In this document: positions 1-64,000 of the stretch, one piece after another
Position numbering within the stretch: position 1 is the first letter of the stretch
Layout of the letters: every line of letters begins with the position of its first letter
Assembly (NCBI GenBank): GCA_963675295.2
Contig: CAXXKJ010000002.1
Location: 3,680,001-3,744,000 of the forward strand
Source of the DNA: a bacterium
Lineage (GTDB): Bacteria; Electryoneota; Electryoneia; Electryoneales; Electryoneaceae
DNA length: 64,000 nucleotides
Direction: 5' to 3'
Translations under genes and position numbers: made by a program
Notes under the pieces: model-generated
Database searches by the model: none
Seen by the model: only the letters and a program-made list of their open reading frames with translations
Told to the model about the DNA's origin: nothing

Positions 1-1
1 G

Positions 2-475
2 ATGGAGAAGTTCGGCGGCGTCCCGACGGAAGACGAGATCCGTGAGTACGCGTTTGACACACTGCGCTCCGGCAAGGTCATCCCGGGCTACGGTCACGCC
101 GTGCTGCGTGTCACCGACCCGCGCTTCACCGGCTTCAACATGTTCGGCAAGAAGCGTCTCCCGAACGATCCGGTGTTCCAGACCGTCGACCGCGTCTTCA
201 CCGTCGTGCCGAAAGTGCTGGAAGAGTTCAGCGACGAACGCGTCAAGGCAGGCAAGAACCCGATCGCGAACTTCTGGCCGAACGTGGACGCCGGCTCCGG
301 CGCACTGCTGTATCACTACGGCCTCACCGAGTTCCAGTACTACACGGTGCTCTTCAGTGTCAGCCGTTCGATGGGTATGCTTTCGCAACTCGTTTGGAAC
401 CGGGCAGTTGGCACCGCGATCACCCGTCCGAAATCCGTTGGCTCCAAGTTTATCCGGGAATTGGCCGCAAAATAA
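2..475 (+). CDS. gltA: Citrate synthase, C-terminal part (5' end outside window)
   Basis: Motifs GKVIPGYGHAVLRVTDPR, WPNVDAGSG, YYTVLFSVSR and ITRPKS, typical of citrate synthases of the eukaryote-like branch. Confidence 0.93.
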   Translation: MEKFGGVPTEDEIREYAFDTLRSGKVIPGYGHAVLRVTDPRFTGFNMFGKKRLPNDPVFQTVDRVFTVVPKVLEEFSDERVKAGKNPIANFWPNVDAGSGALLYHYGLTEFQYYTVLFSVSRSMGMLSQLVWNRAVGTAITRPKSVGSKFIRELAAK

Positions 476-524
476 CGGGCAACACCCTATTTCGGATTTC
501 GAGAGTTTACATTACGTACACATG

Positions 525-557
525 CAAGGCCGGGGCACATGCACCGGCCTTGTTTCT
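525..557 (+). terminator. Probable intrinsic terminator after citrate synthase
   Basis: CAAGGCCGG...CCGGCCTTG stem followed by T-rich sequence. Confidence 0.6.
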
Positions 558-761
558 GGCTTTTGCTGGCCAAGGAAGAGGAGAAAGATTTTGGGATTTT
601 GTTGATTGGAGCCATCAGAGCCAAAAGTTAATTATTACGAGTTATCATTTTTGACATTATCATAAACTTGGTTATATTTACCCGTGAGCACCAGGCGCGG
701 AGCTCGGCTGCAAACGAGACGGCGAAAAGCCCGCCGTTCTGAGAAGCGAATCAGGAATCGT

Positions 762-3554
762 GTGATCAAGCCAACACACATAGTGCTGGTAGCCATCGCC
801 CTGCTGTTGGGCATGAGCTGCGAACTAACCGCCTACGTTCCCACAGGCGAACTGGGCCTGCCGTACATCACGGTTTTCAAACCGGAAGATTACGACGGCA
901 TGGGTCAGAACTGGGGGATTTCGCAAGCGGACAATGGCTTGTTCTATCTGGCGAACGGAGATGGCGTTTTTGAATACGATGGTGTGGACTGGACGTACCT
1001 GGAAGAAGGATTCAACCGCACCGCCCGTTCGATCGACACCGGCCCCGGACAGTCTGTCTACGTGGGCTACCACAACGAACTAGGCTTCTACCTGCCGGAT
1101 TCCACCGGCGAGCTCACCTATACCTCCCTGATGGAACGCATTCCGGAATCGCTGCGTGATTTCCGCGATGTATGGACGACCCTGGTCTTCAAGGACCGAG
1201 TTTACTTTGCCGCCATCGGCCACATGTTCAGCTGGCAGATCAACGAACAGGGTATCGTTAATGGTTCCCTGTCGATTCATGTTGCGGCCGGGGAAAGCCG
1301 GTATCAGGGCTTGACAATTGTGCGTGATCAAATGCTGTTCGTGGATCCGGCGAGCGGCTTGTTTGAGGTCAAGGGCAGCGAACTTGTCAAGATTCAAGAT
1401 GATGATGGCGCGAACCTTCGCCCGGTTTGGTCCATCCTGCCGTACCTCGAGGACCAGTATCTGCTGCTCGGGTACGAAGGCGTGTACGTTTCGGACGGTA
1501 AGAGCATCAAGCGGTGGCGTGCGGACGTTTCCGATCTTTGCCGTGAATCCGGTGCATACAACGCGACCGCCCTCGGTGACGGCTACTTTGCGCTCGGTAC
1601 GGATGACGAAGGCGTGGTGCTGTTCGACTCGACCGGCACCGTGCTGAAGGTTGTCGACCGTGACCTTGGCTTGCCGAACAACCAGGTGTTGACCTACCCA
1701 TATCTCGACAAAGAGGGCGGGGTCTGGGTGTGTCTCGACTACGGTCTGGCTCGTGTCGACCTGATTTCTCCGCTGCAACGTTTCAACCATTCTCTCGGTC
1801 TCGAAGGCGGCGTGGTTGCAATGCGCCGGTTCAAGGGGTCGCTGTATGTGGGCACGTCTCAGGGGATTTATGTCCCGCGTGAAGCGGATCAGTCAGGCCA
1901 TCCGGTTCAGTTTACCGAACTGGGATCGATGCTGTATTGCTGGGACATGCAGGAAGTCGCCGGGCAGTTGTTGATCGCTGGTGACGGGGATGTGCAAGTG
2001 ATCCGCGATGTCGGCCAGCGCCCCGAGATGGTCGCGGAAGGGGTGTATCCGTTCTCGATCGCGGTCGATTCGACGAACCAGCGAGCGTTCATCGGGTGCA
2101 CAGCTGGCCCGATCCGTTCGTATGCATTCCGCAACGGTGTCTGGCAGGACGAGGGCGAGCTTGCCTCGTTGGATGAAGATGTGATGTGGTTGACCCGGTC
2201 GCCCGACGGCGCGCTGTGGGCCACGTATGGCTTTGATTCGCTGAGTGTCGCACGAGTTGAAATCGAGCAGACGTGGGAATCGGTCGAGGTGTCCAATGTG
2301 CTACGTTTCAACGAAGCCAACGGCTACACCGAAATGGTCGCGGGCATGCCCTTCCTCTGGGGCGATGACTGGATGGTCAGCGGTTACGAGATGCTGTATC
2401 GTTGGGATGCTGTCCAGCAAGCTCTGGTTCCGGCCAGCGACACACCGCTGTTTGAATACGCGGTCAAGCACACGATCAGTATGCCGACCATGTCGTCTGA
2501 TCACAGCATCTGGTTCGAGGACAATGCTGGTATCTGCAACCATGCGATTCTGAAGGATGACGGATCGTTCGTGCTGGAAACGCCGTTGCGCCGTACTTCC
2601 ACGACCGGCTACAACTCGTTCTACACGGAAAACGGAACGTTGTGGGCCGGACTGGTTGGGCTTCACCTCGTCCGCTACGATTACGCTGCGGACAACGGCC
2701 CCGAGCAAGAACATACCACGCTGATCCGCGACGTTCGCATCGGCGTGAACGAATCACGGTTCAACGGGGCGACGCAGCACCTGACCCTGCTGCAGCAGCC
2801 GGTCAGCTGGTCGGACCGTACTGTCCGAATCAACTATGCGATGCCGTGCTACGAAGATGTGACGCGTAACGAGTACCAGGTCCGTCTTGTCGGTCTGTCG
2901 GAAACGTGGTCCGACTGGACGCAGGACACGCACCAATTGTACAACAACCTCGCTGCCGGCCAGTACCGGTTTGAGGTGCGTGGGCGCGATGTCCATGGCA
3001 GCCCCAGCAAAATCGCATCGGTTCGGTTCTTCGTCAGTCCGCCGTGGTATGCCACGTGGTGGGCGACGACGCTGTGGCTGGTGCTCGCGATCAGCCTGAC
3101 CTACGGCCTGATCAAGCTACGGTTGCGTGCGATCGAACTGCGCAGCAAGCGTCTGGACGAGCTTGTGAAACAGCGCACAGCGGAACTGGAACAGTTGCGT
3201 GAGGCGGAACGGGAAGCTGAGATCAAGGCGTCTCAGATGGAAACGGCGTACAAGATGGCGGCCACCATCGCGCACGAGTTCAACAACCCGCTGGCGATTA
3301 TCCAGGCTTCGTCACAGCTGATGCAGAAGGATGAGTTCGACGAGTACAAGCTGCGTGAATTTGCCGATAAGATTCCGCCGCAGGTGACCCGTCTGAAGGA
3401 ACTGCTGCACCGCATCCGGACCGTTGACGATCTGCGTGAAATCGACTACGCCGCCGGCATGAAGATCCTGGACATCCACCACGGCAAGCCGGGCAACGGT
3501 GTCCACCCCGAACGTGAAACCAACTCGCGATCCACTCGCGATCGACGGAATTGA
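762..3554 (+). CDS. Membrane sensor protein: periplasmic beta-propeller (two-component regulator propeller) + Y_Y_Y domain + TM + HisKA-only tail
   Basis: Signal peptide from GTG 762; propeller repeats (GLPNNQV, DKEGGVWV); YQVRLVG...YNNLAAGQYRFEVRG (Y_Y_Y); PPWYATWWA TM; H-box AATIAHEFNNPL; no N/G1/F/G2 boxes. Confidence 0.8.
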   Translation: MIKPTHIVLVAIALLLGMSCELTAYVPTGELGLPYITVFKPEDYDGMGQNWGISQADNGLFYLANGDGVFEYDGVDWTYLEEGFNRTARSIDTGPGQSVYVGYHNELGFYLPDSTGELTYTSLMERIPESLRDFRDVWTTLVFKDRVYFAAIGHMFSWQINEQGIVNGSLSIHVAAGESRYQGLTIVRDQMLFVDPASGLFEVKGSELVKIQDDDGANLRPVWSILPYLEDQYLLLGYEGVYVSDGKSIKRWRADVSDLCRESGAYNATALGDGYFALGTDDEGVVLFDSTGTVLKVVDRDLGLPNNQVLTYPYLDKEGGVWVCLDYGLARVDLISPLQRFNHSLGLEGGVVAMRRFKGSLYVGTSQGIYVPREADQSGHPVQFTELGSMLYCWDMQEVAGQLLIAGDGDVQVIRDVGQRPEMVAEGVYPFSIAVDSTNQRAFIGCTAGPIRSYAFRNGVWQDEGELASLDEDVMWLTRSPDGALWATYGFDSLSVARVEIEQTWESVEVSNVLRFNEANGYTEMVAGMPFLWGDDWMVSGYEMLYRWDAVQQALVPASDTPLFEYAVKHTISMPTMSSDHSIWFEDNAGICNHAILKDDGSFVLETPLRRTSTTGYNSFYTENGTLWAGLVGLHLVRYDYAADNGPEQEHTTLIRDVRIGVNESRFNGATQHLTLLQQPVSWSDRTVRINYAMPCYEDVTRNEYQVRLVGLSETWSDWTQDTHQLYNNLAAGQYRFEVRGRDVHGSPSKIASVRFFVSPPWYATWWATTLWLVLAISLTYGLIKLRLRAIELRSKRLDELVKQRTAELEQLREAEREAEIKASQMETAYKMAATIAHEFNNPLAIIQASSQLMQKDEFDEYKLREFADKIPPQVTRLKELLHRIRTVDDLREIDYAAGMKILDIHHGKPGNGVHPERETNSRSTRDRRN

Positions 3555-3725
3555 TGTAGTCACACGATCCAGCCATGGATCCGCGCCCCCAGATGCAGGC
3601 CAACCCTCAAGGCCTGCATCACTTTTTATGTATCTCTCCGTGACTCTGCTCGTGCTGCCCGTCCGGCAAGCCACACCTGCAAACCTGTTATTTTCCTGCG
3701 AACGATATCACCAGCAGGGGGTTCC

Positions 3726-4460
3726 ATGGCGGACCGGCGGATTAACAGCAACGACGGCGGGCTTTTCTTTGTCGCGATCGCGATTGTGGTGGCGGCGTTT
3801 ATTGCGGGCAATGCGGTCAAGGCGGTGAAACGGGCCGGCGATACGATTCAGGTGACCGGTTCAGCGAAGATGAGCGTCGTCAGCGATTACATCGTCTGGC
3901 GTGGTGAGGTGCGTACCGACGCGCAAACCCTGAAGCAGTCCAGCCAGCAGTTGTTGCGCTACCGGCAGACGGTGGAAGCGTTCCTCACAGACCAGGGTGT
4001 CACCGATACCGAAGTCACGTGGCAGGCGCCGAATATCTGGGAGCAGCGCGAGTATGTGAATGGGCAGGACACCGGACGGATTCTCCGCTACAACGCGTCG
4101 CAGATGTTCATCATCCGTTCGTCCCGGGTCGATGCCATTGCCGAGGTCGCCAAAGCGGCGGAGCAATTGATGCGGGAAGGTGTTCCATTCAATCCGTACA
4201 CGCCGGAATTCACCTACAGCAAGCTCAACGAAGCACGCATCGAGTTGATGGAAGAGGCGACCCGTGACGCGCGAGCTCGTGCCGAAAAAATCGCCGCCGC
4301 TGCCGACAACGAGGTCGGTCCGATCCGTGAGGCACGGATGGGCGTGATTCAGGTGGTCGCGCCGAATTCGACCAATGTCAGCGACTACGGGATGTACGAC
4401 ACCACGACGAAGGAGAAGGATGTGATCGCGGTGGTCAAGGTGTCGTTCGCGGTGGAATGA
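3726..4460 (+). CDS. SIMPL (DUF541) domain protein
   Basis: N-terminal TM, TIQVTGSA, ATRDARARAEKIA, ARMGVIQV, DTTTKEKDVIAVVKVSF. Confidence 0.85.
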   Translation: MADRRINSNDGGLFFVAIAIVVAAFIAGNAVKAVKRAGDTIQVTGSAKMSVVSDYIVWRGEVRTDAQTLKQSSQQLLRYRQTVEAFLTDQGVTDTEVTWQAPNIWEQREYVNGQDTGRILRYNASQMFIIRSSRVDAIAEVAKAAEQLMREGVPFNPYTPEFTYSKLNEARIELMEEATRDARARAEKIAAAADNEVGPIREARMGVIQVVAPNSTNVSDYGMYDTTTKEKDVIAVVKVSFAVE

Positions 4461-4512
4461 GGGCAGAGCTCAGGGCACAGTCCTCAGTCCACAGTGGACA
4501 GTGCTAAGTTGT

Positions 4513-4546
4513 CGGAAGCCGGAAGCCGGAAGCCGGAAGCCGGAAG
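4513..4546. repeat. Heptamer tandem repeat (CGGAAGC)x4.9
   Basis: Read directly; lies between convergent genes. Confidence 0.9.
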
Positions 4547-4562
4547 TATTGAAGATAAATAA

Positions 4563-4596
4563 GTTGGGGACACTTACTCCGTTAAGTGTCCCCAAC
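4563..4596. repeat. 14-bp perfect inverted repeat (GGGACA...TGTCCC type palindrome; possible bidirectional terminator)
   Basis: GTTGGGGACACTTA-ctccgt-TAAGTGTCCCCAAC. Confidence 0.7.
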
Positions 4597-4622
4597 AATC
4601 GTCTTTACAACTTTCGCATCTG

Positions 4623-4667
4623 TTGCGTCTTTGGCGTCCTTTGCGTCTCTTGCGTCCGTTGCATCCG
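4623..4667. repeat. Degenerate 9-mer tandem repeat (approx. TTGCGTCYN)x5
   Basis: ttgcgtctt tggcgtcct ttgcgtctc ttgcgtccg ttgcatccg. Confidence 0.65.
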
Positions 4668-4675
4668 TCCACCGA

Positions 4676-5194
4676 TCACTGATGGATCAGCCGGGTGATC
4701 GCCGCCAGGTGATGATCGTCGTGCGACGCGGCGAAATCCATCAGATCGATCACATTCATCGGCTGCTTCAGGCGCGGGTGGAACGCTTCCCGTGTCCATT
4801 GCGGCTCGTCCATCGCTTCCAGCCGCTCAACAAACGCACCCCGTGCATAGCGCAACTCCCGCAACAACCGGATCACCGGCATCGAGTTGAAGTCCGCGTC
4901 CTCGGTGCGGGCGTTGGACATGTCGGCTGCGGTGAGTTCCTCGAGACCGGCGTCGTAATCATCCAACCGTTTCAGCCACAGCTCTTCCACCTTCACCAGG
5001 TGGCCAACGTTTTCCAGGATGGTCCACCCGTGTTCCGGTTTGCGGATGAGCTGCTCCGGATCGAGCTCGAGAATCCGGTCCTCGACCCGGGCCGGTGTTC
5101 CGCGCAACCGTTCCAGCAGCAGCGGAAACATCCAGGCAGGACGGCCATAATCGAATTCTCGTTCAACCCACAGCTTGCGCGGTCGTGTGTTCAT
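4676..5194 (-). CDS. DinB family protein
   Basis: WTILENVGHLVKVE and C-terminal HDDHHL metal-binding histidines of the DinB/YfiT fold. Confidence 0.85.
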   Translation of the reverse strand: MNTRPRKLWVEREFDYGRPAWMFPLLLERLRGTPARVEDRILELDPEQLIRKPEHGWTILENVGHLVKVEELWLKRLDDYDAGLEELTAADMSNARTEDADFNSMPVIRLLRELRYARGAFVERLEAMDEPQWTREAFHPRLKQPMNVIDLMDFAASHDDHHLAAITRLIHQ

Positions 5195-5353
5195 GGTGTG
5201 GCTTCCGGTGGTGGTTGGATTCCTACAGATTAGCTGGAACGGTCCGGTCTCTGAATGATGCTACAGGAAGATGGACAAATCGAACGCCATGCTCAATGAT
5301 GCCAGCATGACGTTCGCTCCGCCCCCCCTGGGACATGGACTCATCGTTGAGTT

Positions 5354-5845
5354 CTATTGCGCAACCTTGCGCACCTTCTCCGGCTTCACATCCTTCCACA
5401 TACCAGAATGCTGCGCGATCGCCTTCTTCTGAAGATTGTTGTAGTGTTCGGCGAACTCGGGCAGGTGTTCGGTGTCGACTTCCGCCAACCCCATGCTGAC
5501 CAGTTCGGCGCCAAAATCCTTGCGTTGCGGGCCATACTCGACGGTCGCGAAGGGTAAACCATCCTCACCGTAGACGATGCCGGCGGCGGTGTTGTCCTTC
5601 GTCCACGAGGAGAACGTGACGCGTTGGCCCTCGAGCGCTTGCTGCGCGTACTGGAACGCTTTCTGACCGTAGGGATCGTCAAGGTCAGCCGCACGCACTC
5701 CGACCAGCCGGGCTTTCCAGCCGCCTTCCAGTTCGACGATGTCTCCGCGATGAACTTTCACGATTGTGCGTTGGTTGGCGAGAACGGCGTGTGTGGTGAA
5801 CAGAATCAGCAGCATGCACACCGCCAGAACAACAGAACGTCTCAT
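5354..5845 (-). CDS. Secreted thermonuclease (SNase-like) family protein
   Basis: Signal peptide; VKVHRGD, ARLVGV, ELVSMGLAEV, QKKAIAQHSGMW; active-site residues look divergent. Confidence 0.7.
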   Translation of the reverse strand: MRRSVVLAVCMLLILFTTHAVLANQRTIVKVHRGDIVELEGGWKARLVGVRAADLDDPYGQKAFQYAQQALEGQRVTFSSWTKDNTAAGIVYGEDGLPFATVEYGPQRKDFGAELVSMGLAEVDTEHLPEFAEHYNNLQKKAIAQHSGMWKDVKPEKVRKVAQ

Positions 5846-6033
5846 GATTCCCCCGAAAATCTTTTCGCGCCTGCACCACCCACGTCATGAGTACGAGTTA
5901 GCCTGTGTAAAAGTTTCACAAACCTCTGAAACTGTGCTCCAGGGGCCGGGTTGCACGAAAACGAAAGGCGCCATTCAGTTGATTCTGGTTTGAATCTTCC
6001 GAACCGCGCCTGTATTGCGAAAACCGGATCGTG

Positions 6034-7134
6034 CTACCGGATTCCTTCCTCGATATTGATCATGCCGTCGTCGGTCGACAGGTTGATCGGAACACCACCA
6101 CCGTTGCGCAGGATGCGCGCGGTAAACTGCTCGCCGATCTCTTTCTGTTCATCGACCGGGAAATCGCAGTGGAATTCGTGCTCGCCGTCGTAATCGTCAA
6201 TGGCGACATCAATGGTCGCGGCGAGGGATTCATACAGCTCGACGCTGATCGGTCCCGTGCCACTGTGCAGTGCCAGTCCGGTCAACTCACCCGAGCCGAG
6301 GTAACGCAACGACACTCCGCCGGTGTCAGTGCCCGCCCGAAGCTTCCCACTCAGGTCACGAACATCGATCCCGCCGGTATGGGTTTCCGCGACCAGGTTG
6401 TCATGATGGCCTCGAATGTCCAGCCCGCCGGTGGACAGCATCACGTCCAGCTCGCCGTAGGTATTATCGATCTCGGCCCCACCGGTGCTGGTCTGTACGG
6501 ACGAATGGTTGGTCACGCGCACGTCCCGGATCGACACACCGCCGGTCGATGTACGCACATTCAGCGTCCCCTCGACATCGCGCAGCGCGACGCCGCCGGT
6601 CTGGGTGCGGAGTTCGAAATCACCGTTGCAATTGTTCACGTGGATGCCGCCGGTGTCTGTTTCATAGTGCAGCGGACCGGTATAGTCATGCGCATCGAGA
6701 CCGCCGGTCAACACTTGCGCGTCAACCATCGCGCCCTCCGGCACAGTCACCTTGAGGTCGAGATACCAGGGACGGTGGTTCCAATTCGCCAGCTTTCGTT
6801 CGCCAGTAACTTCCCAGCTTTTCTTTCCGGTGTCGACGTCGATGTCGACCCGTTTCGACCACGTCTTGACATCTTTTTCGCTGGCATGTTTGATGCCACC
6901 AAGGGTGAACTCGAGGGTCGCCTGGCCGGTTTCTCCGCTGACCAGTTCGACATTGCCGGTAAACTCACGGATCAGCAACGCGGTGTTTTCGCTAAAATCC
7001 TCAGTAAGCACGGCGACGGCGACCGGTTCGCCGTCATCGTCTTCGCTGATCGTCCAGTCGAGGTCCTTTGCCAGAACCGTCGAACAGGTCACCACCAACA
7101 TCAGGACAAGCAGCAGGGACAGTCGTTGTACCAT
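6034..7134 (-). CDS. DUF4097/adhesin-like beta-strand repeat protein
   Basis: Signal peptide from ATG 7134; repeated TxTGG[IVL] units; LKVTVPEGA. Confidence 0.8.
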   Translation of the reverse strand: MVQRLSLLLVLMLVVTCSTVLAKDLDWTISEDDDGEPVAVAVLTEDFSENTALLIREFTGNVELVSGETGQATLEFTLGGIKHASEKDVKTWSKRVDIDVDTGKKSWEVTGERKLANWNHRPWYLDLKVTVPEGAMVDAQVLTGGLDAHDYTGPLHYETDTGGIHVNNCNGDFELRTQTGGVALRDVEGTLNVRTSTGGVSIRDVRVTNHSSVQTSTGGAEIDNTYGELDVMLSTGGLDIRGHHDNLVAETHTGGIDVRDLSGKLRAGTDTGGVSLRYLGSGELTGLALHSGTGPISVELYESLAATIDVAIDDYDGEHEFHCDFPVDEQKEIGEQFTARILRNGGGVPINLSTDDGMINIEEGIR

Positions 7135-7291
7135 GGTAGATCTCCGGGATCGGGTTTCGCACGGTGGCTGGGAACACCGTCGCGCGTTGTCACAGGTTCG
7201 TCTCACTGGTTAAGACGCAAACAGCCGGGACAGGGTTACAGTTTTACGTAGCACCCGGCCCGGCTTGACAGACTGTGGCAACCGCCCAGTG

Positions 7292-7669
7292 TTATTTCAG
7301 GAACACGAAGCTGTCGCTGAACACCAATGGCGGTGACACCGCCGGTACAGCCACTTTCGTTTCGAAGGTGTACGTTCCGGATGGTGCAACTCCGGGAATC
7401 TGATACGAGAACTGGACGGTTACATTCATGTACGGAGTTGCCATCATGTACACCGGCCCCCACATCATGTGGCGAGTCCCGTACGGATCGACGATGGTAT
7501 TCCAGAGGTAGAAGGGCACCTGATTGGCCGTGGGATTGATCAGGACGCAGTCAACGGTGAGTGTTCCCCCTCCCGGCGGAATCGTCGTGGACTGTGGCGT
7601 GAGCTGAACCTGCGCGGTGGCAATGGTAGCCGAAAACAGAATACAGAGTACGGCGACGGTAGTTCTCAT
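7292..7669 (-). CDS. Small secreted protein consisting only of the recurrent ~110-aa 'IPxxGG' Ig-like domain
   Basis: Signal peptide (ATA-Q); LTPQSTTIPPGGG...WNTIVDPYG...WGP...IPGVAPSGTYTF...DSFVFLK. Confidence 0.7.
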   Translation of the reverse strand: MRTTVAVLCILFSATIATAQVQLTPQSTTIPPGGGTLTVDCVLINPTANQVPFYLWNTIVDPYGTRHMMWGPVYMMATPYMNVTVQFSYQIPGVAPSGTYTFETKVAVPAVSPPLVFSDSFVFLK

Positions 7670-7971
7670 GACATCTCCCCCCATGTTGATATCAACCTGT
7701 CAAAATGTAGTTACAATTTCGGACATCTTAAGCAATAGAACGCAGTTATCTTGACGTCTGGAGTCGCATTTGCAAACCTCAAGAGGGCAATAAACACGCA
7801 CCGTCCAAGCTGGCCTGACTTATTGGAGCGGCAGATTTAGCCTCCCCTAACAAAACGGTTGTTTCCTGTCGTCTCTCACTTGTCCGGGAATATTAGTTCG
7901 GACACCCTCACTTTCGTCCCGATTTCACTACGTTTTGCTACTACAGAACAGCAAGTCACTGCGAGACTGCC

Positions 7972-8715
7972 ATGACCATCGATCTTGACAGCTACCTGCT
8001 TGGCCGGCCGGAGAAATTCCGTGCGGCGGCACGTGACATTTTCCATTTCATACAGGCACGTGCGGGAAGTCTGAAACCGGAGATCTCCGGCGATTTGGTC
8101 GGGTGGGGCCGGGATCAGAACGATTGGTTCCTGCTGAGCCTCAGTGTGCGCAAGGGCGGAGTGATGCTGTACTGTGCCGCGCCGGTGCTGGATCCCTATG
8201 ACGACGTCCTGCGCAGCCGCCGTACCGGCATGACCTGTGTCAAGCTCAGCCGGGTGGGCACGTTGGACGAAAAGGTGCTTGACGACATTGTGACCAAGGC
8301 GTTGAATCCGCCCATGGACGGGAAGGAAAATGCCGGTAAGGCATACGCCGAACGGGCTTCGACGAAAACACAGTTGACCGATTTCGACGCCTACCTCGCT
8401 GACAAGCCGGCGAAAACGCACGATCTCGCTCTCAAGCTGTACACGCTGATCCGGTCGAAAATCGGTGAGGAACCGTACGCCTACGACGATCACATCCTCG
8501 GTTTCGGACGTCGGGACGACGGCTGGTACAAGGTGTTGATGGCCGCACGGGCATCTGGGGTGATGCTGTATACCTCAGGCAGGATTCTCGATCAGCATCA
8601 GGATCTGATCAAGAAGTCGTGGCGAACCGGCAAGAGTTGTCTCAAGTTGACGAGCTGGGATCAGCTGCCGGAAGAGGTCATTGAAGATATCGTGAATCAA
8701 TCTCTGGCGGGGTAG
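7972..8715 (+). CDS. Protein with two tandem DUF1801/YdhG-like domains
   Basis: Internal duplication: GVMLYC...RTGMTCVKL and GVMLYT...RTGKSCLKL. Confidence 0.6.
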   Translation: MTIDLDSYLLGRPEKFRAAARDIFHFIQARAGSLKPEISGDLVGWGRDQNDWFLLSLSVRKGGVMLYCAAPVLDPYDDVLRSRRTGMTCVKLSRVGTLDEKVLDDIVTKALNPPMDGKENAGKAYAERASTKTQLTDFDAYLADKPAKTHDLALKLYTLIRSKIGEEPYAYDDHILGFGRRDDGWYKVLMAARASGVMLYTSGRILDQHQDLIKKSWRTGKSCLKLTSWDQLPEEVIEDIVNQSLAG

Positions 8716-8749
8716 CAACGGGAGCGAGAATCGGCTTCATCTGGAAACG

Positions 8750-11700
8750 TCATGCTTCGCTTAGTACCTCGTTGATGCTTTCGATGAGGGATTTCAGAGT
8801 AATGGGCTTGTTGATAAACCGGATGCCGTCGTCCAGGATACCGTGATAGGAAATGATGTCGTTGTCGTAGCCGGACATGAAGATGACCTTCAACCCTTCG
8901 TTGCGTTCCTTTAACGATTTGTAGAGTTCACTCCCGTTGAGTCCTGGCATGATCACATCCGTCAGCAGCAAATCGATCGTGCTTCCCAGCTCTTTGTAGA
9001 TCTGGATCGCCTTTTCCCCGCTTTCGGCCGGGTAAACGGTGTGCCCCTGGAACTCGAGCATTTTCTTCGTCGTGCTGCGTACATCATCCTGGTCTTCCAC
9101 CAGCAGGATGGCAGCCGACCGCTGTTGACCTGCTGTCTCTGCAGGTGAGTCAACCGGCGTTTCCTGTTCGCCCTCAACCGCAGGGAAGTAAATCTTGAAA
9201 ACGGTTCCGGTACCGGGTTCGCTGTACACCCAGATGTGTCCGTTGTGCTGCTTGACGATACCGTAGACCGTCGACAATCCCAGTCCAGACCCTTGTCCGA
9301 CCTCTTTGGTGGTATAGAACGGATCAAAGATTTTCGCCTGAGTCTCTTCATCCATGCCATCGCCGGTGTCGCTGACGCTGAGCATGGTGTAGGTGCCGGG
9401 TTCAAAGTCAGCATGAGCCACGGCTGACTCACTGTCAAGTTTCACCGTGCTGGTTTCGATCATAATCCGGCCGCCATCCGGCATGGCGTCCTGCGCATTG
9501 ATCAACAGATTCATCAGGATTTGTTCGACCTGGGGCTTGTCCACGCGAATCATCATCACGTTGTCGTCATAGGCGAACTGGAGCTTGATGTCTTCGCGAA
9601 TCGTGCGGCGCAGAATCGTCTCAAATTCCCGGATCAGCCTGTTCAAATTCACCAGCGCAATGCTCAGGACCTGTTTCCGGCTGTACGCGAGGAGCTGCCG
9701 TGTCAGCTCCGCCGCTTTGGTTGCGGTAATGTTGATTTCCCGGATATCTTCATAGATTGGATTGTTTTCATCCATCGACATCATTGCCATTTCGGAGTTT
9801 CCGATGATTGGGGTCAGCAGGTTGTTGAAGTCGTGTGCGATCCCGCCGGCCAGGTGACCAATGGATTCAATCTTCTGGGATTGCAGCAGTTGCCGTTCGA
9901 GTTCCTTCTGGCTCGTGATATCACGCAGGATCCCGAGAATCGCGGTATCGTCACGATAATCAATTTCAGAGACTGACACTTGCACATCATGCTTTGAACC
10001 GTCTTTATGCAACACGGTAAATTCGTACATGTCGGACAAGTGTTCCCCTTTTTCTCTCATTTCAATTCGACTTTTAATCATGGGCCTGTCTTTGGGATCA
10101 ACATAGTCCATAAAGGTAAAATCAGGATCTGATGCATCTTTTGCAGTCACTCCCGTTAACTCTGTAAATTTATGATTGATAATATCAAATTTATTATTGT
10201 AGATAATGTAAATCGCATCATTAGACTGCTCGATAATTGTCCGTAACTTCATTTCGCTTGTTCGTAGCGCAGATTCAATCTGCATACGCTTGGTCACGTC
10301 GCGTACAAATTCCACAACCCCTATGATCTCTCCAGATTCACGGATGATCGGATAACTGAACACTTCAAACCATTCATGCTCTGTCCCGGGAACACCTCGG
10401 ACAATTGCTGTTTCCGTCTTCCTTGATATCATGCACCGTCGTGTCGCACACCCTTCGACTTCGTGCGTTCCATTGAAACAGGTTGCGCAACGTTTACCAG
10501 TCAGGACCGGTTCGTTTTCATACCACTTCTGCATCGTCCCATTGACCCACAACACGGTCAGGTTGGTGTCGAGCACCATGATGCCGTCCTGAATACTCTC
10601 ATAAATGTTGGTCAGGAAGGCTTCGTTATCCTTCAGCCGTTTCTGCAGCTGATATTCCTCGGTAACGTCGCGGAAAACGAGTACGACCCCTTCGAGGCTG
10701 CCATCCATTGCACGGATTGGAGCCGCCGAATCGGCGATTTGATACTCCTTCCCCCCTTTCGCTACCAGCATCGTGTCATTGCTCAATCCGATGATCTCGT
10801 TCTGTTCCAGTACGGCGTGTACCGGATTGTCAGCCGGTTTGCGTGTAATTGCATTGATAATCGTAAAGACGTCTTCCAAAGGCTTACCTTCTGCCGCGGT
10901 CTGCGTCCATCCGGTCAAGGTTTCCGCGACGGGATTCATGCGCGTAACGCGGCCTTCGGTATCCGTCGTGATGACTGCGTCCCCAATCGACATCAACGTA
11001 GTGCGCAGGTTCTGTTCGTTGCGGAACAGCTCCCGCCGGGACTGGTTGGTGCGCACGAGGCCATAGGTAACGCCTACCAGCGCCGTAGCAAGCATCAGGA
11101 ACGCCGCAGCCAGATTCCAGATCAGGGTTTTATACTGGCGGTAAAACGTGACCGGTCCGTAAAGAACTTCGGAGCCGTCCGGAAGTTGGGACTCGGATAT
11201 GTTGAATTTTTTCAGTTGACGGTAATCAAACTGATACGCCGTAGGGGTTTCGTAGCGAACCGGAATATCTCCGGCTGGAGTGCCGGCCAGCACCTCTTTC
11301 GCGATATCCGCAACAGCCAGACCCAGGTCATAGCCGTCCACCAGCAAGCCGCCAACGATGCCGTGTCCGAGTTCGAAATTCCACGTTCCGTAAACTGGCG
11401 CTGCGGAATGATCGCAGATCAACCTGGTTCCCTCATCGAACTCGAAGAACTGGCCCTTGTTGTCACGGGTGAATAAGGTGTGCAGAACGACGGTATTTGG
11501 GGTCAGATTTTCGAGACGGTCAATCAGCTCGTAGATGGTGACGTCGGAGATCTGTTCGATTTCAGGAAGTTCTGCGCCATTTTCGCGCACGATCCGGTCG
11601 ACCTCTTCCTGGATCCGTTTGCCCGTGTTCGTGATATCGGAGATGACCAAAATCCGGTTGACCGCAGGATGTAATTGCTTGATCAGTCTGAAATTATCAA

Positions 11701-12181
11701 CAAGATTCACCTCTTCGCTGATGCCGGTTGCATTTTTCAGCCGGTACATGTCGTTAAAGGTGAGGTAATTCACGCCGCAGCAGATCAGGGGGGAATCGCC
11801 GAAAATCTGTTCACCGTAGGACTTATAGAATTCGAAGGCGAAATTGTCCGTTGTAATGACGATGTCATAGCGGGTTTTGCGGTGTTTCGCGATCAGGATG
11901 TTGCGCAGCAGCACCTGGTAGTCGCTGCCAACGTGCCGCTTGCTGTCCATGTACTCGATATGTAGGCTGAGACTGTCGGAGGCGAGCCGGTCAATCAGGC
12001 CATCGGTGATCTGATCCGTCCACAGGTAGCCTTCATGGTAGGAGTTCAGCAGCAGGACACGCTTGTTCGAGGCCGATTCCCCGGACACAGGCCGTTTTTC
12101 CTGGCCAAAAACTGTTCCAGCCTGCCACAGCAGCAGCAGAAACAGGGAAAACAGAAGTGTAGCACGAAACCTCACGGGCAT
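8750..12181 (-). CDS. Hybrid sensor histidine kinase (periplasmic binding domain, 3 PAS, HisKA, HATPase, REC)
   Basis: VLLLNSYH sensor; PAS repeats; LAGGIAHDFNNLL; NAQDAM, DTGDGM, FDPFYTTK, GSGLGL; LLTDVIMPG, FMSGY, KP. Confidence 0.92.
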   Translation of the reverse strand: MPVRFRATLLFSLFLLLLWQAGTVFGQEKRPVSGESASNKRVLLLNSYHEGYLWTDQITDGLIDRLASDSLSLHIEYMDSKRHVGSDYQVLLRNILIAKHRKTRYDIVITTDNFAFEFYKSYGEQIFGDSPLICCGVNYLTFNDMYRLKNATGISEEVNLVDNFRLIKQLHPAVNRILVISDITNTGKRIQEEVDRIVRENGAELPEIEQISDVTIYELIDRLENLTPNTVVLHTLFTRDNKGQFFEFDEGTRLICDHSAAPVYGTWNFELGHGIVGGLLVDGYDLGLAVADIAKEVLAGTPAGDIPVRYETPTAYQFDYRQLKKFNISESQLPDGSEVLYGPVTFYRQYKTLIWNLAAAFLMLATALVGVTYGLVRTNQSRRELFRNEQNLRTTLMSIGDAVITTDTEGRVTRMNPVAETLTGWTQTAAEGKPLEDVFTIINAITRKPADNPVHAVLEQNEIIGLSNDTMLVAKGGKEYQIADSAAPIRAMDGSLEGVVLVFRDVTEEYQLQKRLKDNEAFLTNIYESIQDGIMVLDTNLTVLWVNGTMQKWYENEPVLTGKRCATCFNGTHEVEGCATRRCMISRKTETAIVRGVPGTEHEWFEVFSYPIIRESGEIIGVVEFVRDVTKRMQIESALRTSEMKLRTIIEQSNDAIYIIYNNKFDIINHKFTELTGVTAKDASDPDFTFMDYVDPKDRPMIKSRIEMREKGEHLSDMYEFTVLHKDGSKHDVQVSVSEIDYRDDTAILGILRDITSQKELERQLLQSQKIESIGHLAGGIAHDFNNLLTPIIGNSEMAMMSMDENNPIYEDIREINITATKAAELTRQLLAYSRKQVLSIALVNLNRLIREFETILRRTIREDIKLQFAYDDNVMMIRVDKPQVEQILMNLLINAQDAMPDGGRIMIETSTVKLDSESAVAHADFEPGTYTMLSVSDTGDGMDEETQAKIFDPFYTTKEVGQGSGLGLSTVYGIVKQHNGHIWVYSEPGTGTVFKIYFPAVEGEQETPVDSPAETAGQQRSAAILLVEDQDDVRSTTKKMLEFQGHTVYPAESGEKAIQIYKELGSTIDLLLTDVIMPGLNGSELYKSLKERNEGLKVIFMSGYDNDIISYHGILDDGIRFINKPITLKSLIESINEVLSEA

Positions 12182-12770
12182 CTGCGGACCCTTTGACCAA
12201 GATTCAGGTTCGGATTTTGGCCAGGCACGATTCTGATCGGGGTACTGGAGATTGACGGATACGCTCGATTCTCATCGTACTTATGATTCTTCTTATCCGC
12301 ATCACGATTTTGGCAAGGTAGTCAAGCCGGTCTTGGTCCGCAAGTACTTTCTTCTGCACCGGTTGGACAAGTCGTACGGCTCTGATTCCTGCGTGCCGCC
12401 TCGTTGACAGATGTACACAAACCAGTGCTGGCAAGTCACGTTTTATACTCAGAGTACATGGGCGCGGTATTTGAGTATCAGGGGAGTTGCGGCGTTTCGG
12501 GAGTGTAGATTCGGCCTGTTTCTTGCTCTCGCAACTTGTGTCATGCGCGGTTGTCCTCAAATGAAACTACCGTCTCCTACCGCAAGTTATCAGTTTTTGG
12601 GGTGCAGATATGCTGGAGGGAATCAGTTTTTGGCTTGCTATTCCCTAGATTTTTATGTAAATATCAGATTTACTATAAGAATAGAAGGCGTCGCAGATGT
12701 CGGCGTCACTCAGACTCATTACCGATACCCAGGAGTCGGTCGAGTATTTCGGGTCCTTAACAGGCACAAC

Positions 12771-15464
12771 ATGAAGCTTCGGTCAAAAACAGTTCTGCTT
12801 GCATTTCTACTCGGTCTATTGATTTGGATCATCGACGGAACAGTAGATTATCTAGCCTTTTACGAAGGAACGTGGTGGGAGGTCGTGTTCCTTGAGGTCA
12901 GCGGCAGCGAACTGTTTGATCGTGTGTTTGATGTCATCCTCGTTGTCGGAATCGCGTTGTATTTCGGCCGTTTTCTCGAATCCTACCTCGCCAGCCGGAA
13001 AGCTGCACTACTCAGCCAGTCCCGTTACGACAACCTGTACAATAACATGTTGGACGCCGTGATTCTCACCGATGGCCAGCGGAACTTGCGTCAATGCAAC
13101 CGGGCGTTCACACAGTTGTTCGGGTATGAGCCGGACGAATATATCGGGCAGAACATCCGGGTTTTATACAACAACGAAGCACAGTACGAGGAGATCGGTC
13201 AGAGAATCAGTCAGGCAGAGGGTCCGACGGAACTATTTGAAACGATTGTCTTCCGCAGGAAGGACGGGTCAACGTTTCCAGGCGAAGTGAGCGTCTTCTC
13301 GGAACACGATGAACGTGGGTTATTGACTTCGTCTGTCGGTGTAATCCGCGATATTTCGGAACGTGTTGAATTTGAGCACAAGCTCAATCACTTGAACAGC
13401 GTGCTCTTTGCCATCCGTCAGATCGACCAGTTGATCACCCGGGTCAGGGAACCGAATGAGCTACTCGACAAATCCTGTGAGATTCTTGAGAACAGCCGCA
13501 GCTACAAGAGCGTGTGGATCGTTCGTGTCGATGGTGAAGGCAATGCGATTCACATTTCCGGGAGAAACAGTGAACCCGGTTTCGTGGCCCGTTACAACGA
13601 ACTTCTTGGCCAAGCGCTTCCCCCCTGTGTCATTCAAGCTTTCCGTGACAAGTCACTAGTAAATATCAGCGCCAATCCCGACATCTGTGAACTTTGCAGG
13701 TTGCGCAAAGATGCAAAATCGCATTGCACCACGGCATTACGGATTCAGTATGAAGACACCACGTATGCAATCATGGTTCTCTCCGGCCCGGAGAAGTACA
13801 TCCACACCGAGGAAGAAACCGCGCTGATCCAGGAGCTGGCGGACGATATCGCGTACGCGATGCACATGATCGAAATGGAAAGAAAGCGTGCCGAATCGGA
13901 AGAACAGGTTCGCATCGCACAGAACCGCATGCAGAGTTTGTTCGGTGTCATGCCGGTCGGTGTCGGCTTGATTGACTCCGACCGGAATATCATCGAGATC
14001 AACGACTACATCACGCGCGAGTTCGGCTACACGCGTGAGGAATTGATCGGAAAAAACACGCACGATCTCTACATCAATGAAGACGAGTACAACCGGGTCC
14101 GGGTCGAGATCAACGAAAAGATTGACCGGCAGGGGCTGGGTTCGATACAGACCTACTGGAAGCATAAAAACGGAAACGCCGTCCCAATTCTTCTTGCCTC
14201 GCGTTGGATCAATCCGGATGATCACAGCCAGGGCTCAACATTCTCCGTGCTGGACATCTCCGAACGTCTCGCGGACGTTGAGGAACGCGAAAAGCTGCGC
14301 GCCCAGGTGCACCAGGCGCAGAAGATGGAGGCGATCGGACGTCTCGCTGGTGGTGTCGCCCACGACTTCAACAACATGCTGAGCGTCATCCTCGGCAATG
14401 TCGAAATCGTACTTGACACCCTCCCGGAAGGGTTGGACGTCGAGGTAGAATTGACTGAAATCCAGCAAGCCGCTGAACGCTCGGCAGCGTTGACCCGCCA
14501 GTTGCTGATGTTCTCACGCAAACAGATCTCTTCCCCGCGCACCATCAACTTGAACGAAGTAATCTACAACCAGTCGCAGATGTTGATCCGGCTGATCGGT
14601 GAAAATATCAAATTCGAATTCCAGGCTGAGCCGGAGCTTGGCAACATCTTCCTCGACCCGGCGCAGGCGGACCAGATATTTGCCAACTTGACGGTCAACG
14701 CGCGTGATGCGATCAACGGCACCGGCGAAATTCGGGTCCGCACCCGCAACGTCACCCTGAATGACAAGGTTGACGGGATTCAGCCGGAACCTCTGTCAGG
14801 CAAGTTTGTCGAGGTCATGTTTGCGGATAACGGTTCCGGGATGGACAGGGAAACGGCTGCTCGGATCTTTGAGCCCTTCTTCACGACCAAAGACCTCGAA
14901 TCAGGCACCGGACTTGGCCTGGCAACGGTCTACGGTATCGTTTCGCAGGCTCATGGCGGTGTCCGTGTGGTCAGCCGTCCCGATACTGGAACGACCTTCT
15001 ACCTCTACTTCCCGATGGTGACGGAAGAAGCCGTTTCACTTATTTCGGAACCGGAACCGGTCAATTCTGCCACCCCGGCAGCGGTGCTGGTGGTCGAAGA
15101 TGAGGAAAAGGTCCGTAACCTGGCGTGCCGGCTGCTCGAACAGTGTGGGCATAAGGTTTACAGCGCCGCGTTGCCCAGTTCAGCGTTGAAAATCGTCGAG
15201 GAACACGGATCAGAAATCGAATTGGTTCTGACCGATGTGATCATGCCGGAGATGAACGGACGGGACCTGGTGGCTGAGATTACAAAGCGCCATCCTCAGG
15301 TCCGTTCGCTGTACAGGTCCGCCTTCGAAGCTGAAACCATCGCGCATGAAGGCGTATTGGATCCCGGTGTCCCCTTCCTGCCAAAACCCTTCACCATCAA
15401 CGAGTTCAAGACGAAGATCGTTGAAGCGTTGAGTGAGGAAACCCAGCCCCTCGGTACAAAGTAG
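12771..15464 (+). CDS. Hybrid sensor histidine kinase (2 TM, PAS, GAF, PAS, HisKA, HATPase, REC)
   Basis: ATG 12771 chosen over the long upstream extension; LAGGVAHDFNNML, DNGSGM, FEPFFTTK, GTGLGL, LTDVIMPEM, KP. Confidence 0.9.
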   Translation: MKLRSKTVLLAFLLGLLIWIIDGTVDYLAFYEGTWWEVVFLEVSGSELFDRVFDVILVVGIALYFGRFLESYLASRKAALLSQSRYDNLYNNMLDAVILTDGQRNLRQCNRAFTQLFGYEPDEYIGQNIRVLYNNEAQYEEIGQRISQAEGPTELFETIVFRRKDGSTFPGEVSVFSEHDERGLLTSSVGVIRDISERVEFEHKLNHLNSVLFAIRQIDQLITRVREPNELLDKSCEILENSRSYKSVWIVRVDGEGNAIHISGRNSEPGFVARYNELLGQALPPCVIQAFRDKSLVNISANPDICELCRLRKDAKSHCTTALRIQYEDTTYAIMVLSGPEKYIHTEEETALIQELADDIAYAMHMIEMERKRAESEEQVRIAQNRMQSLFGVMPVGVGLIDSDRNIIEINDYITREFGYTREELIGKNTHDLYINEDEYNRVRVEINEKIDRQGLGSIQTYWKHKNGNAVPILLASRWINPDDHSQGSTFSVLDISERLADVEEREKLRAQVHQAQKMEAIGRLAGGVAHDFNNMLSVILGNVEIVLDTLPEGLDVEVELTEIQQAAERSAALTRQLLMFSRKQISSPRTINLNEVIYNQSQMLIRLIGENIKFEFQAEPELGNIFLDPAQADQIFANLTVNARDAINGTGEIRVRTRNVTLNDKVDGIQPEPLSGKFVEVMFADNGSGMDRETAARIFEPFFTTKDLESGTGLGLATVYGIVSQAHGGVRVVSRPDTGTTFYLYFPMVTEEAVSLISEPEPVNSATPAAVLVVEDEEKVRNLACRLLEQCGHKVYSAALPSSALKIVEEHGSEIELVLTDVIMPEMNGRDLVAEITKRHPQVRSLYRSAFEAETIAHEGVLDPGVPFLPKPFTINEFKTKIVEALSEETQPLGTK

Positions 15465-15582
15465 CCCTTGGTTCTGCATCCGGACCTCCCGCGGAGTCCT
15501 TGAGCTGTCTCGCTCATGAGTTAGCCCGTTTCAGGGTCGTATACTCCTGCCGCTGACGAGTGATAGATCTGGAGGACTGACC

Positions 15583-16329
15583 ATGTATACCGTAGTGTTG
15601 CTCCGTCACGGCGAATCGGTCTGGAACAAGGAAAACCGGTTTACCGGTTGGACCGATGTCACGCTGTCGGAAAAGGGCATTGAGGAAGCAAAGGCCGCGG
15701 GCCGCACGCTGGCCGAAAAAGGATACGATTTCGACGTCGTTTATACGTCCGTCTTGCAGCGCGCGCTGTTGACCACCAACTACGCGCTGACCGAGATGGA
15801 CCGTCTCTGGCTTCCGGTGAACAAGCACTGGCGGCTCAACGAACGTCATTACGGCGCGTTGCAGGGCCTGAACAAGGCCGAGATGGCGGCGAAGTATGGC
15901 GACGAACAGGTTCACATCTGGCGCCGTAGCTACGACACCCGTCCCCCCGCACTGGAATGGGACGACGAGCGCAATCCGCGCAACGACCGCCGCTACGCCG
16001 ATCTCACGGACGAACAGATCCCACTGGCGGAATGCCTCAAGGATACGGTTGACCGCTTCGTGCCGTATTGGAAGGACACCTTGGCGCCGGCAATCAAGTC
16101 GGGCAAGCGTGTGCTGATCTCCGCTCATGGTAACAGCTTGCGCGCGCTGGTCAAGTACCTTGACAAGATCAGTGACGACGAGATCACCGGCCTGAATATT
16201 CCGACCGGGATTCCGTTGGTGTACAAGCTGGACGAGAACCTGCAGCCGACCGAACACTTCTACCTCGGCGATGAAGACACGGTGAAAAAGGCGCAGGCCG
16301 CAGTTGCTGCCCAGGGCAAGGCGAAGTAA
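15583..16329 (+). CDS. gpmA: 2,3-bisphosphoglycerate-dependent phosphoglycerate mutase
   Basis: [49 protein letters not shown]; RBS GGAGG upstream. Confidence 0.97.
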
Positions 16330-16355
16330 GCCGGACCGGGTCCGTATGAGTTTCC

Positions 16356-16385
16356 ACCCCCGATCCGTACTGGGTCGGGGGTTTC
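16356..16385 (+). terminator. Probable intrinsic terminator after gpmA
   Basis: ACCCCCGATCC...GGGTCGGGGGT stem followed by TTTC. Confidence 0.55.
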
Positions 16386-16548
16386 GTATCTCCAACCGGT
16401 TGTTTTCCGGCGTGGTTACCGGGTTCCCGCAACTCTGCGGATCGGGTCTCGTGATTCCGTTCAAGTTGTCTTACATTAGCGTAGTGTGAATCGTGTAGCC
16501 GCCAGCGTTTGCGGCGACAATTCCAGCTATCCCGTACCACGGCAGGCC

Positions 16549-18018
16549 ATGATCCCAATTGACCCGGCACAGGCTGGCAATACGGGACTGATCCAACTGG
16601 CGGATCAGACCTATACGACGATTCAGTCCGCGTTTTCGCGTCTGATTCGGTCGCTGGAATTGGCTGCCGCGGCGACTGAGCGATACACGGAGTATGAGCG
16701 TGCGGAGATGTCCGTTGCGTCCGAATTCTGGCAATCGCGTCAGGAACGGTTCAACGCCATCCTTTCCGCCAACGAACGGCTCCGCCAGCCGGTTCTCGAT
16801 CGTCTGGCTGCCACCTTACCGCCGAACCGGGCGATCCTGCGCTTTAGCCTCGAACGCCTGAACAACGACTTCTTCCAGTTGTTTTCCGAATACGGACCGG
16901 ATCGTCTCGACGTGCTCGGCACGGTCATCTCGTCGTTCAATCAGCAGGACCCGTCGGTCAACCTGAATCTGCTTTCGCATGTGCTTGAGGGCGCGCCGAA
17001 TTTCTATGTGCCGTTGATGTTGAAGGGATCGTTGCTGCTGGAGTCGGGGATCTCCATCTCGGAAGCGCCGGCGTTGCTCGAACGTGCGGCCGACAATCCG
17101 CCCCAGGCCGATAATCCGAACCGGTACCGCATCCTCGCACTGGAGCTGCTTGGGGAAGCGTTGGTGCGCAACAACCGGGAGAGTGATGCCGCCCGTGCCT
17201 ATCGCCGAGCGCACAAGCTCGACCTCGAAAACCCGCTGTTCCATTACCTTACTGCCCGCGCCCTCGCTCATGGGCGGAAATCGTCAGACGCGTTGGAAGC
17301 CTTTGACCGCGCGGTGAAGGTCGATTCGTCCTACTATCCACTGGCACTGTTGGACGACAGCTTCGAGGTCATCCGGGACGTGATCAAAGATCGTTTGACC
17401 GATCGCACCTTGCAGTGGGCCGATACGATCGAGTCAGTGTTACGCATGGCGGACACCGTCCATGTGATCGCGGAAGACTACGGCCTGATTGACCACCCGA
17501 CCGTCGCCCGTGGATCGCAGGAACTGATCCAGATCAAGGACAAAGTCACCACGCAATCGTATACGCTCTACCGTGAACTCGGCCTGGTCCAGCTGCCCGA
17601 ATGGATCAAGAGCTGGGTGGGGCATGTGCAGGACACACTGCAGAATTCGCTGAAAGCCCGCTATGAGTCGATCCAGGCCTACAACCACGCGCTGCTCGAC
17701 ACAGTCAAAGACTACCGCAAGCACTGGGTGAAAACCTGGGGGATCGGCTGGTTTGCGGTCGGCTTCCTGCTGATGGTCGTCCTCGTACTCGCCCGTCAGC
17801 CGGTACTCGCCGCGATCTATTTTTACGTGATGTGGATTCTGTCGGGCTACTTCCTGCGGCTGTTCCTCGACAGCCGGAAACGTTCCCAGCTGCTCGATCA
17901 ACGCAAGAATCCGGCGATGCTGCAACCGGTTGAGGACGATATCGACCTCATCGGACGTATTCGTTCCGAGATGCTGGTGCTGCTGGAGAAGCAAACAGAT
18001 ATCGAGCAGGAGTTGTAG
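16549..18018 (+). CDS. TPR-containing membrane protein, unknown function (start uncertain, 16486-16549)
   Basis: TPR-like helices (LLGEALVRNNRESDAARAYRRA; LTARALAHGRKSSDALEAFDRAVKVD); two C-terminal TM segments. Confidence 0.6.
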   Translation: MIPIDPAQAGNTGLIQLADQTYTTIQSAFSRLIRSLELAAAATERYTEYERAEMSVASEFWQSRQERFNAILSANERLRQPVLDRLAATLPPNRAILRFSLERLNNDFFQLFSEYGPDRLDVLGTVISSFNQQDPSVNLNLLSHVLEGAPNFYVPLMLKGSLLLESGISISEAPALLERAADNPPQADNPNRYRILALELLGEALVRNNRESDAARAYRRAHKLDLENPLFHYLTARALAHGRKSSDALEAFDRAVKVDSSYYPLALLDDSFEVIRDVIKDRLTDRTLQWADTIESVLRMADTVHVIAEDYGLIDHPTVARGSQELIQIKDKVTTQSYTLYRELGLVQLPEWIKSWVGHVQDTLQNSLKARYESIQAYNHALLDTVKDYRKHWVKTWGIGWFAVGFLLMVVLVLARQPVLAAIYFYVMWILSGYFLRLFLDSRKRSQLLDQRKNPAMLQPVEDDIDLIGRIRSEMLVLLEKQTDIEQEL

Positions 18019-18035
18019 CGGACATCAAGCGGCGT

Positions 18036-19085
18036 TCAGTCTTCGGGCGCGGCCGGCAGGTACACGGTGAATGTGCTGCCTTCCCCTTCGGAGCTGTCCA
18101 GATCAACCCACCCGCCGTGCTGTTTCACAATGCTGTGCACATTCGGCAGGCCGAGGCCGGTGCCCTTGCCGGTAGATTTTGTCGTGAAGAACGGTTCGAA
18201 GATGCGATCCTGCACCTCGCGCGGAATCCCAACGCCGGTATCCTTCACCGCGATCAGCAGGTACGTTCCCGGTTCTACGCCGGCCTGCGGAAGTTCACTC
18301 GGTGTCAGGAAATTCCGTCGTTGCACGACAACCGACAGCGTTCCACCCTCGGGCATCGCGTCGCGCGCGTTAACGAACAGGTTGACCAGGACCTGGCTCA
18401 AACGGTTGGCGTCGCCCTTGACTGTCGGCAGGTCCGGTTCCATTTCGGTCTCGACCTGCACCCGTTCCCAGTCCGCGTGGCTGACCAGCGACATGGTTTC
18501 GTCAACCAGGTTCGCAATGTCAAGCGGGTACGGTGTGAATGGCTGCGGTTTGCTGAACGTCAGCAGCCGGTTGATCATCGCGGCACCCTTCTGCGTCGCC
18601 TTGATCACCGATTCGGCCACACTGCGCTGCTTGTCGACCAACGTTTCATCGTTGCGCAACACCAGCGCGTTCCCACGGATGATGGTCAGGATGTTGTTGA
18701 AATCGTGCGCGATCCCTCCCGCGAGGCGCCCGAGCGATTCCATCCGTTGCTGATGGATGTAGCGATCCGTATGCTGCTTGCGACGGCTCATGTCGCTGAT
18801 GTGCACGATGCACGCACTGCCGAATTCCTTGAGGCGAACCCGATACGCTACCAGCTGGACTTCCCGTGGCTTGCTCTTGATCGCGATTTCGGAAATGGAT
18901 TCAAACGTGGGCTGCGCAGCGGTTTCGAGCAACAGGTCAGGCCAGTCACCGGGGAGTTCGTCGTAGACGTGCCCAAGAACCTCGTCCTCTTTGATCCCCG
19001 TCAGGTTGAGCATGCCGCGGTTCCACATCGCAATCCTGCCAGCCGGATCGAGAATGAACGTCGGCAGCAGACCGCTACGCATCAC
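18036..19085 (-). CDS. PAS sensor histidine kinase
   Basis: PAS-like N-terminus; LAGGIAHDFNNIL, NARDAM, DTGVGI, FEPFFTTK, GTGLGL. Confidence 0.9.
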   Translation of the reverse strand: MMRSGLLPTFILDPAGRIAMWNRGMLNLTGIKEDEVLGHVYDELPGDWPDLLLETAAQPTFESISEIAIKSKPREVQLVAYRVRLKEFGSACIVHISDMSRRKQHTDRYIHQQRMESLGRLAGGIAHDFNNILTIIRGNALVLRNDETLVDKQRSVAESVIKATQKGAAMINRLLTFSKPQPFTPYPLDIANLVDETMSLVSHADWERVQVETEMEPDLPTVKGDANRLSQVLVNLFVNARDAMPEGGTLSVVVQRRNFLTPSELPQAGVEPGTYLLIAVKDTGVGIPREVQDRIFEPFFTTKSTGKGTGLGLPNVHSIVKQHGGWVDLDSSEGEGSTFTVYLPAAPED

Positions 19086-19531
19086 CTGGTCGAGGTGTTC
19101 GGAAGATATGGGCAGCAGGTCAGTGATTGTGTTCTCCTGGCCTGTTTGGTGGAAGTTTTGTGTAACGCTGTGTTTGCCAGCCCCGCCGTCGATTCAAGTA
19201 ACGGCGTCCCCTGGGCCGAGTAAAGCACAGCGACCCATGCCATCAGTGCGAATGGAGCCCGTGGATCGGATTGCCCAAAGGTGCATCACTGAGAGGCCCA
19301 ATCGCAAGGTTTGATCGTAGATTCGCGTGTACTATAATTGTCCATTCGCTCGTGGGGAACTCTTCTTGTTGAGTTCGTATTTGGTCCCTTTTGCGAATTT
19401 ATGTTTTTTGGGAAAAGCCGCAACCGTTGGGATTTTAAGGAATTGTACGGTATTAGGCTTCAAGGGAAACAGGTTAAAAATTTGTCGCAATGAGCGAGCG
19501 CGGATTGGACCGTGCTCCGGAGACTCTCGAC

Positions 19532-19861
19532 ATGCAGAAAATGTACTACAGCATCAAGGAGGCGTCTGAGCTACTCGACCTGCCGGCTCATGTGCTCCGG
19601 TATTGGGAAACGGAGTTCAAGGAGTTGAGTCCCCGGAAGAACCGGGGAGGGAACCGAATTTATCGTGAAAATGACATTCAGCTGTTGCATGAACTGAAGG
19701 AATTGCTGCACGAGCGCCGGTTTACCATCGAAGGCGCGCGCAATGAACTGAAACGCCGGCGTTCAGACTCAAGTAGTGAAGACACGGTAGAACAACGATC
19801 ACAGGTACTGCGGGAAGCACGACAGACGATTCGTGAGGTGCTCGAGCTGCTGGACGCGTAA
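19532..19861 (+). CDS. MerR family transcriptional regulator
   Basis: YYSIKEASELLDLPAHVLRYWETEF, NRIYR, FTIEGA; the commonly seen MerR-tRNA-Pro linkage. Confidence 0.9.
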   Translation: MQKMYYSIKEASELLDLPAHVLRYWETEFKELSPRKNRGGNRIYRENDIQLLHELKELLHERRFTIEGARNELKRRRSDSSSEDTVEQRSQVLREARQTIREVLELLDA

Positions 19862-20102
19862 ACGCACGCTCACTGCCACCGTGGTCGCTACGACCCCGCT
19901 GACAGACCGCCTCCCGTATCGCTTGCCCGGTCAACCGGATCGGCCTATCTTCATCGTCGCCTCGCGACGGGCGGGAGAAGTGTCTTCCGGCGGCGGGGTG
20001 ACGTGTTTTGCTGGTGACCGCATGGTGTGAGCGGGTCGATGTGGACGGACTGGCCCGGAATCATGTCGTACACCAATGTACAGTCTGGATGCACAGTCAA
20101 TT

Positions 20103-20176
20103 CGGAGCGTGGCGCAGCCCGGTAGCGCACCTGACTGGGGGTCAGGGGGTCGCTGGTTCAAATCCAGTCGCTCCGA
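20103..20176 (+). tRNA. tRNA-Pro(GGG), CCA not encoded
   Basis: Acceptor CGGAGCG/CGCTCCG; anticodon arm CCTGA-CT GGG GG-TCAGG; T arm GCTGG-TTCAAAT-CCAGT. Confidence 0.96.
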
Positions 20177-20217
20177 CATTGGATAGTAAGGGGTTAGCAG
20201 AAATGCTGATCCCTTTT
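20133..20217 (+). repeat. Left att site: 85-bp direct repeat (tRNA 3' half + terminator)
   Basis: Matches 29946-30030 with 2 mismatches. Confidence 0.93.
20188..20217 (+). terminator. tRNA terminator hairpin (duplicated at 30001-30030)
   Basis: AAGGGGTTAGCA-GAAA-TGCTGATCCCTT followed by Ts. Confidence 0.7.
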
Positions 20218-20223
20218 CTCTGT

Positions 20224-20343
20224 CCATGGGGCACTGGTGGGGCAGAAACCGCCAAAATCCTCAGCTGGTAGCAGCCATTCACCCTCTGCCTTTTTTCCCA
20301 GATTCCTGCATATTTACACGCTGAGTGCCCCGTGAGTGCCCCA
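20224..20343. promoter_or_regulatory. Putative integrase arm-type binding sites (TGGGGCACTCA-like pairs at 20224-20245 and, inverted, at 20322-20343)
   Basis: Same 11-bp-period doublet recurs at 29809-29830 next to the other att site. Confidence 0.55.
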
Positions 20344-20519
20344 CATAAAAAGAGTCTGCCGGAAATCTCAAGATTTATAAGGTTTTCAGCAGGCTGTTCT
20401 TCTGAATACTAATCAGGTGTTGACTTCGTTCGGGGTGTTTGTTGCTTGAGGAGGTTGCTGGTGGGGGTCGTGTTAGACACGGCATGATTTCACCGGCAGC
20501 GAAGCCCGGGAGAGGCACC

Positions 20520-21047
20520 ATGGCGAATATCGAACGCAGGAAAGCGAAAGACGGTTCAACGTCCTACCGTGTGAAGATTCGTCATCAGGGGCACTCTAAC
20601 GAAACAAATACATTCGGCAAGCCGACAGAAGCCCGGGATTGGGCACAGGAAACCGAAGCCAGCATTCAGGCGGGACGGTATCTCCCCTCCATGGAAGCAC
20701 GGAAGCACACCCTTAGCGATCTGGTGGATCGGTACCTCAAGAACGTGATCCCGGAAAAGAAGAGCGGCAAGGATCAGGTGTACCAGCTTGAATGGTGGCG
20801 TGATCGAATCGGAACGTATCCGCTCGCCAGTGTAACGGCTGCTCTGATTTCCGAATGCCGGGACGAATTGAAGCAGAGCGGCAAGAGCAATGCAACGGTA
20901 AATCGGTTCCTTGCCGTGCTAAGCCATGCGTTCACCCTTGCCGAGCGTGAATGGGAGTGGATCGATCAGAACCCGTTCCGCAAAGTGTCCAAGCTGAAAG
21001 AGCCACGAGGGCGCGTACGTTTCCTCCTGCCGGGAATCACCGAATGA
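20520..21047 (+). pseudogene. Tyrosine integrase, N-terminal (arm-binding + core-binding) part only; catalytic domain absent
   Basis: MANIERRK...SYRVKIR...TF...EARDWA, TLSDLVDRYL, SNATVNRFLAVLSHAF, NPFRKV...RVRFL, then stop; no R-H-x-x-R/Y region seen downstream. Confidence 0.8.
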
Positions 21048-21611
21048 CGTTTGACTCATCCGACTTTGCGAGCGCTTTGTATTTCATCCGTGCAACGGTA
21101 TCCGGTCAAATGGACCAGGTGCAAAAAATGATGTTGGTGAGGTGACCGCCAAGGGTACCGACCAGAAAACTCAAGAGCTTAAAGTAGCATTCGGTTCATT
21201 TTGTCGAAATAAACCAACCTGTGCGGTTACGTGGATCGTAGAGGGTGTTTGACCTCAAAAGATAGACTCCGCTAACATTTAGATATTGTTAGCTTTGCCG
21301 AAAAGATGATCGTCACACTAGACTGATGCAAAACCAGTTCCTAAGATTAATTTGACAGAATTGCAGGTTTGGTCGCCTTCAATAATCAGAATCTGACTAG
21401 ACATATAACAATAGTTGTAATTTAGATAGATTCAATGTTGAATGATCGCAGTTAGTGAGAGACAGGATAGGGGGATGAGTATGTCAAGTCTTGCGAATTT
21501 TGATTTTTTGGATTATTTTTAGGCCGATGTCAAGAGATGCAAGTGGTGCTTACTTAGGGGGAAACACCACTTTCCGTGACGCCCCTCCGGGACAACCGAT
21601 GAATTGAGGTT

Positions 21612-22292
21612 GTGGTGGCGCTGCACAATGTAACCAGGTTCTTGGCAATCTGGATGATCGTATCGTTATCGTTTTTGTCCGTGGGTTTTGCATCTGAGAA
21701 ACCCGCGTCGCCAGCCTCTGTTCAACCCAAGGTTCGCCCTCAACAGCCAGTTTCTGAACGGATGAAACTCAATTCGTCCGAATGGTCGCAGCCCTCTCTG
21801 CAGCTCCACGCTCGCACCCTGCCGGACAGCCTCGATGTTCAACGCGGAAAGCAGGATCAGGGGAAGAGTATCAGCACTGGCGTCCCGACCTTCGATTTCG
21901 AGATTCAGACGGATCCGGTGATCTACTACGAGGTCCCCGGCGCACCCGGCGAATACCAGGGCCAGCAACCGATCCACCTTCAGATCACCAGCAACGCGAG
22001 CCAGTTTGAGCTTGACGATATCACCTGGCGTCTTCACTGCCGGATGGACTCGCTCCGTTCGTCTGACGACACATTCGACCTTGAACGCTTCCAGGTACGT
22101 GTCGCAGGCCAGGGGGAGTATGCACCGTTGAGCCAACCGCTGGTAGTGTTGCAGCAGACGGGAATGCAGAATCCACAGCAGGTGGATTTAGATGTGAAAT
22201 TCCTCGTCAGCCTGGGGGATCGTGCCGGAGATTACAACGGCGGGTTGACGTTTGAGCTTGAGTTGGTGGATGAAGTAGTGGAAGTTGAGTAG
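21612..22292 (+). CDS. Secreted pilin/Ig-like subunit 0 (putative minor subunit)
   Basis: Signal peptide; LQITSN motif and C-terminal AGDYNGGLTFEL strand shared with the downstream paralogs. Confidence 0.6.
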   Translation: MVALHNVTRFLAIWMIVSLSFLSVGFASEKPASPASVQPKVRPQQPVSERMKLNSSEWSQPSLQLHARTLPDSLDVQRGKQDQGKSISTGVPTFDFEIQTDPVIYYEVPGAPGEYQGQQPIHLQITSNASQFELDDITWRLHCRMDSLRSSDDTFDLERFQVRVAGQGEYAPLSQPLVVLQQTGMQNPQQVDLDVKFLVSLGDRAGDYNGGLTFELELVDEVVEVE

Positions 22293-22344
22293 GCAGGACA
22301 ATTGATCGCGGCGAAGTGTCCGCGAGCCGTAAAGACATGAATAT

Positions 22345-22429
22345 GGGCCGGTCTCCAGCCGCCAAAGCGAAGAACCGGCCCACACGGGCACCCCAGAAGA
22401 AGGGTATGGCACCGTTTCGTCTAAACTAA
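22345..22429 (+). repeat. Degenerate orphan copy of the cassette leader, followed by a 7-codon ORF
   Basis: GGGCCGGT...AGCCGCCA...ACCGGCCC stem-loop, CACACGG, CCCCAGAAGAAGG, then ATG...TAA. Confidence 0.55.
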
Positions 22430-22604
22430 CTGTAGCCGGGCGGTCAGGTCAAGCAGTTTCTATCAGCGCTGTTAGACAAGCGTGCTATGGCCGGAACATC
22501 GCCCACACCCGGAAGGCTGCAGTATGGCGATACGGTGCCCGGGCCCGTGATACTGATGAGGTTTGAGTTTTATAACGAAGCCGTTCATTGACAAGACACA
22601 CGCC

Positions 22605-22792
22605 GTTGCCCGAGCCGCCAGCTCATATGCCGGGCCACGTTGTGAAACAAAACAGAAATCGGTCAGGGAAGGCCGATGAATCGGTCACCGGTCAGATTTG
22701 ACCGGGGCAACCCCAGAAAAAGGAGAAGGATGATGAAGAAGCTCATGTTGATCGCCATTGCGATGCTCGTCGCGGTGGGCGCATTCGCGCAG
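22605..22792 (+). repeat. Cassette leader + signal-peptide repeat, copy 1
   Basis: TGCCCGAGCCGCCA...CCGGGC...AATCGGTC..GGCCGAT...CACCGGT...CCCAGAARAAGGAGAAGGATGATGAAGAA...GCGCAG. Confidence 0.9.
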
Positions 22793-23212
22793 AACGACCT
22801 TGGGAATCCCGAAGCGATCGCTGACGTAACTCTCGCGATTTCCCCATATGCTGAAGTTAGCTCTTTGTACCCAACGATTGGCTATCAGACGAATTTCCAT
22901 GGTGCCTCGTTGCCCTTGGATATTCCTGTGGTCGGTGGTGTAACCATCAGCACCAACGACGACGTTACAGCCACGGTTGCCTTTGAAGCACTGAACATGA
23001 ACCTGACAGTTTGGGACGCGCTTGTCTTTACCGGTTTGTTCGACGATGATTCCGCCAGCAAATCGTTCATTAACGGAGTGCACAATCCGGGCGTGAAGCT
23101 GCACATGGACTACACCCAGGCATACAACGACGGCTCGGTTACCTGGACCGATATCCCCGCTGAAAATCTTGGAACGGTTGGTTCGATTGTTGTTACGGTG
23201 ACGAGCAATTAA
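22730..23212 (+). CDS. Secreted pilin/Ig-like subunit 1
   Basis: MMKKLMLIAIAMLVAVGAFA-Q signal; ADVTLAISPYAEV; ISTN; C-terminal GSIVVTVTSN. Confidence 0.75.
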   Translation: MMKKLMLIAIAMLVAVGAFAQNDLGNPEAIADVTLAISPYAEVSSLYPTIGYQTNFHGASLPLDIPVVGGVTISTNDDVTATVAFEALNMNLTVWDALVFTGLFDDDSASKSFINGVHNPGVKLHMDYTQAYNDGSVTWTDIPAENLGTVGSIVVTVTSN

Positions 23213-23233
23213 AGACTTGTTGCGATAGACTGG

Positions 23234-23279
23234 CATGCTCTGCTGAACCTAGGCCCCGCAGAAACTTCAGCAGAGCATG
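23234..23279 (+). terminator. 14-bp hairpin between subunits 1 and 2
   Basis: CATGCTCTGCTGAA...TTCAGCAGAGCATG followed by TTTG. Confidence 0.6.
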
Positions 23280-23300
23280 TTTGAATTTGTGCAGTTGAAC

Positions 23301-23479
23301 GTTGCCCGAGCCGCCAGCTCAATAGCCGGGCAGAAGCTTGAAGTAACAATCGGTCGTTGCCGGCCGATCACACGGCCACCGGTAAAGAGGCCGGGAGACC
23401 CAGAAGAAGGAGAAGGATGATGAAGAAGCTTATACTGATCGCTCTCGCGATGCTCGTCGCGGTGGGCGCGTTTGCGCAA
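23301..23479 (+). repeat. Cassette leader + signal-peptide repeat, copy 2
   Basis: Same conserved blocks as copy 1; linker nearly identical to copy 3. Confidence 0.9.
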
Positions 23480-23854
23480 ATGACAGCAGACAAAGACGTT
23501 ACCCTTACGATCTTACCGTATGCACAGGTGACGGCACCTCCCGCAGCAATTGAACTGGAGTATGATCCGGCATGGGGATTCTCCGACTGGGCTTTGGGCG
23601 GAAACGCTTATAGTTGGAGCATTGACACAAACTTTGACATCGACGCCACGATGACGTATACGGACAATGGTGTCACTGGTGTCACGATTACCAATGCCGG
23701 CTTCTTCCTGAACCCGGGCGTACAGCAGGTGCTGTCCCTTACGGCGGGTCAACATCAGTACGGAACATTTGTTGATCTCGACATCGTCGATTGGACACCT
23801 GCGGCTGAGGATCTTGCCATCGGCACGCTCACTGTGACGCTTTCCGCTCAGTGA
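23417..23854 (+). CDS. Secreted pilin/Ig-like subunit 2
   Basis: MMKKLILIALAMLVAVGAFA-Q; KDVTLTILPYAQV; IDTN; GTLTVTLSAQ. Confidence 0.75.
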   Translation: MMKKLILIALAMLVAVGAFAQMTADKDVTLTILPYAQVTAPPAAIELEYDPAWGFSDWALGGNAYSWSIDTNFDIDATMTYTDNGVTGVTITNAGFFLNPGVQQVLSLTAGQHQYGTFVDLDIVDWTPAAEDLAIGTLTVTLSAQ

Positions 23855-23861
23855 AAAAATG

Positions 23862-23899
23862 CACTCAACCCGGCATCTAATAGGATGCCGGGTTGAGTG
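23862..23899. terminator. 16-bp perfect hairpin between subunits 2 and 3
   Basis: CACTCAACCCGGCATC-taatag-GATGCCGGGTTGAGTG. Confidence 0.6.
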
Positions 23900-23904
23900 A
23901 CTTA

Positions 23905-24081
23905 TGCCCGAGCCGCCAGCTCAATAGCCGGGCATAAGCTTGAAGTAACAATCGGTCGTTGCCGGCCGATCACACGAGCACCGGTCCAAGACCGGGGTAC
24001 CCCAGAAGAAGGAGCAGGATGATGAAGAAGCTTATGCTGATCGCTCTCGCGATGCTCGTCGCGGTGGGCGCGTTTGCGCAG
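23905..24081 (+). repeat. Cassette leader + signal-peptide repeat, copy 3
   Basis: Same conserved blocks. Confidence 0.9.
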
Positions 24082-24474
24082 CCGTACCAAGCCAATACCC
24101 TTCCGTTGGATGTTAACCTTACCATCAGTCCCTATGCAGAGCTTGCCTGGGTTACGGGCCAAGCTCCATTGGCGCTTGTATTGGAGCATCCTACCTGGTC
24201 GGACAACGAAACTGCGTATTTTAATTGCGCTTCCAACTTTGGCTTCATCATTGCGCAGACCTTGTCCGCGCCTTGGGGATCGGGATTTATGTCTGGAGCG
24301 TCGGTCGATCCTAACAATGATTTCGGGTTAAATGACGGTAACGGTGATGCCGGCAGTTACACCAACGTACCTGTAAGAGTAACTGCCATGATCTCCGGTT
24401 CGTATGAATGGTATGAAAAACAAGAGGGTAACTACGGAAACGGCACCCTTACGTTGACGATTATCCAGCAGTGA
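24019..24474 (+). CDS. Secreted pilin/Ig-like subunit 3
   Basis: MMKKLMLIALAMLVAVGAFA-Q; LDVNLTISPYAEL; CASN; GNYGNGTLTLTIIQQ. Confidence 0.75.
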   Translation: MMKKLMLIALAMLVAVGAFAQPYQANTLPLDVNLTISPYAELAWVTGQAPLALVLEHPTWSDNETAYFNCASNFGFIIAQTLSAPWGSGFMSGASVDPNNDFGLNDGNGDAGSYTNVPVRVTAMISGSYEWYEKQEGNYGNGTLTLTIIQQ

Positions 24475-24571
24475 GTTAGCCAGTCATTTTTTTCGTGGAA
24501 GATTGACAAGCCGTTCAGGTCCAGAAGTATTAATACGGAATAGCGACAGCGGCTGTAGAAGACAGGAAAAC

Positions 24572-24606
24572 ACATTCACGGAGCCTGAACCTGGCTCCGT
24601 GAATGT
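24572..24606. other. 14-bp perfect hairpin immediately 5' of leader copy 4
   Basis: ACATTCACGGAGCC-tgaacct-GGCTCCGTGAATGT. Confidence 0.65.
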
Positions 24607-24610
24607 CCAC

Positions 24611-24790
24611 TGCCCGAGCCGCCAAAAGGATACGCCGGGCAGCTAGGTCTAGAAGAAAATCGGTCAGGGAAGGCCGATCACACGGCCACCGGTCCAAAGA
24701 CCGTGGTACCCCAGAAGAAGGAGAAGGATGATGAAGAAACTTATGTTGATTGCTCTCGCGATGCTCGTCGCGGTGGGCGCGTTTGCGCAG
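24611..24790 (+). repeat. Cassette leader + signal-peptide repeat, copy 4
   Basis: Same conserved blocks. Confidence 0.9.
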
Positions 24791-25213
24791 CCGCCTGATT
24801 TCCAAGAAACGATTGACGTTTCGGTCACTATTGATTCGTATTGCTCTTTCTCCCTGGATGATGGTAGCCTGAGCATTGCGATGACTGGTGGCGATACGGA
24901 AGAGGAATCGGGTGTGATTCAGGGTTCATTCGCCAGCAACGACATGGCTATGCTTGTCTTTTCGTACGAGGGTTTAGGGACAGATTACATGACGAACGTA
25001 GCTGGGTATTCCTGGTTGCGGTATTTTGATGCAACAGTTGGGACTGTGTATGCTGGCTATAATGTCGGTCTCAATGAATTTATGAACTATCCGCTGATTA
25101 ACACGGAATCCAGAGACTTTACAGTCGGCATTAAAGTTTCAATGCCACAGTTTACGGATATTCCGGCTGGCACGTATTCAGAAGTTCTTGTAGTGTCAGT
25201 TTATTGCCTGTAA
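24728..25213 (+). CDS. Secreted pilin/Ig-like subunit 4
   Basis: MMKKLMLIALAMLVAVGAFA-Q; IDVSVTIDSYCSF; FASN; AGTYSEVLVVSVYCL. Confidence 0.75.
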   Translation: MMKKLMLIALAMLVAVGAFAQPPDFQETIDVSVTIDSYCSFSLDDGSLSIAMTGGDTEEESGVIQGSFASNDMAMLVFSYEGLGTDYMTNVAGYSWLRYFDATVGTVYAGYNVGLNEFMNYPLINTESRDFTVGIKVSMPQFTDIPAGTYSEVLVVSVYCL

Positions 25214-25289
25214 TGATGTGGCGCAGCAAGTATTGATCGCTACAGATTGAACCCTCCACAGAGCATTGGTCTTGCTTCGTGGAAGCATG

Positions 25290-25474
25290 GTTGCCCGAGC
25301 CGCCAGCTCACATGCCGGGCGATGGACTGAAACGAAACAGAAATCGGTCAGGGAAGGCCGATCACACGGCCACCGGTCCAAAGGCCGGGGTACCCCAGAA
25401 GAAGGAGAAGGATGATGAAGAAGCTTATGCTGATCGCTCTCGCGATGCTCGTCGCGGTGGGCGCGTTTGCGCAG
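25290..25474 (+). repeat. Cassette leader + signal-peptide repeat, copy 5
   Basis: Same conserved blocks; linker similar to copy 1. Confidence 0.9.
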
Positions 25475-25864
25475 TCGGATGCTAACGATGTCGCAGATCT
25501 GATTGTCACTATCGAACCGTACGCCTACGTTGAAGTGACTTCGGATGCTGTTGGTGTGACAATTACGCCACCAAATTGGGTGGCGACTTCTGAAGATCCC
25601 ATCGTTTTTAATTGCTGTGCAAACTACGGTTACTATCTCGAATACACAGCCAATAGCATGATAGCGAACCCATACTACATCTTTGTGTCACCTGTTGATC
25701 CAACTCTCGCAGCTTACGACGTAACTTCTGGTGAGCACATTGGCTTGGAGCTATATGCTCAGGTAGAGGTCTGGGATCAGGAGGGTTACCAGAATCCGTA
25801 TGATGTGCCGTTTGGTGAGTACACAGGCATGAACATAAACGTGCAGATCTATCCTGCGCCTTAA
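25412..25864 (+). CDS. Secreted pilin/Ig-like subunit 5
   Basis: MMKKLMLIALAMLVAVGAFA-Q; ADLIVTIEPYAYV; CCAN; GEYTGMNINVQIY. Confidence 0.75.
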   Translation: MMKKLMLIALAMLVAVGAFAQSDANDVADLIVTIEPYAYVEVTSDAVGVTITPPNWVATSEDPIVFNCCANYGYYLEYTANSMIANPYYIFVSPVDPTLAAYDVTSGEHIGLELYAQVEVWDQEGYQNPYDVPFGEYTGMNINVQIYPAP

Positions 25865-25891
25865 GGTTACATAACCATTGATAGGAAAGAC

Positions 25892-26392
25892 ATGAAGCCA
25901 ACACTGGCTGTATTTATCGTTTTACTGCTGTTGTTGACTACAGCGGGTTACAGCCAGACGGACACGGCAAGCATTCCCGTGAATCTGACCATCGAGCCGT
26001 ATACGGAAATCGATATCGCAAACGATATCATCATGACAACCGTGGAAGGCTGGTGGTTCAGTTCCGGGATGGAGATGGAAAGTGTTGGATCGACCAGTGT
26101 GCAGGTTGGAACCAACACCAACGCGACCCTTGTCTGTCCGGCGACCTTGGATATGCAGTTGATCGATCCTCCGGGACCGGAGATTATGACAGTGCGGACG
26201 GCTGTTTCCTACATGTACCCCGGGCACCCGCAGTATTATGCCCAGGGCGGGCAAGTCATCTGCATTGATCTCGAACCGGGCCTGCACACGGCGATCTCAC
26301 TTGAGGCATCGTTGTCGAAGGTGTGGAACGTCGGTGAGGATCTGGCTGGCACGTACCAGGGGACATTGACAGTGACTGTCACAGAGAACTAG
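25892..26392 (+). CDS. Secreted pilin/Ig-like subunit 6 (own signal peptide, no leader repeat)
   Basis: IPVNLTIEPYTEI; VGTN; AGTYQGTLTVTVTEN. Confidence 0.75.
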   Translation: MKPTLAVFIVLLLLLTTAGYSQTDTASIPVNLTIEPYTEIDIANDIIMTTVEGWWFSSGMEMESVGSTSVQVGTNTNATLVCPATLDMQLIDPPGPEIMTVRTAVSYMYPGHPQYYAQGGQVICIDLEPGLHTAISLEASLSKVWNVGEDLAGTYQGTLTVTVTEN

Positions 26393-26423
26393 TTTGTGGC
26401 CTCGCTGTTGAACTTTGTAACGG

Positions 26424-26454
26424 GTGAAAAGCCGGAGATCCTCCGGCTTTTCAC
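26424..26454. terminator. Hairpin/terminator separating subunit genes from assembly genes
   Basis: GTGAAAAGCCGGAG-atc-CTCCGGCTTTTCAC. Confidence 0.7.
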
Positions 26455-26480
26455 TCGATTGATCTCATTGTGAGGACGTC

Positions 26481-28100
26481 ATGCGTACCATTCTGATCAC
26501 ACTTTTGGTGATTTCTGCATTCATGGTCTGTGATTCCGTCCAGGCTCAGGGCTTCATGGTTAAACCGATGCGAATCGAGATGGCCGGGACTCCCGGGCAG
26601 CAGGTGCAGGTCGACCTCCAGATCAACAACACCAGTGCGGACAAGGCACCGGAAGTCCTGGTTGGGAAATGGTACCTCGATCAGGGAAATAACGGCAGCT
26701 ATCAGCCGTTGGCGACGGATGAAGTACCGTCTGAGCGCAAACAAATGATGCAGAGTTGTTTCGACTGGATGACGGTATCGGAAAACACTCTGATCGTACC
26801 ACCCCTGCAACAGGGACTAGTCACGGTTTCTGTGCGTATTCCCAGTGATGCAACGGGTACTTATTCTGCGCTACTGACGGTTGAAAATGTCCCGGAACGC
26901 CGCCCCGGAACCATTGGGATGGTGATGCGGTTCGTAGTCCCCGTAATTGTCGATGTGCGTGGCCGTTCCGCTCGCACGGAAATCGATCTTGCAGGCGTCT
27001 CGCTGAACTACGTGGAGTCAGAACAGAATGCGTCAGGAGAAAGTACACCCGCCGTGGACAACCTGCACGTTTCTGTCGCCAATGAAGGCAAGATTCGTGG
27101 TAAAGTCAGCGGTGATGTGACCATCTTGCGCAAGGCCGGCACGGGCTGGCGCCAGGTGACGGTTGTGGAATTCCCTGAGAAGACGGTCATGCCCGGAACG
27201 AGCTGGGATTTCGTGCAACCTTCCCCGCGCAGATTGGCAAGCGGCACCTACCGGCTGAGCACGAATTTCCTGCTGGATGGCCGGAAGATGCGTCCAATGA
27301 ATGAGATCGTTGAATACAAAGGTGATCCGTCGGTGACGACGGTGCAGGAAGATGTTTCGTTAATGATCGAGCCGCGTGTGGCTGAGATCGAGGGTGTACC
27401 GGGCGCGCGCCGCACGGCTCGCATTCGAATCCAGAATCCCAGCGAACAGCAGCTTTCTGTCAGTATCAGCAGCATGACGCCGAAAACATTGCAGGGCGTG
27501 GCAATGGGTGACGTAAAGGGCGAGGAGTATGCTTGTAACGAATGGCTGAATCCGAATCCGGCTGAGTTTACCCTTCGTGGTGGCGGCGAACGTACGGTGG
27601 CTGTCAGAGTCAGTTTTCCCGAAGAAAATTCGGACAAACCCTTCCATTATGGCAGTCTGGTGATTACGGCCACCTATGCAAACGGCGAAACCGCCAGTTC
27701 GGAAGAGGTGCTCGTGGTGGCGAAAAACCGTGAACTGGAAGCGGCACCGCACTTGTATCCGTACACGGTTTCAATCTCGCAGGTTGAGGGCAAGCAGTAC
27801 GCCGTGTCTGGTAAGTTTGGCAATGTCGGCAACGTGCACCTCTACCCTACCTGCCGGGCAACGTTATCCAATACGTCCGGCACACAGGTTTTCAAGCAGG
27901 CCGATCTGAATGCCGACATGGATCTTGTGTTGCCAATGGGTACACCGGTTTACAACGGCGTGCTTGACCTGGACGGTGTTAATGACGGCACGTACAAGCT
28001 GACGGTGGCTGCAACGTACGGTGAGCATGTGGCGAATAAGGATCTCGCGCTGCGTGTGACTACGAATGGCAACGGCAAGCAGGTTGAAGTGCTTGACTGA
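26481..28100 (+). CDS. Secreted protein with two tandem PapD/EcpB-like (DUF916-like) chaperone-type modules
   Basis: Signal peptide; module 1 FMVKPMRIEM...QINNTS...WMTV...LIVPPLQQGLVTVSVRIP; module 2 LMIEPRVAEI...RIQNPS...WLNPNPAEFTLRGGGERTVAVRV; each followed by an Ig domain with NEGK/NVGN. Confidence 0.6.
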   Translation: MRTILITLLVISAFMVCDSVQAQGFMVKPMRIEMAGTPGQQVQVDLQINNTSADKAPEVLVGKWYLDQGNNGSYQPLATDEVPSERKQMMQSCFDWMTVSENTLIVPPLQQGLVTVSVRIPSDATGTYSALLTVENVPERRPGTIGMVMRFVVPVIVDVRGRSARTEIDLAGVSLNYVESEQNASGESTPAVDNLHVSVANEGKIRGKVSGDVTILRKAGTGWRQVTVVEFPEKTVMPGTSWDFVQPSPRRLASGTYRLSTNFLLDGRKMRPMNEIVEYKGDPSVTTVQEDVSLMIEPRVAEIEGVPGARRTARIRIQNPSEQQLSVSISSMTPKTLQGVAMGDVKGEEYACNEWLNPNPAEFTLRGGGERTVAVRVSFPEENSDKPFHYGSLVITATYANGETASSEEVLVVAKNRELEAAPHLYPYTVSISQVEGKQYAVSGKFGNVGNVHLYPTCRATLSNTSGTQVFKQADLNADMDLVLPMGTPVYNGVLDLDGVNDGTYKLTVAATYGEHVANKDLALRVTTNGNGKQVEVLD

Positions 28101-28149
28101 CGTCTCCCGACAACCTCCTCACTATCGTTTTGAGCAAAGGGATGCTGTG

Positions 28150-29772
28150 ATGCGTGTTATCCGATATGCCTTGCTTTCTCTCGCGCTGATCGTACTTTTT
28201 TCAGGATGTACGGCGAACAAGCAGTTTGACGAACGGCTGGCTGTTCCGCAGCAGCAGGCGAACGAGATTGACTTCGCGTTGGAAACGGTGGCAAATGCGC
28301 ACCAGGCGCAGAACTACCAGCGCATGGTGGATGTGCTCAAGGATGTTGTCGCGAACGGGTATGTGTATCACCGTGCGGATGAAATCCTGTATTGGATCGG
28401 GGTGGCGCGGGTGAACATGCTGCATGCCGATCAGGCGATGCAGGCGTTTGCCACGCTCCGTGACTACTATCCGTGGATTGAGGGCAAGTACCCGGACCTC
28501 GTTGAATGGGAGGAGTTGGCCCAACGGATGATACGCGATCGACAGGAGGCTGCCAGCGATGCGGACGAGATTATCAATTCGCTGGACGATTCCGCCTGGT
28601 CGGACGACGGTACGCCGCTGGTGTCAAACTCGTTCTTCGATTCCGATCTTCGGATGGTGCTCGCAGATTTAACAGCAGACACAGGTGTCCGCATTATCGC
28701 CGACCCGCAGGTCAGCGGATTTGTGACGGCTGATTTTTACGATGTACCGCTGGAAGAGGTACTGGAGCAAATCCTGCTGCCGAATGGGTTCACTTACCGC
28801 AACATGGGCGACTACTATCTCGTTGGGGATGCATCAACAAGCAGCCCGTCTTTCGCTACGATGTCTGAAACACGTCGATTCCCGCTTCGCTACCTCCGCA
28901 CCAGCCAGCTCGAGGCATTGTTGCCCGACGTCTTCATTGATTATGTCCGTTTTGACCATACCTCGAATACGATTACGATCACCGCCTCGCCGATCATGGT
29001 TGATCGGTTGAGTATCATCCTTGACGAAATCGACGTCCTCCCCACCCAGTTCCTGATCGAGGTGGAAGTGCTCGAGATGAGCAAGGAGCTTGAACGTTCG
29101 CTGGGGCTGAACTGGGATTTTATCGGAACAAAGAGCGATCAGAGCTTTGTCTTTTCGCAGCTGGCGCCGGATTCTCTGGTGGCGTCTCTGCTCGGTGAGG
29201 TCATCGCAACAGGCGAATCAGGACCGGAAGGGTTTACTGTTGACCGTCGCACCGCCATTAACGCGTTGGCGGACAATGGGCTGGTGAAGGTACTGGCCAA
29301 TCCCCGCCTGAGCACGCAACAGGGACAGGCCGCGACAATCCGTGTCGGAAAGGAAGCCTACTTCAACCTGCTGGGTAATTCTGGGACCTATATCACGTCG
29401 AATGCGCTGGAGAAGATCTCCACCGGTGTCACGCTCAGCATTGTCCCGTTCCGCGGAGAAAATGCGCAGATCACCACCGATCTGGATGTGGAAGTCAGTG
29501 ATGTCCTTGATCCTGGAACTGGTGGATTGCCTGTAACCAGCGTACGCCAGGTAACCACACGGTCTACGGTTGCTAATGGCAATACGCTTGGTGTTGGTGG
29601 ATTGTTGCTTGAGAACGACCGGAAGAGCCGAAGCGGAATTCCAGGACTGAGTGAAATTCCTGTTCTTGGGTATCTCTTCGGTCAAACGACGACAGAATCT
29701 GTCACCACCGAGGTGGTTATCCTGATTACACCACATGTTCTCTTGCCGCCAGATTTGTTTCGAGATCTCTGA
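28150..29772 (+). CDS. Secretin (GspD/PilQ family) with N-terminal lipoprotein signal and TPR segment
   Basis: LFSG-C lipobox; TPR (ADEILYWIG...FATLRDYYP); N0-like DSDLRMVLADL...IIADPQVSG; KVLANPRLST, TGVTLSIVP, GIPGLSEIPVLGYLF, EVVILITPHV. Confidence 0.88.
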   Translation: MRVIRYALLSLALIVLFSGCTANKQFDERLAVPQQQANEIDFALETVANAHQAQNYQRMVDVLKDVVANGYVYHRADEILYWIGVARVNMLHADQAMQAFATLRDYYPWIEGKYPDLVEWEELAQRMIRDRQEAASDADEIINSLDDSAWSDDGTPLVSNSFFDSDLRMVLADLTADTGVRIIADPQVSGFVTADFYDVPLEEVLEQILLPNGFTYRNMGDYYLVGDASTSSPSFATMSETRRFPLRYLRTSQLEALLPDVFIDYVRFDHTSNTITITASPIMVDRLSIILDEIDVLPTQFLIEVEVLEMSKELERSLGLNWDFIGTKSDQSFVFSQLAPDSLVASLLGEVIATGESGPEGFTVDRRTAINALADNGLVKVLANPRLSTQQGQAATIRVGKEAYFNLLGNSGTYITSNALEKISTGVTLSIVPFRGENAQITTDLDVEVSDVLDPGTGGLPVTSVRQVTTRSTVANGNTLGVGGLLLENDRKSRSGIPGLSEIPVLGYLFGQTTTESVTTEVVILITPHVLLPPDLFRDL

Positions 29773-29808
29773 TACACACTCGATCTAACAACGCAGCTGC
29801 TACTAATT

Positions 29809-29830
29809 CCATGGGGCACTCATGGGGCAG
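29809..29830. promoter_or_regulatory. Putative integrase arm-type site doublet near right att
   Basis: CCATGGGGCACTCATGGGGCAG, compare CCATGGGGCACTGGTGGGGCAG at 20224. Confidence 0.55.
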
Positions 29831-29945
29831 TGTCCCCAAGAAATCCCCGTAAATCACAATAACATGAGGCAGGAGATAACCGGCTATCTAGCAATTATTC
29901 CTATCGTTAACGCTTGTAGAGTGTTGTGATTGTTGCGCTGGATAG

Positions 29946-30030
29946 GACTGGGGGTCAGGGGGTCGCTGGTTCAAATCCAGTCGCTCCGACACTGGAAAGT
30001 AAGGGGTTAGCAGAAATGCTGATCCCTTTT
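29946..30030 (+). repeat. Right att site: displaced 3' half of tRNA-Pro + terminator
   Basis: 85-bp copy of 20133-20217; tRNA 5' half absent. Confidence 0.93.
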
Positions 30031-30122
30031 TTTCGATTCGGTAGATTGGCAGAAATTTTTTCGCAGAAACAGCGAGCCACAAGGTGTTATACAAATTCTA
30101 TCGGCGCTATGACCTGGAGAAG

Positions 30123-31346
30123 CTACTCTGATCTTAAGGCAGTGATTGGAAATAGCAACGAAGCCCGGCGGGCCGGGTAGATACCTGAGATTAATCCAAG
30201 TGACAGGGATACCAGCAGCGCCAGGGCGAGGTAGTCCAAGGGTACCACAGTGTGCCATTGTGTTGTCAATCCGATGATTAGTGCTCCCGAAACGCCTAAG
30301 GCGACGCCGATCGCTCCCCCTGCGAAGCCTTGAAGCAGGGCTTCAATCAGAAATTGAATCAGTATATCTCTACGTCGCGCACCTACCGCCATCCGTAAAC
30401 CGATTTCGATCTTCCTTTCTCCGACCGCAATCCACATGATCGCCAATATGCCAATCCCTCCAACCAGCAGCGATACAGCAGCGATAGCAGAAATCAGCAG
30501 TGTAAAGGATTCCGACGTGTCTTTTTCGGCTTCGATTGTTGTGAGTTGATTCTGAATGCTGAAATCATCGGGGCGGTCCCTTAGAACCAGTTGGTGGCTT
30601 TCACGCAGTACATGTCGGATCTGTTTTTCGGTGCTGTACATGGCATCTTGATCAGTCGCTTGAACATAGATGGTACTCAGGTGATTCAGGTTGAAAACTC
30701 GGCGTAGTGCTGTGCTTAAGGGAATCAGGATCTGATCGTCTTCATTGGAACCTTCAGCCGTGATTCCCCGAGGCTTCAGGACGCCGATAACCTCGAATGG
30801 GATCCTTTCAATTCGTATGATTTCGCCGATTGCATTCATTGATCCAAATAAATCCGTAGCGACTCCAGCCCCCAGTACGGCCACTCGCCTAGCGGCCTTT
30901 TCTTCGTCATGGGTAAAGAAATCACCGGTAATAATGCTGGCGTTTCGAATCAGCTGGTACTCGGGAGTTGTGCCAAGGACCTTCGTTTGCAATGAACTCC
31001 TTCCATACCGGACTTCCAGTCGTTTGTACTGGGCAGGCGCTACTCGGACCACAGAGGGGCATTTAGCGAGAATCGCCGCACTGTCTGATCGTTTCAGTGT
31101 CACGATCTCAGTGTTTGCAAAACGGCTGTTTCCAAAAACCTGGGTGGGTTCTGCGCTAACCACCAGCAGATTGGTACCCATTTCCCGAATCAAACGCAAG
31201 ACTTCAGATTGTGCACCTTGTCCAATCGAAACCATCACAATTACGGCGCTGACCCCAACAGTTATCCCCGACAGGGCTAACGCGGTTCGGAGCTTATTTG
31301 CAAACAGTGTTCGACGAGTGATCAGGATGTTGCGAACGAACTTCAT
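30123..31346 (-). CDS. MacB-like ABC transporter permease
   Basis: LRTALALSGITVGV, SLLVGGIGILAIM, ERKIEIGLRMAVGA, QFLIEA, GIYPARRAS. Confidence 0.92.
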   Translation of the reverse strand: MKFVRNILITRRTLFANKLRTALALSGITVGVSAVIVMVSIGQGAQSEVLRLIREMGTNLLVVSAEPTQVFGNSRFANTEIVTLKRSDSAAILAKCPSVVRVAPAQYKRLEVRYGRSSLQTKVLGTTPEYQLIRNASIITGDFFTHDEEKAARRVAVLGAGVATDLFGSMNAIGEIIRIERIPFEVIGVLKPRGITAEGSNEDDQILIPLSTALRRVFNLNHLSTIYVQATDQDAMYSTEKQIRHVLRESHQLVLRDRPDDFSIQNQLTTIEAEKDTSESFTLLISAIAAVSLLVGGIGILAIMWIAVGERKIEIGLRMAVGARRRDILIQFLIEALLQGFAGGAIGVALGVSGALIIGLTTQWHTVVPLDYLALALLVSLSLGLISGIYPARRASLLFPITALRSE

Positions 31347-32560
31347 CGCAACGCCTCAACAGGGTTGAGTAAAGCGGCCCTTCTAGCAGGAATCAATCCG
31401 GCGACGACACCGATCAAAGAGGGTACTACCAAGGCAAGCAGAACTGCAATGAACGGAATTTTTACAGGGATCTTCATCATGCCGGCTACCATTTGAACCC
31501 CGCCCAGACCCGCAACCAGTCCGACAACGCCACCAACGAACGCGATCAGCATGGACTCCATCAGAAACTGGAGTAGAATATCCCTGGATCGTGCACCAAC
31601 AGCTTTGCGTAATCCGATTTCGGCCTTTCGTTCACTCACGGAGATCAACATTAAATTGGCCACAACGCTTCCACCCGCCAACAAGGATATTCCAGCCAGA
31701 ATGGGTAGAAACAGATTGAACACTCGCAGTGCTCCTCTGATCATTTCCATGACTTCAATTGGGGTCAGGATCGAGAAATCGTCCGTTTCTCCCTCAGTAA
31801 GATTGTGTCTCGACCTGAGAATGCCCTGGATTTGTTTTTCCACGGATTCCACTTGTCCCGGATCGTGGACCAGCAGTTTCCCAGCGGATATGTAGTCGAC
31901 ATTGAGTACACGGCTCATGGCGGTCGTGATCGGTATATAGATCTCAAGATCGCGGTTCATACCGTGGGGATCAGGGCCCACCAGGTCCAGGACACCAATC
32001 ACCCGGAACGGAATGTTGCTGATTCTGATTTGTTGTCCGAGTGGATCAACATCCGGGAACAACTCATCTACCACTGACTGCCCGATCAGCGCCACTCTGG
32101 CTTTTGTTGCCAGATGCTCGTCATTGAAGAATTCGCCACGGGTGACCCCTCGATTCCATACCTCTTCAGCTCGTGGTGAGTGACCGAGAATCCGAAGCCT
32201 TGCGCTTAGATCTTTGTACTTCACCTCTTGTTCGGGAATCATTTCCATCGGATCCCAGACTGCAATCTCCGGAATCATTTCGGCGAGTGCTTCCAGATCA
32301 GCGATTGTCAGTGATGTAACCTGACTCCCGCTTTCCGGGCGTCCCATCATGCGACTGCCACCCGCACTGATCATGATGGATCTGGCATCAAACACCTTTT
32401 CAATATTGTGCATGACTTTTTCTTGTGTCCCGCGTCCTATTGAAAAGACTACGGTCATAGCCGAGATACCGACCAGGATCCCCAGCAGCATGAAGAAAGT
32501 CCGCACCTTGAAGCGGGCCATCACGCGAAAACCACTTTTTATAACTCGACCGACCTTCAC
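31343..32560 (-). CDS. MacB-like ABC transporter permease
   Basis: RTFFMLLGILVGI, SVSERKAEIGLRKAVGA, QFLMES, PARRAALLNPVEALR. Confidence 0.92.
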   Translation of the reverse strand: MKVGRVIKSGFRVMARFKVRTFFMLLGILVGISAMTVVFSIGRGTQEKVMHNIEKVFDARSIMISAGGSRMMGRPESGSQVTSLTIADLEALAEMIPEIAVWDPMEMIPEQEVKYKDLSARLRILGHSPRAEEVWNRGVTRGEFFNDEHLATKARVALIGQSVVDELFPDVDPLGQQIRISNIPFRVIGVLDLVGPDPHGMNRDLEIYIPITTAMSRVLNVDYISAGKLLVHDPGQVESVEKQIQGILRSRHNLTEGETDDFSILTPIEVMEMIRGALRVFNLFLPILAGISLLAGGSVVANLMLISVSERKAEIGLRKAVGARSRDILLQFLMESMLIAFVGGVVGLVAGLGGVQMVAGMMKIPVKIPFIAVLLALVVPSLIGVVAGLIPARRAALLNPVEALR

Positions 32561-32573
32561 TCGGACCTACCCC

Positions 32574-33299
32574 CTATTCATCCTGCCCGGACAGATCTCG
32601 AAGCATATTCTCCGAATTTCTGGAGACTTCGACCTCATCGTCTGACACAACCCGTCCGTCTGTCAAACGGATGACTCGTTGTGTATGCTGGGCGAGTTGG
32701 AGATCATGAGTTACCAGTATGATCGTCTTACCTTGATCATTCAGCTTCTTGAAAATTGTCATGATTTCCAGACCTGCATGTGTGTCCAGGTTCCCCGTCG
32801 GTTCATCCGCGAGGATAACATCGGGCTCATTGACCAGCGCACGCGCAATTGCGACCCGCTGCTGCTCACCCCCCGATAACTCGCTGGGATGATGGCTCAT
32901 ACGATCCTGTAACCCAACGGCGGTCAGGGCTTGTTGCGCGGCTGACCTCAAGTCACTCCGATCTGAATAAACCAGGGGCAGTTCGACATTCTCGATCGCG
33001 CTTGTGCGTGGTAACAGATGGAACGACTGAAAGACAAATCCAATCTGTTTGTTTCGAATTGATGCCAGTTCATCGACGGTCAATTGGCTGACCAGTTTTC
33101 CGTCAAGTGTGTACGAACCACTTGATGGCTGATCGAGCAGTCCGATGACGTTCATCAGCGTCGACTTCCCCGATCCTGATGGACCAACAATGGCCGTAAA
33201 TTCACCAGCCTGAATCGTCAGGTTCACATTATCCAGAGCGTGAACCTGCTTGTTCGAGCTGGTCTCGTAAATCTTGCAGATATCTTGTAGATGAATCAT
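32574..33299 (-). CDS. ABC transporter ATP-binding protein (LolD/MacB type)
   Basis: [39 protein letters not shown]. Confidence 0.95.
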
Positions 33300-34354
33300 C
33301 GCTCGAGAATCCAGACCGTATCACCTTCGGAAAGTCCTTCCAGAATCTCAGTGTGGGTTGCATCCCGCCATCCCACACGAACCTGTCTCTCCACCAGTTG
33401 CCCATTTTCTTGAGTATTCACGACATATCGTCCCCGGTCACGCCGCACTGCCTCACGCGACACCGCAAGAGTGTTTTCGTGTGTTTCAAGCTGAATTGTG
33501 ACGTTAGCTGTCATTTCCGGACGTAAGCTTTTGCCTTGCCGGTCTTCAATCTGGATAATCACAACGTAGTTGACAACCGTGTTCTGGATGACGGCATTCG
33601 GATAAATTGCGACGACAGTGCCCTTGAAATCAGTTTCAGGGTAGGTGTCGATCCTAAAGGTCGCTTTCTGGTCCTGGTCAATCCTTCCAATGTCGGTTTC
33701 ATCAACGTAGGCCCATAACTCAAGCTTGTTCAGATTGATGATGGTCACGAATGTTGGTGTGGAAAAACTGGCAGCGACCGTTTCACCTTCCTGCGTTGAA
33801 ACGGTTGCAACTACCCCTGCGATCGGGGCAAGGATTCGGGTGTATGTCAGCTGAGTCTCAACGTAATTGACATCAGCAACCGCCTGTTCCACCCTCAGCT
33901 GGTTTAACCGGTGGTTTTTTTCGGCCTGTTCCAAGTCGTCATCGGAGAGCAGATTCTTTTCTGCCAGTGTCCGTTTCCGATTGATGTTTAGTTCTGAAAA
34001 CTCGAGTTCCGCTCGAGCAATTTCCAACGCGGCTTCAGCTTTAAACAGATTGGCCTGCAATGCATCATCATCGAGCTCAGCGAGCAATTGACCCTGTTCG
34101 ACATAGTCGCCAATGCCCACATAGAGATGCTCGACCATGCCTGAGCTACGTGATCCCACACGTACTTCGGCACCGACCATGGGCTTGATGACTCCGGTCG
34201 CCAGAACAGAGGAACTGATATCTTTGCGTATCACAGTGGAGGAGGTCAGTCCTGGGGAGTTTTCCGAATTCGAATCAGGCAGCAGCTTAACGACAAGGAC
34301 ACCCGCTACTGCGCCAACCACGATGAGTAGCACCGCCAGCATCAGCCGTTTCAC
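33296..34354 (-). CDS. Periplasmic adaptor (MacA/HlyD-type membrane fusion protein)
   Basis: VLATGVIKP, VGDYVEQGQLLAELD, ILAPIAGVV, VDETDIGRI, LRPEMTANV, EILEGLSEGD. Confidence 0.92.
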   Translation of the reverse strand: MKRLMLAVLLIVVGAVAGVLVVKLLPDSNSENSPGLTSSTVIRKDISSSVLATGVIKPMVGAEVRVGSRSSGMVEHLYVGIGDYVEQGQLLAELDDDALQANLFKAEAALEIARAELEFSELNINRKRTLAEKNLLSDDDLEQAEKNHRLNQLRVEQAVADVNYVETQLTYTRILAPIAGVVATVSTQEGETVAASFSTPTFVTIINLNKLELWAYVDETDIGRIDQDQKATFRIDTYPETDFKGTVVAIYPNAVIQNTVVNYVVIIQIEDRQGKSLRPEMTANVTIQLETHENTLAVSREAVRRDRGRYVVNTQENGQLVERQVRVGWRDATHTEILEGLSEGDTVWILER

Positions 34355-34520
34355 CTTACGTACTCCGTAAAATGTAGGAAACGTGCAGAAGCAAGGTACG
34401 ATATTTTCTCAGGCGAATCTGCCTTCTATCCAATCCAATTTGTTGCGCAGAAAAACCTGAAAAACAGAAATCACATATTGAGGGTTGCTGATTTCTGAAT
34501 ATAGTACTAAATTGCATCCC

Positions 34521-35000
34521 ATGACACAGCTGGAACCAGCCTGTTTGATCAACATAGCGCTGGCATTTCTAGCCTTGGCGCTCTACATCTTCGGAAGCCG
34601 ACGATTCTACCTCGACCAGCACCCATTTCGAATGTACCTCATTGCGGCCGTTCTGATAGACGGATTAACCGCAACACTGGCCTCATTCGGCATTACGCCG
34701 ACGACCGAACTACCCTACTCTGATTTTGTGCCGTGGCGCAGTCCATTATTCCTTGCCCATATATTGCTGGCGATGATCGGATTTATTGGCTTCATCATAA
34801 TTATCGTGATGCTGTTGATCAAAGGCGTTCATCGACCCTATAGACGGTTAAGGATATTTCAATACAGAGTCTTGCTGCCCATTTGGGTTGTCGGCGAAGG
34901 CATTGCTCTTACAAACTCATTGACAAAAGTTCTGTTCAAAATTCGAGTCTATGATTATGTCGATTTATTTATCGTTGATCGATTGTTGTTTTTTGTTTGA
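34521..35000 (+). CDS. Hypothetical membrane protein (~4 TM)
   Basis: Four hydrophobic segments; ATG 34521 chosen as start. Confidence 0.55.
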   Translation: MTQLEPACLINIALAFLALALYIFGSRRFYLDQHPFRMYLIAAVLIDGLTATLASFGITPTTELPYSDFVPWRSPLFLAHILLAMIGFIGFIIIIVMLLIKGVHRPYRRLRIFQYRVLLPIWVVGEGIALTNSLTKVLFKIRVYDYVDLFIVDRLLFFV

Positions 35001-35291
35001 TTTTCATTACCCATCGGTTTTCATTTTCTTACCAATCGTTGTTAACTCACAACAAAGAGAGACCAAACGTGTTTGATTCATGGTAGATCAGGGTCGGCCA
35101 CTTCGGACTTTTCTGGGGTTAACAGAGGAACAATCTACACTTCCAGTATTCCGAGTCACTCTCAGCAGCATTGGACTCCATATGCCGCCGGGTCATGGTG
35201 TCAAACGGCGTCTACTTCCCCATTATCACTGAGCATGTGCTATATTTCATCCTCGTAGACGGGTCCAATCCGATTGTCGTTTGAGGTTGAA

Positions 35292-36659
35292 ATGTTGCGT
35301 CGTACCCTGCTTGCACTGCTCGCGCTGGTTTTTGTGGTCCTGATCAATCAGATCCCGGTAAATGCCCAACCTGTGATCGCTCCGAGCCAGTTTTGGTTTA
35401 CGTCCGGCGACGAGGACGTCTACATCCCCTTCGCCGCCAGCAGGAATTTCGTTGATTCCACGGTGACCGACATCGACCGCGCGGTGCTGGTGTTTCACCA
35501 CGGGGAGCGGGACGCGATGGACGTCTACAACATCGTCACCGGCGCGGTCGCGATGTCGTTCGCGGAGGATCGGGTGCTTACCATTGCGCCGCAGTTGCTC
35601 AGCCCGCAGTTGCTGATCGACAACCCGGATCTCGATCCCGGCGCGTTGGCATGGGACGGCGACTGGTTTTACAGCGGCGAGAGCATCAATACTGACCTGC
35701 CGCCAACGCGCTCGTTCGTGCCGATCGAGGAGATGGCGACCGCGGTCGCTGATGCGTGTCCGAACCTGGAAGTGCTGGTCTTCACCGGCCATGCGGGCGG
35801 GGCGAAGCTTGTCGAGCGGCTGGCGTTGATCAGCACCTGGGCCGATGAGTACCCGGACCTGAAGGTGCTGTACCATTTCGGCAACAGCGGCGGGTACGCG
35901 TACCTCAGTGAAGAACGATACGACACCGACGCGCAGCAGTGGCTCACCCCCGCCACCGGCCTCGACACCACCGGCTGCGTCAACTATGACAACTGGCCGT
36001 TCGGTCTCGAGAACTTCGACAATCCGCAGGAGATGATCGACCGCTACGAAAGCCGGCACGTGGCGATGATGATCGCGTTGCAGGACACCTCGATCCGTGG
36101 TGTCACCTGCCAGATGCTGCTGCAGACTCCGGACGAGAGCCGGTTGCAGATGGCCGATCTGTACTGGGAACACACGCAGCACGTGTACGGCGGCGTGCCG
36201 GAAAAGCACATTTACATCCCGCTGCAGGGTGTCGGGCATGTGGTCAGCAACTACTATCGCAACATCAACACCCGCCACATTCTGGTTAATTATCTGCAGA
36301 ACCACATGGCGATCTCGATCGCGGAAGATGATCCGATGATTGTCCCGGCGGAGGGGGGCTCATTCCAGTTTGCCGCCTGGGTGTTTAACGCATCGTACAA
36401 CCCGATCCACGTGGACGCGTGGACCGAGATCATCATGCCCAGCGGCTACCGCATCCGGCCGGTCCACTTCATCACGGTCAACATTCCCGGCGGAGAAGGG
36501 TTGCGTTCGCCGAGCGGCCTCACCGTTGACGTTCCCCCCGGCGCTCCGCCCGGGATCTACACGCACGTCACCAAGTTCGGCAACTATCCAGCCCGTGTGC
36601 TCGCGCAGCACCGCTTCGAGTTCGCGAAAGCCCCGGCGGAATCGGACGCAACCCGGTGA
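35292..36659 (+). CDS. Secreted alpha/beta-hydrolase-fold protein with C-terminal 'IPxxGG' domain
   Basis: Signal peptide; RAVLVFHHG, IAPQ, FTGHAGG elbow, YDNWPFGL, GVGH; C-terminal IVPAEGG...DAWTEIIMPSG...VPPGAPPGIY. Confidence 0.65.
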   Translation: MLRRTLLALLALVFVVLINQIPVNAQPVIAPSQFWFTSGDEDVYIPFAASRNFVDSTVTDIDRAVLVFHHGERDAMDVYNIVTGAVAMSFAEDRVLTIAPQLLSPQLLIDNPDLDPGALAWDGDWFYSGESINTDLPPTRSFVPIEEMATAVADACPNLEVLVFTGHAGGAKLVERLALISTWADEYPDLKVLYHFGNSGGYAYLSEERYDTDAQQWLTPATGLDTTGCVNYDNWPFGLENFDNPQEMIDRYESRHVAMMIALQDTSIRGVTCQMLLQTPDESRLQMADLYWEHTQHVYGGVPEKHIYIPLQGVGHVVSNYYRNINTRHILVNYLQNHMAISIAEDDPMIVPAEGGSFQFAAWVFNASYNPIHVDAWTEIIMPSGYRIRPVHFITVNIPGGEGLRSPSGLTVDVPPGAPPGIYTHVTKFGNYPARVLAQHRFEFAKAPAESDATR

Positions 36660-36746
36660 ATCATCCCAAGTTTTACCCGCCTGCTTGTCCTCTTGGCCAG
36701 GCGGGTGTAGTCGTGTAGCGCGGCATCCCCTGACATCGGGGCCCCA

Positions 36747-36772
36747 TTACCACGGACTTAAGTCCGTGGTAA
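36747..36772. repeat. Perfect 26-bp palindrome (REP-like), followed by degenerate heptamer repeats
   Basis: TTACCACGGACTTAAGTCCGTGGTAA. Confidence 0.7.
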
Positions 36773-36983
36773 GCGGATCTGGTGACCTCAACCCATCGCC
36801 TATCGCCCATAGCCTGCAGTCCGTAGTCAGCCGACCGCAGCCCGTAGTCCGCAGCCCGATAATGTCTCACTTTTTCTCTGGAATCCGGGGATTGAGTCGT
36901 GCTTCGGGAACCACGCCGGGGTATTTTCAGACCCCGGGGTTGACCTTCGGGTTTATCGTGGTTTTCCACCGTCGAGGTTCAAG

Positions 36984-39900
36984 ATGTACGGATATCGTTG
37001 GCTGTCTCGTGTAACGTTGCTGGTTCTCGTCGTTGTTTTCGCTCATTCGGCCTCCGCCCAGTCGGTCTGGTGGACACCGGTCACGCCGGACCCGGGCGAT
37101 CCGGTGACGATCTATTACGACCAGAACGAGGGCACCATCCCCAGCGGCACGATCAAGCTGCACTGGGGGATCGACGGGTGGACCACCCCGCCGTTCGCGA
37201 TGTGGCCGCCAAACACGTTGCCCGCCGGCGGGGGTGCGGTGCAGACGGTGATGCTTGACGAGGGTAACGGCCTCTGGTCGTTAACGATCGCCACGCAGGC
37301 GACCACCGAAACGCTCGATTTCGTCTTCACCAACGGCGTCCTGTGGGACGACCATTTCGGCCATGACTGGCACATCTACCCGGGCGACCCGACGCCCCAC
37401 CCGGTGATGCTGAGCGAAGCGTACACCACCCTCCAGGACTACAAGCAGATTTACGGCGAGGTCGCCGAGCAGGCGACCACGATGAAACTGATCCACACCT
37501 GGTCCACCGGCACGACGCAGTACAACATCGGTCCGGCTACGGGCGTGTTCGACTACGCGCCGCTGCTGCGGGACGGCGACAACGTCTTCCAGTGGGTCGG
37601 CAACAACACCGGCGAATCGGACGAGGTGATCATCCACAAGACCGTGCCGCAGGACCCGGAAGCGGTGATGAGTGTCAACGAGTTCGGTGGCACGATTTAC
37701 CTCGACGCCGACGAGAGCTGGGACCCGCAAAGTCAGACGCTGCAGTACCTGTGGACGCAGGAGACGACGAATCCGCAGTTTGTCAGCCTCGCCGGTGCGA
37801 ACAGCGCGAACGCGTCCTTCCCGGTGCCACAAACACCGGGTACCTATGTCTTCAACCTGCGTCTCGAGGACACCGACGGCAACGTCACCCACGCCCAAAC
37901 CCTGGCGGAAGTGTATGCGGACGGCAGCGTGGACCCGTTCGAGCTGTGGAAGACTGCCGAGTGGATTCGTGAGGCGGTGGTCTACGAGATCTACCCGCGT
38001 TCGTATGACGCGAGCGTGCAACTCAGCGCGATCACCAGCGACATGGCCCGTTTGCAGGCGCTGGGAGTATCGTGCATCTGGCTGATGCCGATTTTCGAAG
38101 GGCCGACGTGGCACGGCTATGCGGTCACCGACTACTACTTGATCGAGCAGGATTACGGCGACCTCGACGACTTTAAGCAACTTGTCGACACCGCGCACGA
38201 TCACGGTATCAAGGTGATGCTTGACCTCGTCATCAACCATACCGACGTCACCCACCCGTGGATGCAGGACGCGCAGGCGAAGGGTGTCTTTTCCAACACG
38301 TACGACTGGTACGACCGTGACCAGAACGGCAACTACACCTACTACTACGACTGGGTCACGTTGCCAAATCTGAACTACTGGAATCCGGACGTGCGCAACT
38401 ACATGATCGAGATGAGCAAGTACTGGGTGACGGAAACGGATGTCGATGGATTCCGTTGCGATGCCGCGTGGGGTGTGCAGGCCCGTTACGGCCAGTTCTG
38501 GGCGGACTGGCGTGCCGAGTTGAAGACGCTCAAGCCTGACCTGTACCTGCTCGCTGAAGCGCCGATGTCCGATTTCAGCATCCTCTGGGACCGTTTCGAT
38601 TCGGCGATGGACTGGCAGCTGTACTTCGATCCGAACGGCTTCGACCAGCTGTTTTCGAACTCGACGCCGTCCGGGTTGCACGACCGCATCTCGAATTACG
38701 GGACCGACTGGCCGGACTACAAGTTTCCCTTCCGTTTCATCGAAAATCATGATGAAGACCGCTACATCTCACTGAAAACGCCGGAACAGACCAAGACTGC
38801 CGCGACCTTGCTGTTGACCATTCCCGGTGTGCCGATGCTATACGCGGGGCAGGAAGTCGGCGAAGAAACGCTGCGCGATCCGATCCAGTGGAATGACGAT
38901 CCGTACGGCATGTACGAGCACTATGAAACGTTGCTCTGGGCGCGGAACAACCTCAAGGCGATGACCGGCGATTACGAGTGGTACCTGTCGAATTCGTCTG
39001 GAAATAACGTCTTCAGTTACGCACGCTACTGGCCGGGCGAGGCGATCCCGATCATGACGCTGAACCTGAGCAACTCGTTTCACTACACCGTGGTGCCGTT
39101 GCCAACCGGCGACTGGGACATCGATCCAAGCACGACCTACATCCTCACCGAACTGTTCAGCGGCGACAGCTGGCAGGTCACCGGCGCGGACATGGTGCAG
39201 CTCGAAACCGGGCTCGATCCATACCAGAGCAAGCTGTTCGTGCTCTCCGACCAGATTGAGGGCCCGGGCACGGTCAGCCTCAGCCTCGTGCCGCAGAACA
39301 CCCTCTTTCCCGCCACCGGTGGCGTGTTGAATTACGGCGCGGTGATCACCAACCACACCGGCGCGCCGTTGCAACGGCAGGCGTGGACCAACGTCACCCT
39401 GCCCAACGGCAACACCATCGGCCCGTTGATGCTCGCCGGGGTGAATTTGCCCTCGGGCACGATCAACCCGTCCGGTCTGACGCAAACCGTGCCGCCGATG
39501 GCGCCGTCCGGGCAGTACCAGTTCATCGGGACCATCGGCCTCTTCAATCCGTACAATCCGGAGACGACCGACTCGTTCGGCTTCTACAAGCAATCGGCAG
39601 CGACGGTCACCGCGACGAAACGGGGTACCGTGGACGCGCTCGACCTCGCGAACTGGCCGGGGTCGGACTGGGGACTGGGCGGTGAGAATCCCGGCTTGAC
39701 CAGCAAGTCGGGCCAGACGGAACCCGCAGACGCCAACGCTTCGGAACAAACGGGCCTTCCCACCGAATTCGCCCTTGCAGCGGTGTATCCGAACCCGTTC
39801 AATGCGATGACGACGGTCCGTGTCGCGTTGCCGGAAACGGCGGAGCTGAGCGTGGTGGTGTACAACGTGACCGGCCAACGTGTCGCGACTCTGGCGGCTG

Positions 39901-40028
39901 GATCGTACGACGCTGGCCTGCATGCACTGAGCTTCGACGCGTCGAATCTAGCTTCGGGCTTGTACTTCGTCCGGGCAACGGTGCCTGGCGAGCTTAGCGA
40001 GATGCGAAAGGTGGTGTTGATACAATAG
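36984..40028 (+). CDS. Secreted GH13 alpha-amylase family enzyme with CBM/Ig modules, 'IPxxGG' domain and T9SS-type C-terminal sorting domain
   Basis: VYEIYPRSY, IWLMPIF, HGYAVTDY, DLVINH, DGFRCDAA, LLAEA, FIENHDE; VYPNPFN...LASGLYFVR...KVVLIQ. Confidence 0.9.
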   Translation: MYGYRWLSRVTLLVLVVVFAHSASAQSVWWTPVTPDPGDPVTIYYDQNEGTIPSGTIKLHWGIDGWTTPPFAMWPPNTLPAGGGAVQTVMLDEGNGLWSLTIATQATTETLDFVFTNGVLWDDHFGHDWHIYPGDPTPHPVMLSEAYTTLQDYKQIYGEVAEQATTMKLIHTWSTGTTQYNIGPATGVFDYAPLLRDGDNVFQWVGNNTGESDEVIIHKTVPQDPEAVMSVNEFGGTIYLDADESWDPQSQTLQYLWTQETTNPQFVSLAGANSANASFPVPQTPGTYVFNLRLEDTDGNVTHAQTLAEVYADGSVDPFELWKTAEWIREAVVYEIYPRSYDASVQLSAITSDMARLQALGVSCIWLMPIFEGPTWHGYAVTDYYLIEQDYGDLDDFKQLVDTAHDHGIKVMLDLVINHTDVTHPWMQDAQAKGVFSNTYDWYDRDQNGNYTYYYDWVTLPNLNYWNPDVRNYMIEMSKYWVTETDVDGFRCDAAWGVQARYGQFWADWRAELKTLKPDLYLLAEAPMSDFSILWDRFDSAMDWQLYFDPNGFDQLFSNSTPSGLHDRISNYGTDWPDYKFPFRFIENHDEDRYISLKTPEQTKTAATLLLTIPGVPMLYAGQEVGEETLRDPIQWNDDPYGMYEHYETLLWARNNLKAMTGDYEWYLSNSSGNNVFSYARYWPGEAIPIMTLNLSNSFHYTVVPLPTGDWDIDPSTTYILTELFSGDSWQVTGADMVQLETGLDPYQSKLFVLSDQIEGPGTVSLSLVPQNTLFPATGGVLNYGAVITNHTGAPLQRQAWTNVTLPNGNTIGPLMLAGVNLPSGTINPSGLTQTVPPMAPSGQYQFIGTIGLFNPYNPETTDSFGFYKQSAATVTATKRGTVDALDLANWPGSDWGLGGENPGLTSKSGQTEPADANASEQTGLPTEFALAAVYPNPFNAMTTVRVALPETAELSVVVYNVTGQRVATLAAGSYDAGLHALSFDASNLASGLYFVRATVPGELSEMRKVVLIQ

Positions 40029-40254
40029 AACAATTTTAATTCGCGTGCGCACCCTTTGTACCGGCAAGTGCCTTCAAAAACATATAAAATCAGGATCTAC
40101 GATAAATACGTTCGGCTTTAAGCTGCTTTAGTTTTCTCCGAGAGTCTTTTTGCTGACCTCCACCAGGAAGAAAAAGCTTGACGCAATCTACATTTTTGCT
40201 CATCTTCACATACCAAAAACAAAGATGTATTGTGAAATTGATCTTTACGACTCA

Positions 40255-40265
40255 GGGGGGGGGGG
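40255..40265 (+). repeat. G11 homopolymer 5 nt upstream of the start codon
   Basis: ctcaGGGGGGGGGGGatttcATG. Confidence 0.85.
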
Positions 40266-40270
40266 ATTTC

Positions 40271-42796
40271 ATGCGTGCCCGCAGTTGGTCAACCATCGTT
40301 TTTTGTGTTTTCTTCTTTTTTCTGAACTTCGCTACTGCAAACGCAGATCAAAGCCTTAGGATTGAGCAGCTTTCAACTTTTGCGAGCACGTGGGGTACAA
40401 CCAATGACGTCGTCATTGAGGGTAACTATGCCTTTTTTGCCGACGAGGATTCTGGTCTGAAAATTGTCGATGTCAGTAGTCCAAATGTGCCAGTTGAAAC
40501 AGGCTGTTTTTCTTGGCCGTCTGGTTTTGTGACAATATCAGTCTCCAATGACATGGTATTTCTTGGCGGAAACGACGGGATGCTTATTGTTGATGTTAGC
40601 GATCCATCTTCGCCCTCGTTCGTCAACTATTTAGAACTATACCAAACAAATTGTCTTTACGCAATTGACAATACTGTCTACTTAGGATACGGTGGTGGGT
40701 TAATGATAATAGATGTTTCTAATCCATATTTTCCGCAACTTCTTGGATCTCTATACGTATACAATCCCTATGGATTGGAAGTTGTTGATGGGTATGCATA
40801 CATTGCCGCTTATTCACACGGATTAGTCATAATTGATGTTTCTGATCCAACAACTCCAACACTGGTTACAGAATATCCAACAGGGTCTGCCGCATATATG
40901 TTGGATATTGAGGGTCAGTACGCTTATATAGCCGATTTAACTAGATTAACGGTAATTGATATTTCCGATCCGCTCTCGCCACAACTATCAGGTATTTGTA
41001 ATCTACCAAATGCAGTTTGGGATGTGGAAGTAGCAAATGAAACTGCTTTCTTGACAAGTATAAATGGCTTTTATTACGCGGTTTCTGTTACTCAGCCCAA
41101 CCTCCCAATCCTGGCTGGAACATTTGAATTTTCGGAACCTGCTTTGTCTAGCTTTCTCATGGGTGATGTAAGTATAGTTGCATTGAGTGCAGCTAGATTT
41201 TCGATAGTTGATATTTCAGACCCAGCTTCTATGTCTGAATCATATCGGCATATATCGCCTACTCATAGCATTGACATTGACATATCAGGAGATTATGTTT
41301 ATATATCAGATGAAGACGGTGTAATATGCTACGATATATCTAATTTACCAGTTCAATATGTTTGTGACATTCCTTCTGAACGCTCTACTGAGGTATCAAT
41401 CGCTGAAGGAGACTATCTTTATACTTTTGTAGACAGAGAAGGTGTTTATATTTACGACATAGCCGATCCTTATTCATATCAATTAGTAAATTCTTTTCAA
41501 ATCTTAGACGACTATTATAGAGCATATGATATGACCATACATGATAACAAATTTGTAGTATCCACACGAGATAGCCTTTACTTGTATTTACATAATAGTC
41601 CTGAATCAATTATATTACAAAGTACAATTGATATTAATGGGCAATTATTAATCCAAGATAACTTACTCTATGTTTCATCCTCAGGTACAGGCCTTCTTAT
41701 ATATGATATTTCTGATTTAACAAATCCAATAGAGATCGGTAGTTATCTACTTCCGTTTACTAATTGGGAACTACCTTTTGAGGTAGTTGGAAACACTGGA
41801 TATATTTATTCTGGTCATACAACAGTGTATACTCTCGATCTAACAGACTTATCTACACCAATACTCGTTGGGAGTTTTGAACTGATAAGTCTACCTTTAT
41901 CTTTACAATATTCTGATGGTTATCTATTTGTATCTGAATACGATAATACATTAGAAATATTTAATACATTAGACCTGTTAAATATAGAACAAACAGGGTA
42001 TTACAGATATGAAAATGAAAACATCCATGGATTGCCAAGAGGTTCTTTTGAGATTGTAAACGATATGGTTTTTTATAACACTGGTGAAAGTACACACATC
42101 TATTCTTGTTCAGCCGCTATAGAACCACTGCCGTTGCTTGAACTTGAATTGACGGCTGTTGACCCTTTATACGTACAACAAGGCGGAGAATTCTCCTACG
42201 ACGCCCTGCTCCGTGTAAATCTACCTTCACCAAATACAATAGATATATGGACAGAAGCTGTTCTTTCTAACGGGAATCGTGTTGGTCCAATTGATGTACC
42301 CAGGACATATATGTGGCAAGATGTACCAAGTTACGCCCCTTTAACTGATTACATATATGTGATGAAAACTGGAATCTATCCGAATACGACCGTAGCGATG
42401 GATTCATTCCCGTTTTCGGTATTACCTGGTAGTACAAGGACGTCTCCATTGTTAATGTGGAGTGCATCAAACTACGAAATATCTTTTTATGATGCTTTAG
42501 AAGGAAATAATATAGCATCTTCAGTTCCCAATGTCTACCGGCTTGAATCTGTATACCCGAACCCATTCAACGCGATGACGACGGTGCGTGTCGCGCTGCC
42601 GGAAACGGTGGAGCTGAGCGTGGTGGTGTACAACGTGACCGGCCAGCGTGTCGCGACTCTTGCAGCTGGATCGTATGACGCTGGCACGCACGCGCTGACT
42701 TTCGATGCGTCGAATCTAGCTTCGGGCTTGTACTTCGTCCGGGCCACGGTGCCGGGTCAGCTGGAGCAGACTCAGAAAGTGATGCTGATCCAGTAG
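40271..42796 (+). CDS. LVIVD-repeat secreted protein with T9SS-type C-terminal sorting domain
   Basis: Signal peptide from ATG 40271; repeats GLKIVDVSSP, GLVIIDVSDPTTP, GLLIYDISDLTNP; VYPNPFN CTD. Confidence 0.88.
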   Translation: MRARSWSTIVFCVFFFFLNFATANADQSLRIEQLSTFASTWGTTNDVVIEGNYAFFADEDSGLKIVDVSSPNVPVETGCFSWPSGFVTISVSNDMVFLGGNDGMLIVDVSDPSSPSFVNYLELYQTNCLYAIDNTVYLGYGGGLMIIDVSNPYFPQLLGSLYVYNPYGLEVVDGYAYIAAYSHGLVIIDVSDPTTPTLVTEYPTGSAAYMLDIEGQYAYIADLTRLTVIDISDPLSPQLSGICNLPNAVWDVEVANETAFLTSINGFYYAVSVTQPNLPILAGTFEFSEPALSSFLMGDVSIVALSAARFSIVDISDPASMSESYRHISPTHSIDIDISGDYVYISDEDGVICYDISNLPVQYVCDIPSERSTEVSIAEGDYLYTFVDREGVYIYDIADPYSYQLVNSFQILDDYYRAYDMTIHDNKFVVSTRDSLYLYLHNSPESIILQSTIDINGQLLIQDNLLYVSSSGTGLLIYDISDLTNPIEIGSYLLPFTNWELPFEVVGNTGYIYSGHTTVYTLDLTDLSTPILVGSFELISLPLSLQYSDGYLFVSEYDNTLEIFNTLDLLNIEQTGYYRYENENIHGLPRGSFEIVNDMVFYNTGESTHIYSCSAAIEPLPLLELELTAVDPLYVQQGGEFSYDALLRVNLPSPNTIDIWTEAVLSNGNRVGPIDVPRTYMWQDVPSYAPLTDYIYVMKTGIYPNTTVAMDSFPFSVLPGSTRTSPLLMWSASNYEISFYDALEGNNIASSVPNVYRLESVYPNPFNAMTTVRVALPETVELSVVVYNVTGQRVATLAAGSYDAGTHALTFDASNLASGLYFVRATVPGQLEQTQKVMLIQ

Positions 42797-42916
42797 TTCA
42801 ATTTACCGCAGCAGAAGTGAGCGCTTTTCCCTCACGCACGTTTTCACCCGCTATCTTGCTATCGAGGTAGCGGGGTTGTTTTTCCCGCCTGAAAAGGGTG
42901 TCCGAGGGGTCCGATC

Positions 42917-44122
42917 ATGCGCGGAATGGCGGCAGGCTGTATGCTTTTGTTATTGCTTATGGTGACGGTGTTGCCGGTAGCTGCGGAAAACGTGGTACTT
43001 GTCATCATTGACGGCGCGCGCTATTCGGAAACCTTCGGCGATCCTACTCGGGCGCACATCCCTGAGATGGAAGAGCTCGCGGAACGGGGTGCAATTGTCG
43101 ACGAGTTCTACAACGACGAATACACGTACACTTCCCGCGCGGTCCCGGCGTTGTGGTGCGGCGACTGGACGGAAGTCCGTGACACAACGTACCAGAGCCA
43201 GAACACGCAGTACACGTTGAGCCCATCGATCTTCGAATACTTCCGGCACGATACAAACGCCCCGGCGGACGAATGTTATTACGTCCTGAAGTACCTCAGT
43301 TCGCTGTGGTTGCCAAGCTTTCACCCGGAGTACGGGCCGGACTACTGGCCGACGTTCTATTCGGAAGGATCGACGGACCTTGACGTACTCGACAACGCGA
43401 TCGATGTGCTGCACGACGAACAACCGCAGCTGATGCTGGTGTATTTCGCGGATGTCGACCATGCCGGCCATTCCGGTGTCTGGGACGATTACATCTCCGC
43501 AATTGAAACGGCGGATTATTGTGTCAGCCAGTTGTGGTCCGCGATCCAGGCCGACGATCATTACCGCGATGACACGGTGCTGATGGTGACCAACGACCAC
43601 GGCCGCCATGACGATCAACACGGTGGTTTCAGCGGGCACGGAGACGGCTGCGACGGTTGCCGTCACATCATGATGCTCGCCATCGGTCCGGGGATCGGCG
43701 AAGAACTGGTCACGACGCAGTATCGGACCATTCCCGATTTCGCGGTGACGGCTTGCGCCATCCTTGACATTGATCCAGCCTACGCCGGCGGCGAAGTGAT
43801 GGACGAACTGTTCGTGCAAAACAGCGCCGGAGAATCTGATCCCTCCCCCCTGCCGGACCAAACGGACCTGCTGTCGGTGTACCCGAACCCGTTCAACGCC
43901 GGCACCCGGATTTCGGTGACGATGAACCAGCCGGGTCACCTGCGGCTCGAAGTTTGTAACCTGCAGGGCGAAGTCATCACGACGGTATCGGATGGCTACA
44001 CCTCCGCAGGTAATCAAGCCTTTGCGTTCAACACGGGGAACCTGGCCTCCGGGCTGTATTTTGTTCGGGCGACGGTTCCCGGTCAGCTCCATGAGGTGCG
44101 GAAGCTGATGCTGATTCGTTAA
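42917..44122 (+). CDS. Alkaline phosphatase/sulfatase superfamily protein with T9SS-type CTD
   Basis: NVVLVIIDGAR, DVDHAGH, VTNDHGR; VYPNPFN CTD. Confidence 0.82.
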   Translation: MRGMAAGCMLLLLLMVTVLPVAAENVVLVIIDGARYSETFGDPTRAHIPEMEELAERGAIVDEFYNDEYTYTSRAVPALWCGDWTEVRDTTYQSQNTQYTLSPSIFEYFRHDTNAPADECYYVLKYLSSLWLPSFHPEYGPDYWPTFYSEGSTDLDVLDNAIDVLHDEQPQLMLVYFADVDHAGHSGVWDDYISAIETADYCVSQLWSAIQADDHYRDDTVLMVTNDHGRHDDQHGGFSGHGDGCDGCRHIMMLAIGPGIGEELVTTQYRTIPDFAVTACAILDIDPAYAGGEVMDELFVQNSAGESDPSPLPDQTDLLSVYPNPFNAGTRISVTMNQPGHLRLEVCNLQGEVITTVSDGYTSAGNQAFAFNTGNLASGLYFVRATVPGQLHEVRKLMLIR

Positions 44123-44247
44123 CTTGTGCCCAGTTACTTGTGACCTGCCCCCCACCATCAGGCATTCCTGGATTCGCTTGTCCGGGTATGTCCTGCCTTC
44201 ATGCTTGACCGTACACACGAATACAACGAGTCAACGTGACCAGGGGG

Positions 44248-44598
44248 ATGAAGATGAAGCGTGTAGCGATTGTCGGTTGTGGCAACTACATGGAGCAGTG
44301 TTACGCCTGCCCCGGCGACTGGAAGTGCCTCAAGGCGGCGGCGACCGGGGACGGTTTCTTTGAGGAAGAGGTGCAGGTGATCGCGTTTGTCCGTTGCGAG
44401 TGTTCCGGGCGGACGGTTGGCCCGAACACGGCGTTCGCATTGAAACTGGCGGACATCAAACCGGACGCGATTTACATGAGCACCTGCATGGCGGTGGCCA
44501 AGCCGGATTGCCCGTACCACACCCCGCTTGAGTTCGCGCAGATGATCGAGGACAAGACGGGCGTGGAAGTTGTCCTTGGCACGCACGAGTATTTTTAA
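44248..44598 (+). CDS. CGGC-domain (Cys-rich metal-binding) protein
   Basis: IVGC...CPG..KC...G.F...IAFVRCEC.G...AIYMSTC...CP...VVLGTH. Confidence 0.75.
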   Translation: MKMKRVAIVGCGNYMEQCYACPGDWKCLKAAATGDGFFEEEVQVIAFVRCECSGRTVGPNTAFALKLADIKPDAIYMSTCMAVAKPDCPYHTPLEFAQMIEDKTGVEVVLGTHEYF

Positions 44599-44788
44599 TT
44601 CCGGTGCATTCCTGTACCCTCTGGAGAGACAGAGACATTGCTGCAATCGAATCAGAGCAATTCAGGCCGCGACAGTTCGTCGCGGCTTTCGATTTCTTAT
44701 ACTGTTGCTCTGCAACGCTTAACCATTCTTCTCGCTCTGGGGTGAACGAGGGTTGCGTTGATTGGCAACAGCTGATTGGGGTGCAAAC

Positions 44789-46585
44789 GTGAAACGCTAC
44801 GTCCTTCCTTTGATCCTGCTTTTCCTGCCACTGGTCGTATTCGCACAACCGCAAGTTTGGGAGATGTCGACGATTACGTCCTCGCTTACCAGCGCGCTGT
44901 CCGTGACGGCTTCGGATATTGACGGTGACGGCGACAACGATGTGATCGCCGCCAGCTACAGTGGTGGACAGATCTGGTACTATGAGTATGTCGATGATGA
45001 CGACTGGGACGCTCATCTCGTCGCCAGCGACATCAGTCACCCGATTTCGGTCGCGGCTGGTGACCTGGACAACGATGGCGACAAGGACATCGCTTGCATC
45101 TCGCTGCTTAATGGCAGCGCATACTGGTTTGAATATGATGTGTTCGGTTGGACGACGCACACGTTAGCGACCAGTTTCCCCGGCGGTCACCGGTTGCAGA
45201 TCTGCGACCTGAACGACGATGGGTATGGTGAAATCATCGCGTCGTCCGATGAAGAGGGATTCGTCATCTTCGAAAACGACATGGACGGAACCTTCACCCG
45301 CCTGACCCTTTCGGCAAGCGCTGGCACACCCTACGGCATCGACTACGGTGACATTGATTACGACGGCGACCTCGACATCGTCGGCTGCGACTATTCCTCC
45401 GATGCCATCTTCTGGTGGGAAAATACCGGTTCCAGCTGGTCAGCGCACAGCATCGCGACCAACGTTGACAGCCCGTTGGATATTTCTTTCGGCGACATGG
45501 ATGGCGACTTTGATGGTGACGTTTGCGTCTGTTTTGACACGAACAACAAAATCGCGTGGTTCGAGAACAACGGTGGCACCAACTGGACACAGCATGTCAT
45601 CACCAGCGACTTCCTTGACGCCAGCGACGTGATCGCCTGTGACCTCGACAACGACAGCGACATGGACATCGTGTCCTGTTCCTACCTGGGCGGGACGGTC
45701 GCTTTCTGGGAAAACGACAGCGGCGATTTCGTGCAAAACGTGATCGATGACGACTACTCGAACGCGTGGAGCATCGCCGTCGGCGATCTCGATCAGGACA
45801 ATGATCTGGACATCATCAGCTCGTCCTACTGGTCGGGACGGATCAACTGGTGGGCGCAGCCGGGTCTTGGGTTCCCGGTCACGCTTAGCCTGCGAACCTT
45901 CGAATGGCCGATCGTGATTCCGGCCAATGGTGGATCGTTCCTCTACGCCTTCCACCTCACCAACGCGACCGGGATGACGTTCGACAACGCCCATTTCTGG
46001 AACGCGGCGATCATGCCGGACGGTACCGAAATCGGTCCGCTCAACGTCCGCAATGGAACCATTTATCCGTACATGGACGTTGAGGTCTGGAACCTTCAGC
46101 AGATGGTTCCGGCGTCCGCACCGACGGGTGAGTACACCTACATCGCCCGGCTCGGCTATTTCCAGATTTACGCCGAAGGCAATTTCCGCATCACCAAACT
46201 GCCACCGCAGAACCCCGCAGATGCCGTCACCGAAAACCCATCCTGGGAAGACTGGACTCTCGCACCGGTCACACTGGAAGGATTCGAACAGGGCACAGCT
46301 GCAGCGGCAGGATTGCCCGGCTCGTTCAAGCTGCTTCCGGTGACACCGAATCCGTTCAACGCGGCAACCACGGTACGTGTCGAACTTAGCCAGCCCGGCG
46401 AGCTGGAGTTGAACGTGTTCAACGTCAACGGTCAGTTAGTGACGACGCTTGCAGAGGGTTCCTTCACGGCGGGGTTGCATCCGTTCAGCTTCGACGCCAC
46501 GGCCCTCGCCTCGGGCGTTTATTTCATGCACGCATCCGTTGCCGGTCATGGCTCGCAGGTGCAGAAGGTGATGCTTCTCAGGTAA
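44789..46585 (+). CDS. FG-GAP/VCBS repeat secreted protein with 'IPxxGG' domain and T9SS-type CTD
   Basis: Repeats DIDGDGDNDV, DLDNDGDKDI, DLNDDGYGEI; TPNPFN...LASGVYF...KVMLLR. Confidence 0.88.
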   Translation: MKRYVLPLILLFLPLVVFAQPQVWEMSTITSSLTSALSVTASDIDGDGDNDVIAASYSGGQIWYYEYVDDDDWDAHLVASDISHPISVAAGDLDNDGDKDIACISLLNGSAYWFEYDVFGWTTHTLATSFPGGHRLQICDLNDDGYGEIIASSDEEGFVIFENDMDGTFTRLTLSASAGTPYGIDYGDIDYDGDLDIVGCDYSSDAIFWWENTGSSWSAHSIATNVDSPLDISFGDMDGDFDGDVCVCFDTNNKIAWFENNGGTNWTQHVITSDFLDASDVIACDLDNDSDMDIVSCSYLGGTVAFWENDSGDFVQNVIDDDYSNAWSIAVGDLDQDNDLDIISSSYWSGRINWWAQPGLGFPVTLSLRTFEWPIVIPANGGSFLYAFHLTNATGMTFDNAHFWNAAIMPDGTEIGPLNVRNGTIYPYMDVEVWNLQQMVPASAPTGEYTYIARLGYFQIYAEGNFRITKLPPQNPADAVTENPSWEDWTLAPVTLEGFEQGTAAAAGLPGSFKLLPVTPNPFNAATTVRVELSQPGELELNVFNVNGQLVTTLAEGSFTAGLHPFSFDATALASGVYFMHASVAGHGSQVQKVMLLR

Positions 46586-46610
46586 CGAGTTTATGCAATC
46601 TGATTGTAAC

Positions 46611-46638
46611 ATGCCTCTCATTCGAGGGGCATTTTTTA
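46611..46638 (+). terminator. Intrinsic terminator
   Basis: ATGCCTCTC-attc-GAGGGGCAT followed by a T run. Confidence 0.7.
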
Positions 46639-46739
46639 TGTTTATTTGCATAGTTACCTGATCTGAACCCGTTCATTTTGTATGATGTATTTCTGCGATT
46701 GCCGGTTCACTGGGACGTTGAAACCTGGGGGAGGAGTTC

Positions 46740-48689
46740 ATGAACCGCTACCTGTCCACTCTGTCGACTCGCTTGATCCTGACTTTTCTGGCCTGCGTTA
46801 CCGTTGCCCTGCTGCTGCAACCGAACACGGCCTCCGCGCAGTATGACCGTTACGATCTGCACATTCCGATGCCCGACACCACGTGGCTCGCGGCGGATCT
46901 GTACACGCCGGATTCAACGAACGCGATGCCGGTGATTTTCATCCAGACTCCATACAACAAGAACAAGTACCGTCTGCGCGGCATGCCGCTGGACACGGAC
47001 GACTACGCGTGGGTGGTGATGGACTGGCGCGGCTTCTACGGGTCGTCCCAGGCCGATAACGGGCTGCCGTTTTACGGGCGGGACGGAGCGGATGCGATTC
47101 AATGGATTGCCGATCAGCCGTGGTGCAACGGCAAGATCGCGACTTACGGTGGGTCCGCCCTCGGCCAGATCCAGTATCTCACCGCCCAGTATCACCCCAA
47201 GGGATTAGTCTGTTCTGTACCGGTGAATCATGCGCTGCAGATTCGTTACCTGAAATACTACCATGCCGGCGTGAAACGAGTAGAATACATCGAAGCCCTC
47301 GGTGGCTGGAACCCGGTTGACATGCTGGTGAACCAGTTCCCGATCTATAACTGGTTCTGGAACTGGATGGAAGATTTTTCCGATTATTCCGCGGAGATCT
47401 ACACGCCCTTCCTGGTGATTACCGGCTGGTGGGACATGAACCCCGACGAGGCCCTGATCACCTACCAGAAACTGATCGAGAACTCCGTCGAGAGCGTCCG
47501 TGATGACCACCGCCTGATGGTGGGTCCGTGGACACACTCCACGGTCGGGGGCCTGTACCAGGGCGATTGGACCTTCCCGACCGCCGTTGGTGCTGGTGAC
47601 CAGGCCGCGCTGGCCTTCATCAATCACTGGATGCTCGGCGCGCAGTGGGGCTCGCAGGGACTGCACAACGTCAGCTACTTCGACCTCGGCACCGACGATT
47701 TCAAGTTTGTCGAAACCTGGCCTCCCACCGAAGTGGAACAGTTCGAGTTGTACCTCAACGATCAGTCCCTGACCACCGATCCGCCAACCACGCCGAACGG
47801 ATCGCAGGGTTTTGAGTACGATCCCCGCCACCCGGTGTACACCCTCGGCGGACGAACCTTTCACCGCCTGGTGGACTCCGGACCGGTTGACTTGAATTCG
47901 CTCGATTCGCGGGACGACGTGCTGCTGTACGAAACACCACCGCTGACGGAACCGCTGGAAGTGACCGGCTACATCCGCGCCAACATCTTCATGTCCAGTG
48001 ACCGTCTCGACACCGACGTCACTGTCTGGCTCGCCGATGTCTTCCCCAACGGACGCGCGCGACTCATTACCGATGGCATCCGCCGTGTCCGCTTCAGGGA
48101 CAGTCTCAGCAACCCGCAACTCGGTGAACCGGGTGAAATCTATGAACTGCGCATTCCGATGCAGAATATGGCGGTTACCTTCCTGCCCGGGCACAAAATT
48201 CGGCTCTATGTAAGCGGATCCAACTGGCCGCGCTTCGACCGGAACCTGAACAACGGCGGTGAGCAGTATGTACCCGGCGACACGCTGATCGCATCGACCA
48301 CGATCTACCAGAACGCGGACAACCCGTCCTCGCTGATCTTCTCGGTTCCGGCGCCACGCCGGCCAAGCACTATCACCAGCGAAACAGGATTCGCTGCCGC
48401 AGATCAGGGTGCAACGGTTACGGAAGCGTCCGCCGCGATGAGCGTCCACCCGAACCCGTTCAATTCTGCCACATCCGTTCGCATCGACCTGTCACAAGCG
48501 AGCGATCTGCGCGTGGACGTGTACAACGTGACCGGCCGTCTGGTCGCCACCCTGGCGCAGGGGACGTACACTGCCGGCGCGCACACGTTCACCCTGGACG
48601 GTTCGGCATTGGCCAGCGGAGTGTATTTTGTCCGTGCCAACCTGCCGCATCAGCCAGCGCAAACACAAAAAATCCTGCTGCTGCGGTAA
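46740..48689 (+). CDS. CocE/NonD family (peptidase S15-like) hydrolase with T9SS-type CTD
   Basis: QTPYNK, DWRGFYGS, WCNGKI..YGGSALG, GWWD, GPWTH, SNWPRFDRN; HPNPFN CTD. Confidence 0.9.
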   Translation: MNRYLSTLSTRLILTFLACVTVALLLQPNTASAQYDRYDLHIPMPDTTWLAADLYTPDSTNAMPVIFIQTPYNKNKYRLRGMPLDTDDYAWVVMDWRGFYGSSQADNGLPFYGRDGADAIQWIADQPWCNGKIATYGGSALGQIQYLTAQYHPKGLVCSVPVNHALQIRYLKYYHAGVKRVEYIEALGGWNPVDMLVNQFPIYNWFWNWMEDFSDYSAEIYTPFLVITGWWDMNPDEALITYQKLIENSVESVRDDHRLMVGPWTHSTVGGLYQGDWTFPTAVGAGDQAALAFINHWMLGAQWGSQGLHNVSYFDLGTDDFKFVETWPPTEVEQFELYLNDQSLTTDPPTTPNGSQGFEYDPRHPVYTLGGRTFHRLVDSGPVDLNSLDSRDDVLLYETPPLTEPLEVTGYIRANIFMSSDRLDTDVTVWLADVFPNGRARLITDGIRRVRFRDSLSNPQLGEPGEIYELRIPMQNMAVTFLPGHKIRLYVSGSNWPRFDRNLNNGGEQYVPGDTLIASTTIYQNADNPSSLIFSVPAPRRPSTITSETGFAAADQGATVTEASAAMSVHPNPFNSATSVRIDLSQASDLRVDVYNVTGRLVATLAQGTYTAGAHTFTLDGSALASGVYFVRANLPHQPAQTQKILLLR

Positions 48690-48995
48690 TACGTCGTTCA
48701 ACTTGACCTGCCTGCGGCCTTTCTGACCGTGGTTGGATTCACGGAATCTGAAAGGCCGTATTTACTCTTTGGTTACGCGAACTCATCCCATTTTCTCAAG
48801 GCTGACTTGGGCTGCAGCCAAAGAGAGAATTGTTCGGTTTCCCTAAGTACTATTTTCATACAATCTTTCTGTTTTTTACGGAATCAATCAAAATTCGTCT
48901 TTTCCCGCTGTTGTCCTCGGGTTCGCTAAGTCCGCAATCAGTTTTTCCGGGTATTCATTGTTAGTTCAAGTTGTAGCTTTCTTTCGGAGCAATCC

Positions 48996-50972
48996 ATGCA
49001 AACGTTTGCACGGTTCACCCTCAATAGGTCGTGGGTCACGTTCAGCCTGCTGGCAGCCGTCAGCCTGCTGACGTTGGTGCCGCAACTGTGTCACGCTGAT
49101 TTTGACCGTTACGACCTGCAGATTCCGGTTCCGCCAAACACATGGCTCGCCGCGGACCTGTACATGCCGGATTCCGCCACGGTTGCGATGCCAGTGGTGC
49201 TGGTCCAGACTCCGTACAACAAGAATAAGTTCCGGCTGCGAGGACCGCCGTTGGATACGGAGGCGTTCGCGTTCGTCATCATGGATTGGCGCGGCAAGCA
49301 CGGGTCGTCCCATGCCGACATTCCGTTCCCGAAGTACGGTGAAGACGGCGCGCTCGCCATCGAATGGATCGCCAGCCGCGACTGGTGTAACGGAAAGGTG
49401 GCGATGTACGGTGGCTCGGCGTTGGCGCAGGTGCAGTGGCTGACGGCTAAGGAACAGCCGGACCACCTCGTCTGCATGGTGCCGATCAATCACGCGATCC
49501 AGACCCGGTACCAGAAGTATTACCACGGTGGGGTAAAACGGACGGAATACGTCGAAACGCTGAGCGGTTGGGAATGGATTCCGACCTTGGTGAACAATCA
49601 CCCGACATACGACACGTTTTGGCAGTGGATCTCGTGGAAAACGAACAATGCTCAGGACATTCAGGTCCCGGTGCTGCTGGTCTCCGGCTGGTGGGACATG
49701 ACGCCGGACGAAGCGTTGATAACGTTCAACGATCTCGTCGACACCGCGCCGGACAGCATCCGTGACTCGCACAAGCTGCTGATCGGCCCGTGGACGCACA
49801 CCACGGTCGGCCGTCCACAGCAGGGTTCATTCCTCTATCCGGCGGCCACAGGTGAACTGGGCGAGATGGCAACCAAGTTCCTGTTGCATCACCTGCGGGA
49901 TGTCGGTGAGGACAACGAGCCGGCGGTGCGTTACTTCGATCTTGGCCCTGACACGTTCCGTACGGCAGACAGTTGGCCACCCGAGGGTGGTGAACACTAT
50001 CCATTCTACATCACGGATGAGGGATTGCGCACCTACCAGAGCGGGAACGGCGTTGAAGGTTTCCCCTACAACCCGCGCATGCCGATTGCCACCGAGGGCG
50101 GCCGTCTCTTCAAGAAGACGCTCAATCCCGGCCCGCATGATATCGCCGAGCTGACCCAACGTGGGGACGTGCTGTATTTCGACACGCCGATGATGACTGA
50201 GAGTGTCGAGATCGCGGGCTACATCCACGCGAACCTCTATGTCTCGACCAACCGTCCCGACACTGACTTCATGGTCTTTCTCGCGGATGTTTACCCGAAT
50301 GGCACCGCTCGGTTCATCACCGATGGCGCCCGCCGGATTCGTTTCCGCAATAATTTCAGCACCGAAGAACTGGCTGAGCCGGGCCAGGTGTATGAGCTCG
50401 ACATCCCGATGCAGTCAATGGCGCTGACCATCGAACCGGCGCACCGGCTGCGGCTGTATATCACCAGTTCCAACTACCCGCGCTTCGATCTCAACCTGAA
50501 CAACGGCGGTGAGATGTATGCCCCGGGCGACACGTTGATTGCCTTCAACAGCGTGCATTACAGCACGGCGCACCCGTCGGCGTTGTGGCTGCCGATTCAT
50601 TTGAGCAATTCGCAGTCGGCGGATGTGTTAAACGGCGGAACCAGCTCTCAAGTACGCAACGGCCAGGGGACCGAACTGGCCGTGGATGAATCCTCCTCCC
50701 TGCTGCCGGATGAGTTCGTCGTGAATGCGTATCCGAACCCGTTCAACGACGCCGCGACGGTCTCGGTGGCGTTGCCACAGGCCGGCCAGTTGACGCTGAA
50801 GCTTTACAACGTGACCGGTCAAGAGGTCGCGACACTGACCGACGCCACGCACCCGGCGGGCCGGCACGAGTTCTCGTTCCAGGCGTCCAACCTGGCGAGC
50901 GGCTTGTATTTCCTGCGGGCAATAGTCCCGGGTCAGACGGAGCAGGTGCGTAAGCTGATGCTGGTGCGGTAG
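48996..50972 (+). CDS. CocE/NonD family hydrolase with T9SS-type CTD (tandem paralog)
   Basis: QTPYNK, WCNGKV..YGGSALA, GWWD, GPWTH, SNYPRFDLN; YPNPFN CTD. Confidence 0.9.
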   Translation: MQTFARFTLNRSWVTFSLLAAVSLLTLVPQLCHADFDRYDLQIPVPPNTWLAADLYMPDSATVAMPVVLVQTPYNKNKFRLRGPPLDTEAFAFVIMDWRGKHGSSHADIPFPKYGEDGALAIEWIASRDWCNGKVAMYGGSALAQVQWLTAKEQPDHLVCMVPINHAIQTRYQKYYHGGVKRTEYVETLSGWEWIPTLVNNHPTYDTFWQWISWKTNNAQDIQVPVLLVSGWWDMTPDEALITFNDLVDTAPDSIRDSHKLLIGPWTHTTVGRPQQGSFLYPAATGELGEMATKFLLHHLRDVGEDNEPAVRYFDLGPDTFRTADSWPPEGGEHYPFYITDEGLRTYQSGNGVEGFPYNPRMPIATEGGRLFKKTLNPGPHDIAELTQRGDVLYFDTPMMTESVEIAGYIHANLYVSTNRPDTDFMVFLADVYPNGTARFITDGARRIRFRNNFSTEELAEPGQVYELDIPMQSMALTIEPAHRLRLYITSSNYPRFDLNLNNGGEMYAPGDTLIAFNSVHYSTAHPSALWLPIHLSNSQSADVLNGGTSSQVRNGQGTELAVDESSSLLPDEFVVNAYPNPFNDAATVSVALPQAGQLTLKLYNVTGQEVATLTDATHPAGRHEFSFQASNLASGLYFLRAIVPGQTEQVRKLMLVR

Positions 50973-51012
50973 GGCGGCTGAACCACGGAATACACGGAAG
51001 AAACGTACGATT

Positions 51013-51071
51013 CCAGGGACAGACGAGTTTATGCCCCCTATACATCATAAACAAAGGGCGTCTGTCCCTGG
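51013..51071. repeat. Palindromic element CCAGGGACAGACG...CGTCTGTCCCTGG, copy 1
   Basis: 13-bp arms identical to those at 53982-54043, with a different spacer. Confidence 0.75.
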
Positions 51072-51116
51072 TATCGCACGGGCAGAAATCAATAAGCAGA
51101 AAATCAGAATAACACC

Positions 51117-52259
51117 TCAAGGACTGGGGGACACACGAACCAAACGAAAACCGAGGATGACGCTCCGGCGCGACGGGATGCTGTAGCCGCGATAGGCGGA
51201 ACGACAGTACAGCGGAAGGCTGCCCCACGAGCCGCCGCGCAACAAACGAAACGATCCGTTGGCCGGCCCCTGGGGATCGGTCGACGGGCTGATATCGTAA
51301 TAGTCGCTGTCGTACCAGTCACTGCACCACTCCCACACGTTCCCGTGCATGTCGTACAACCCCCACGGGTTTGGAATCTTCTGTCCGACAGGCTTGGTGC
51401 CGTAGGGGTCGTTGTTTCCAGTGTACCAAGCGTAGTCGCCGAGCCCACCGTAGCCCGGATCGTCCCCCCACCAGAAGCGAGTCCCGTCATGCCCCGCACG
51501 GCAGGCGTACTCCCACTCCGCTTCGGTCGGCAGGCGCCAGGGATCGCCCGGTTCCGTCGCGTTGACTGCCGGCAGGAAGTCGTTGCTGATGTCGTCGTGG
51601 TTGATCGATTCCGCCGGATGGGTCGGCCTGCCATCGAAATAGAAGTCCCTATCGCCCATCACGGCAACCCACTGCTCCTGCGTGACTTCGTATTTCCCCA
51701 TCCAGAAACCTTCGGTTAGCGTCACTTGATGGCGGGGGAACTCACGATCGTCTGCATCAGGATCGTTGTCCAGTGAACCCATCATGAATGTTCCCGGCTC
51801 GATCCACACCATCGTCACATACGTGCCTGTGTTGCCAAGCTCGAAATCCTGCTCGAGGATGTCGCCATGTTCGACCACTTCAAAGGAAAATTCGTCTTCT
51901 CCGACAACCGTTGTCGGGAATAGTCCAGCCTGCATGTGGAAGATGTAGTCACCGAGAAATGCGTTTTGCGGGATGGCAAGACTCAAGTTGACCGGTCCAA
52001 TAATCGTCGTCGGTGTCATCGGAATGTTGTTGATCCGTTGCAGGGGACCATACCAAGTACCGTTGGGCAGGGTGATATAGGTCCAAAAATCCACGTTGTA
52101 GGGAGATGAAAGGTTGCTGGTCACCAGGGCTTCGTATTGAAAACTACCTCCTCGGGGAACGATCAGTGGATTTGGTGCAGACAGGCTGATATCAACAAGC
52201 TGCGCGGAGGCAGTTGTGCAAATGAGGATGGTAAAAAGCAAGATGGCGAGCTTTCTCAT
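51117..52259 (-). CDS. FGE-sulfatase (SUMF1/CLec-fold) domain protein with N-terminal 'IPxxGG' domain
   Basis: Signal from ATG 52259; GTFMMGS, MGKYEVTQ, RLPTEAEWEYACRAG, NPWGLYDMHGNVWEWC, RGGSW, GFRLVR. Confidence 0.9.
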   Translation of the reverse strand: MRKLAILLFTILICTTASAQLVDISLSAPNPLIVPRGGSFQYEALVTSNLSSPYNVDFWTYITLPNGTWYGPLQRINNIPMTPTTIIGPVNLSLAIPQNAFLGDYIFHMQAGLFPTTVVGEDEFSFEVVEHGDILEQDFELGNTGTYVTMVWIEPGTFMMGSLDNDPDADDREFPRHQVTLTEGFWMGKYEVTQEQWVAVMGDRDFYFDGRPTHPAESINHDDISNDFLPAVNATEPGDPWRLPTEAEWEYACRAGHDGTRFWWGDDPGYGGLGDYAWYTGNNDPYGTKPVGQKIPNPWGLYDMHGNVWEWCSDWYDSDYYDISPSTDPQGPANGSFRLLRGGSWGSLPLYCRSAYRGYSIPSRRSVILGFRLVRVSPSP

Positions 52260-52332
52260 GGTACTCTCACCTTGTGAAGACTGTAAATAATAGCAAACAA
52301 TAGGAACAAACATAGTTTACGCGCACCGTACA

Positions 52333-53808
52333 TCACAACCCGAACACCTTCCGGAAGTGGAAGCCGTAGATCGCGAAGGTAACCGCGTAGACGATCATCC
52401 GCGGTTTGTAGCGCAGGGTCCAGAACAGCAGCTTCCAGTAGTGCGTGCGTTCCTTGCCGACCACGCCGAGCACAAAGATCGAGCGGAAGAACGCGCTCAG
52501 CTCGTTCCAGTTGATCCGCACTTTCATCTTGATCGGTTTGTATTCCTGCAGGAATTTGCGCACACGCCGGTAGTATTCGGCCGGTGAGTAAATTCGGCTG
52601 ATGACATCCTGGTAGCCTTTTTGCAGCTGGCTGAGGTCCATTTTCGGGATGAAATTCATGCTCGAGTCGGTGTTGTTGCCAGACATGTTGCTCAGGATAC
52701 GGTTTTCCTTCTCCAGCCGAGTGTAGAGCTTGGTTCCCTTCGGGGCGTTGAGCAAACCAACCATCGCGGTGACAATCGCGCTTTCCTCGATGAACGCCGT
52801 GAGCTTGTCGAAAATCGTCGAATTGTCGCTGTCGAAGCCGAGGATGAAGCCGCCTTTGACCATCAGGCCGTGACCGTGCAGGATCTTGACGCTCTCCAGC
52901 ATGTCCCGCTTCTTGTTCTGCAGCTTATTGCACTCGAGCAGGGCTTCCTCGTTGGTTGTCTCGATCCCGATGAACACTTCCTTGAAGCCGGACGCGACCA
53001 TTAGCGTCATCAACTCCGGATCGTCTGCGAGGTCAATCGAGGCTTCGGTGGTGAATTCGAACGGGTGATTGTGATCCGCCTGCCATTGGAACAGCGCCGG
53101 CAGCAGATCCTTGCGCAGCTTCGACTTGTTACCGATGAAGTTGTCGTCCACGAAGAAGACTGTCCCCGCCCAACCAAGCCGGTGGAGTTCTTCCAGCTCG
53201 GCGAGCACCTGCGCGGTTTGTTTCGCACGGATGCGTTTTCCGAACAGCACGCCAATGTCGCAGAACTCGCAGGCGTACGGGCAGCCGCGCGAATACTGAA
53301 TGTCCACCTCGGCGTACTTGTTGAGGTTGACCATGTCCCAACGTGGGACCGGCGTTTTGTCCAGCGGTGGGTAAACACTGGTTGTGTACACCGGCTTCGC
53401 GCATCCTTCGGCGAAATCTGCGAGAAACTCCGGCAGTGTTTCCTCGGCGTCGTTGAGCACGAAATGATCGACGCCCTCAAACTCTTCGTGGTAGGCGGTG
53501 AATAGCGGTCCGCCGGCGACGACGGTCACCCCGGCGTTATTGCAGCGGCGGATAACATCCTTTGAGGATTCCTTCTGCACCATCATCGCGCTGATCAGAA
53601 CGACGTCCGCCCAGGCGAGATCCTTGTCGCGGAGACGGTTGACTTTCATGTCGACCAGCTTCAACTCCCAGTCGTCCGGGAGCATCGCGGCGACGGTCAA
53701 CAGGCCGAGCGGCGGTGAGGTCGATTTCCGTGAGATAAAGCGGAGGGCATACTTGAAACTCCAGAAGGTATCCGCAAAATCCGGGTATACGAGTAAAGCT
53801 TTCATCAC
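52333..53808 (-). CDS. B12-binding domain radical SAM protein (DUF4070 type)
   Basis: PPLGLLTVAAML, VAGGP, SRGCPYACEFC, FFVDDNFIG, FILGFD. Confidence 0.9.
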   Translation of the reverse strand: MMKALLVYPDFADTFWSFKYALRFISRKSTSPPLGLLTVAAMLPDDWELKLVDMKVNRLRDKDLAWADVVLISAMMVQKESSKDVIRRCNNAGVTVVAGGPLFTAYHEEFEGVDHFVLNDAEETLPEFLADFAEGCAKPVYTTSVYPPLDKTPVPRWDMVNLNKYAEVDIQYSRGCPYACEFCDIGVLFGKRIRAKQTAQVLAELEELHRLGWAGTVFFVDDNFIGNKSKLRKDLLPALFQWQADHNHPFEFTTEASIDLADDPELMTLMVASGFKEVFIGIETTNEEALLECNKLQNKKRDMLESVKILHGHGLMVKGGFILGFDSDNSTIFDKLTAFIEESAIVTAMVGLLNAPKGTKLYTRLEKENRILSNMSGNNTDSSMNFIPKMDLSQLQKGYQDVISRIYSPAEYYRRVRKFLQEYKPIKMKVRINWNELSAFFRSIFVLGVVGKERTHYWKLLFWTLRYKPRMIVYAVTFAIYGFHFRKVFGL

Positions 53809-53981
53809 GTCAACTCCCGTGCATCCACTCAGGATGCAATTTCAATAGAGGTTCTCCCGGGGGGATGAATCTAAGTGCAGGTAAGATTCACACGAACTTT
53901 AATGTAACACGTCAGCGGTACACGGATGAGAAAAATGCTGCGTTTCCAGCTCCACTCACCCGGGCAGTGAGATCCGATAAT

Positions 53982-54043
53982 CCAGGGACAGACGGTAGAA
54001 TTTACGTTACATATTTCACAGAAAACCTACCGTCTGTCCCTGG
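53982..54043. repeat. Palindromic element CCAGGGACAGACG...CGTCTGTCCCTGG, copy 2 (17-bp arms)
   Basis: CCAGGGACAGACGGTAG...CTACCGTCTGTCCCTGG. Confidence 0.75.
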
Positions 54044-54114
54044 TTTACAGAGAAACGAAACGGGGCTAACCGATGATCCGGCCTGCCCCGTTGAACTCTA
54101 CACTCTGTCCCGGC

Positions 54115-54645
54115 TTACTGAATGCCGAGCACCTCGACGTCAAACACCAGCGTCGCGTTCGGGGGAATCACACCACCCGCACCACGTTCGCCATACCCGA
54201 TTTCCGGCGGGAGGATGAAGATCCAGTGACCGCCGACTTTCATCATGTCGACACCGAGATCCCAGCCACGGATCACACGACCCGCGCCAAGCGGGAATAC
54301 AAACGGCTGGCCGCGTTTGCGGGAGCTGTCGAAGAACGTGCCATCATCCTTCAACCATCCGGTATAGTGCACCTGGACCTGGTCGCCGGCCTTGACATCG
54401 GTGCCGGCACCTTCGGTGATTACTGCATACTTCAGCCCTTCCGGACCATCCTGCCACTCAAAGCCGTCGAGATCCGGCATCGTGTAAGCGTCTGCCATGT
54501 CAGCACTTTCTCCGTGTTCCGCGTCCATTGCCGCGTGGTCGTTGGTGGTGGCCGATTCAGCCTCGGCGCTTTCCGGTTTGTCCTGCGCACAGCCGAACAT
54601 GAGCAACGCCGCGACCAACAGGACCAAGACACTCTGCAACTTCAT
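54115..54645 (-). CDS. FKBP-type peptidyl-prolyl isomerase, lipoprotein
   Basis: MFG-C lipobox; VHYTGWL, FDSS, VIRGWDLG, YGERGAGGVIPPNATLVFDVE. Confidence 0.93.
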   Translation of the reverse strand: MKLQSVLVLLVAALLMFGCAQDKPESAEAESATTNDHAAMDAEHGESADMADAYTMPDLDGFEWQDGPEGLKYAVITEGAGTDVKAGDQVQVHYTGWLKDDGTFFDSSRKRGQPFVFPLGAGRVIRGWDLGVDMMKVGGHWIFILPPEIGYGERGAGGVIPPNATLVFDVEVLGIQ

Positions 54646-54794
54646 CGCACCCTCCCTAGGTGTTTTGCGATGGATGTTTTCACCCGGTTCAATCGTGGGA
54701 AGTTAACGGTTGGGCTGGGATCACGTTACCCGAAGATCGAAGAAACAGGGGCTTGCGAGGCGTGCACGAGCGGTCGGGATTCCCGAAAGCTGAT

Positions 54795-55715
54795 TCAAAC
54801 GTCAGCGAATGGATTAAGCGAGATGATCAGTTCGGGACGGTCTTTCTGCGGCATGTGACCTACGAGCAAAGCCATATCTCCCGCTCCCGCACCTGTCGGT
54901 TTGGCCCAGCCAAGGTTTGACTGCATCCATTCATACAGCTCGACATGCCGGGAGATCATCCACTCAATTCCGGCTTTGCGAAGCCCGAACACGAAGCTGT
55001 TGATATAGAAATCAAGGTCGTGGTCCAACTCGCCCCGCTGTTTGCTGAACCAGGCTTCCGCGAGTTTGGCCGAGCACCGGTTCATGTCCTCAAGCCGATA
55101 GTCTTCCGGCTCACGCTTCACGAAATCGAGAAACTTGGGCACAAACTCGCGTGTATTCGCGGACACGCCAGTCCACGCTAATGCCAGCTCCGGAATGAAC
55201 TCCGGCTGCGGTTTCTCGATGATCTCGATTTCGGCTTGGTCGTTAACACGCCGAAACCGGATCGGTCTGCGGTACGCAATCGCGGCGACATCCGCCCCAC
55301 TCCCCATCCCACCCTGCGCGCGGCGATGTGCGTTGTCGGCGTACTTGAAAATGGTCTCGGGAATGGTTTTCCAGTCCACGCCGCAGCGTTGAAAACGCAT
55401 CGCGATCACGCCAACCGCTTCCGCCGCCGATCCTCCGAGGCCGAGTTTTTGTGTGACACCGTTCTCGTCGGTGGTCATAAACTCGCTGCGGTCCACGGTC
55501 AGTCGCAACGGCGGCAGGTCGGATTCCAGCTCTGCGAGTTCGGGGATGGGTTCAGCAAGCGCTTCACGAATGACAGGGGTATCACTGGAGGGACCAGCAG
55601 AATCGACGGCGGTCAGTGTCATGTAACGCGGCACTGGCACCAGCACGGCGGTCCCGCCGATCAACACGGTGTATTCGCCAGACAGCATCACCTTGCCGGG
55701 GACACGCACCTGCAT
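54795..55715 (-). CDS. GHMP kinase, probable phosphomevalonate kinase
   Basis: PGKVMLSGEYTVL, KLGLGGSAA, AQGGMGSGADVAA, KPTGAGAGD; operon context. Confidence 0.8.
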   Translation of the reverse strand: MQVRVPGKVMLSGEYTVLIGGTAVLVPVPRYMTLTAVDSAGPSSDTPVIREALAEPIPELAELESDLPPLRLTVDRSEFMTTDENGVTQKLGLGGSAAEAVGVIAMRFQRCGVDWKTIPETIFKYADNAHRRAQGGMGSGADVAAIAYRRPIRFRRVNDQAEIEIIEKPQPEFIPELALAWTGVSANTREFVPKFLDFVKREPEDYRLEDMNRCSAKLAEAWFSKQRGELDHDLDFYINSFVFGLRKAGIEWMISRHVELYEWMQSNLGWAKPTGAGAGDMALLVGHMPQKDRPELIISLNPFADV

Positions 55716-56698
55716 CAGACTACCTCCAGCACTCGTGCTGGCTGTCCGGGCAGGTTGATTTTCGCGCGCGCGACGCCCGGCAGTTTTGCCGCCAGTTTCC
55801 GCACCCGCTCAAGATCCTCCCGCCGTGCAAGCAGGCAGACATGCGGGCCGGCGTCAATCGTGGCATATGCTTCCACCGTGCCTGCCTTCCGCCACTGGGC
55901 GAGTTCGTGCAGCACACGGAGTGTGACGTCGTTCCAGTACAACAGCGCCGGTCGGGTTGCGACCATGCACGCGTGCATCGCGTGGCTGTTGGCCTCCGCC
56001 AGTTCACCGACAGCGGTGAAATCCAGCGCCTTCACCGCGCCGAGCATTGCCTTGTAGTCACGCCGGGCGGTGGCCAGCCACGCCGCGTAATACGGGCTGG
56101 TATCTCGGCTGAGGTTCATGCCCTCGGTCGAACCGATCGCCTTCGGTGTTGATTCCACCTCCACGATCACCATGCCCCAAGGCACATCATCTGCCGGAAC
56201 CAGTTCGCGCGCGGCGGGATCATTGGACAACGGCATCGCGGCAATGCCGCCGGGGATCGACCGTGCCGCCGAACCGCTCCCGCGTCGGGCCAGTTGCGAC
56301 AGCAGACGCTTGCTCAACGGTTTTCGGCTGAACGCCGCCAGCGCCGCCGCCAACGCGGCAAAACCGGAAGCGCTGGACGCCAGCCCCGCGCCGGTCGGAA
56401 AGCTGTTTTTCGACGAAACCGCGAACGTTCCCTCGATCAACCCTTCGCCGCGCCACAGGTCGAGGTAGCGCCGGAGACGGTCCGCCCCCTTGCCGCTGAG
56501 CGATTCGCCGTTGATGCTGAACGTGTCACGGATGGTCTGGGAAGTACCGCTCAGGCGGGTAACGGTGGTCGTCGTGGTCAGTTGGTCGAGGGTCAGAGAC
56601 AACGAAGGGGTAGCGGGAGCATTGCTGCCTTCGTCCCGCTTACCCCAATACTTGATCAGAGCGATGTTCGCGCCGGCTCGTGCTGTGACGCGTTGCAT
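55715..56698 (-). CDS. mvaD: Diphosphomevalonate decarboxylase
   Basis: NIALIKYWGK, SLSLTL, NSFPTGAGLASSASGFAAL, ARRGSGSAARS, TIDAGPHV. Confidence 0.93.
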   Translation of the reverse strand: MQRVTARAGANIALIKYWGKRDEGSNAPATPSLSLTLDQLTTTTTVTRLSGTSQTIRDTFSINGESLSGKGADRLRRYLDLWRGEGLIEGTFAVSSKNSFPTGAGLASSASGFAALAAALAAFSRKPLSKRLLSQLARRGSGSAARSIPGGIAAMPLSNDPAARELVPADDVPWGMVIVEVESTPKAIGSTEGMNLSRDTSPYYAAWLATARRDYKAMLGAVKALDFTAVGELAEANSHAMHACMVATRPALLYWNDVTLRVLHELAQWRKAGTVEAYATIDAGPHVCLLARREDLERVRKLAAKLPGVARAKINLPGQPARVLEVV

Positions 56699-56699
56699 G

Positions 56700-59083
<2,384 letters not shown>

Positions 59084-59087
<4 letters not shown>

Positions 59088-60166
59088 GAAGCATCTCCAG
59101 GTGTCCACGTCAGGCCATCCAGATACTGCCGCAGATTGCTTCCAATCACGCGGGGCGCCTGTTTCAGCGCCGCCAGATCAGCAGATCCGGTCAACAACAT
59201 GGCCATTTTCAATTCGTGGGCCAGGGTTTCAACGAATTGCACCGCTCCATCATGCCCGTGCTCAAGGAATTGCAGCAATATAGCGCGTGCGTAGCCGGCG
59301 ATATCGGCTCCCAGCGCAATCGCCCGTGCGGCATCCAGACCGTCCATCATGCCACCGGACGCGATGACCGTCGCGTTGTTGCCGAGAATGGTCCGGGCGG
59401 CGTGCACACCTGCCGCGGTCGGAACACCCCAGTCGGCGAAAACCTGACCGGATCGCTGCAACGGACCGTTGGTCGGACGATGCGACTCGACTTTCGTCCA
59501 GCTCGTCCCGCCCGCGCCGGCAACGTCCACAATCGGTACGCCGATGACACGCAATCGTTCCAGCGTTTGCGGCGACAAACCCGCGCCGGTTTCCTTGACC
59601 AGAACGCGTCCGTCCATACGGTCAAGCAGCCGGGCAATGCCATCCAGCAGACCGCGGAACCGCCGGTTGCCTTCCAGTTGCACCAGTTCCTGCGCGGCGT
59701 TGAGGTGGACGCAAATTCCGTCGGCTTCAATCGCTTCCGCGAGTCCGGCGACAGTATCCGTCGGTACCTCAATCAATTGCACAGCGCCAATGTTGCCAAG
59801 GAGCACGCCGTTGGGAATTTCATCCCGCACGGCAAATTGTGATGTGACTTCCGGGTGACGGAGCATCACTCGTTGTGAACCTACGGCAAATGCAATGCCG
59901 GTTTGCTCGGCGACACGAGCCAGACCATGATTCAACCGCTCGGCAAACTCCGCCCCGCCAGTCATGCTGACGATCATGAACGGCAATGACAGCGGCTTTC
60001 CGAAGAACTCCGTCGAGAGGTTGAGCTCGCTCTCATCGAGTTCGGGGAGCGCCTGGTGTAACAATTTCACGTCTTCGAGTAGCGTTGTCTCGCTATGAGA
60101 CACATCGCTGTCCGAAACGATACGAAGGTGTTCGCTCTTGCGTCGCGATATCAGTGTGTCAGCCAA
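59084..60166 (-). CDS. fni: Type 2 isopentenyl-diphosphate delta-isomerase
   Basis: RKSEHL, HQALPE, SMTGG, VGSQR, HLNAAQE, VKETGAG, AGAGGTSW, IASGG. Confidence 0.93.
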
Positions 60167-60411
60167 CCGGATTCCTCAAGCTGTTGAACGCCTGAAATGT
60201 AAGGTTCGTACTGGAATTTTCCACCGGAAACGCTACGAAATGGAGCCTCCGGTGAACGTAAAGCCAAGCCAGAATCGTGCCTGTCCAGCTCGTGGTAAAG
60301 GTATCCGTCCGCAGCCCGCACAATCAAGATCGCAACCGTTGGATGCAAACAGGACGCAAAAGAAACGCCCGCGTGACGCGGGCGTAATTGATCTCGAACA
60401 TGGTACACTCT

Positions 60412-60816
60412 CTACCGGAACAGCGCTTTCAACGAACCCCACGTCTGCTGTACGGTGCTGATTGACAGCACGATGCTCTTGGTATCGCTGTGGACGTACT
60501 GTTCGTCCATCTGCGCCCGGATACGGTAGTGGAAGGTGCGCGTGGTCTGCTTGAACACGTCGGTGTCAATGAAGCGATATTCTTCACCCGCGCCTTGCGG
60601 GGTGAATGTGGCGATGTCGAAGTATTCGACGCCGTCCATGCTTCGTTCGATCACCAGCGAGGTGCAGCCGGCCTCATCGGCCATCGTCCACTCAATGATC
60701 ACCTGGCCATGCGGCGCGCTGAGGTTAAAATCTTCCCAGCTGGGCTCGGCGTAAGCCACGGCGACCGCGAGCAACGCGGCAACCACCAGTGTCAATATCC
60801 ACTTCGCACTCTTCAT
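60412..60816 (-). CDS. Small secreted FN3/Ig-like protein ending in TWGxLKxxFR
   Basis: Signal peptide; IEW...IERS.DG..Y...YRFID...YRI; C-terminal TVQQTWGSLKALFR. Confidence 0.65.
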   Translation of the reverse strand: MKSAKWILTLVVAALLAVAVAYAEPSWEDFNLSAPHGQVIIEWTMADEAGCTSLVIERSMDGVEYFDIATFTPQGAGEEYRFIDTDVFKQTTRTFHYRIRAQMDEQYVHSDTKSIVLSISTVQQTWGSLKALFR

Positions 60817-61130
60817 GTCAATAACCTAACACCTCTCGCGCGGGGGATCAAGTGCTAAGACTCAAATTCTGGCTCGATCTCGAATAGTGCCGAATACTGC
60901 GATCTTGATCAATGCACGGTGGCAAACGTACAGCTGTTCCATTGCTCATGCAACTGCTGTGATGATAACTCGGGTTACATTCGCGCGCTCGGCAACAAAA
61001 CGGAGGCTAACTCCTGGCTCACACCGGCGAGGCAAAAGGTGTTGCTCTCAGCTTGTCCGGGGGTGGAATAGGTGTTACATTGCGCGACTTGAAATGGACT
61101 CAACTTTAAGCAGAAGAAGTCAGGGCTACG

Positions 61131-61835
61131 ATGGCCAGGGAACAAAAACGTCTCAAGAAGCAAGAGCTGCGCGAAGATCCTCTGATGACGGCGATTACCA
61201 ACGCCCAGATCTGGCTCGCGGAGCACGGTAAAAAGTTGGCGATTGGTGTGGTTGTGGTCGCCGTGGTGGTGGTTGCGGTGGTGATGCTGCGCAACATGCG
61301 TACGGAAGCCGACCTCGAGTCGCGCCGGGCGTTCGCAGAAGCACAGCTCCAGCTCGCGCAGACCAACCCGGACGACATGATTCCGCCACTGCTGCGTGTC
61401 GCAGACGAATACAGCGGAACCTCCGGCGGCGCGGAAGCGTTGTACACCGCAGCGGAGATGGCGCTGAACGATCTCGACAATGAGCGCGCGGCAGAACTGT
61501 TTCAGCGTTTCCTTGACGAATACGGTAGCGAATACCTGTTACCGGAAGGTGCGTTGGGTGGTCTCGCGACGGCGTACATGAACATGGGCCAGTATCAGGA
61601 AGCCGCGGATACATACGTGAAACTGGCGAACGACAAGCGGGCCAGCCACTACCGTTATTTCGCCTTGCTGAATGCGGCGGAAGCCTATGTCAAGCTTGAG
61701 CAGTACGACAAGGCGCGTGAGGTTCTGAACATGGTCGTCGAGGAAAAATCGGCAACAGTGAGTGATTTCCGCACCCGTGCTCAGGAAGAATTGGCTCGGA
61801 TTGATGTTCTGGCGGACAGCGTCGGTCTCCCTTGA
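61131..61835 (+). CDS. YfgM-like membrane-anchored TPR protein
   Basis: KKQELREDP N-terminus, single TM, TPR helices. Confidence 0.75.
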   Translation: MAREQKRLKKQELREDPLMTAITNAQIWLAEHGKKLAIGVVVVAVVVVAVVMLRNMRTEADLESRRAFAEAQLQLAQTNPDDMIPPLLRVADEYSGTSGGAEALYTAAEMALNDLDNERAAELFQRFLDEYGSEYLLPEGALGGLATAYMNMGQYQEAADTYVKLANDKRASHYRYFALLNAAEAYVKLEQYDKAREVLNMVVEEKSATVSDFRTRAQEELARIDVLADSVGLP

Positions 61836-61919
61836 GTTTCGGGGAAACTGGAACTATATTTGTGTGCTTAACGGATGAGTGGGCCTGCGCCCACTCTTTT
61901 GTTTGCTGGAGGAGTTGGG

Positions 61920-62402
61920 GTGCTGACGGTTGAGAAGATCGAGACCCTCCTTCGACCGGTGCTTGAAGGCGGGGATTTGGAGCTTCTCGACCTGAAAGTG
62001 CTTGGCGCAAGGGGGCGTACAGCGTTTTACGCTGTCATAGACCATCGTTTCCGTCCGGTCAGCATCCAAGAGTTGACAACCATCTCTCGCCAGTTCGAGG
62101 ACATCCTTGACATGAGCGAGGAAGTCCCCCGCGAGTATTCGCTGGACGTGACCTCCCCGGGTATCGACCACCCGTTGCGGCATGAATGGGAGTACTCCAA
62201 GAATGTGGGACGCAAGCTGAAGATGGAGATTCAGCGCGATCCGGCGGACATTGCTGATGGCAAGGGACCGCTGGGGGACAAACAGACAGAGACGTTTTCA
62301 GCGGAGTTGACGGAGGTGCGTAACGGCACGTTGCAGTTTGCCGATGGACGTACCGTACCGTTGGACCAGGTCCGGTTGGCGAAGGTCAAGCTCCCATGGT
62401 GA
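61920..62402 (+). CDS. rimP: Ribosome maturation factor RimP
   Basis: YSLDVTSPGIDHPL; directly upstream of nusA. Confidence 0.88.
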   Translation: MLTVEKIETLLRPVLEGGDLELLDLKVLGARGRTAFYAVIDHRFRPVSIQELTTISRQFEDILDMSEEVPREYSLDVTSPGIDHPLRHEWEYSKNVGRKLKMEIQRDPADIADGKGPLGDKQTETFSAELTEVRNGTLQFADGRTVPLDQVRLAKVKLPW

Positions 62403-62415
62403 AGGAAGAGTTGGT

Positions 62416-63933
62416 ATGAATCAGGCAGTTGTGGATGCCATCTCGTCGATCATTCGCGAGAAGAACATCGACCGTGACACCTTTCAGGAGATCATTGAAT
62501 CGGTCTTTCTGAAAGCGATTGAGAAGCGGTTTGGCACCAGCGATAACTTTTCCGTGATCTTCAACCTTGAAAAAGGTGACATCGAGATCTACGCGGAGAA
62601 GACGGTCGTTCCGGACGGAGAGCTTGAGGACGAAGCGACCGAGATCGAGTTGTCGCGGGCGTTGGAGACGGACGAGGACATTGAAGTCGAGGACGATTTT
62701 GTTGAGGTCATCGACTACAATTCCTTTGGCCGCCGGCTCATTCTGTCCACCAAGCAGAATCTGATCCAGAAGATCAAGGAAATTGAAAAGCAGAACCTGT
62801 TTGAAGAATTCAGCAAGCGTATCGGCGAGATCGTAATCGGTGATGTCCACCAGGCGAACCGGCGTGAGATCCGGATCAACGTGGACAAGACGGAAGTGGT
62901 CATGCCGCAATCGGAGCAGATTTACAATGAGCGCTGGCGTCGTGGCCAGTCGATCAAAGGCATCATTCTGGAGGTCCGCGAAACAAATCGTGAACCTCAG
63001 ATTATTATCTCTCGGAAGAGCGAGCTGTTTGTGCGGCGGCTGTTTGAGCTCGAAGTTCCAGAGATTTTCGACAACATTGTCGAGATCAAGAAGATCGCGC
63101 GCGAGGCGGGTGATCGTACCAAGATCGCGGTGACCAGCAATGACCCGCGCGTTGACCCGGTCGGTGCCTGTGTCGGCATGAAGGGTGTCCGCATCCAGGC
63201 GATCGTGCGGGAGCTGAACAACGAGAAGATCGACATCATCCCGTACACGAATGATCGTGAACTGATGGTGCGCCGCAGCCTGGCCCCGGTGATTCCGTTG
63301 GAGATTCTTTTCCACGAGACCGAGCCACAGGTGACGGTTGTTGTTCCGGATGACCAGATGTCGATGGCAATCGGCCGTCGCGGGCAGAACATCCGGCTGG
63401 CGAGTGAGATTACCGGCTTCCAGATCGATCCGGTCAAGGAATCCGAGTACTATATCGAAGAGCTTCCGCTCGGTGAGGTGGAAGAGCTGAGTCCGGAAAC
63501 GTTGAGCCTGCTTTCCGCCGCCGGATTGAACAGCGCGGAAGAGGTCATTGAGGCTGGCATGGACGGCCTGCTCGACCTCGAAGGGGTCGATCCGGAAATG
63601 GCTGCGGAAATCCTCGAAGTCCTCGAGTCCTATTACGAGGATGATGATGACGACGAGGACGGCGTCTTCTTTGAATCCGATGACGACGATGAGGATGAGG
63701 ACGACGACGCCCCGGAAGTCATCGAAGTCGAACCGATTGAAGTCCCGGTGAAAGCCGCCAAGCCCGAGGATGGGGAAACCGGCGACGCTGAAACCGATGA
63801 TACCGAAGAAGATAAAGCGGAAGCCGGCGATGACGAACCGGCAGCCGAAGCAGCGGAACAACCGGACGATGAGCCGGAAACCGCTGATACTGATGTTGAA
63901 GACGATGTTGAGGACGAAGAGAAAACGAAGTAA
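62416..63933 (+). CDS. nusA: Transcription termination factor NusA with long acidic C-terminal tail
   Basis: FGRR...KQ, LFELEVPEI, AREAGDRTKIAV, DPVGACVGMKGVRIQ, AIGRRGQNIRLA. Confidence 0.96.
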   Translation: MNQAVVDAISSIIREKNIDRDTFQEIIESVFLKAIEKRFGTSDNFSVIFNLEKGDIEIYAEKTVVPDGELEDEATEIELSRALETDEDIEVEDDFVEVIDYNSFGRRLILSTKQNLIQKIKEIEKQNLFEEFSKRIGEIVIGDVHQANRREIRINVDKTEVVMPQSEQIYNERWRRGQSIKGIILEVRETNREPQIIISRKSELFVRRLFELEVPEIFDNIVEIKKIAREAGDRTKIAVTSNDPRVDPVGACVGMKGVRIQAIVRELNNEKIDIIPYTNDRELMVRRSLAPVIPLEILFHETEPQVTVVVPDDQMSMAIGRRGQNIRLASEITGFQIDPVKESEYYIEELPLGEVEELSPETLSLLSAAGLNSAEEVIEAGMDGLLDLEGVDPEMAAEILEVLESYYEDDDDDEDGVFFESDDDDEDEDDDAPEVIEVEPIEVPVKAAKPEDGETGDAETDDTEEDKAEAGDDEPAAEAAEQPDDEPETADTDVEDDVEDEEKTK

Positions 63934-64000
63934 CTCGACGTCGTGTTGTACATCCGGCGGGCGGACGTGGCAGGGTGCCCGTCCATGCGACACCGCAGGT

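Follow-up and report, generated by a model that had tools for sequence, protein, structure and literature searches.

Gene content of the tRNA-Pro island

The window, i.e. the whole stretch of 64,000 nucleotides analysed here, contains the gene cluster inside a 9.8-kb tRNA-Pro island. The integration site is a tRNA-Pro (GGG) gene on the plus strand (20103..20177; ARAGORN, Rfam tRNA 61.7 bits), and two 85-nt direct repeats of family D3 mark the island boundaries (20133..20217 and 29946..30030; 98% identical), the left one consisting of the 3' half of the tRNA and downstream bases. The sole integrase of the island is a phage-type fragment: at 20439..21047 (plus strand, like all genes below), a truncated tyrosine-integrase gene encodes only the N-terminal Int_N (Pfam, 3.1e-10) and arm-binding domains, and its similarity to an intact paralog at another place of the genome, which is 91% identical and continues into a longer reading frame, stops at 21026, so that the island copy lacks most of this longer frame. 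No further recombinase domains were found in the island genes or in the scanned flanking genes.

A gene at 21612..22292 encodes an exported 226-aa protein, homologues of which are encoded at the same position, the head of related loci, in G009 and in metagenome loci. The protein has a weak profile link to the subunit family described below (hhalign probability 30%, E 5e-4) and is possibly a further (tip or minor) subunit. At 22345..22412 (plus strand) there is a degraded leader-like remnant that agrees exactly with the leaders over short collinear stretches of 10 and 14 nt, which alone would be marginal; it consists of a hairpin with a 10-mer of the cassette-4 leader in its loop, followed by a ACCCCAGAAGAAGG stretch, an ATG and seven codons.

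The main feature of the cluster is an array of five tandem, co-oriented units, each composed of a leader of 114-125 nt, a 63-nt block that encodes the signal peptide MMKKL(M/I)LIA(L/I)AMLVAVGAFAQ, and a mature part. In cassette 1 (22605..23212; 160 aa), the leader covers 22605-22729, the signal-peptide block runs from the start codon at 22730 to 22792, and the mature part reaches to the stop that ends at 23212. The corresponding positions are 23301-23416, 23417-23479 and 23854 in cassette 2 (23301..23854; 145 aa), 23905-24018, 24019-24081 and 24474 in cassette 3 (23905..24474; 151 aa), 24611-24727, 24728-24790 and 25213 in cassette 4 (24611..25213; 161 aa), and 25290-25411, 25412-25474 and 25864 in cassette 5 (25290..25864; 150 aa). 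Each cassette holds a complete gene and has a ribosome-binding site, a start codon and a signal peptide of its own. The first-pass annotation had described five units with a common leader and near-identical signal-peptide coding sequence, and they are indeed found at these positions. In the whole 4.8 Mb genome, the leader occurs at these five places only, and a second search of the genome gave one further 22-nt match (E=0.009). All leader copies are direct repeats, and neither the repeat search nor the leader search of the genome detected inverted copies. We regard it as fairly probable that the array represents five paralogous genes for variable, probably major, subunits of a putative surface fibre.

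A sixth paralogous subunit gene (25892..26392; 166 aa) has its own signal peptide but lacks the shared leader, as judged from the alignment with the five cassettes. It represents the subunit type that is best conserved across other loci, and most of the distant profile matches with retrieved sequences resemble it. Unique stem-loops of 14, 16 and 14 bp follow cassette 1 (23234..23279, plus strand, read from the sequence), cassette 2 (23862..23899, found in a terminator-like scan with minus-strand listing and in the sequence) and cassette 3 (24572..24606, terminator-like scan and sequence), a weaker one lies 3' of cassette 4, and another one of ~13-14 bp (26424..26454, plus strand, read from the sequence) separates the subunit genes from the assembly genes, which encode a 539-aa exported protein (26481..28100) and a secretin (28066..29772).

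A constant 5' block followed by divergent bodies

In all ten pairwise comparisons of the five cassettes, identity is 0.72-0.89 in the leader, 0.86-1.00 in the signal-peptide block, and 0.51-0.55 in the mature DNA. The leaderless sixth gene scores 0.48-0.54 with the same aligner, and therefore ~0.5 is the floor for unrelated sequence. In the alignment of the five units, the drop to this baseline is abrupt and coincides with the predicted cleavage site: the invariant columns end at GCGCA(G/A), at codon 21, the first one behind the AFA cleavage motif. The earlier claim that DNA similarity ends after GCGCAG or GCGCAA at the signal-peptidase site is thus borne out, as is the claim that the mature regions share sparse motifs only: at aligned positions the mature proteins share 20-39% of their residues, and what they keep are two strands, an alternating hydrophobic one at the N-terminus (D-V-x-L-x-I-x-P-Y) and another one at the C-terminus (G-x-L-x-V-T-V), both conserved across eight sequences.

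At identical residues, the same codon is used in 132/166 cases (80%) in the signal peptide versus 109/311 cases (35%) in the mature part, and the block is therefore kept alike at the DNA level, be it via gene conversion, nucleotide selection, or both. Its similarity exceeds what protein-level selection would give. Within the leader, there are two linker variants, again as previously noted, with one hairpin-2 loop in copies 2 and 3 and another one in copies 1, 4 and 5. A search of the leaders for sigma-70-like promoters gave none; each cassette may have its own promoter, or the array may form one transcript that is processed.

Possible recombination between cassettes

The informative leader sites split the five units in incompatible ways, namely (u2,u3|u1,u4,u5), (u1,u2|u3,u4,u5) and (u1,u4|u2,u3,u5), and leader similarity does not track the similarity of the mature parts. 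Units 1 and 5 have the second most similar leader (0.84), yet among the ten pairs their mature parts are the least identical (20%) and rank third from the bottom by alignment score (20). In two unrelated loci (genes 2 and 3 of L046, genes 2 and 3 of L050), the same combination of a constant leader and signal-peptide start with a divergent body recurs. In a related array, two records with flanks of 94.5-95.9% identity differ by exactly one cassette (seven genes in L038 vs. eight in L071), and no partner of the extra cassette exceeds 78%. The nucleotide-level homogeneity, the incompatible partitions, the discord between leaders and bodies, and the one-cassette difference are consistent with leaders that recombine or undergo gene conversion, and with the gain or loss of entire cassettes. 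The idea of the leader as a homology handle, which had been put forward in the first-pass annotation, is partly supported, whereas a programmed switching of the array, with five complete co-oriented genes and a truncated integrase as the only recombinase gene nearby, is not supported. The leader was found in 0/40 related genomes, and the contigs of four runs, which cannot show rare variants, contained no joints between leaders and no other rearrangement of the array. In the unitigs of runs X1-X3, each unique body is present at equal depth (~80-86) with 0 differences, and the unitigs break at the leaders.

What alternative exists for a recombining array? The constant block could be kept by function alone, as a cis-acting expression module (promoter or operator, 5' stabilising hairpin, target for a regulatory RNA or protein, translation-initiation region reaching into the signal-peptide codons) within a static array that does not recombine. 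The hairpins agree with such a module, as the stems of hairpins 1 and 2 are invariant and the differences lie in the loops, 90.6% of the pair cells are paired vs. 23-45% with the partners slid, and the leaders of other loci likewise open with GC-rich hairpins that are conserved between paralogs. However, the covariation is not significant (the observed score was reached by 47/500 shuffles), the folding energy is no better than that of shuffled sequence (z -0.56 and -0.14), and function alone leaves unexplained both the incompatible site partitions and the fact that units 3 and 5 agree in 63/63 bases of the signal-peptide block, with 80% identity between their leaders. Moreover, the cassette difference between close relatives means that such arrays do change. 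We therefore consider it unlikely that function is the only force that maintains the block.

The subunits, the chaperone-like protein and the secretin

According to structure prediction, the five genes encode paralogous beta-sandwich proteins, the best model having a pLDDT of 71.8 and the other four of the five models 40.6-53.2. The best model weakly matches the donor-strand pilins of chaperone-usher pili: Foldseek gave CfaB (E 1.7e-3), the PapG pilin domain and FimF/FimG, and VIA gave the PapG pilin domain (Z 7.7), CfaB (7.2), cannulae (7.2), and CS17, CsuE, CooA and the FimH pilin domain (Z 6.9-7.1), all of which are below Z 8 and rated middling by VIA itself. The pilin-domain matches start at about model residue 12, leaving outside the core the N-terminal strand, which is the conserved alternating one. 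Against Pfam and NCBIfam, no family reached its cut-off with the subunits, and no WxL family was among the Pfam matches of the six subunits at E<=1. The signal peptides are of the AXA-type Sec kind and are not prepilin leaders.

The 539-aa protein is predicted with higher confidence (AlphaFold2, pLDDT 87.6) and forms four beta-sandwich domains in the model, which we read as two tandem PapD/WxLIP-like chaperone modules. The top VIA match is the Enterococcus faecium WxLIP (9i1y_A; Z 17.7, rmsd 5.1, on residues 23-285), with 241/267 residues covered and a lead of 3.9 Z units over the next row, and Foldseek gave the same structure (E 2.9e-9). Either half of the model also aligns to nine solved pilus chaperones (YadV, SafB, CupB2, CfaA, CsuC, FimC, EcpB, FaeE and PapD; Z 11.2-13.0), and ciliary and centrosomal proteins are among the structural matches as well. 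At the sequence level, Pfam WxLIP_PGBD scores 20.1 bits, which is below the cut-off of 27.3, but is found in 6/17 family members at E<=0.01; EfmWxLIP1 of the PDB is a further weak sequence match (E 0.2), no PapD Pfam family matches the protein at E<=1, and its translation contains no C-terminal membrane helix.

The secretin gene encodes a TPR-like N-terminal part followed by STN/N0 (Pfam STN 1.1e-7), Secretin_N (1.9e-4) and Secretin (5.3e-37, above cut-off) domains, and the NCBIfam secretin subtype models all scored far below their cut-offs. To judge from the translation, the true start is likely the Met at ~28150, before a lipobox (LFSGC), and the secretin would thus be a lipoprotein. Pfam scans of the island genes revealed no usher and no ATPase or platform protein domains; there is also no prepilin peptidase in the island, and no translated island protein has an LPxTG-type C-terminus.

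The neighborhood of these genes is conserved. Members of the 539-aa family are encoded at 37 metagenome loci and 14 genome loci from several phyla, with Verrucomicrobiota, Armatimonadota, Alphaproteobacteria, Planctomycetota and Desulfuromonadales as the taxa named; the family gene is preceded by one to eight subunit-like genes in the related loci, and a secretin is the adjacent or downstream gene in 10/10 loci tested.

It could be argued that the small proteins are soluble cargo or surface-layer pieces that are exported by the secretin, and that the 539-aa protein is a scaffold or a cell-surface Ig-repeat protein. The subunit fold matches with their Z under 8 leave room for this, PapD-like/MSP/ASH domains occur also in non-chaperones such as the matched ciliary and centrosomal proteins, and the locus has neither usher nor ATPase. 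On the other side, both partners have their best matches in one type of system, with donor-strand pilins matched by the small proteins and two-domain pilus chaperones by either half of the large one, the WxLIP match stands far above the next row, and the sole well-conserved parts of the small proteins are the alternating strands at each end. An export of soluble cargo or surface-layer pieces is in our opinion rather improbable.

A possible secretin-based pilus pathway

On balance, we favor one explanation that combines the subunit array with a tandem chaperone, donor-strand assembly and a secretin. Subunits would be exported by the Sec pathway and held in the periplasm by the tandem PapD/WxLIP-like chaperone, they would be joined by donor-strand exchange, and the fibre would cross the outer membrane via the dedicated lipoprotein secretin, which would replace the usher of classical systems. 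The kept terminal strands are what a donor-strand polymer would need, and as they are retained, the five proteins should fit one machine while presenting different surfaces. Each cassette would be a self-contained expression and export unit, composed of three leader hairpins, a purine-rich ribosome-binding site, the common Sec signal peptide and the mature domain. Gene conversion among the copies would hold the ~180-nt 5' block nearly identical, with selection for the same expression and export signals probably adding to its constancy, and the five direct repeats, 600-700 bp apart, would favor unequal crossover and thereby gain or loss of whole cassettes. The resulting diversity may be beneficial, and its use for phage-receptor or adhesion variation, as suggested in the first-pass annotation, is a guess.

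A chaperone-like protein and an outer-membrane pore beside pilin-like genes resemble an undescribed kind of pilus machine. With a confidence that stays slightly below even, we propose an unrecognised usherless pilus pathway of outer-membrane bacteria, in which a doubled WxLIP/PapD-like chaperone primes pilin-like subunits for donor-strand exchange and a dedicated secretin serves as exit. Horizontal transfer would have carried this pathway patchily into at least six phyla, the WxL/Elr pilus would be its distant kin, and its variable major-subunit genes would have repeatedly evolved as recombining cassette arrays with one common expression and export leader.

Comparison with known systems

As in chaperone-usher pili (Pap, Fim, CFA/I, Csu), small Sec-exported proteins with a predicted beta-sandwich fold, whose best fold matches are the pilins of these systems, are encoded by several paralogous genes per locus together with a putative periplasmic protein of two-domain PapD-like modules. 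However, a secretin takes the place of the usher, also beside the chaperone-like genes of the ten related loci tested, two modules are joined in one chain, no PapD or fimbrial Pfam family was matched, and the paralogs have a leader that is constant at the DNA level.

The WxL/Elr pilus of Enterococcus faecalis, which was found in Bacillota only according to a 2026 preprint (10.64898/2026.10.17.759780), consists of WxL pilins and the DUF916/DUF3324 chaperone ElrE, and the same source reports that no usher is needed there, as priming and nucleation of the donor-strand polymer can be achieved by a DUF916-type chaperone alone. Both the top structural match of the 539-aa protein and the weak sequence links (WxLIP_PGBD in homologues, EfmWxLIP1) point to this system. 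In contrast to it, the chaperone-like protein is doubled and without C-terminal membrane helix, the subunits match no WxL family, an LPxTG anchor is absent from the island proteins, a secretin is encoded instead, and the organisms have outer-membrane secretins.

With type II secretion, type IV pili and Tad pili, the locus shares a secretin with N0/STN, N1 and secretin domains. Self-piloting secretins are lipoproteins, as the secretin here probably is. Unlike those systems, the island encodes subunits with AXA signal peptides in place of prepilin-type subunits, and lacks the ATPase, the platform protein and the prepilin peptidase. An integron cassette array is not supported, as the genes are paralogous, the repeat includes coding sequence, and the sole integrase is a phage-type fragment.

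With regard to the array, the vsp/vpma variable lipoprotein families of Mycoplasma bovis and M. agalactiae are switched by the Xer1 site-specific recombinase at 5' sites. They have a 5' untranslated region and signal-peptide coding sequence that are conserved family-wide, followed by unrelated mature parts, as outlined in PMC2268961. Programmed phase or antigenic variation of this type, with a recombinase acting at the conserved 5' site and one cassette expressed at a time, is highly improbable here despite the matching layout and the tyrosine-recombinase gene fragment 1.6 kb upstream, as the five genes have the same orientation and are each equipped for expression and export, inverted leader copies and an intact adjacent recombinase are absent, the integrase is cut off and belongs to the tRNA-Pro island, and the contigs, insensitive as they are, contain no leader joints.

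The lpl lipoprotein cluster of Staphylococcus aureus is likewise an island with tandem paralogs and a conserved DNA stretch in every copy, and this stretch is described as a homologous recombination site that shuffles the variable parts and changes the copy number (Tsuru and Kobayashi 2008, PMC2568036). The conserved stretch lies mid-gene in lpl, whereas here it comprises leader and signal peptide, and therefore mature domains would be exchanged as a whole.

Anatomy of the cassette array

The tandem array is best read as the variable major-subunit genes of a putative chaperone-plus-secretin fibre, and the system around the array is more interesting than the array itself. Five units stand head-to-tail, with starts at 22605, 23301, 23905, 24611 and 25290, and each consists of a leader of 114-125 nt, a 63-nt block that encodes MMKKL(M/I)LIA(L/I)AMLVAVGAFAQ, and a mature part of 124-140 codons. 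Alignment of all ten pairs confirmed what the first-pass annotation had described, i.e. a five-unit array with a shared leader and signal peptide and divergent mature domains: DNA identity is 0.72-0.89 in the leaders, 0.86-1.00 in the signal-peptide block and 0.51-0.55 in the mature parts, whose proteins are 20-39% identical when aligned positions only are counted. With the same aligner, the leaderless sixth gene (25892-26392), a subunit paralog, scores 0.48-0.54 against the five units, and a value of ~0.5 is therefore the floor for unrelated sequence. The last invariant alignment columns are GCGCA(G/A), at the codon following the AFA motif, which in the five units is read as the signal-peptidase site. 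DNA similarity had been claimed to end at this predicted site, and indeed identity falls there as a step and not as a slope. The two linker variants that had been noted as well proved to be the loop of the second leader hairpin, one variant being present in copies 2 and 3 and the other in copies 1, 4 and 5.

In the sequencing runs X1-X3, which derive from one sample, the unique mature parts are all present in independent unitigs, with 0 differences and at an equal depth of ~80-86, and the array is therefore no assembly artefact; the unitigs break at the leaders, as expected of repeats. The leader is absent elsewhere in the 4.8-Mb genome. As to the idea that other mature domains might follow the same leader in relatives, a search of 40 related genomes found the leader in 0 of them and yielded five short matches of 22-62 nt, none a true leader, one of which (genome G027) covers the ribosome-binding site and signal peptide of an unrelated 489-aa protein.

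Upstream of cassette 1, at 22345-22412, lies a leader-like remnant whose hairpin has a different stem and carries a 10-mer of the cassette-4 leader in its loop; a ACCCCAGAAGAAGG stretch comes next, and then a reading frame that opens with ATG and stops after 7 codons. This remnant may be the relic of a lost cassette. In run X4 (record 28), which derives from a second sample of the same study as X1-X3, a 1060-nt contig with a depth above that of the rest of the locus matches 22304-22754 exactly, and its ~600 nt upstream of 22304 differ from the window. According to this contig, another sequence may adjoin the first leader in a different strain.

Probable gene conversion and selection in the constant module

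Where two copies share a residue that has several possible codons, they agree in the codon in 132 of 166 comparisons within the signal peptide versus 109 of 311 within the mature parts; as the pairs of copies are not independent of one another, the P value computed for this difference is overstated. Selection at the protein level alone nevertheless does not explain the constant block. Informative sites split copies 2 and 3 from 1, 4 and 5 in the 5' half, copies 1 and 2 from 3, 4 and 5 around hairpin 3, and copies 1 and 4 from 2, 3 and 5 in the signal peptide, and these three partitions are mutually incompatible, with some of the parsimony-informative sites lying at alignment gaps. Cassettes 1 and 5 have the second most similar leaders (0.84), although their mature parts are the least identical of all pairs (20%) and rank third from the bottom by score (20), and cassettes 3 and 5 have identical signal-peptide DNA with leaders of only 0.80. 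The incompatible partitions and the disagreement between leaders and mature parts fit the product expected of patchy gene conversion; selection on nucleotides is a possible cause as well. We think that the module of leader and signal peptide has been homogenised by gene conversion, and that selection probably also holds it.

RNAalifold folds the leaders into three hairpins, of which hairpins 1 and 2 have invariant stems and differences confined to the loops, a hint at selection for the stems. Covariation in the leader hairpins is not significant, the observed score being reached by 47 of 500 shuffles, and in single-sequence folding the leaders fold no better than shuffled sequence (z -0.56 and -0.14). 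The leader matches no known RNA family, as an Rfam search of 19000-31000 at E<=1 returned only the tRNA and one chance-level match, and a sigma-70 promoter and terminator scan gave counts no higher than in shuffled sequence and none inside the leaders. Unique long stem-loops follow cassettes 1-3 on their 3' side, a weaker one follows cassette 4, and a further stem-loop (26424-26454) separates the subunit genes from the assembly genes. Each cassette may have a promoter of its own, or the array may be transcribed as a single RNA that is then processed and stabilised by its hairpins.

The five direct repeats of the module would permit unequal crossover. The proposal that the leader works as a recombination handle is partly supported: the incompatible splits and a cassette difference between two related loci (L038 and L071, see below) argue for it, but no joints between leaders occur in the contigs. 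Rearranged arrays were sought in the contigs of four runs, of which X4 leaves some parts of the region without cover, and 0 such joints were found. A programmed switching of cassettes is unlikely. Integron, diversity-generating retroelement and CRISPR-like readings are rejected because the genes are paralogs and the repeat includes coding sequence, and IntI, reverse transcriptase and Cas domains were not found in the genes scanned.

The subunit family

By alignment, the five cassette proteins, the sixth gene and two genes of the syntenic locus in the related genome G009 form one family, in which only two parts are well conserved, an N-terminal alternating strand D-V-x-L-x-I-x-P-Y, which directly follows the signal peptide, and the strand G-x-L-x-V-T-V at the C-terminus. 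The subunits reach the cut-off of no family in Pfam or NCBIfam. A word-indexed protein search with the subunit alignment gave 3 matches only, and a profile search of 1.84 billion representative proteins gave 44 at E<=0.001; the family is rare and unnamed, and it has therefore largely escaped annotation. Among the proteins matched by the profile, P0006 (1545 aa) has 18 separate stretches that match the C-terminal third of the profile (E 5e-27), and may be a repeat protein made of this strand-rich segment.

AlphaFold2 predicts an all-beta sandwich for the mature part of cassette 2 (pLDDT 71.8, pTM 0.59), and its models of the other four cassettes have pLDDT values of 40.6-53.2. In Foldseek, the cassette 2 model matches CfaB best (E 1.7e-3), with the PapG pilin domain and FimF/FimG next, and in VIA it matches the PapG pilin domain (Z 7.7), CfaB (7.2) and Pyrodictium cannulae (7.2), followed by CS17, CsuE, CooA and the FimH pilin domain at Z 6.9-7.1. 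The best matches of the model are donor-strand pilins, and this one kind of protein dominates the list; as the VIA scores lie in a range that the tool rates as middling, the predicted subunit fold is only a lead. The pilin-domain matches begin at about model residue 12, and the conserved N-terminal strand lies outside the core.

The chaperone-like protein and the secretin

A signal peptide but no membrane helix is present in the 539-aa protein (26481-28100), whose confident model (pLDDT 87.6) comprises four beta-sandwich domains. Its best match in VIA is the WxLIP of Enterococcus faecium (9i1y_A; Z 17.7, rmsd 5.1), aligned over 241 of 267 residues to model residues 23-285 and 3.9 Z units above the next match. 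Foldseek also finds 9i1y_A (E 2.9e-9), and of the long alignments listed this one alone has a low rmsd (5.1 A). In VIA, both halves of the model, 23-285 and ~290-522, align to classical two-domain pilus chaperones (YadV, SafB, CupB2, CfaA, CsuC, FimC, EcpB, FaeE and PapD) at Z 11.2-13.0, and we read the modelled protein as two tandem chaperone modules. Weak sequence links to WxLIP agree with the fold match: Pfam WxLIP_PGBD scores 20.1 bits versus a cut-off of 27.3 and reaches E<=0.01 in 6 of 17 homologues, and EfmWxLIP1 from the PDB matches at E 0.2.

The secretin gene (28066-29772) encodes the Pfam domains STN, Secretin_N and Secretin, and every NCBIfam secretin subtype model stays far under its cut-off. 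The sequence suggests a lipoprotein start at an internal Met before LFSGC, a lipobox of the secretin's own, and the N-terminal part of the protein is TPR-like. Six related loci carry, 3' of their secretin, a lipoprotein-like gene for ~120 aa that is absent from the window's locus (L026 7468-7830, L075 5443-5805, L077 3065-3436, L079 3251-3616, L080 11014-11406, L082 11003-11371), and it may encode a pilotin. Upstream of the array, the gene at 21612-22292 encodes an exported protein of 226 aa; related loci keep this gene at their head, and by profile comparison the protein is weakly linked to the subunits (probability 30% in hhalign). The domain scan found no usher, ATPase or platform protein among the genes of the island.

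Genomic setting and related loci

The cluster lies in a 9.8-kb tRNA-Pro island that is bounded by two direct-repeat copies of 85 nt with 98% identity (20133-20217 and 29946-30030), of which the left one is the 3' half of tRNA-Pro. The integrase gene by the left repeat is cut off at 21026, and a 91% identical copy elsewhere in the genome (G000:C2:3167112-3167933) continues beyond the equivalent of the break. In the same-genus genome G001, the MerR gene and tRNA-Pro are kept and other genes lie downstream, and full-length relatives of the 539-aa protein occur in 1 of 40 related genomes (G009, 35% identity). Given the island repeats, the differing downstream genes and this sparse distribution, the cluster looks horizontally acquired.

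The integrase and repeat sequences of the island lie within 20103-21145 and 29808-30030. Just past the integrase break, the ~120 nt at 21027-21145 have at least 15 weaker copies (68-80% identity) scattered over both contigs and resemble a small, dispersed repeat element. In each of X1-X3, one contig (depth 91) connects 21026 directly with 29812, leaving out 8785 bases, and shows several differences on either side of the joint; this joint may stem from a relative, or from a second site that lacks the fibre cluster, and the paralogous integrase locus does not explain it.

Nine further relatives, and another locus of the genome to which the window belongs, yield weaker matches to the 539-aa protein. 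These may be paralogs; the one locus that was examined, that of the own genome, does hold a paralog. This distant locus of the same kind (L025, G000:C2:156000-172000, locus 5775-10973, minus strand) encodes a secretin of 540 aa and a four-domain protein of 544 aa, with a 238-aa protein between them and a 227-aa protein after the latter. Regulators with a common winged-helix activator-like region, two in number, flank the locus, and a similar regulator adjoins the G009 locus.

The 539-aa family, which has a near-invariant QGFMVKPM start, was detected in 37 metagenome loci and 14 genome loci, and the taxa named in their record titles are Verrucomicrobiota, Armatimonadota, Alphaproteobacteria, Planctomycetota and Desulfuromonadales. 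The metagenome loci are 29-44% identical to the 539-aa protein in the best-matching segment and 29-36% in matches that span most of the protein. Between 1 and 8 subunit-like genes lie upstream of the family genes, and in 10 of 10 cases tested the secretin is the adjacent or a downstream gene. A constant 5' part with a divergent body recurs between neighbouring paralogs in two further lineages: genes 2 and 3 of L046 share 0.85 identity in the upstream 120 nt, 0.80 in the first 63 nt of the gene and 0.52 in the next 120 nt, and the corresponding values for genes 2 and 3 of L050 are 0.72, 0.74 and 0.49. The pattern is missing from most other neighbouring pairs compared, and in L038 similarity extends along entire genes. 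Subunit-gene leaders of three metagenome loci (L046 ~850-870 and 1665-1685, L048 ~1230-1250, L050 ~935-955) have in common a short GC hairpin, GGCACGCG(C)GTGCC, that precedes a purine-rich ribosome-binding site and may be a conserved leader element of that clade.

Two close loci differ in cassette number, with 7 tandem subunit genes in L038 (2916-6444) versus 8 in L071 (3658-7663, titled uncultured Armatimonadia bacterium) between flanks that are 94.5-95.9% identical. Seven orthologous pairs have 90-97% protein identity, and one L071 gene is without a partner above 78%. Judged by this difference of one cassette at ~95% flank identity, such arrays gain or lose cassettes within a short time. Within these two arrays, similarity spans the signal peptide and the first ~20 mature residues.

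Proposed assembly and comparison with known systems

Known donor-strand pili depend on an usher in Gram-negative bacteria, or on a membrane-anchored DUF916 chaperone and a sortase in Bacillota. [quoted passage not shown] The array itself also appears to be a clean natural case of concerted evolution, which is limited to the module for expression and export, whereas the exposed bodies of the proteins diversify; its recurrence in independent lineages makes it testable how a fibre surface varies without losing compatibility with its assembly machine. In the array, the strands required for donor-strand polymerisation are retained together with this module, and the exposed body can diverge freely.

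For the Elr pilus of Enterococcus, a 2026 preprint (10.64898/2026.10.17.759780) reports that WxL pilins polymerise by donor-strand exchange when primed and nucleated by nothing more than a DUF916-type chaperone, and that Bacillota were the only group in which the system was detected. A doubled chaperone in the periplasm, with a secretin as conduit, could by analogy suffice for assembly here. Among the titles and abstract openings listed by searches outside subscription journals, none describes a pairing of a DUF916-like or PapD-like chaperone with a secretin.

The machine resembles that of chaperone-usher pili but is without the usher that defines them, and it resembles WxL pili but is without their defining WxL domain and sortase anchor. 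With the vsp/vpma families of Mycoplasma (PMC2268961), the array shares a conserved 5' untranslated region and signal peptide, but neither the recombinase nor the inversions of these families are present. In S. aureus, the lpl cluster likewise consists of tandem paralogs with a conserved stretch that is a site of homologous recombination (PMC2568036), whereas the array described here has its conserved stretch at another place.

Follow-up and report, generated by a model that had tools for sequence, protein, structure and literature searches.

Gene array and genomic context

The window, as we call the whole 64 000-nucleotide stretch of DNA analysed here, contains a + strand gene array that opens with a gene for a 226-amino-acid (aa) exported protein with no family match (21612..22292) and closes with an outer-membrane secretin carrying TPR and STN domains (28066..29772; Pfam Secretin, E = 5e-37). 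Between them lie five paralogous genes for secreted subunits (gene 1, 22730..23212; gene 2, 23417..23854; gene 3, 24019..24474; gene 4, 24728..25213; gene 5, 25412..25864), whose ATGATG start codons stand at 22730, 23417, 24019, 24728, and 25412 and whose shared signal-peptide regions (22730-22792, 23417-23479, 24019-24081, 24728-24790, and 25412-25474) encode MMKKLMLIAIAMLVAVGAFAQ. A sixth paralogous subunit gene (25892..26392) follows gene 5 after a 27-nt gap, with its own signal peptide and no leader. The next gene encodes a 539-aa exported protein with Ig-like domains and the N-terminal motif FMVKPM (26481..28100), a conserved marker of the gene-cluster family described below. All six subunit paralogues lie on the + strand, and their mature proteins share 23–38% identity. 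The first gene has a counterpart upstream of subunit genes in G009, the one syntenic genome of the same family.

A consensus scan (3 sites found versus 4.8 expected; the sigma-70 consensus may not be this phylum's promoter type) placed a single sigma-70-like match on the + strand upstream of the locus, TTGACC-18-TAACAT at 21249..21278, in AT-rich sequence before the first gene, a weakly supported candidate operon promoter. No sigma-70-like hexamer pair was found in or just before any leader, nor between a gene and the next leader. Hairpins follow the first three subunit genes on the + strand. The one after gene 1 (23234..23279, 14 bp, then TTTGAATTTG; 23 nt before leader 2), read from the sequence, may be a terminator-like or a 3'-protective stem-loop. 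The one after gene 2 (23862..23899, 16 bp; 5 nt before leader 3) has no + strand T-run and is flagged on the − strand alone, and the one after gene 3 (24572..24606, 14 bp) ends 4 nt before leader 4.

Genes for tRNA-Pro and an integrase flank the locus, which we interpret as a horizontally acquired island. The integrase ORF (20439-21047) encodes 202 aa and ends after ...GRVRFL, just past the first catalytic arginine and before the catalytic domain; a 383-aa paralogue at C2:3167322-3168473 is intact. Contigs assembled from public runs break at every repeat and contain one joint only, from 21026 to 29812, which arises because a paralogous island lies elsewhere in the genome. One X4 contig diverges upstream of 22304 and is silent on cassette order.

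The AlphaFold2 model of a subunit (mean pLDDT 79.4) gave weak top matches in Foldseek to CsuA/B, CupE, the FimH pilin domain, Caf1, and PapA (E ≥ 0.047, TM-scores 0.3–0.38), and in VIA-align many Ig-like folds were tied (Z ≤ 5.7). The nearest named clusters in the protein atlas were SCPU (0.91) and DUF4402 (0.89). The subunits may be chaperone-usher-pilin-like, in a secretin-linked fimbrial operon; a literature search found no paper joining DUF4402 with a secretin. Related loci were searched for with an alignment of the 539-aa protein as query. In 5.8 billion clusters the search turned up 9 proteins, and it also gave 48 loci, which include genomes labelled Verrucomicrobiota, Armatimonadia, Alphaproteobacteria, Desulfuromonadales, and Planctomycetota. 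We regard the gene cluster (exported protein, pilin-like subunits, 539-aa Ig-like protein, and secretin) as a rare, unannotated family. Tandem paralogues with a common 5' block occur in at least four of its other loci (L070, L074, L079, and L082), and in L040 and L065 whole genes are repeated.

The leader repeat and its predicted structure

A leader of 114–123 nt (~120 nt) precedes each of the five subunit genes, repeated as five tandem copies with one reduced sixth. The first-pass annotation had described this repeated leader at 22605-22732, and all the features that it listed were found there and in four further copies. The conserved block opens with TGCCCG in 5/5 copies (starts at 22607, 23303, 23905, 24611, and 25292), and the copies occupy 22607..22729 (c1), 23303..23416 (c2), 23905..24018 (c3), 24611..24727 (c4), and 25292..25411 (c5) of the + strand. 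Stem 1 (GCCCG.GC/GC.CGGGC; 22607-22636 in c1) encloses AGCCGCCA (22613-22620 in c1), which is invariant in the alignment of all five copies; the stem 1 loop of c4 is AGCCGCCAAAAGGATAC. A variable, A-rich linker leads to stem 2 (ATCGGTC/GGCCGAT; 22658-22677 in c1, by alignment and RNAalifold), whose loop is AGGGAA in c1, c4, and c5 and GTTGCC in c2 and c3. The alignment bears out the earlier count of CACACG in four of the five copies, with GAATCG in its place in c1. Stem 3 (CCGGT.../...CCGG; 22688-22705 in c1, likewise by alignment and RNAalifold) has variable loops and is followed by CCCAGAARAAGGAG.AGGATGATG. At the sequence level, a 16-nt polypurine tract with AAGGAG lies 5–10 nt 5' of the AUG in all five copies (Shine-Dalgarno region at 22715-22729 in c1), and none of the copies lacks a full ribosome-binding site or a start codon.

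Conservation begins within 5–23 nt of the preceding gene's hairpin. At its other end, the block extends through the 21-codon signal peptide (63 nt) with a mean nucleotide identity of 93%; identity falls to 57% over the next 90 nt (55% in a shuffled control), and the block ends at the cleavage site. This extension into the signal peptide and the reduced copy, c0, are two features that the earlier account did not include. In c0 (22338..22408, + strand; folding z = −2.2; 13.2 bits with the five-copy model, E = 0.11 and 0.02), an 8-bp hairpin that differs from stem 1, GGGCCGGT/ACCGGCCC, encloses AGCCGCCAAA and is followed by CACACGG and ACCCCAGAAGAAGG. Stems 2 and 3 are missing and a 7-codon ORF lies behind; a search for a relic gene between c0 and leader 1 found no similarity to the array. 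Identity among the full copies is mosaic: c1 and c5 share 0.91 identity in stem 1 and 0.71 across stems 2–3, and c4 and c5 share 0.96 across stems 2–3 and 0.66 in stem 1. Because the nearest-neighbour copy changes from segment to segment, gene conversion is indicated.

The RNAalifold consensus comprises the same three hairpins, independent of one another and with no closing helix. Variable and invariant columns numbered 14 and 36 among paired positions and 43 and 31 among unpaired positions (Fisher p = 0.001), and exclusion of the ribosome-binding part left 39 variable and 15 invariant unpaired columns (p = 1e-5). The loop of stem 2 is exchanged whole (AGGGAA versus GTTGCC) between stems that never vary, and the base of stem 1 is formed by UA, UG, AU, and CG pairs across copies. 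Stem 2 has a U-G pair in 5/5 copies, which is an A-C mismatch on the opposite strand. The pattern of selection on structure claimed in the first-pass annotation therefore stands in one respect, since variation is depleted in the stems and loops are replaced, and not in another, since covariation was not significant and folding z-scores were ordinary (−2.58, −0.31, −0.89, −1.48, and −0.81 for c1–c5). Covariation among homologues had been put forward as the check on that structure, and it largely failed to appear: as no leader homologues were found, it was testable on the five copies alone, where the score was 0.112 versus 0.070 when shuffled and 47/500 shuffles scored equal or above. Two double-change pairs were seen, matched in 164/500 shuffles. 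Minimum-free-energy folds of c1, c2, and c5 depart from the consensus and folds differ among copies; no strand asymmetry of folding was found, the antisense being about as stable as the sense. Recent gene conversion might by itself account for the conservation of the stems.

In every copy, sequence further downstream could pair with the 3' arm of stem 2 instead (GGCCG/CGGCC in c2–c5, GGCCGA/UCGGUC in c1), which makes two structural states possible. Predicted accessibility of the ribosome-binding site was 0.53–0.69; shuffling the upstream part gave values at least as good in four of the five copies, and a role of the hairpins as an insulator keeping this site open was rejected, with just 1/5 copies beating the shuffled upstream sequence. 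The predictions contained no stem sequestering the Shine-Dalgarno sequence, and no junction or pseudoknot. As far as five near-identical copies allow, these models give no sign of a riboswitch: the leader has no predicted multi-helix junction and no predicted stem hiding the Shine-Dalgarno sequence.

Homologue searches and the leaders of sister loci

A scan of window positions 20000-30000 against Rfam 15 (4227 models, E ≤ 10) returned a tRNA as the sole real match. The leader region gave no family, in agreement with the first-pass annotation, which had recognised no known riboswitch there. A Twister-P5 match over leader 5 was rejected (17.8 bits versus a gathering score of 37.6, E = 5.5). Rfam scans of related loci gave no match at the gathering score (20 loci) and none at E ≤ 1 (13 loci).

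R1, a covariance model built from the five leader copies, scored 127–152 bits in the 4.8-Mb genome of origin at exactly the five sites (c1, 135; c2, 127; c3, 141; c4, 132; c5, 152), scores that are high by construction because the model was built from these copies; the next best match had 18 bits. With one block as query, blastn recovered from the same genome the five copies and nothing more, and from 60 relatives noise only. Across 79 genomes of the phylum (the genome of origin and 78 others), R1 found no real homologue: a match in G006 lay inside a ClpB coding region (KKEKDD) and one in G056 in AT-rich sequence, and both were rejected. A search of the + strand 5' of the subunit genes in the 48 related loci and L022 recovered none of the exact motif words. 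A likeness of stem 3 to the first L082 leader (11.4 bits) was discarded because the hairpin is missing from L075, the closest relative of L082.

A different major-subunit leader motif, absent from Rfam, was seen in sister loci from Planctomycetota, Verrucomicrobiota, and metagenome contigs. It is described by R2, a covariance model comprising hairpin A (GGGCAC-GYGY-GUGCCC), hairpin B, and the ribosome-binding region, with 19 instances 5' of major-subunit genes in metagenome loci and Planctomycetota (L046, L047). R2 recovered 12/12 group-A instances (11 training rows plus L057, whose matched stretch equals that of L085) and found 7 more that had not been used for training (E 2e-6 to 2.8e-4). 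In 11 related loci, the two hairpins just 5' of the ribosome-binding site had a covariation score of 0.274 versus 0.154, with 0/500 shuffles equal or above. R2 gave no match to the window at E ≤ 5, and nhmmer profiles of the full sister leaders gave none at E ≤ 10; the window's leader is not a member of the R2 motif. Both leader types contain several hairpins and lie directly 5' of a major subunit gene in the same cluster family, and in the sister loci and the window alike the last hairpin ends, by eye, ~21–23 nt before the AUG, with a purine-rich ribosome-binding region next. The sister motif differs in being longer, up to ~330 nt, and in showing no sequence or profile similarity to the window's leader; within tandem arrays it recurs in full once (L070) and in part in L074. 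Within the gene-cluster family, structured leaders recur.

Candidate functions of the leader

Our preferred reading, to which we give somewhat less than an even chance, is an intercistronic mRNA module of protective hairpins and a polypurine Shine-Dalgarno sequence that was duplicated with its genes and kept alike by conversion. It starts from the observed repeat with its exact limits, the mosaic identity of the copies, the depletion of variation in the stems, and the operon context, in which a promoter-like match before the first gene only favours such a module. We infer that the mRNA includes the leader, that the leader folds into its hairpins, and that these influence the stability, processing, or translation of the message. 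Each cassette would open with a front end made up of the 5' leader between cistrons, a very strong polypurine ribosome-binding site (AGAAGAAGGAGAAGGA-AUG), and the sequence coding for the signal peptide; five such front ends precede the highly diverged subunit paralogues. Gene conversion between tandem copies may keep this block alike, with selection on the hairpins, unpaired blocks, and export signal as a probable second keeper, while the mature proteins would be free to diverge. Acting in cis on the mRNA, the leader hairpins, the strong hairpin behind the preceding gene, and a polypurine site occupied by ribosomes might shield and mark off the individual subunit segments of a long transcript and have them translated at a high rate, and we propose that subunits would consequently outnumber the downstream assembly proteins. 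The first-pass annotation had suggested a cis-regulatory RNA, an idea that gains from the repeat, the three-hairpin consensus, and the constraint on stems and loses from the covariation, z-score, and strand-asymmetry results; nothing in these results marks the leader as a new riboswitch.

A mainly DNA-level role of the repeat is a rather unlikely alternative: the block, ~190 bp of identical sequence before each cassette, would be a homology tract through which recombination could delete, duplicate, or reorder cassettes behind a single promoter and so vary the fibre antigenically or functionally, with the hairpins incidental. The mosaic identities show that copies recombine, tandem paralogues with a common 5' block recur in the four or more other loci named above, and the flanking tRNA-Pro and integrase genes, like the anatomy of the locus, recall the vpma/vsp loci of Mycoplasma. 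In the part of the literature on these loci considered here (PMC2268961), M. agalactiae and M. bovis are described with conserved 5' UTRs and signal-peptide regions before variable mature parts, recombination sites at −1 to −72, one promoter, and a tyrosine recombinase and tRNA gene nearby, and the locus map draws terminator structures. Set beside that description, the window locus has the same conservation of 5' UTR and signal peptide across a gene family and departs from it in its single gene orientation, in its truncated recombinase, with no intact tyrosine recombinase at the locus, and in its products, pilin-like proteins that carry Sec signal peptides and share an operon with a secretin, instead of lipoproteins. 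Co-orientation of all five genes and the sixth paralogue makes inversion switching impossible, the adjacent integrase stops at residue 202 while its paralogue elsewhere is intact, every copy retains a full ribosome-binding site and start codon, and homology alone does not account for variation that avoids stems. Contigs of four public DNA runs contain no cassette-to-cassette joint, a weak argument since contigs drop rare variants. The folded single-stranded DNA recombination site proposed in the first-pass annotation gains no support, as no copy has a GTTRRRY core, the integrase is truncated, and all genes are co-oriented. An integron attC site (RYYYAAC and GTTRRRY flanking an imperfect palindrome at the 3' end of promoterless cassettes, with IntI present) was rejected as well: the block starts with GTTGCCC, ACTGCCC, or TATGCCC, none fitting GTTRRRY, it lies 5' of genes with their own ribosome-binding sites, and the only recombinase gene is the truncated island integrase.

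We consider it very unlikely that each leader instead holds DNA signals, an internal promoter and/or an inverted-repeat operator, and that each gene is a separate unit ended by its downstream hairpin. The strong hairpins after genes 1–3, one with a T-rich tail, lend this some weight, since each gene would need its own promoter if they terminate transcription; a dimeric DNA-binding protein could also recognise the three stems as inverted repeats, and the equivalence of sense and antisense folding is expected of DNA palindromes. The U-G pair of stem 2, a mismatch on the other strand in every copy, points the other way, as does the lack of sigma-70-like hexamer pairs in or just before the leaders, bearing in mind that this consensus may not be the phylum's. 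The sigma-54 GG-N10-GC spacing fits, by eye, one of the five copies, and the short distance between the upstream hairpin and the start of conservation leaves no room for a conserved upstream promoter.

The invariant unpaired AGCCGCCA and CACACGG go beyond a pure stabiliser model and hint at a sequence-specific partner. A rather unlikely possibility is a specific riboregulatory docking site, in which the invariant blocks (the AGCCGCCA loop, CACACGG, and GGUACCCC) and the hairpins would bind a trans-acting protein, small RNA, or ligand and tune all subunits together, for example by coupling subunit synthesis to assembly or secretion. Flagellin leaders couple synthesis to assembly or secretion in this way. 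The unpaired blocks are invariant in 5/5 or 4/5 copies, and all three are kept in c0 despite the loss of two hairpins; the alternative partner of the stem 2 3' arm, present in every copy, is compatible with two structural states, and the covariation-supported leader of the sister loci suggests that leader RNAs matter in this system. However, no candidate RNA-binding regulator was found encoded in the island, and the 92.8%-complete genome yielded neither CsrA (PF02599) nor Hfq (the CsrA search matched in control genomes), which fits a self-contained cis element. The leader also lacks a predicted Shine-Dalgarno-sequestering stem, junction, or pseudoknot, covariation support, and an Rfam match. 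Control by CsrA was rejected on the absence of PF02599 and on the GGA-containing stem 2 loop, AGGGAA, which is found in just three of the five copies and missing from two. A wider version, that the leader is a regulatory RNA dedicated to a secretin-dependent fimbrial system not described before, a local counterpart of the sister motif whose invariant loops dock a partner setting the output of all five paralogues, strikes us as doubtful. If true, the whole fimbrial system would share a new RNA-based control layer of pilus production.

The preferred mRNA module has partial parallels in known systems. Intercistronic stem-loops give segments of polycistronic mRNAs different stabilities in the pap, puf, and mal operons. 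The window is similar in having hairpins between the cistrons of a fibre or structural operon, with the major-subunit segment upstream of less-needed assembly genes, and dissimilar in that a full three-hairpin leader with invariant blocks is repeated five times and coupled to an identical signal-peptide coding region. PMC7509114, which has Arnold, Yu and Belasco 1998, Emory et al. 1992, and Hue et al. 1995 among its references, describes two protective elements in the ompA 5' UTR and, for Bacillus subtilis, a polypurine (Shine-Dalgarno-like) 5' stabiliser. Compared with the elements described there, the window likewise has a ~120-nt leader upstream of a gene whose exported structural product is abundant, stem-loops parted by single-stranded stretches, and a very strong, potentially protective ribosome-binding site, the last present as a sequence feature in 5/5 copies. 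Unlike the ompA-type leader, it is repeated inside an operon rather than placed at a mapped transcript 5' end, and the two have no sequence relationship.

Leader, ribosome-binding site, and signal peptide together would be a neat case of genes built from modules in nature: one module is made uniform by conversion and selection, and the subunit genes behind it have become so different that they can hardly be recognised as related. Should the leaders govern how much subunit is made, they would give access to how a possibly new surface fibre is built and regulated, and strong, compact, self-contained leaders of this kind could be useful parts for secreted-protein expression. One leader type of the family already combines covariation support with absence from Rfam. 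The closest relative of the 539-aa protein, P0002 (39% identity), lies on a 13-kb contig.

Five tandem copies of a structured leader

The sequence block at 22605–22732 heads a tandem array of five copies (c1–c5), which begin with TGCCCG at 22607, 23303, 23905, 24611 and 25292 and close on ATGATG start codons at 22730, 23417, 24019, 24728 and 25412 (114–123 nt from TGCCCG to ATGATG). All leader features described in the first-pass annotation were found. Stem 1 encloses the invariant AGCCGCCA in its loop region, followed by a variable, A-rich linker; stem 2 (ATCGGTC/GGCCGAT) carries the loop AGGGAA in c1, c4, and c5 and GTTGCC in c2 and c3; CACACG is present in 4/5 copies; the loops of stem 3 vary; and CCCAGAARAAGGAG.AGG lies 5' of the start codons. 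The leaders contain a 16-nt polypurine Shine-Dalgarno tract, and RNAalifold predicted the same three hairpins. The conserved block extends past the start codon over the 63 nt coding for the signal peptide MMKKLMLIALAMLVAVGAFAQ. A reduced sixth copy (c0, 22338–22408), located downstream of the gene that opens the locus, retains AGCCGCCAAA, CACACGG, and ACCCCAGAAGAAGG in the same order; stems 2 and 3 are absent, and a different 8-bp stem forms the hairpin around AGCCGCCA. A 7-codon ORF (MAPFRLN, 22402–22425) follows the ribosome-binding-like end of c0, and the 190 nt from there to leader 1 displayed no similarity to the array.

A covariance model built from the five copies themselves scored 127–152 bits at these sites only in the 4.8-Mb source genome (next match 18 bits). 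The leader had not been recognised as a known riboswitch, and the Rfam check agreed: no family matched, the best overlap being Twister-P5 (17.8 bits vs a threshold of 37.6). No leader homologues were detected by blastn in the source genome or 60 relatives, by the covariance model in 79 phylum genomes (own included), or in 48 loci from other phyla encoding the 539-aa Ig-like protein of this locus; two weak model matches in phylum genomes were spurious, one lying inside ClpB. Within the same family, a syntenic locus was present in a single genome, with an unrelated leader, and leader comparisons draw on c1–c5 and c0. Within the searches made, the leader is a real, uncatalogued element confined to its own genome. 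At 25357–25378 (likewise in leaders 2 and 4), a stretch covering CACACGG together with the 5' arm of stem 3 is the reverse complement of part of the GroEL coding region in the source genome (C2:2500761–2500782, codons LTGGRVIS; 21/22 nt, 19 contiguous; blastn E = 0.009), which may reflect chance, a gene-fragment origin, or antisense pairing.

The subunit locus and its island

The five leader-preceded genes encode exported proteins of 145–161 aa whose mature parts are 23–38% identical, and a sixth paralogue (25892–26392) lacks a leader. The locus runs from an exported 226-aa protein through the six subunits to the 539-aa exported Ig-like protein (26481–28100, forward strand) and a secretin with TPR and STN domains (Pfam Secretin, E = 5e-37). 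The predicted subunit model is an Ig-like sandwich (mean pLDDT 79.4), and its best Foldseek matches were chaperone-usher pilins (CsuA/B, CupE, FimH pilin domain, Caf1, and PapA). All these matches had E ≥ 0.047, however, and VIA-align left many folds tied (Z ≤ 5.7); the nearest named protein atlas clusters were SCPU and DUF4402. "Pilin-like" is therefore a reasonable label for the subunits, not an established one.

An integrated 9.8-kb island at tRNA-Pro (20103–20177) carries the locus as cargo, with an 85-nt direct repeat at both flanks (repeat of the tRNA 3' part and flank at ~29946–30030). The island's integrase ORF (20439–21047) ends at residue 202. A paralogous island 530 kb away (C2:3167112–3174664) encodes an intact 383-aa integrase, at 90.6% nucleotide identity over 823 nt, and different cargo. 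A short ORF at 20951–21145, ending ...ALYFIRATVSGQMDQVQKMMLVR, is similar to the C-terminal end of a 694-aa protein encoded by the paralogous island, and it seems to be what is left of a deleted cargo gene.

RNA structure, concerted evolution, and possible roles

The proposal that selection acts on leader structure held in part. Variation was depleted in stems (14/50 paired vs 43/74 unpaired columns variable, p = 0.001; p = 1e-5 with the ribosome-binding part excluded), although these p-values are generous, as alignment columns are not independent. A complete 6-nt loop was swapped between never-varying stems, the pairs at the base of stem 1 are variously UA, UG, AU, and CG, and the loop motif survives in c0 inside a new stem. 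By contrast, covariation among the five copies was not significant (score 0.112 vs 0.070, 47/500 shuffles as high; two double-change pairs, 164/500 as high), folding z-scores ranged from −0.3 to −2.6, and antisense-strand stability was similar to that of the sense strand. Minimum-free-energy folds were unlike between copies, and in 4/5 copies the ribosome-binding site was predicted to be no more accessible than it would be behind a shuffled upstream region. That selection acts on the RNA structure is plausible but unproven.

Signal-peptide codons were 86–100% identical at the nucleotide level (mean 93%), silent sites included, whereas the next 90 nt showed 57% identity vs 55% in a shuffled control. 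The closest pairs shift along the block, from c1/c5 in stem 1 and the linker to c4/c5 in stems 2–3, with c2/c3 closest throughout. Near-identical silent sites and mosaic relationships in ancient paralogues point to ongoing gene conversion, and the tract ends sharply at the cleavage site, suggesting that the mature part of the subunits is selected for diversity.

The only promoter-like site, a weak consensus match in a phylum whose promoter type may differ, precedes the first gene, and leader conservation starts 5–23 nt past a strong hairpin following each upstream gene; we therefore read the leaders as intercistronic. As segments of one long mRNA, they would act with the post-gene hairpins and the polypurine tract to shield and demarcate the individual subunit segments and to ensure strong translation, a role we propose tentatively. 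Its logic is that of the ompA leader and polypurine 5' stabilisers (PMC7509114). Neither CsrA nor Hfq was found in the 92.8%-complete source genome and the island encodes no regulator gene, which fits a self-contained element. The description that fits best is a new version of a structured leader or intercistronic element, linked to a signal peptide that the five subunits have in common.

A specific riboregulator would account for the invariant unpaired blocks and for an alternative pairing of the stem 2 3' arm, but no partner was found and covariation support is lacking, leaving this reading unlikely. We consider it similarly doubtful that the block is a recombination tract: its anatomy resembles vpma/vsp loci (PMC2268961), yet all genes point the same way, the neighbouring recombinase is truncated, and public DNA contigs showed no rearranged form, the sole candidate joint being explained by the paralogous island. 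Internal promoters or operators within the leaders are more improbable still, with no promoter-like match in their support, albeit from a scan whose consensus may not be that of this phylum.

A gene-cluster family and a leader motif of sister loci

More novel than the leader itself are the gene-cluster family to which the locus belongs and a leader motif, supported by covariation, in its sister loci. This rare, unannotated family (window 21612–29772, L039–L086, and L022) combines an exported protein, 1–8 pilin-like subunits with Sec signal peptides, and an Ig-like protein of ~540–590 aa with the N-terminal motif FMVKPM; a secretin was noted for the window locus. The family search matched only 9 proteins among 5.8 billion clusters. 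The 48 family loci carry labels including Verrucomicrobiota, Armatimonadia, Alphaproteobacteria, Desulfuromonadales, and Planctomycetota, and an iterated HMM identified 114 subunit ORFs across these loci plus L022, a count that includes the six of the window. The family may represent a fibre-assembly pathway with a secretin in the usher's place.

Many major-subunit genes are preceded by intergenic regions of 270–500 nt, 19 of which share a leader motif absent from Rfam (no match at E ≤ 1; L055:228–323, L071:1224–1319, L086:491–587, L047:5987–6079, L077:130–215, L070:1663–1769, and 13 more). A linker separates the hairpin GGGCAC-GYGY-GUGCCC from a long variable hairpin, and the motif also includes a purine-rich ribosome-binding region; in some loci it lies within a ~300–330-nt conserved region. 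Across 11 sequences the covariation score was 0.274 vs 0.154 (0/500 shuffles as high), with 15 vs 5.4 double-change cells, figures inflated by the relatedness of the sequences. A covariance model from these eleven found seven more instances outside the training set (E 2e-6 to 2.8e-4). The window leader is not a member: this model gave no window match at E ≤ 5, and nhmmer none at E ≤ 10. The likeness is one of architecture without a profile match, judged by eye without a control: several hairpins, the last ending ~21–23 nt before the AUG, then a purine-rich ribosome-binding region.

Tandem paralogues with a common 5' block also occur in L070, L074, L079, and L082, and whole genes are repeated in L040 (an Armatimonadia-labelled genome) and L065 (a metagenome contig). 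Each of the latter (L040:2661–6663, L065:2919–6444) holds eight tandem subunit paralogues, ~80% identical across whole genes; their signal peptides and N-terminal strands are identical, making these loci a more extreme example of concerted evolution within this gene-cluster family.
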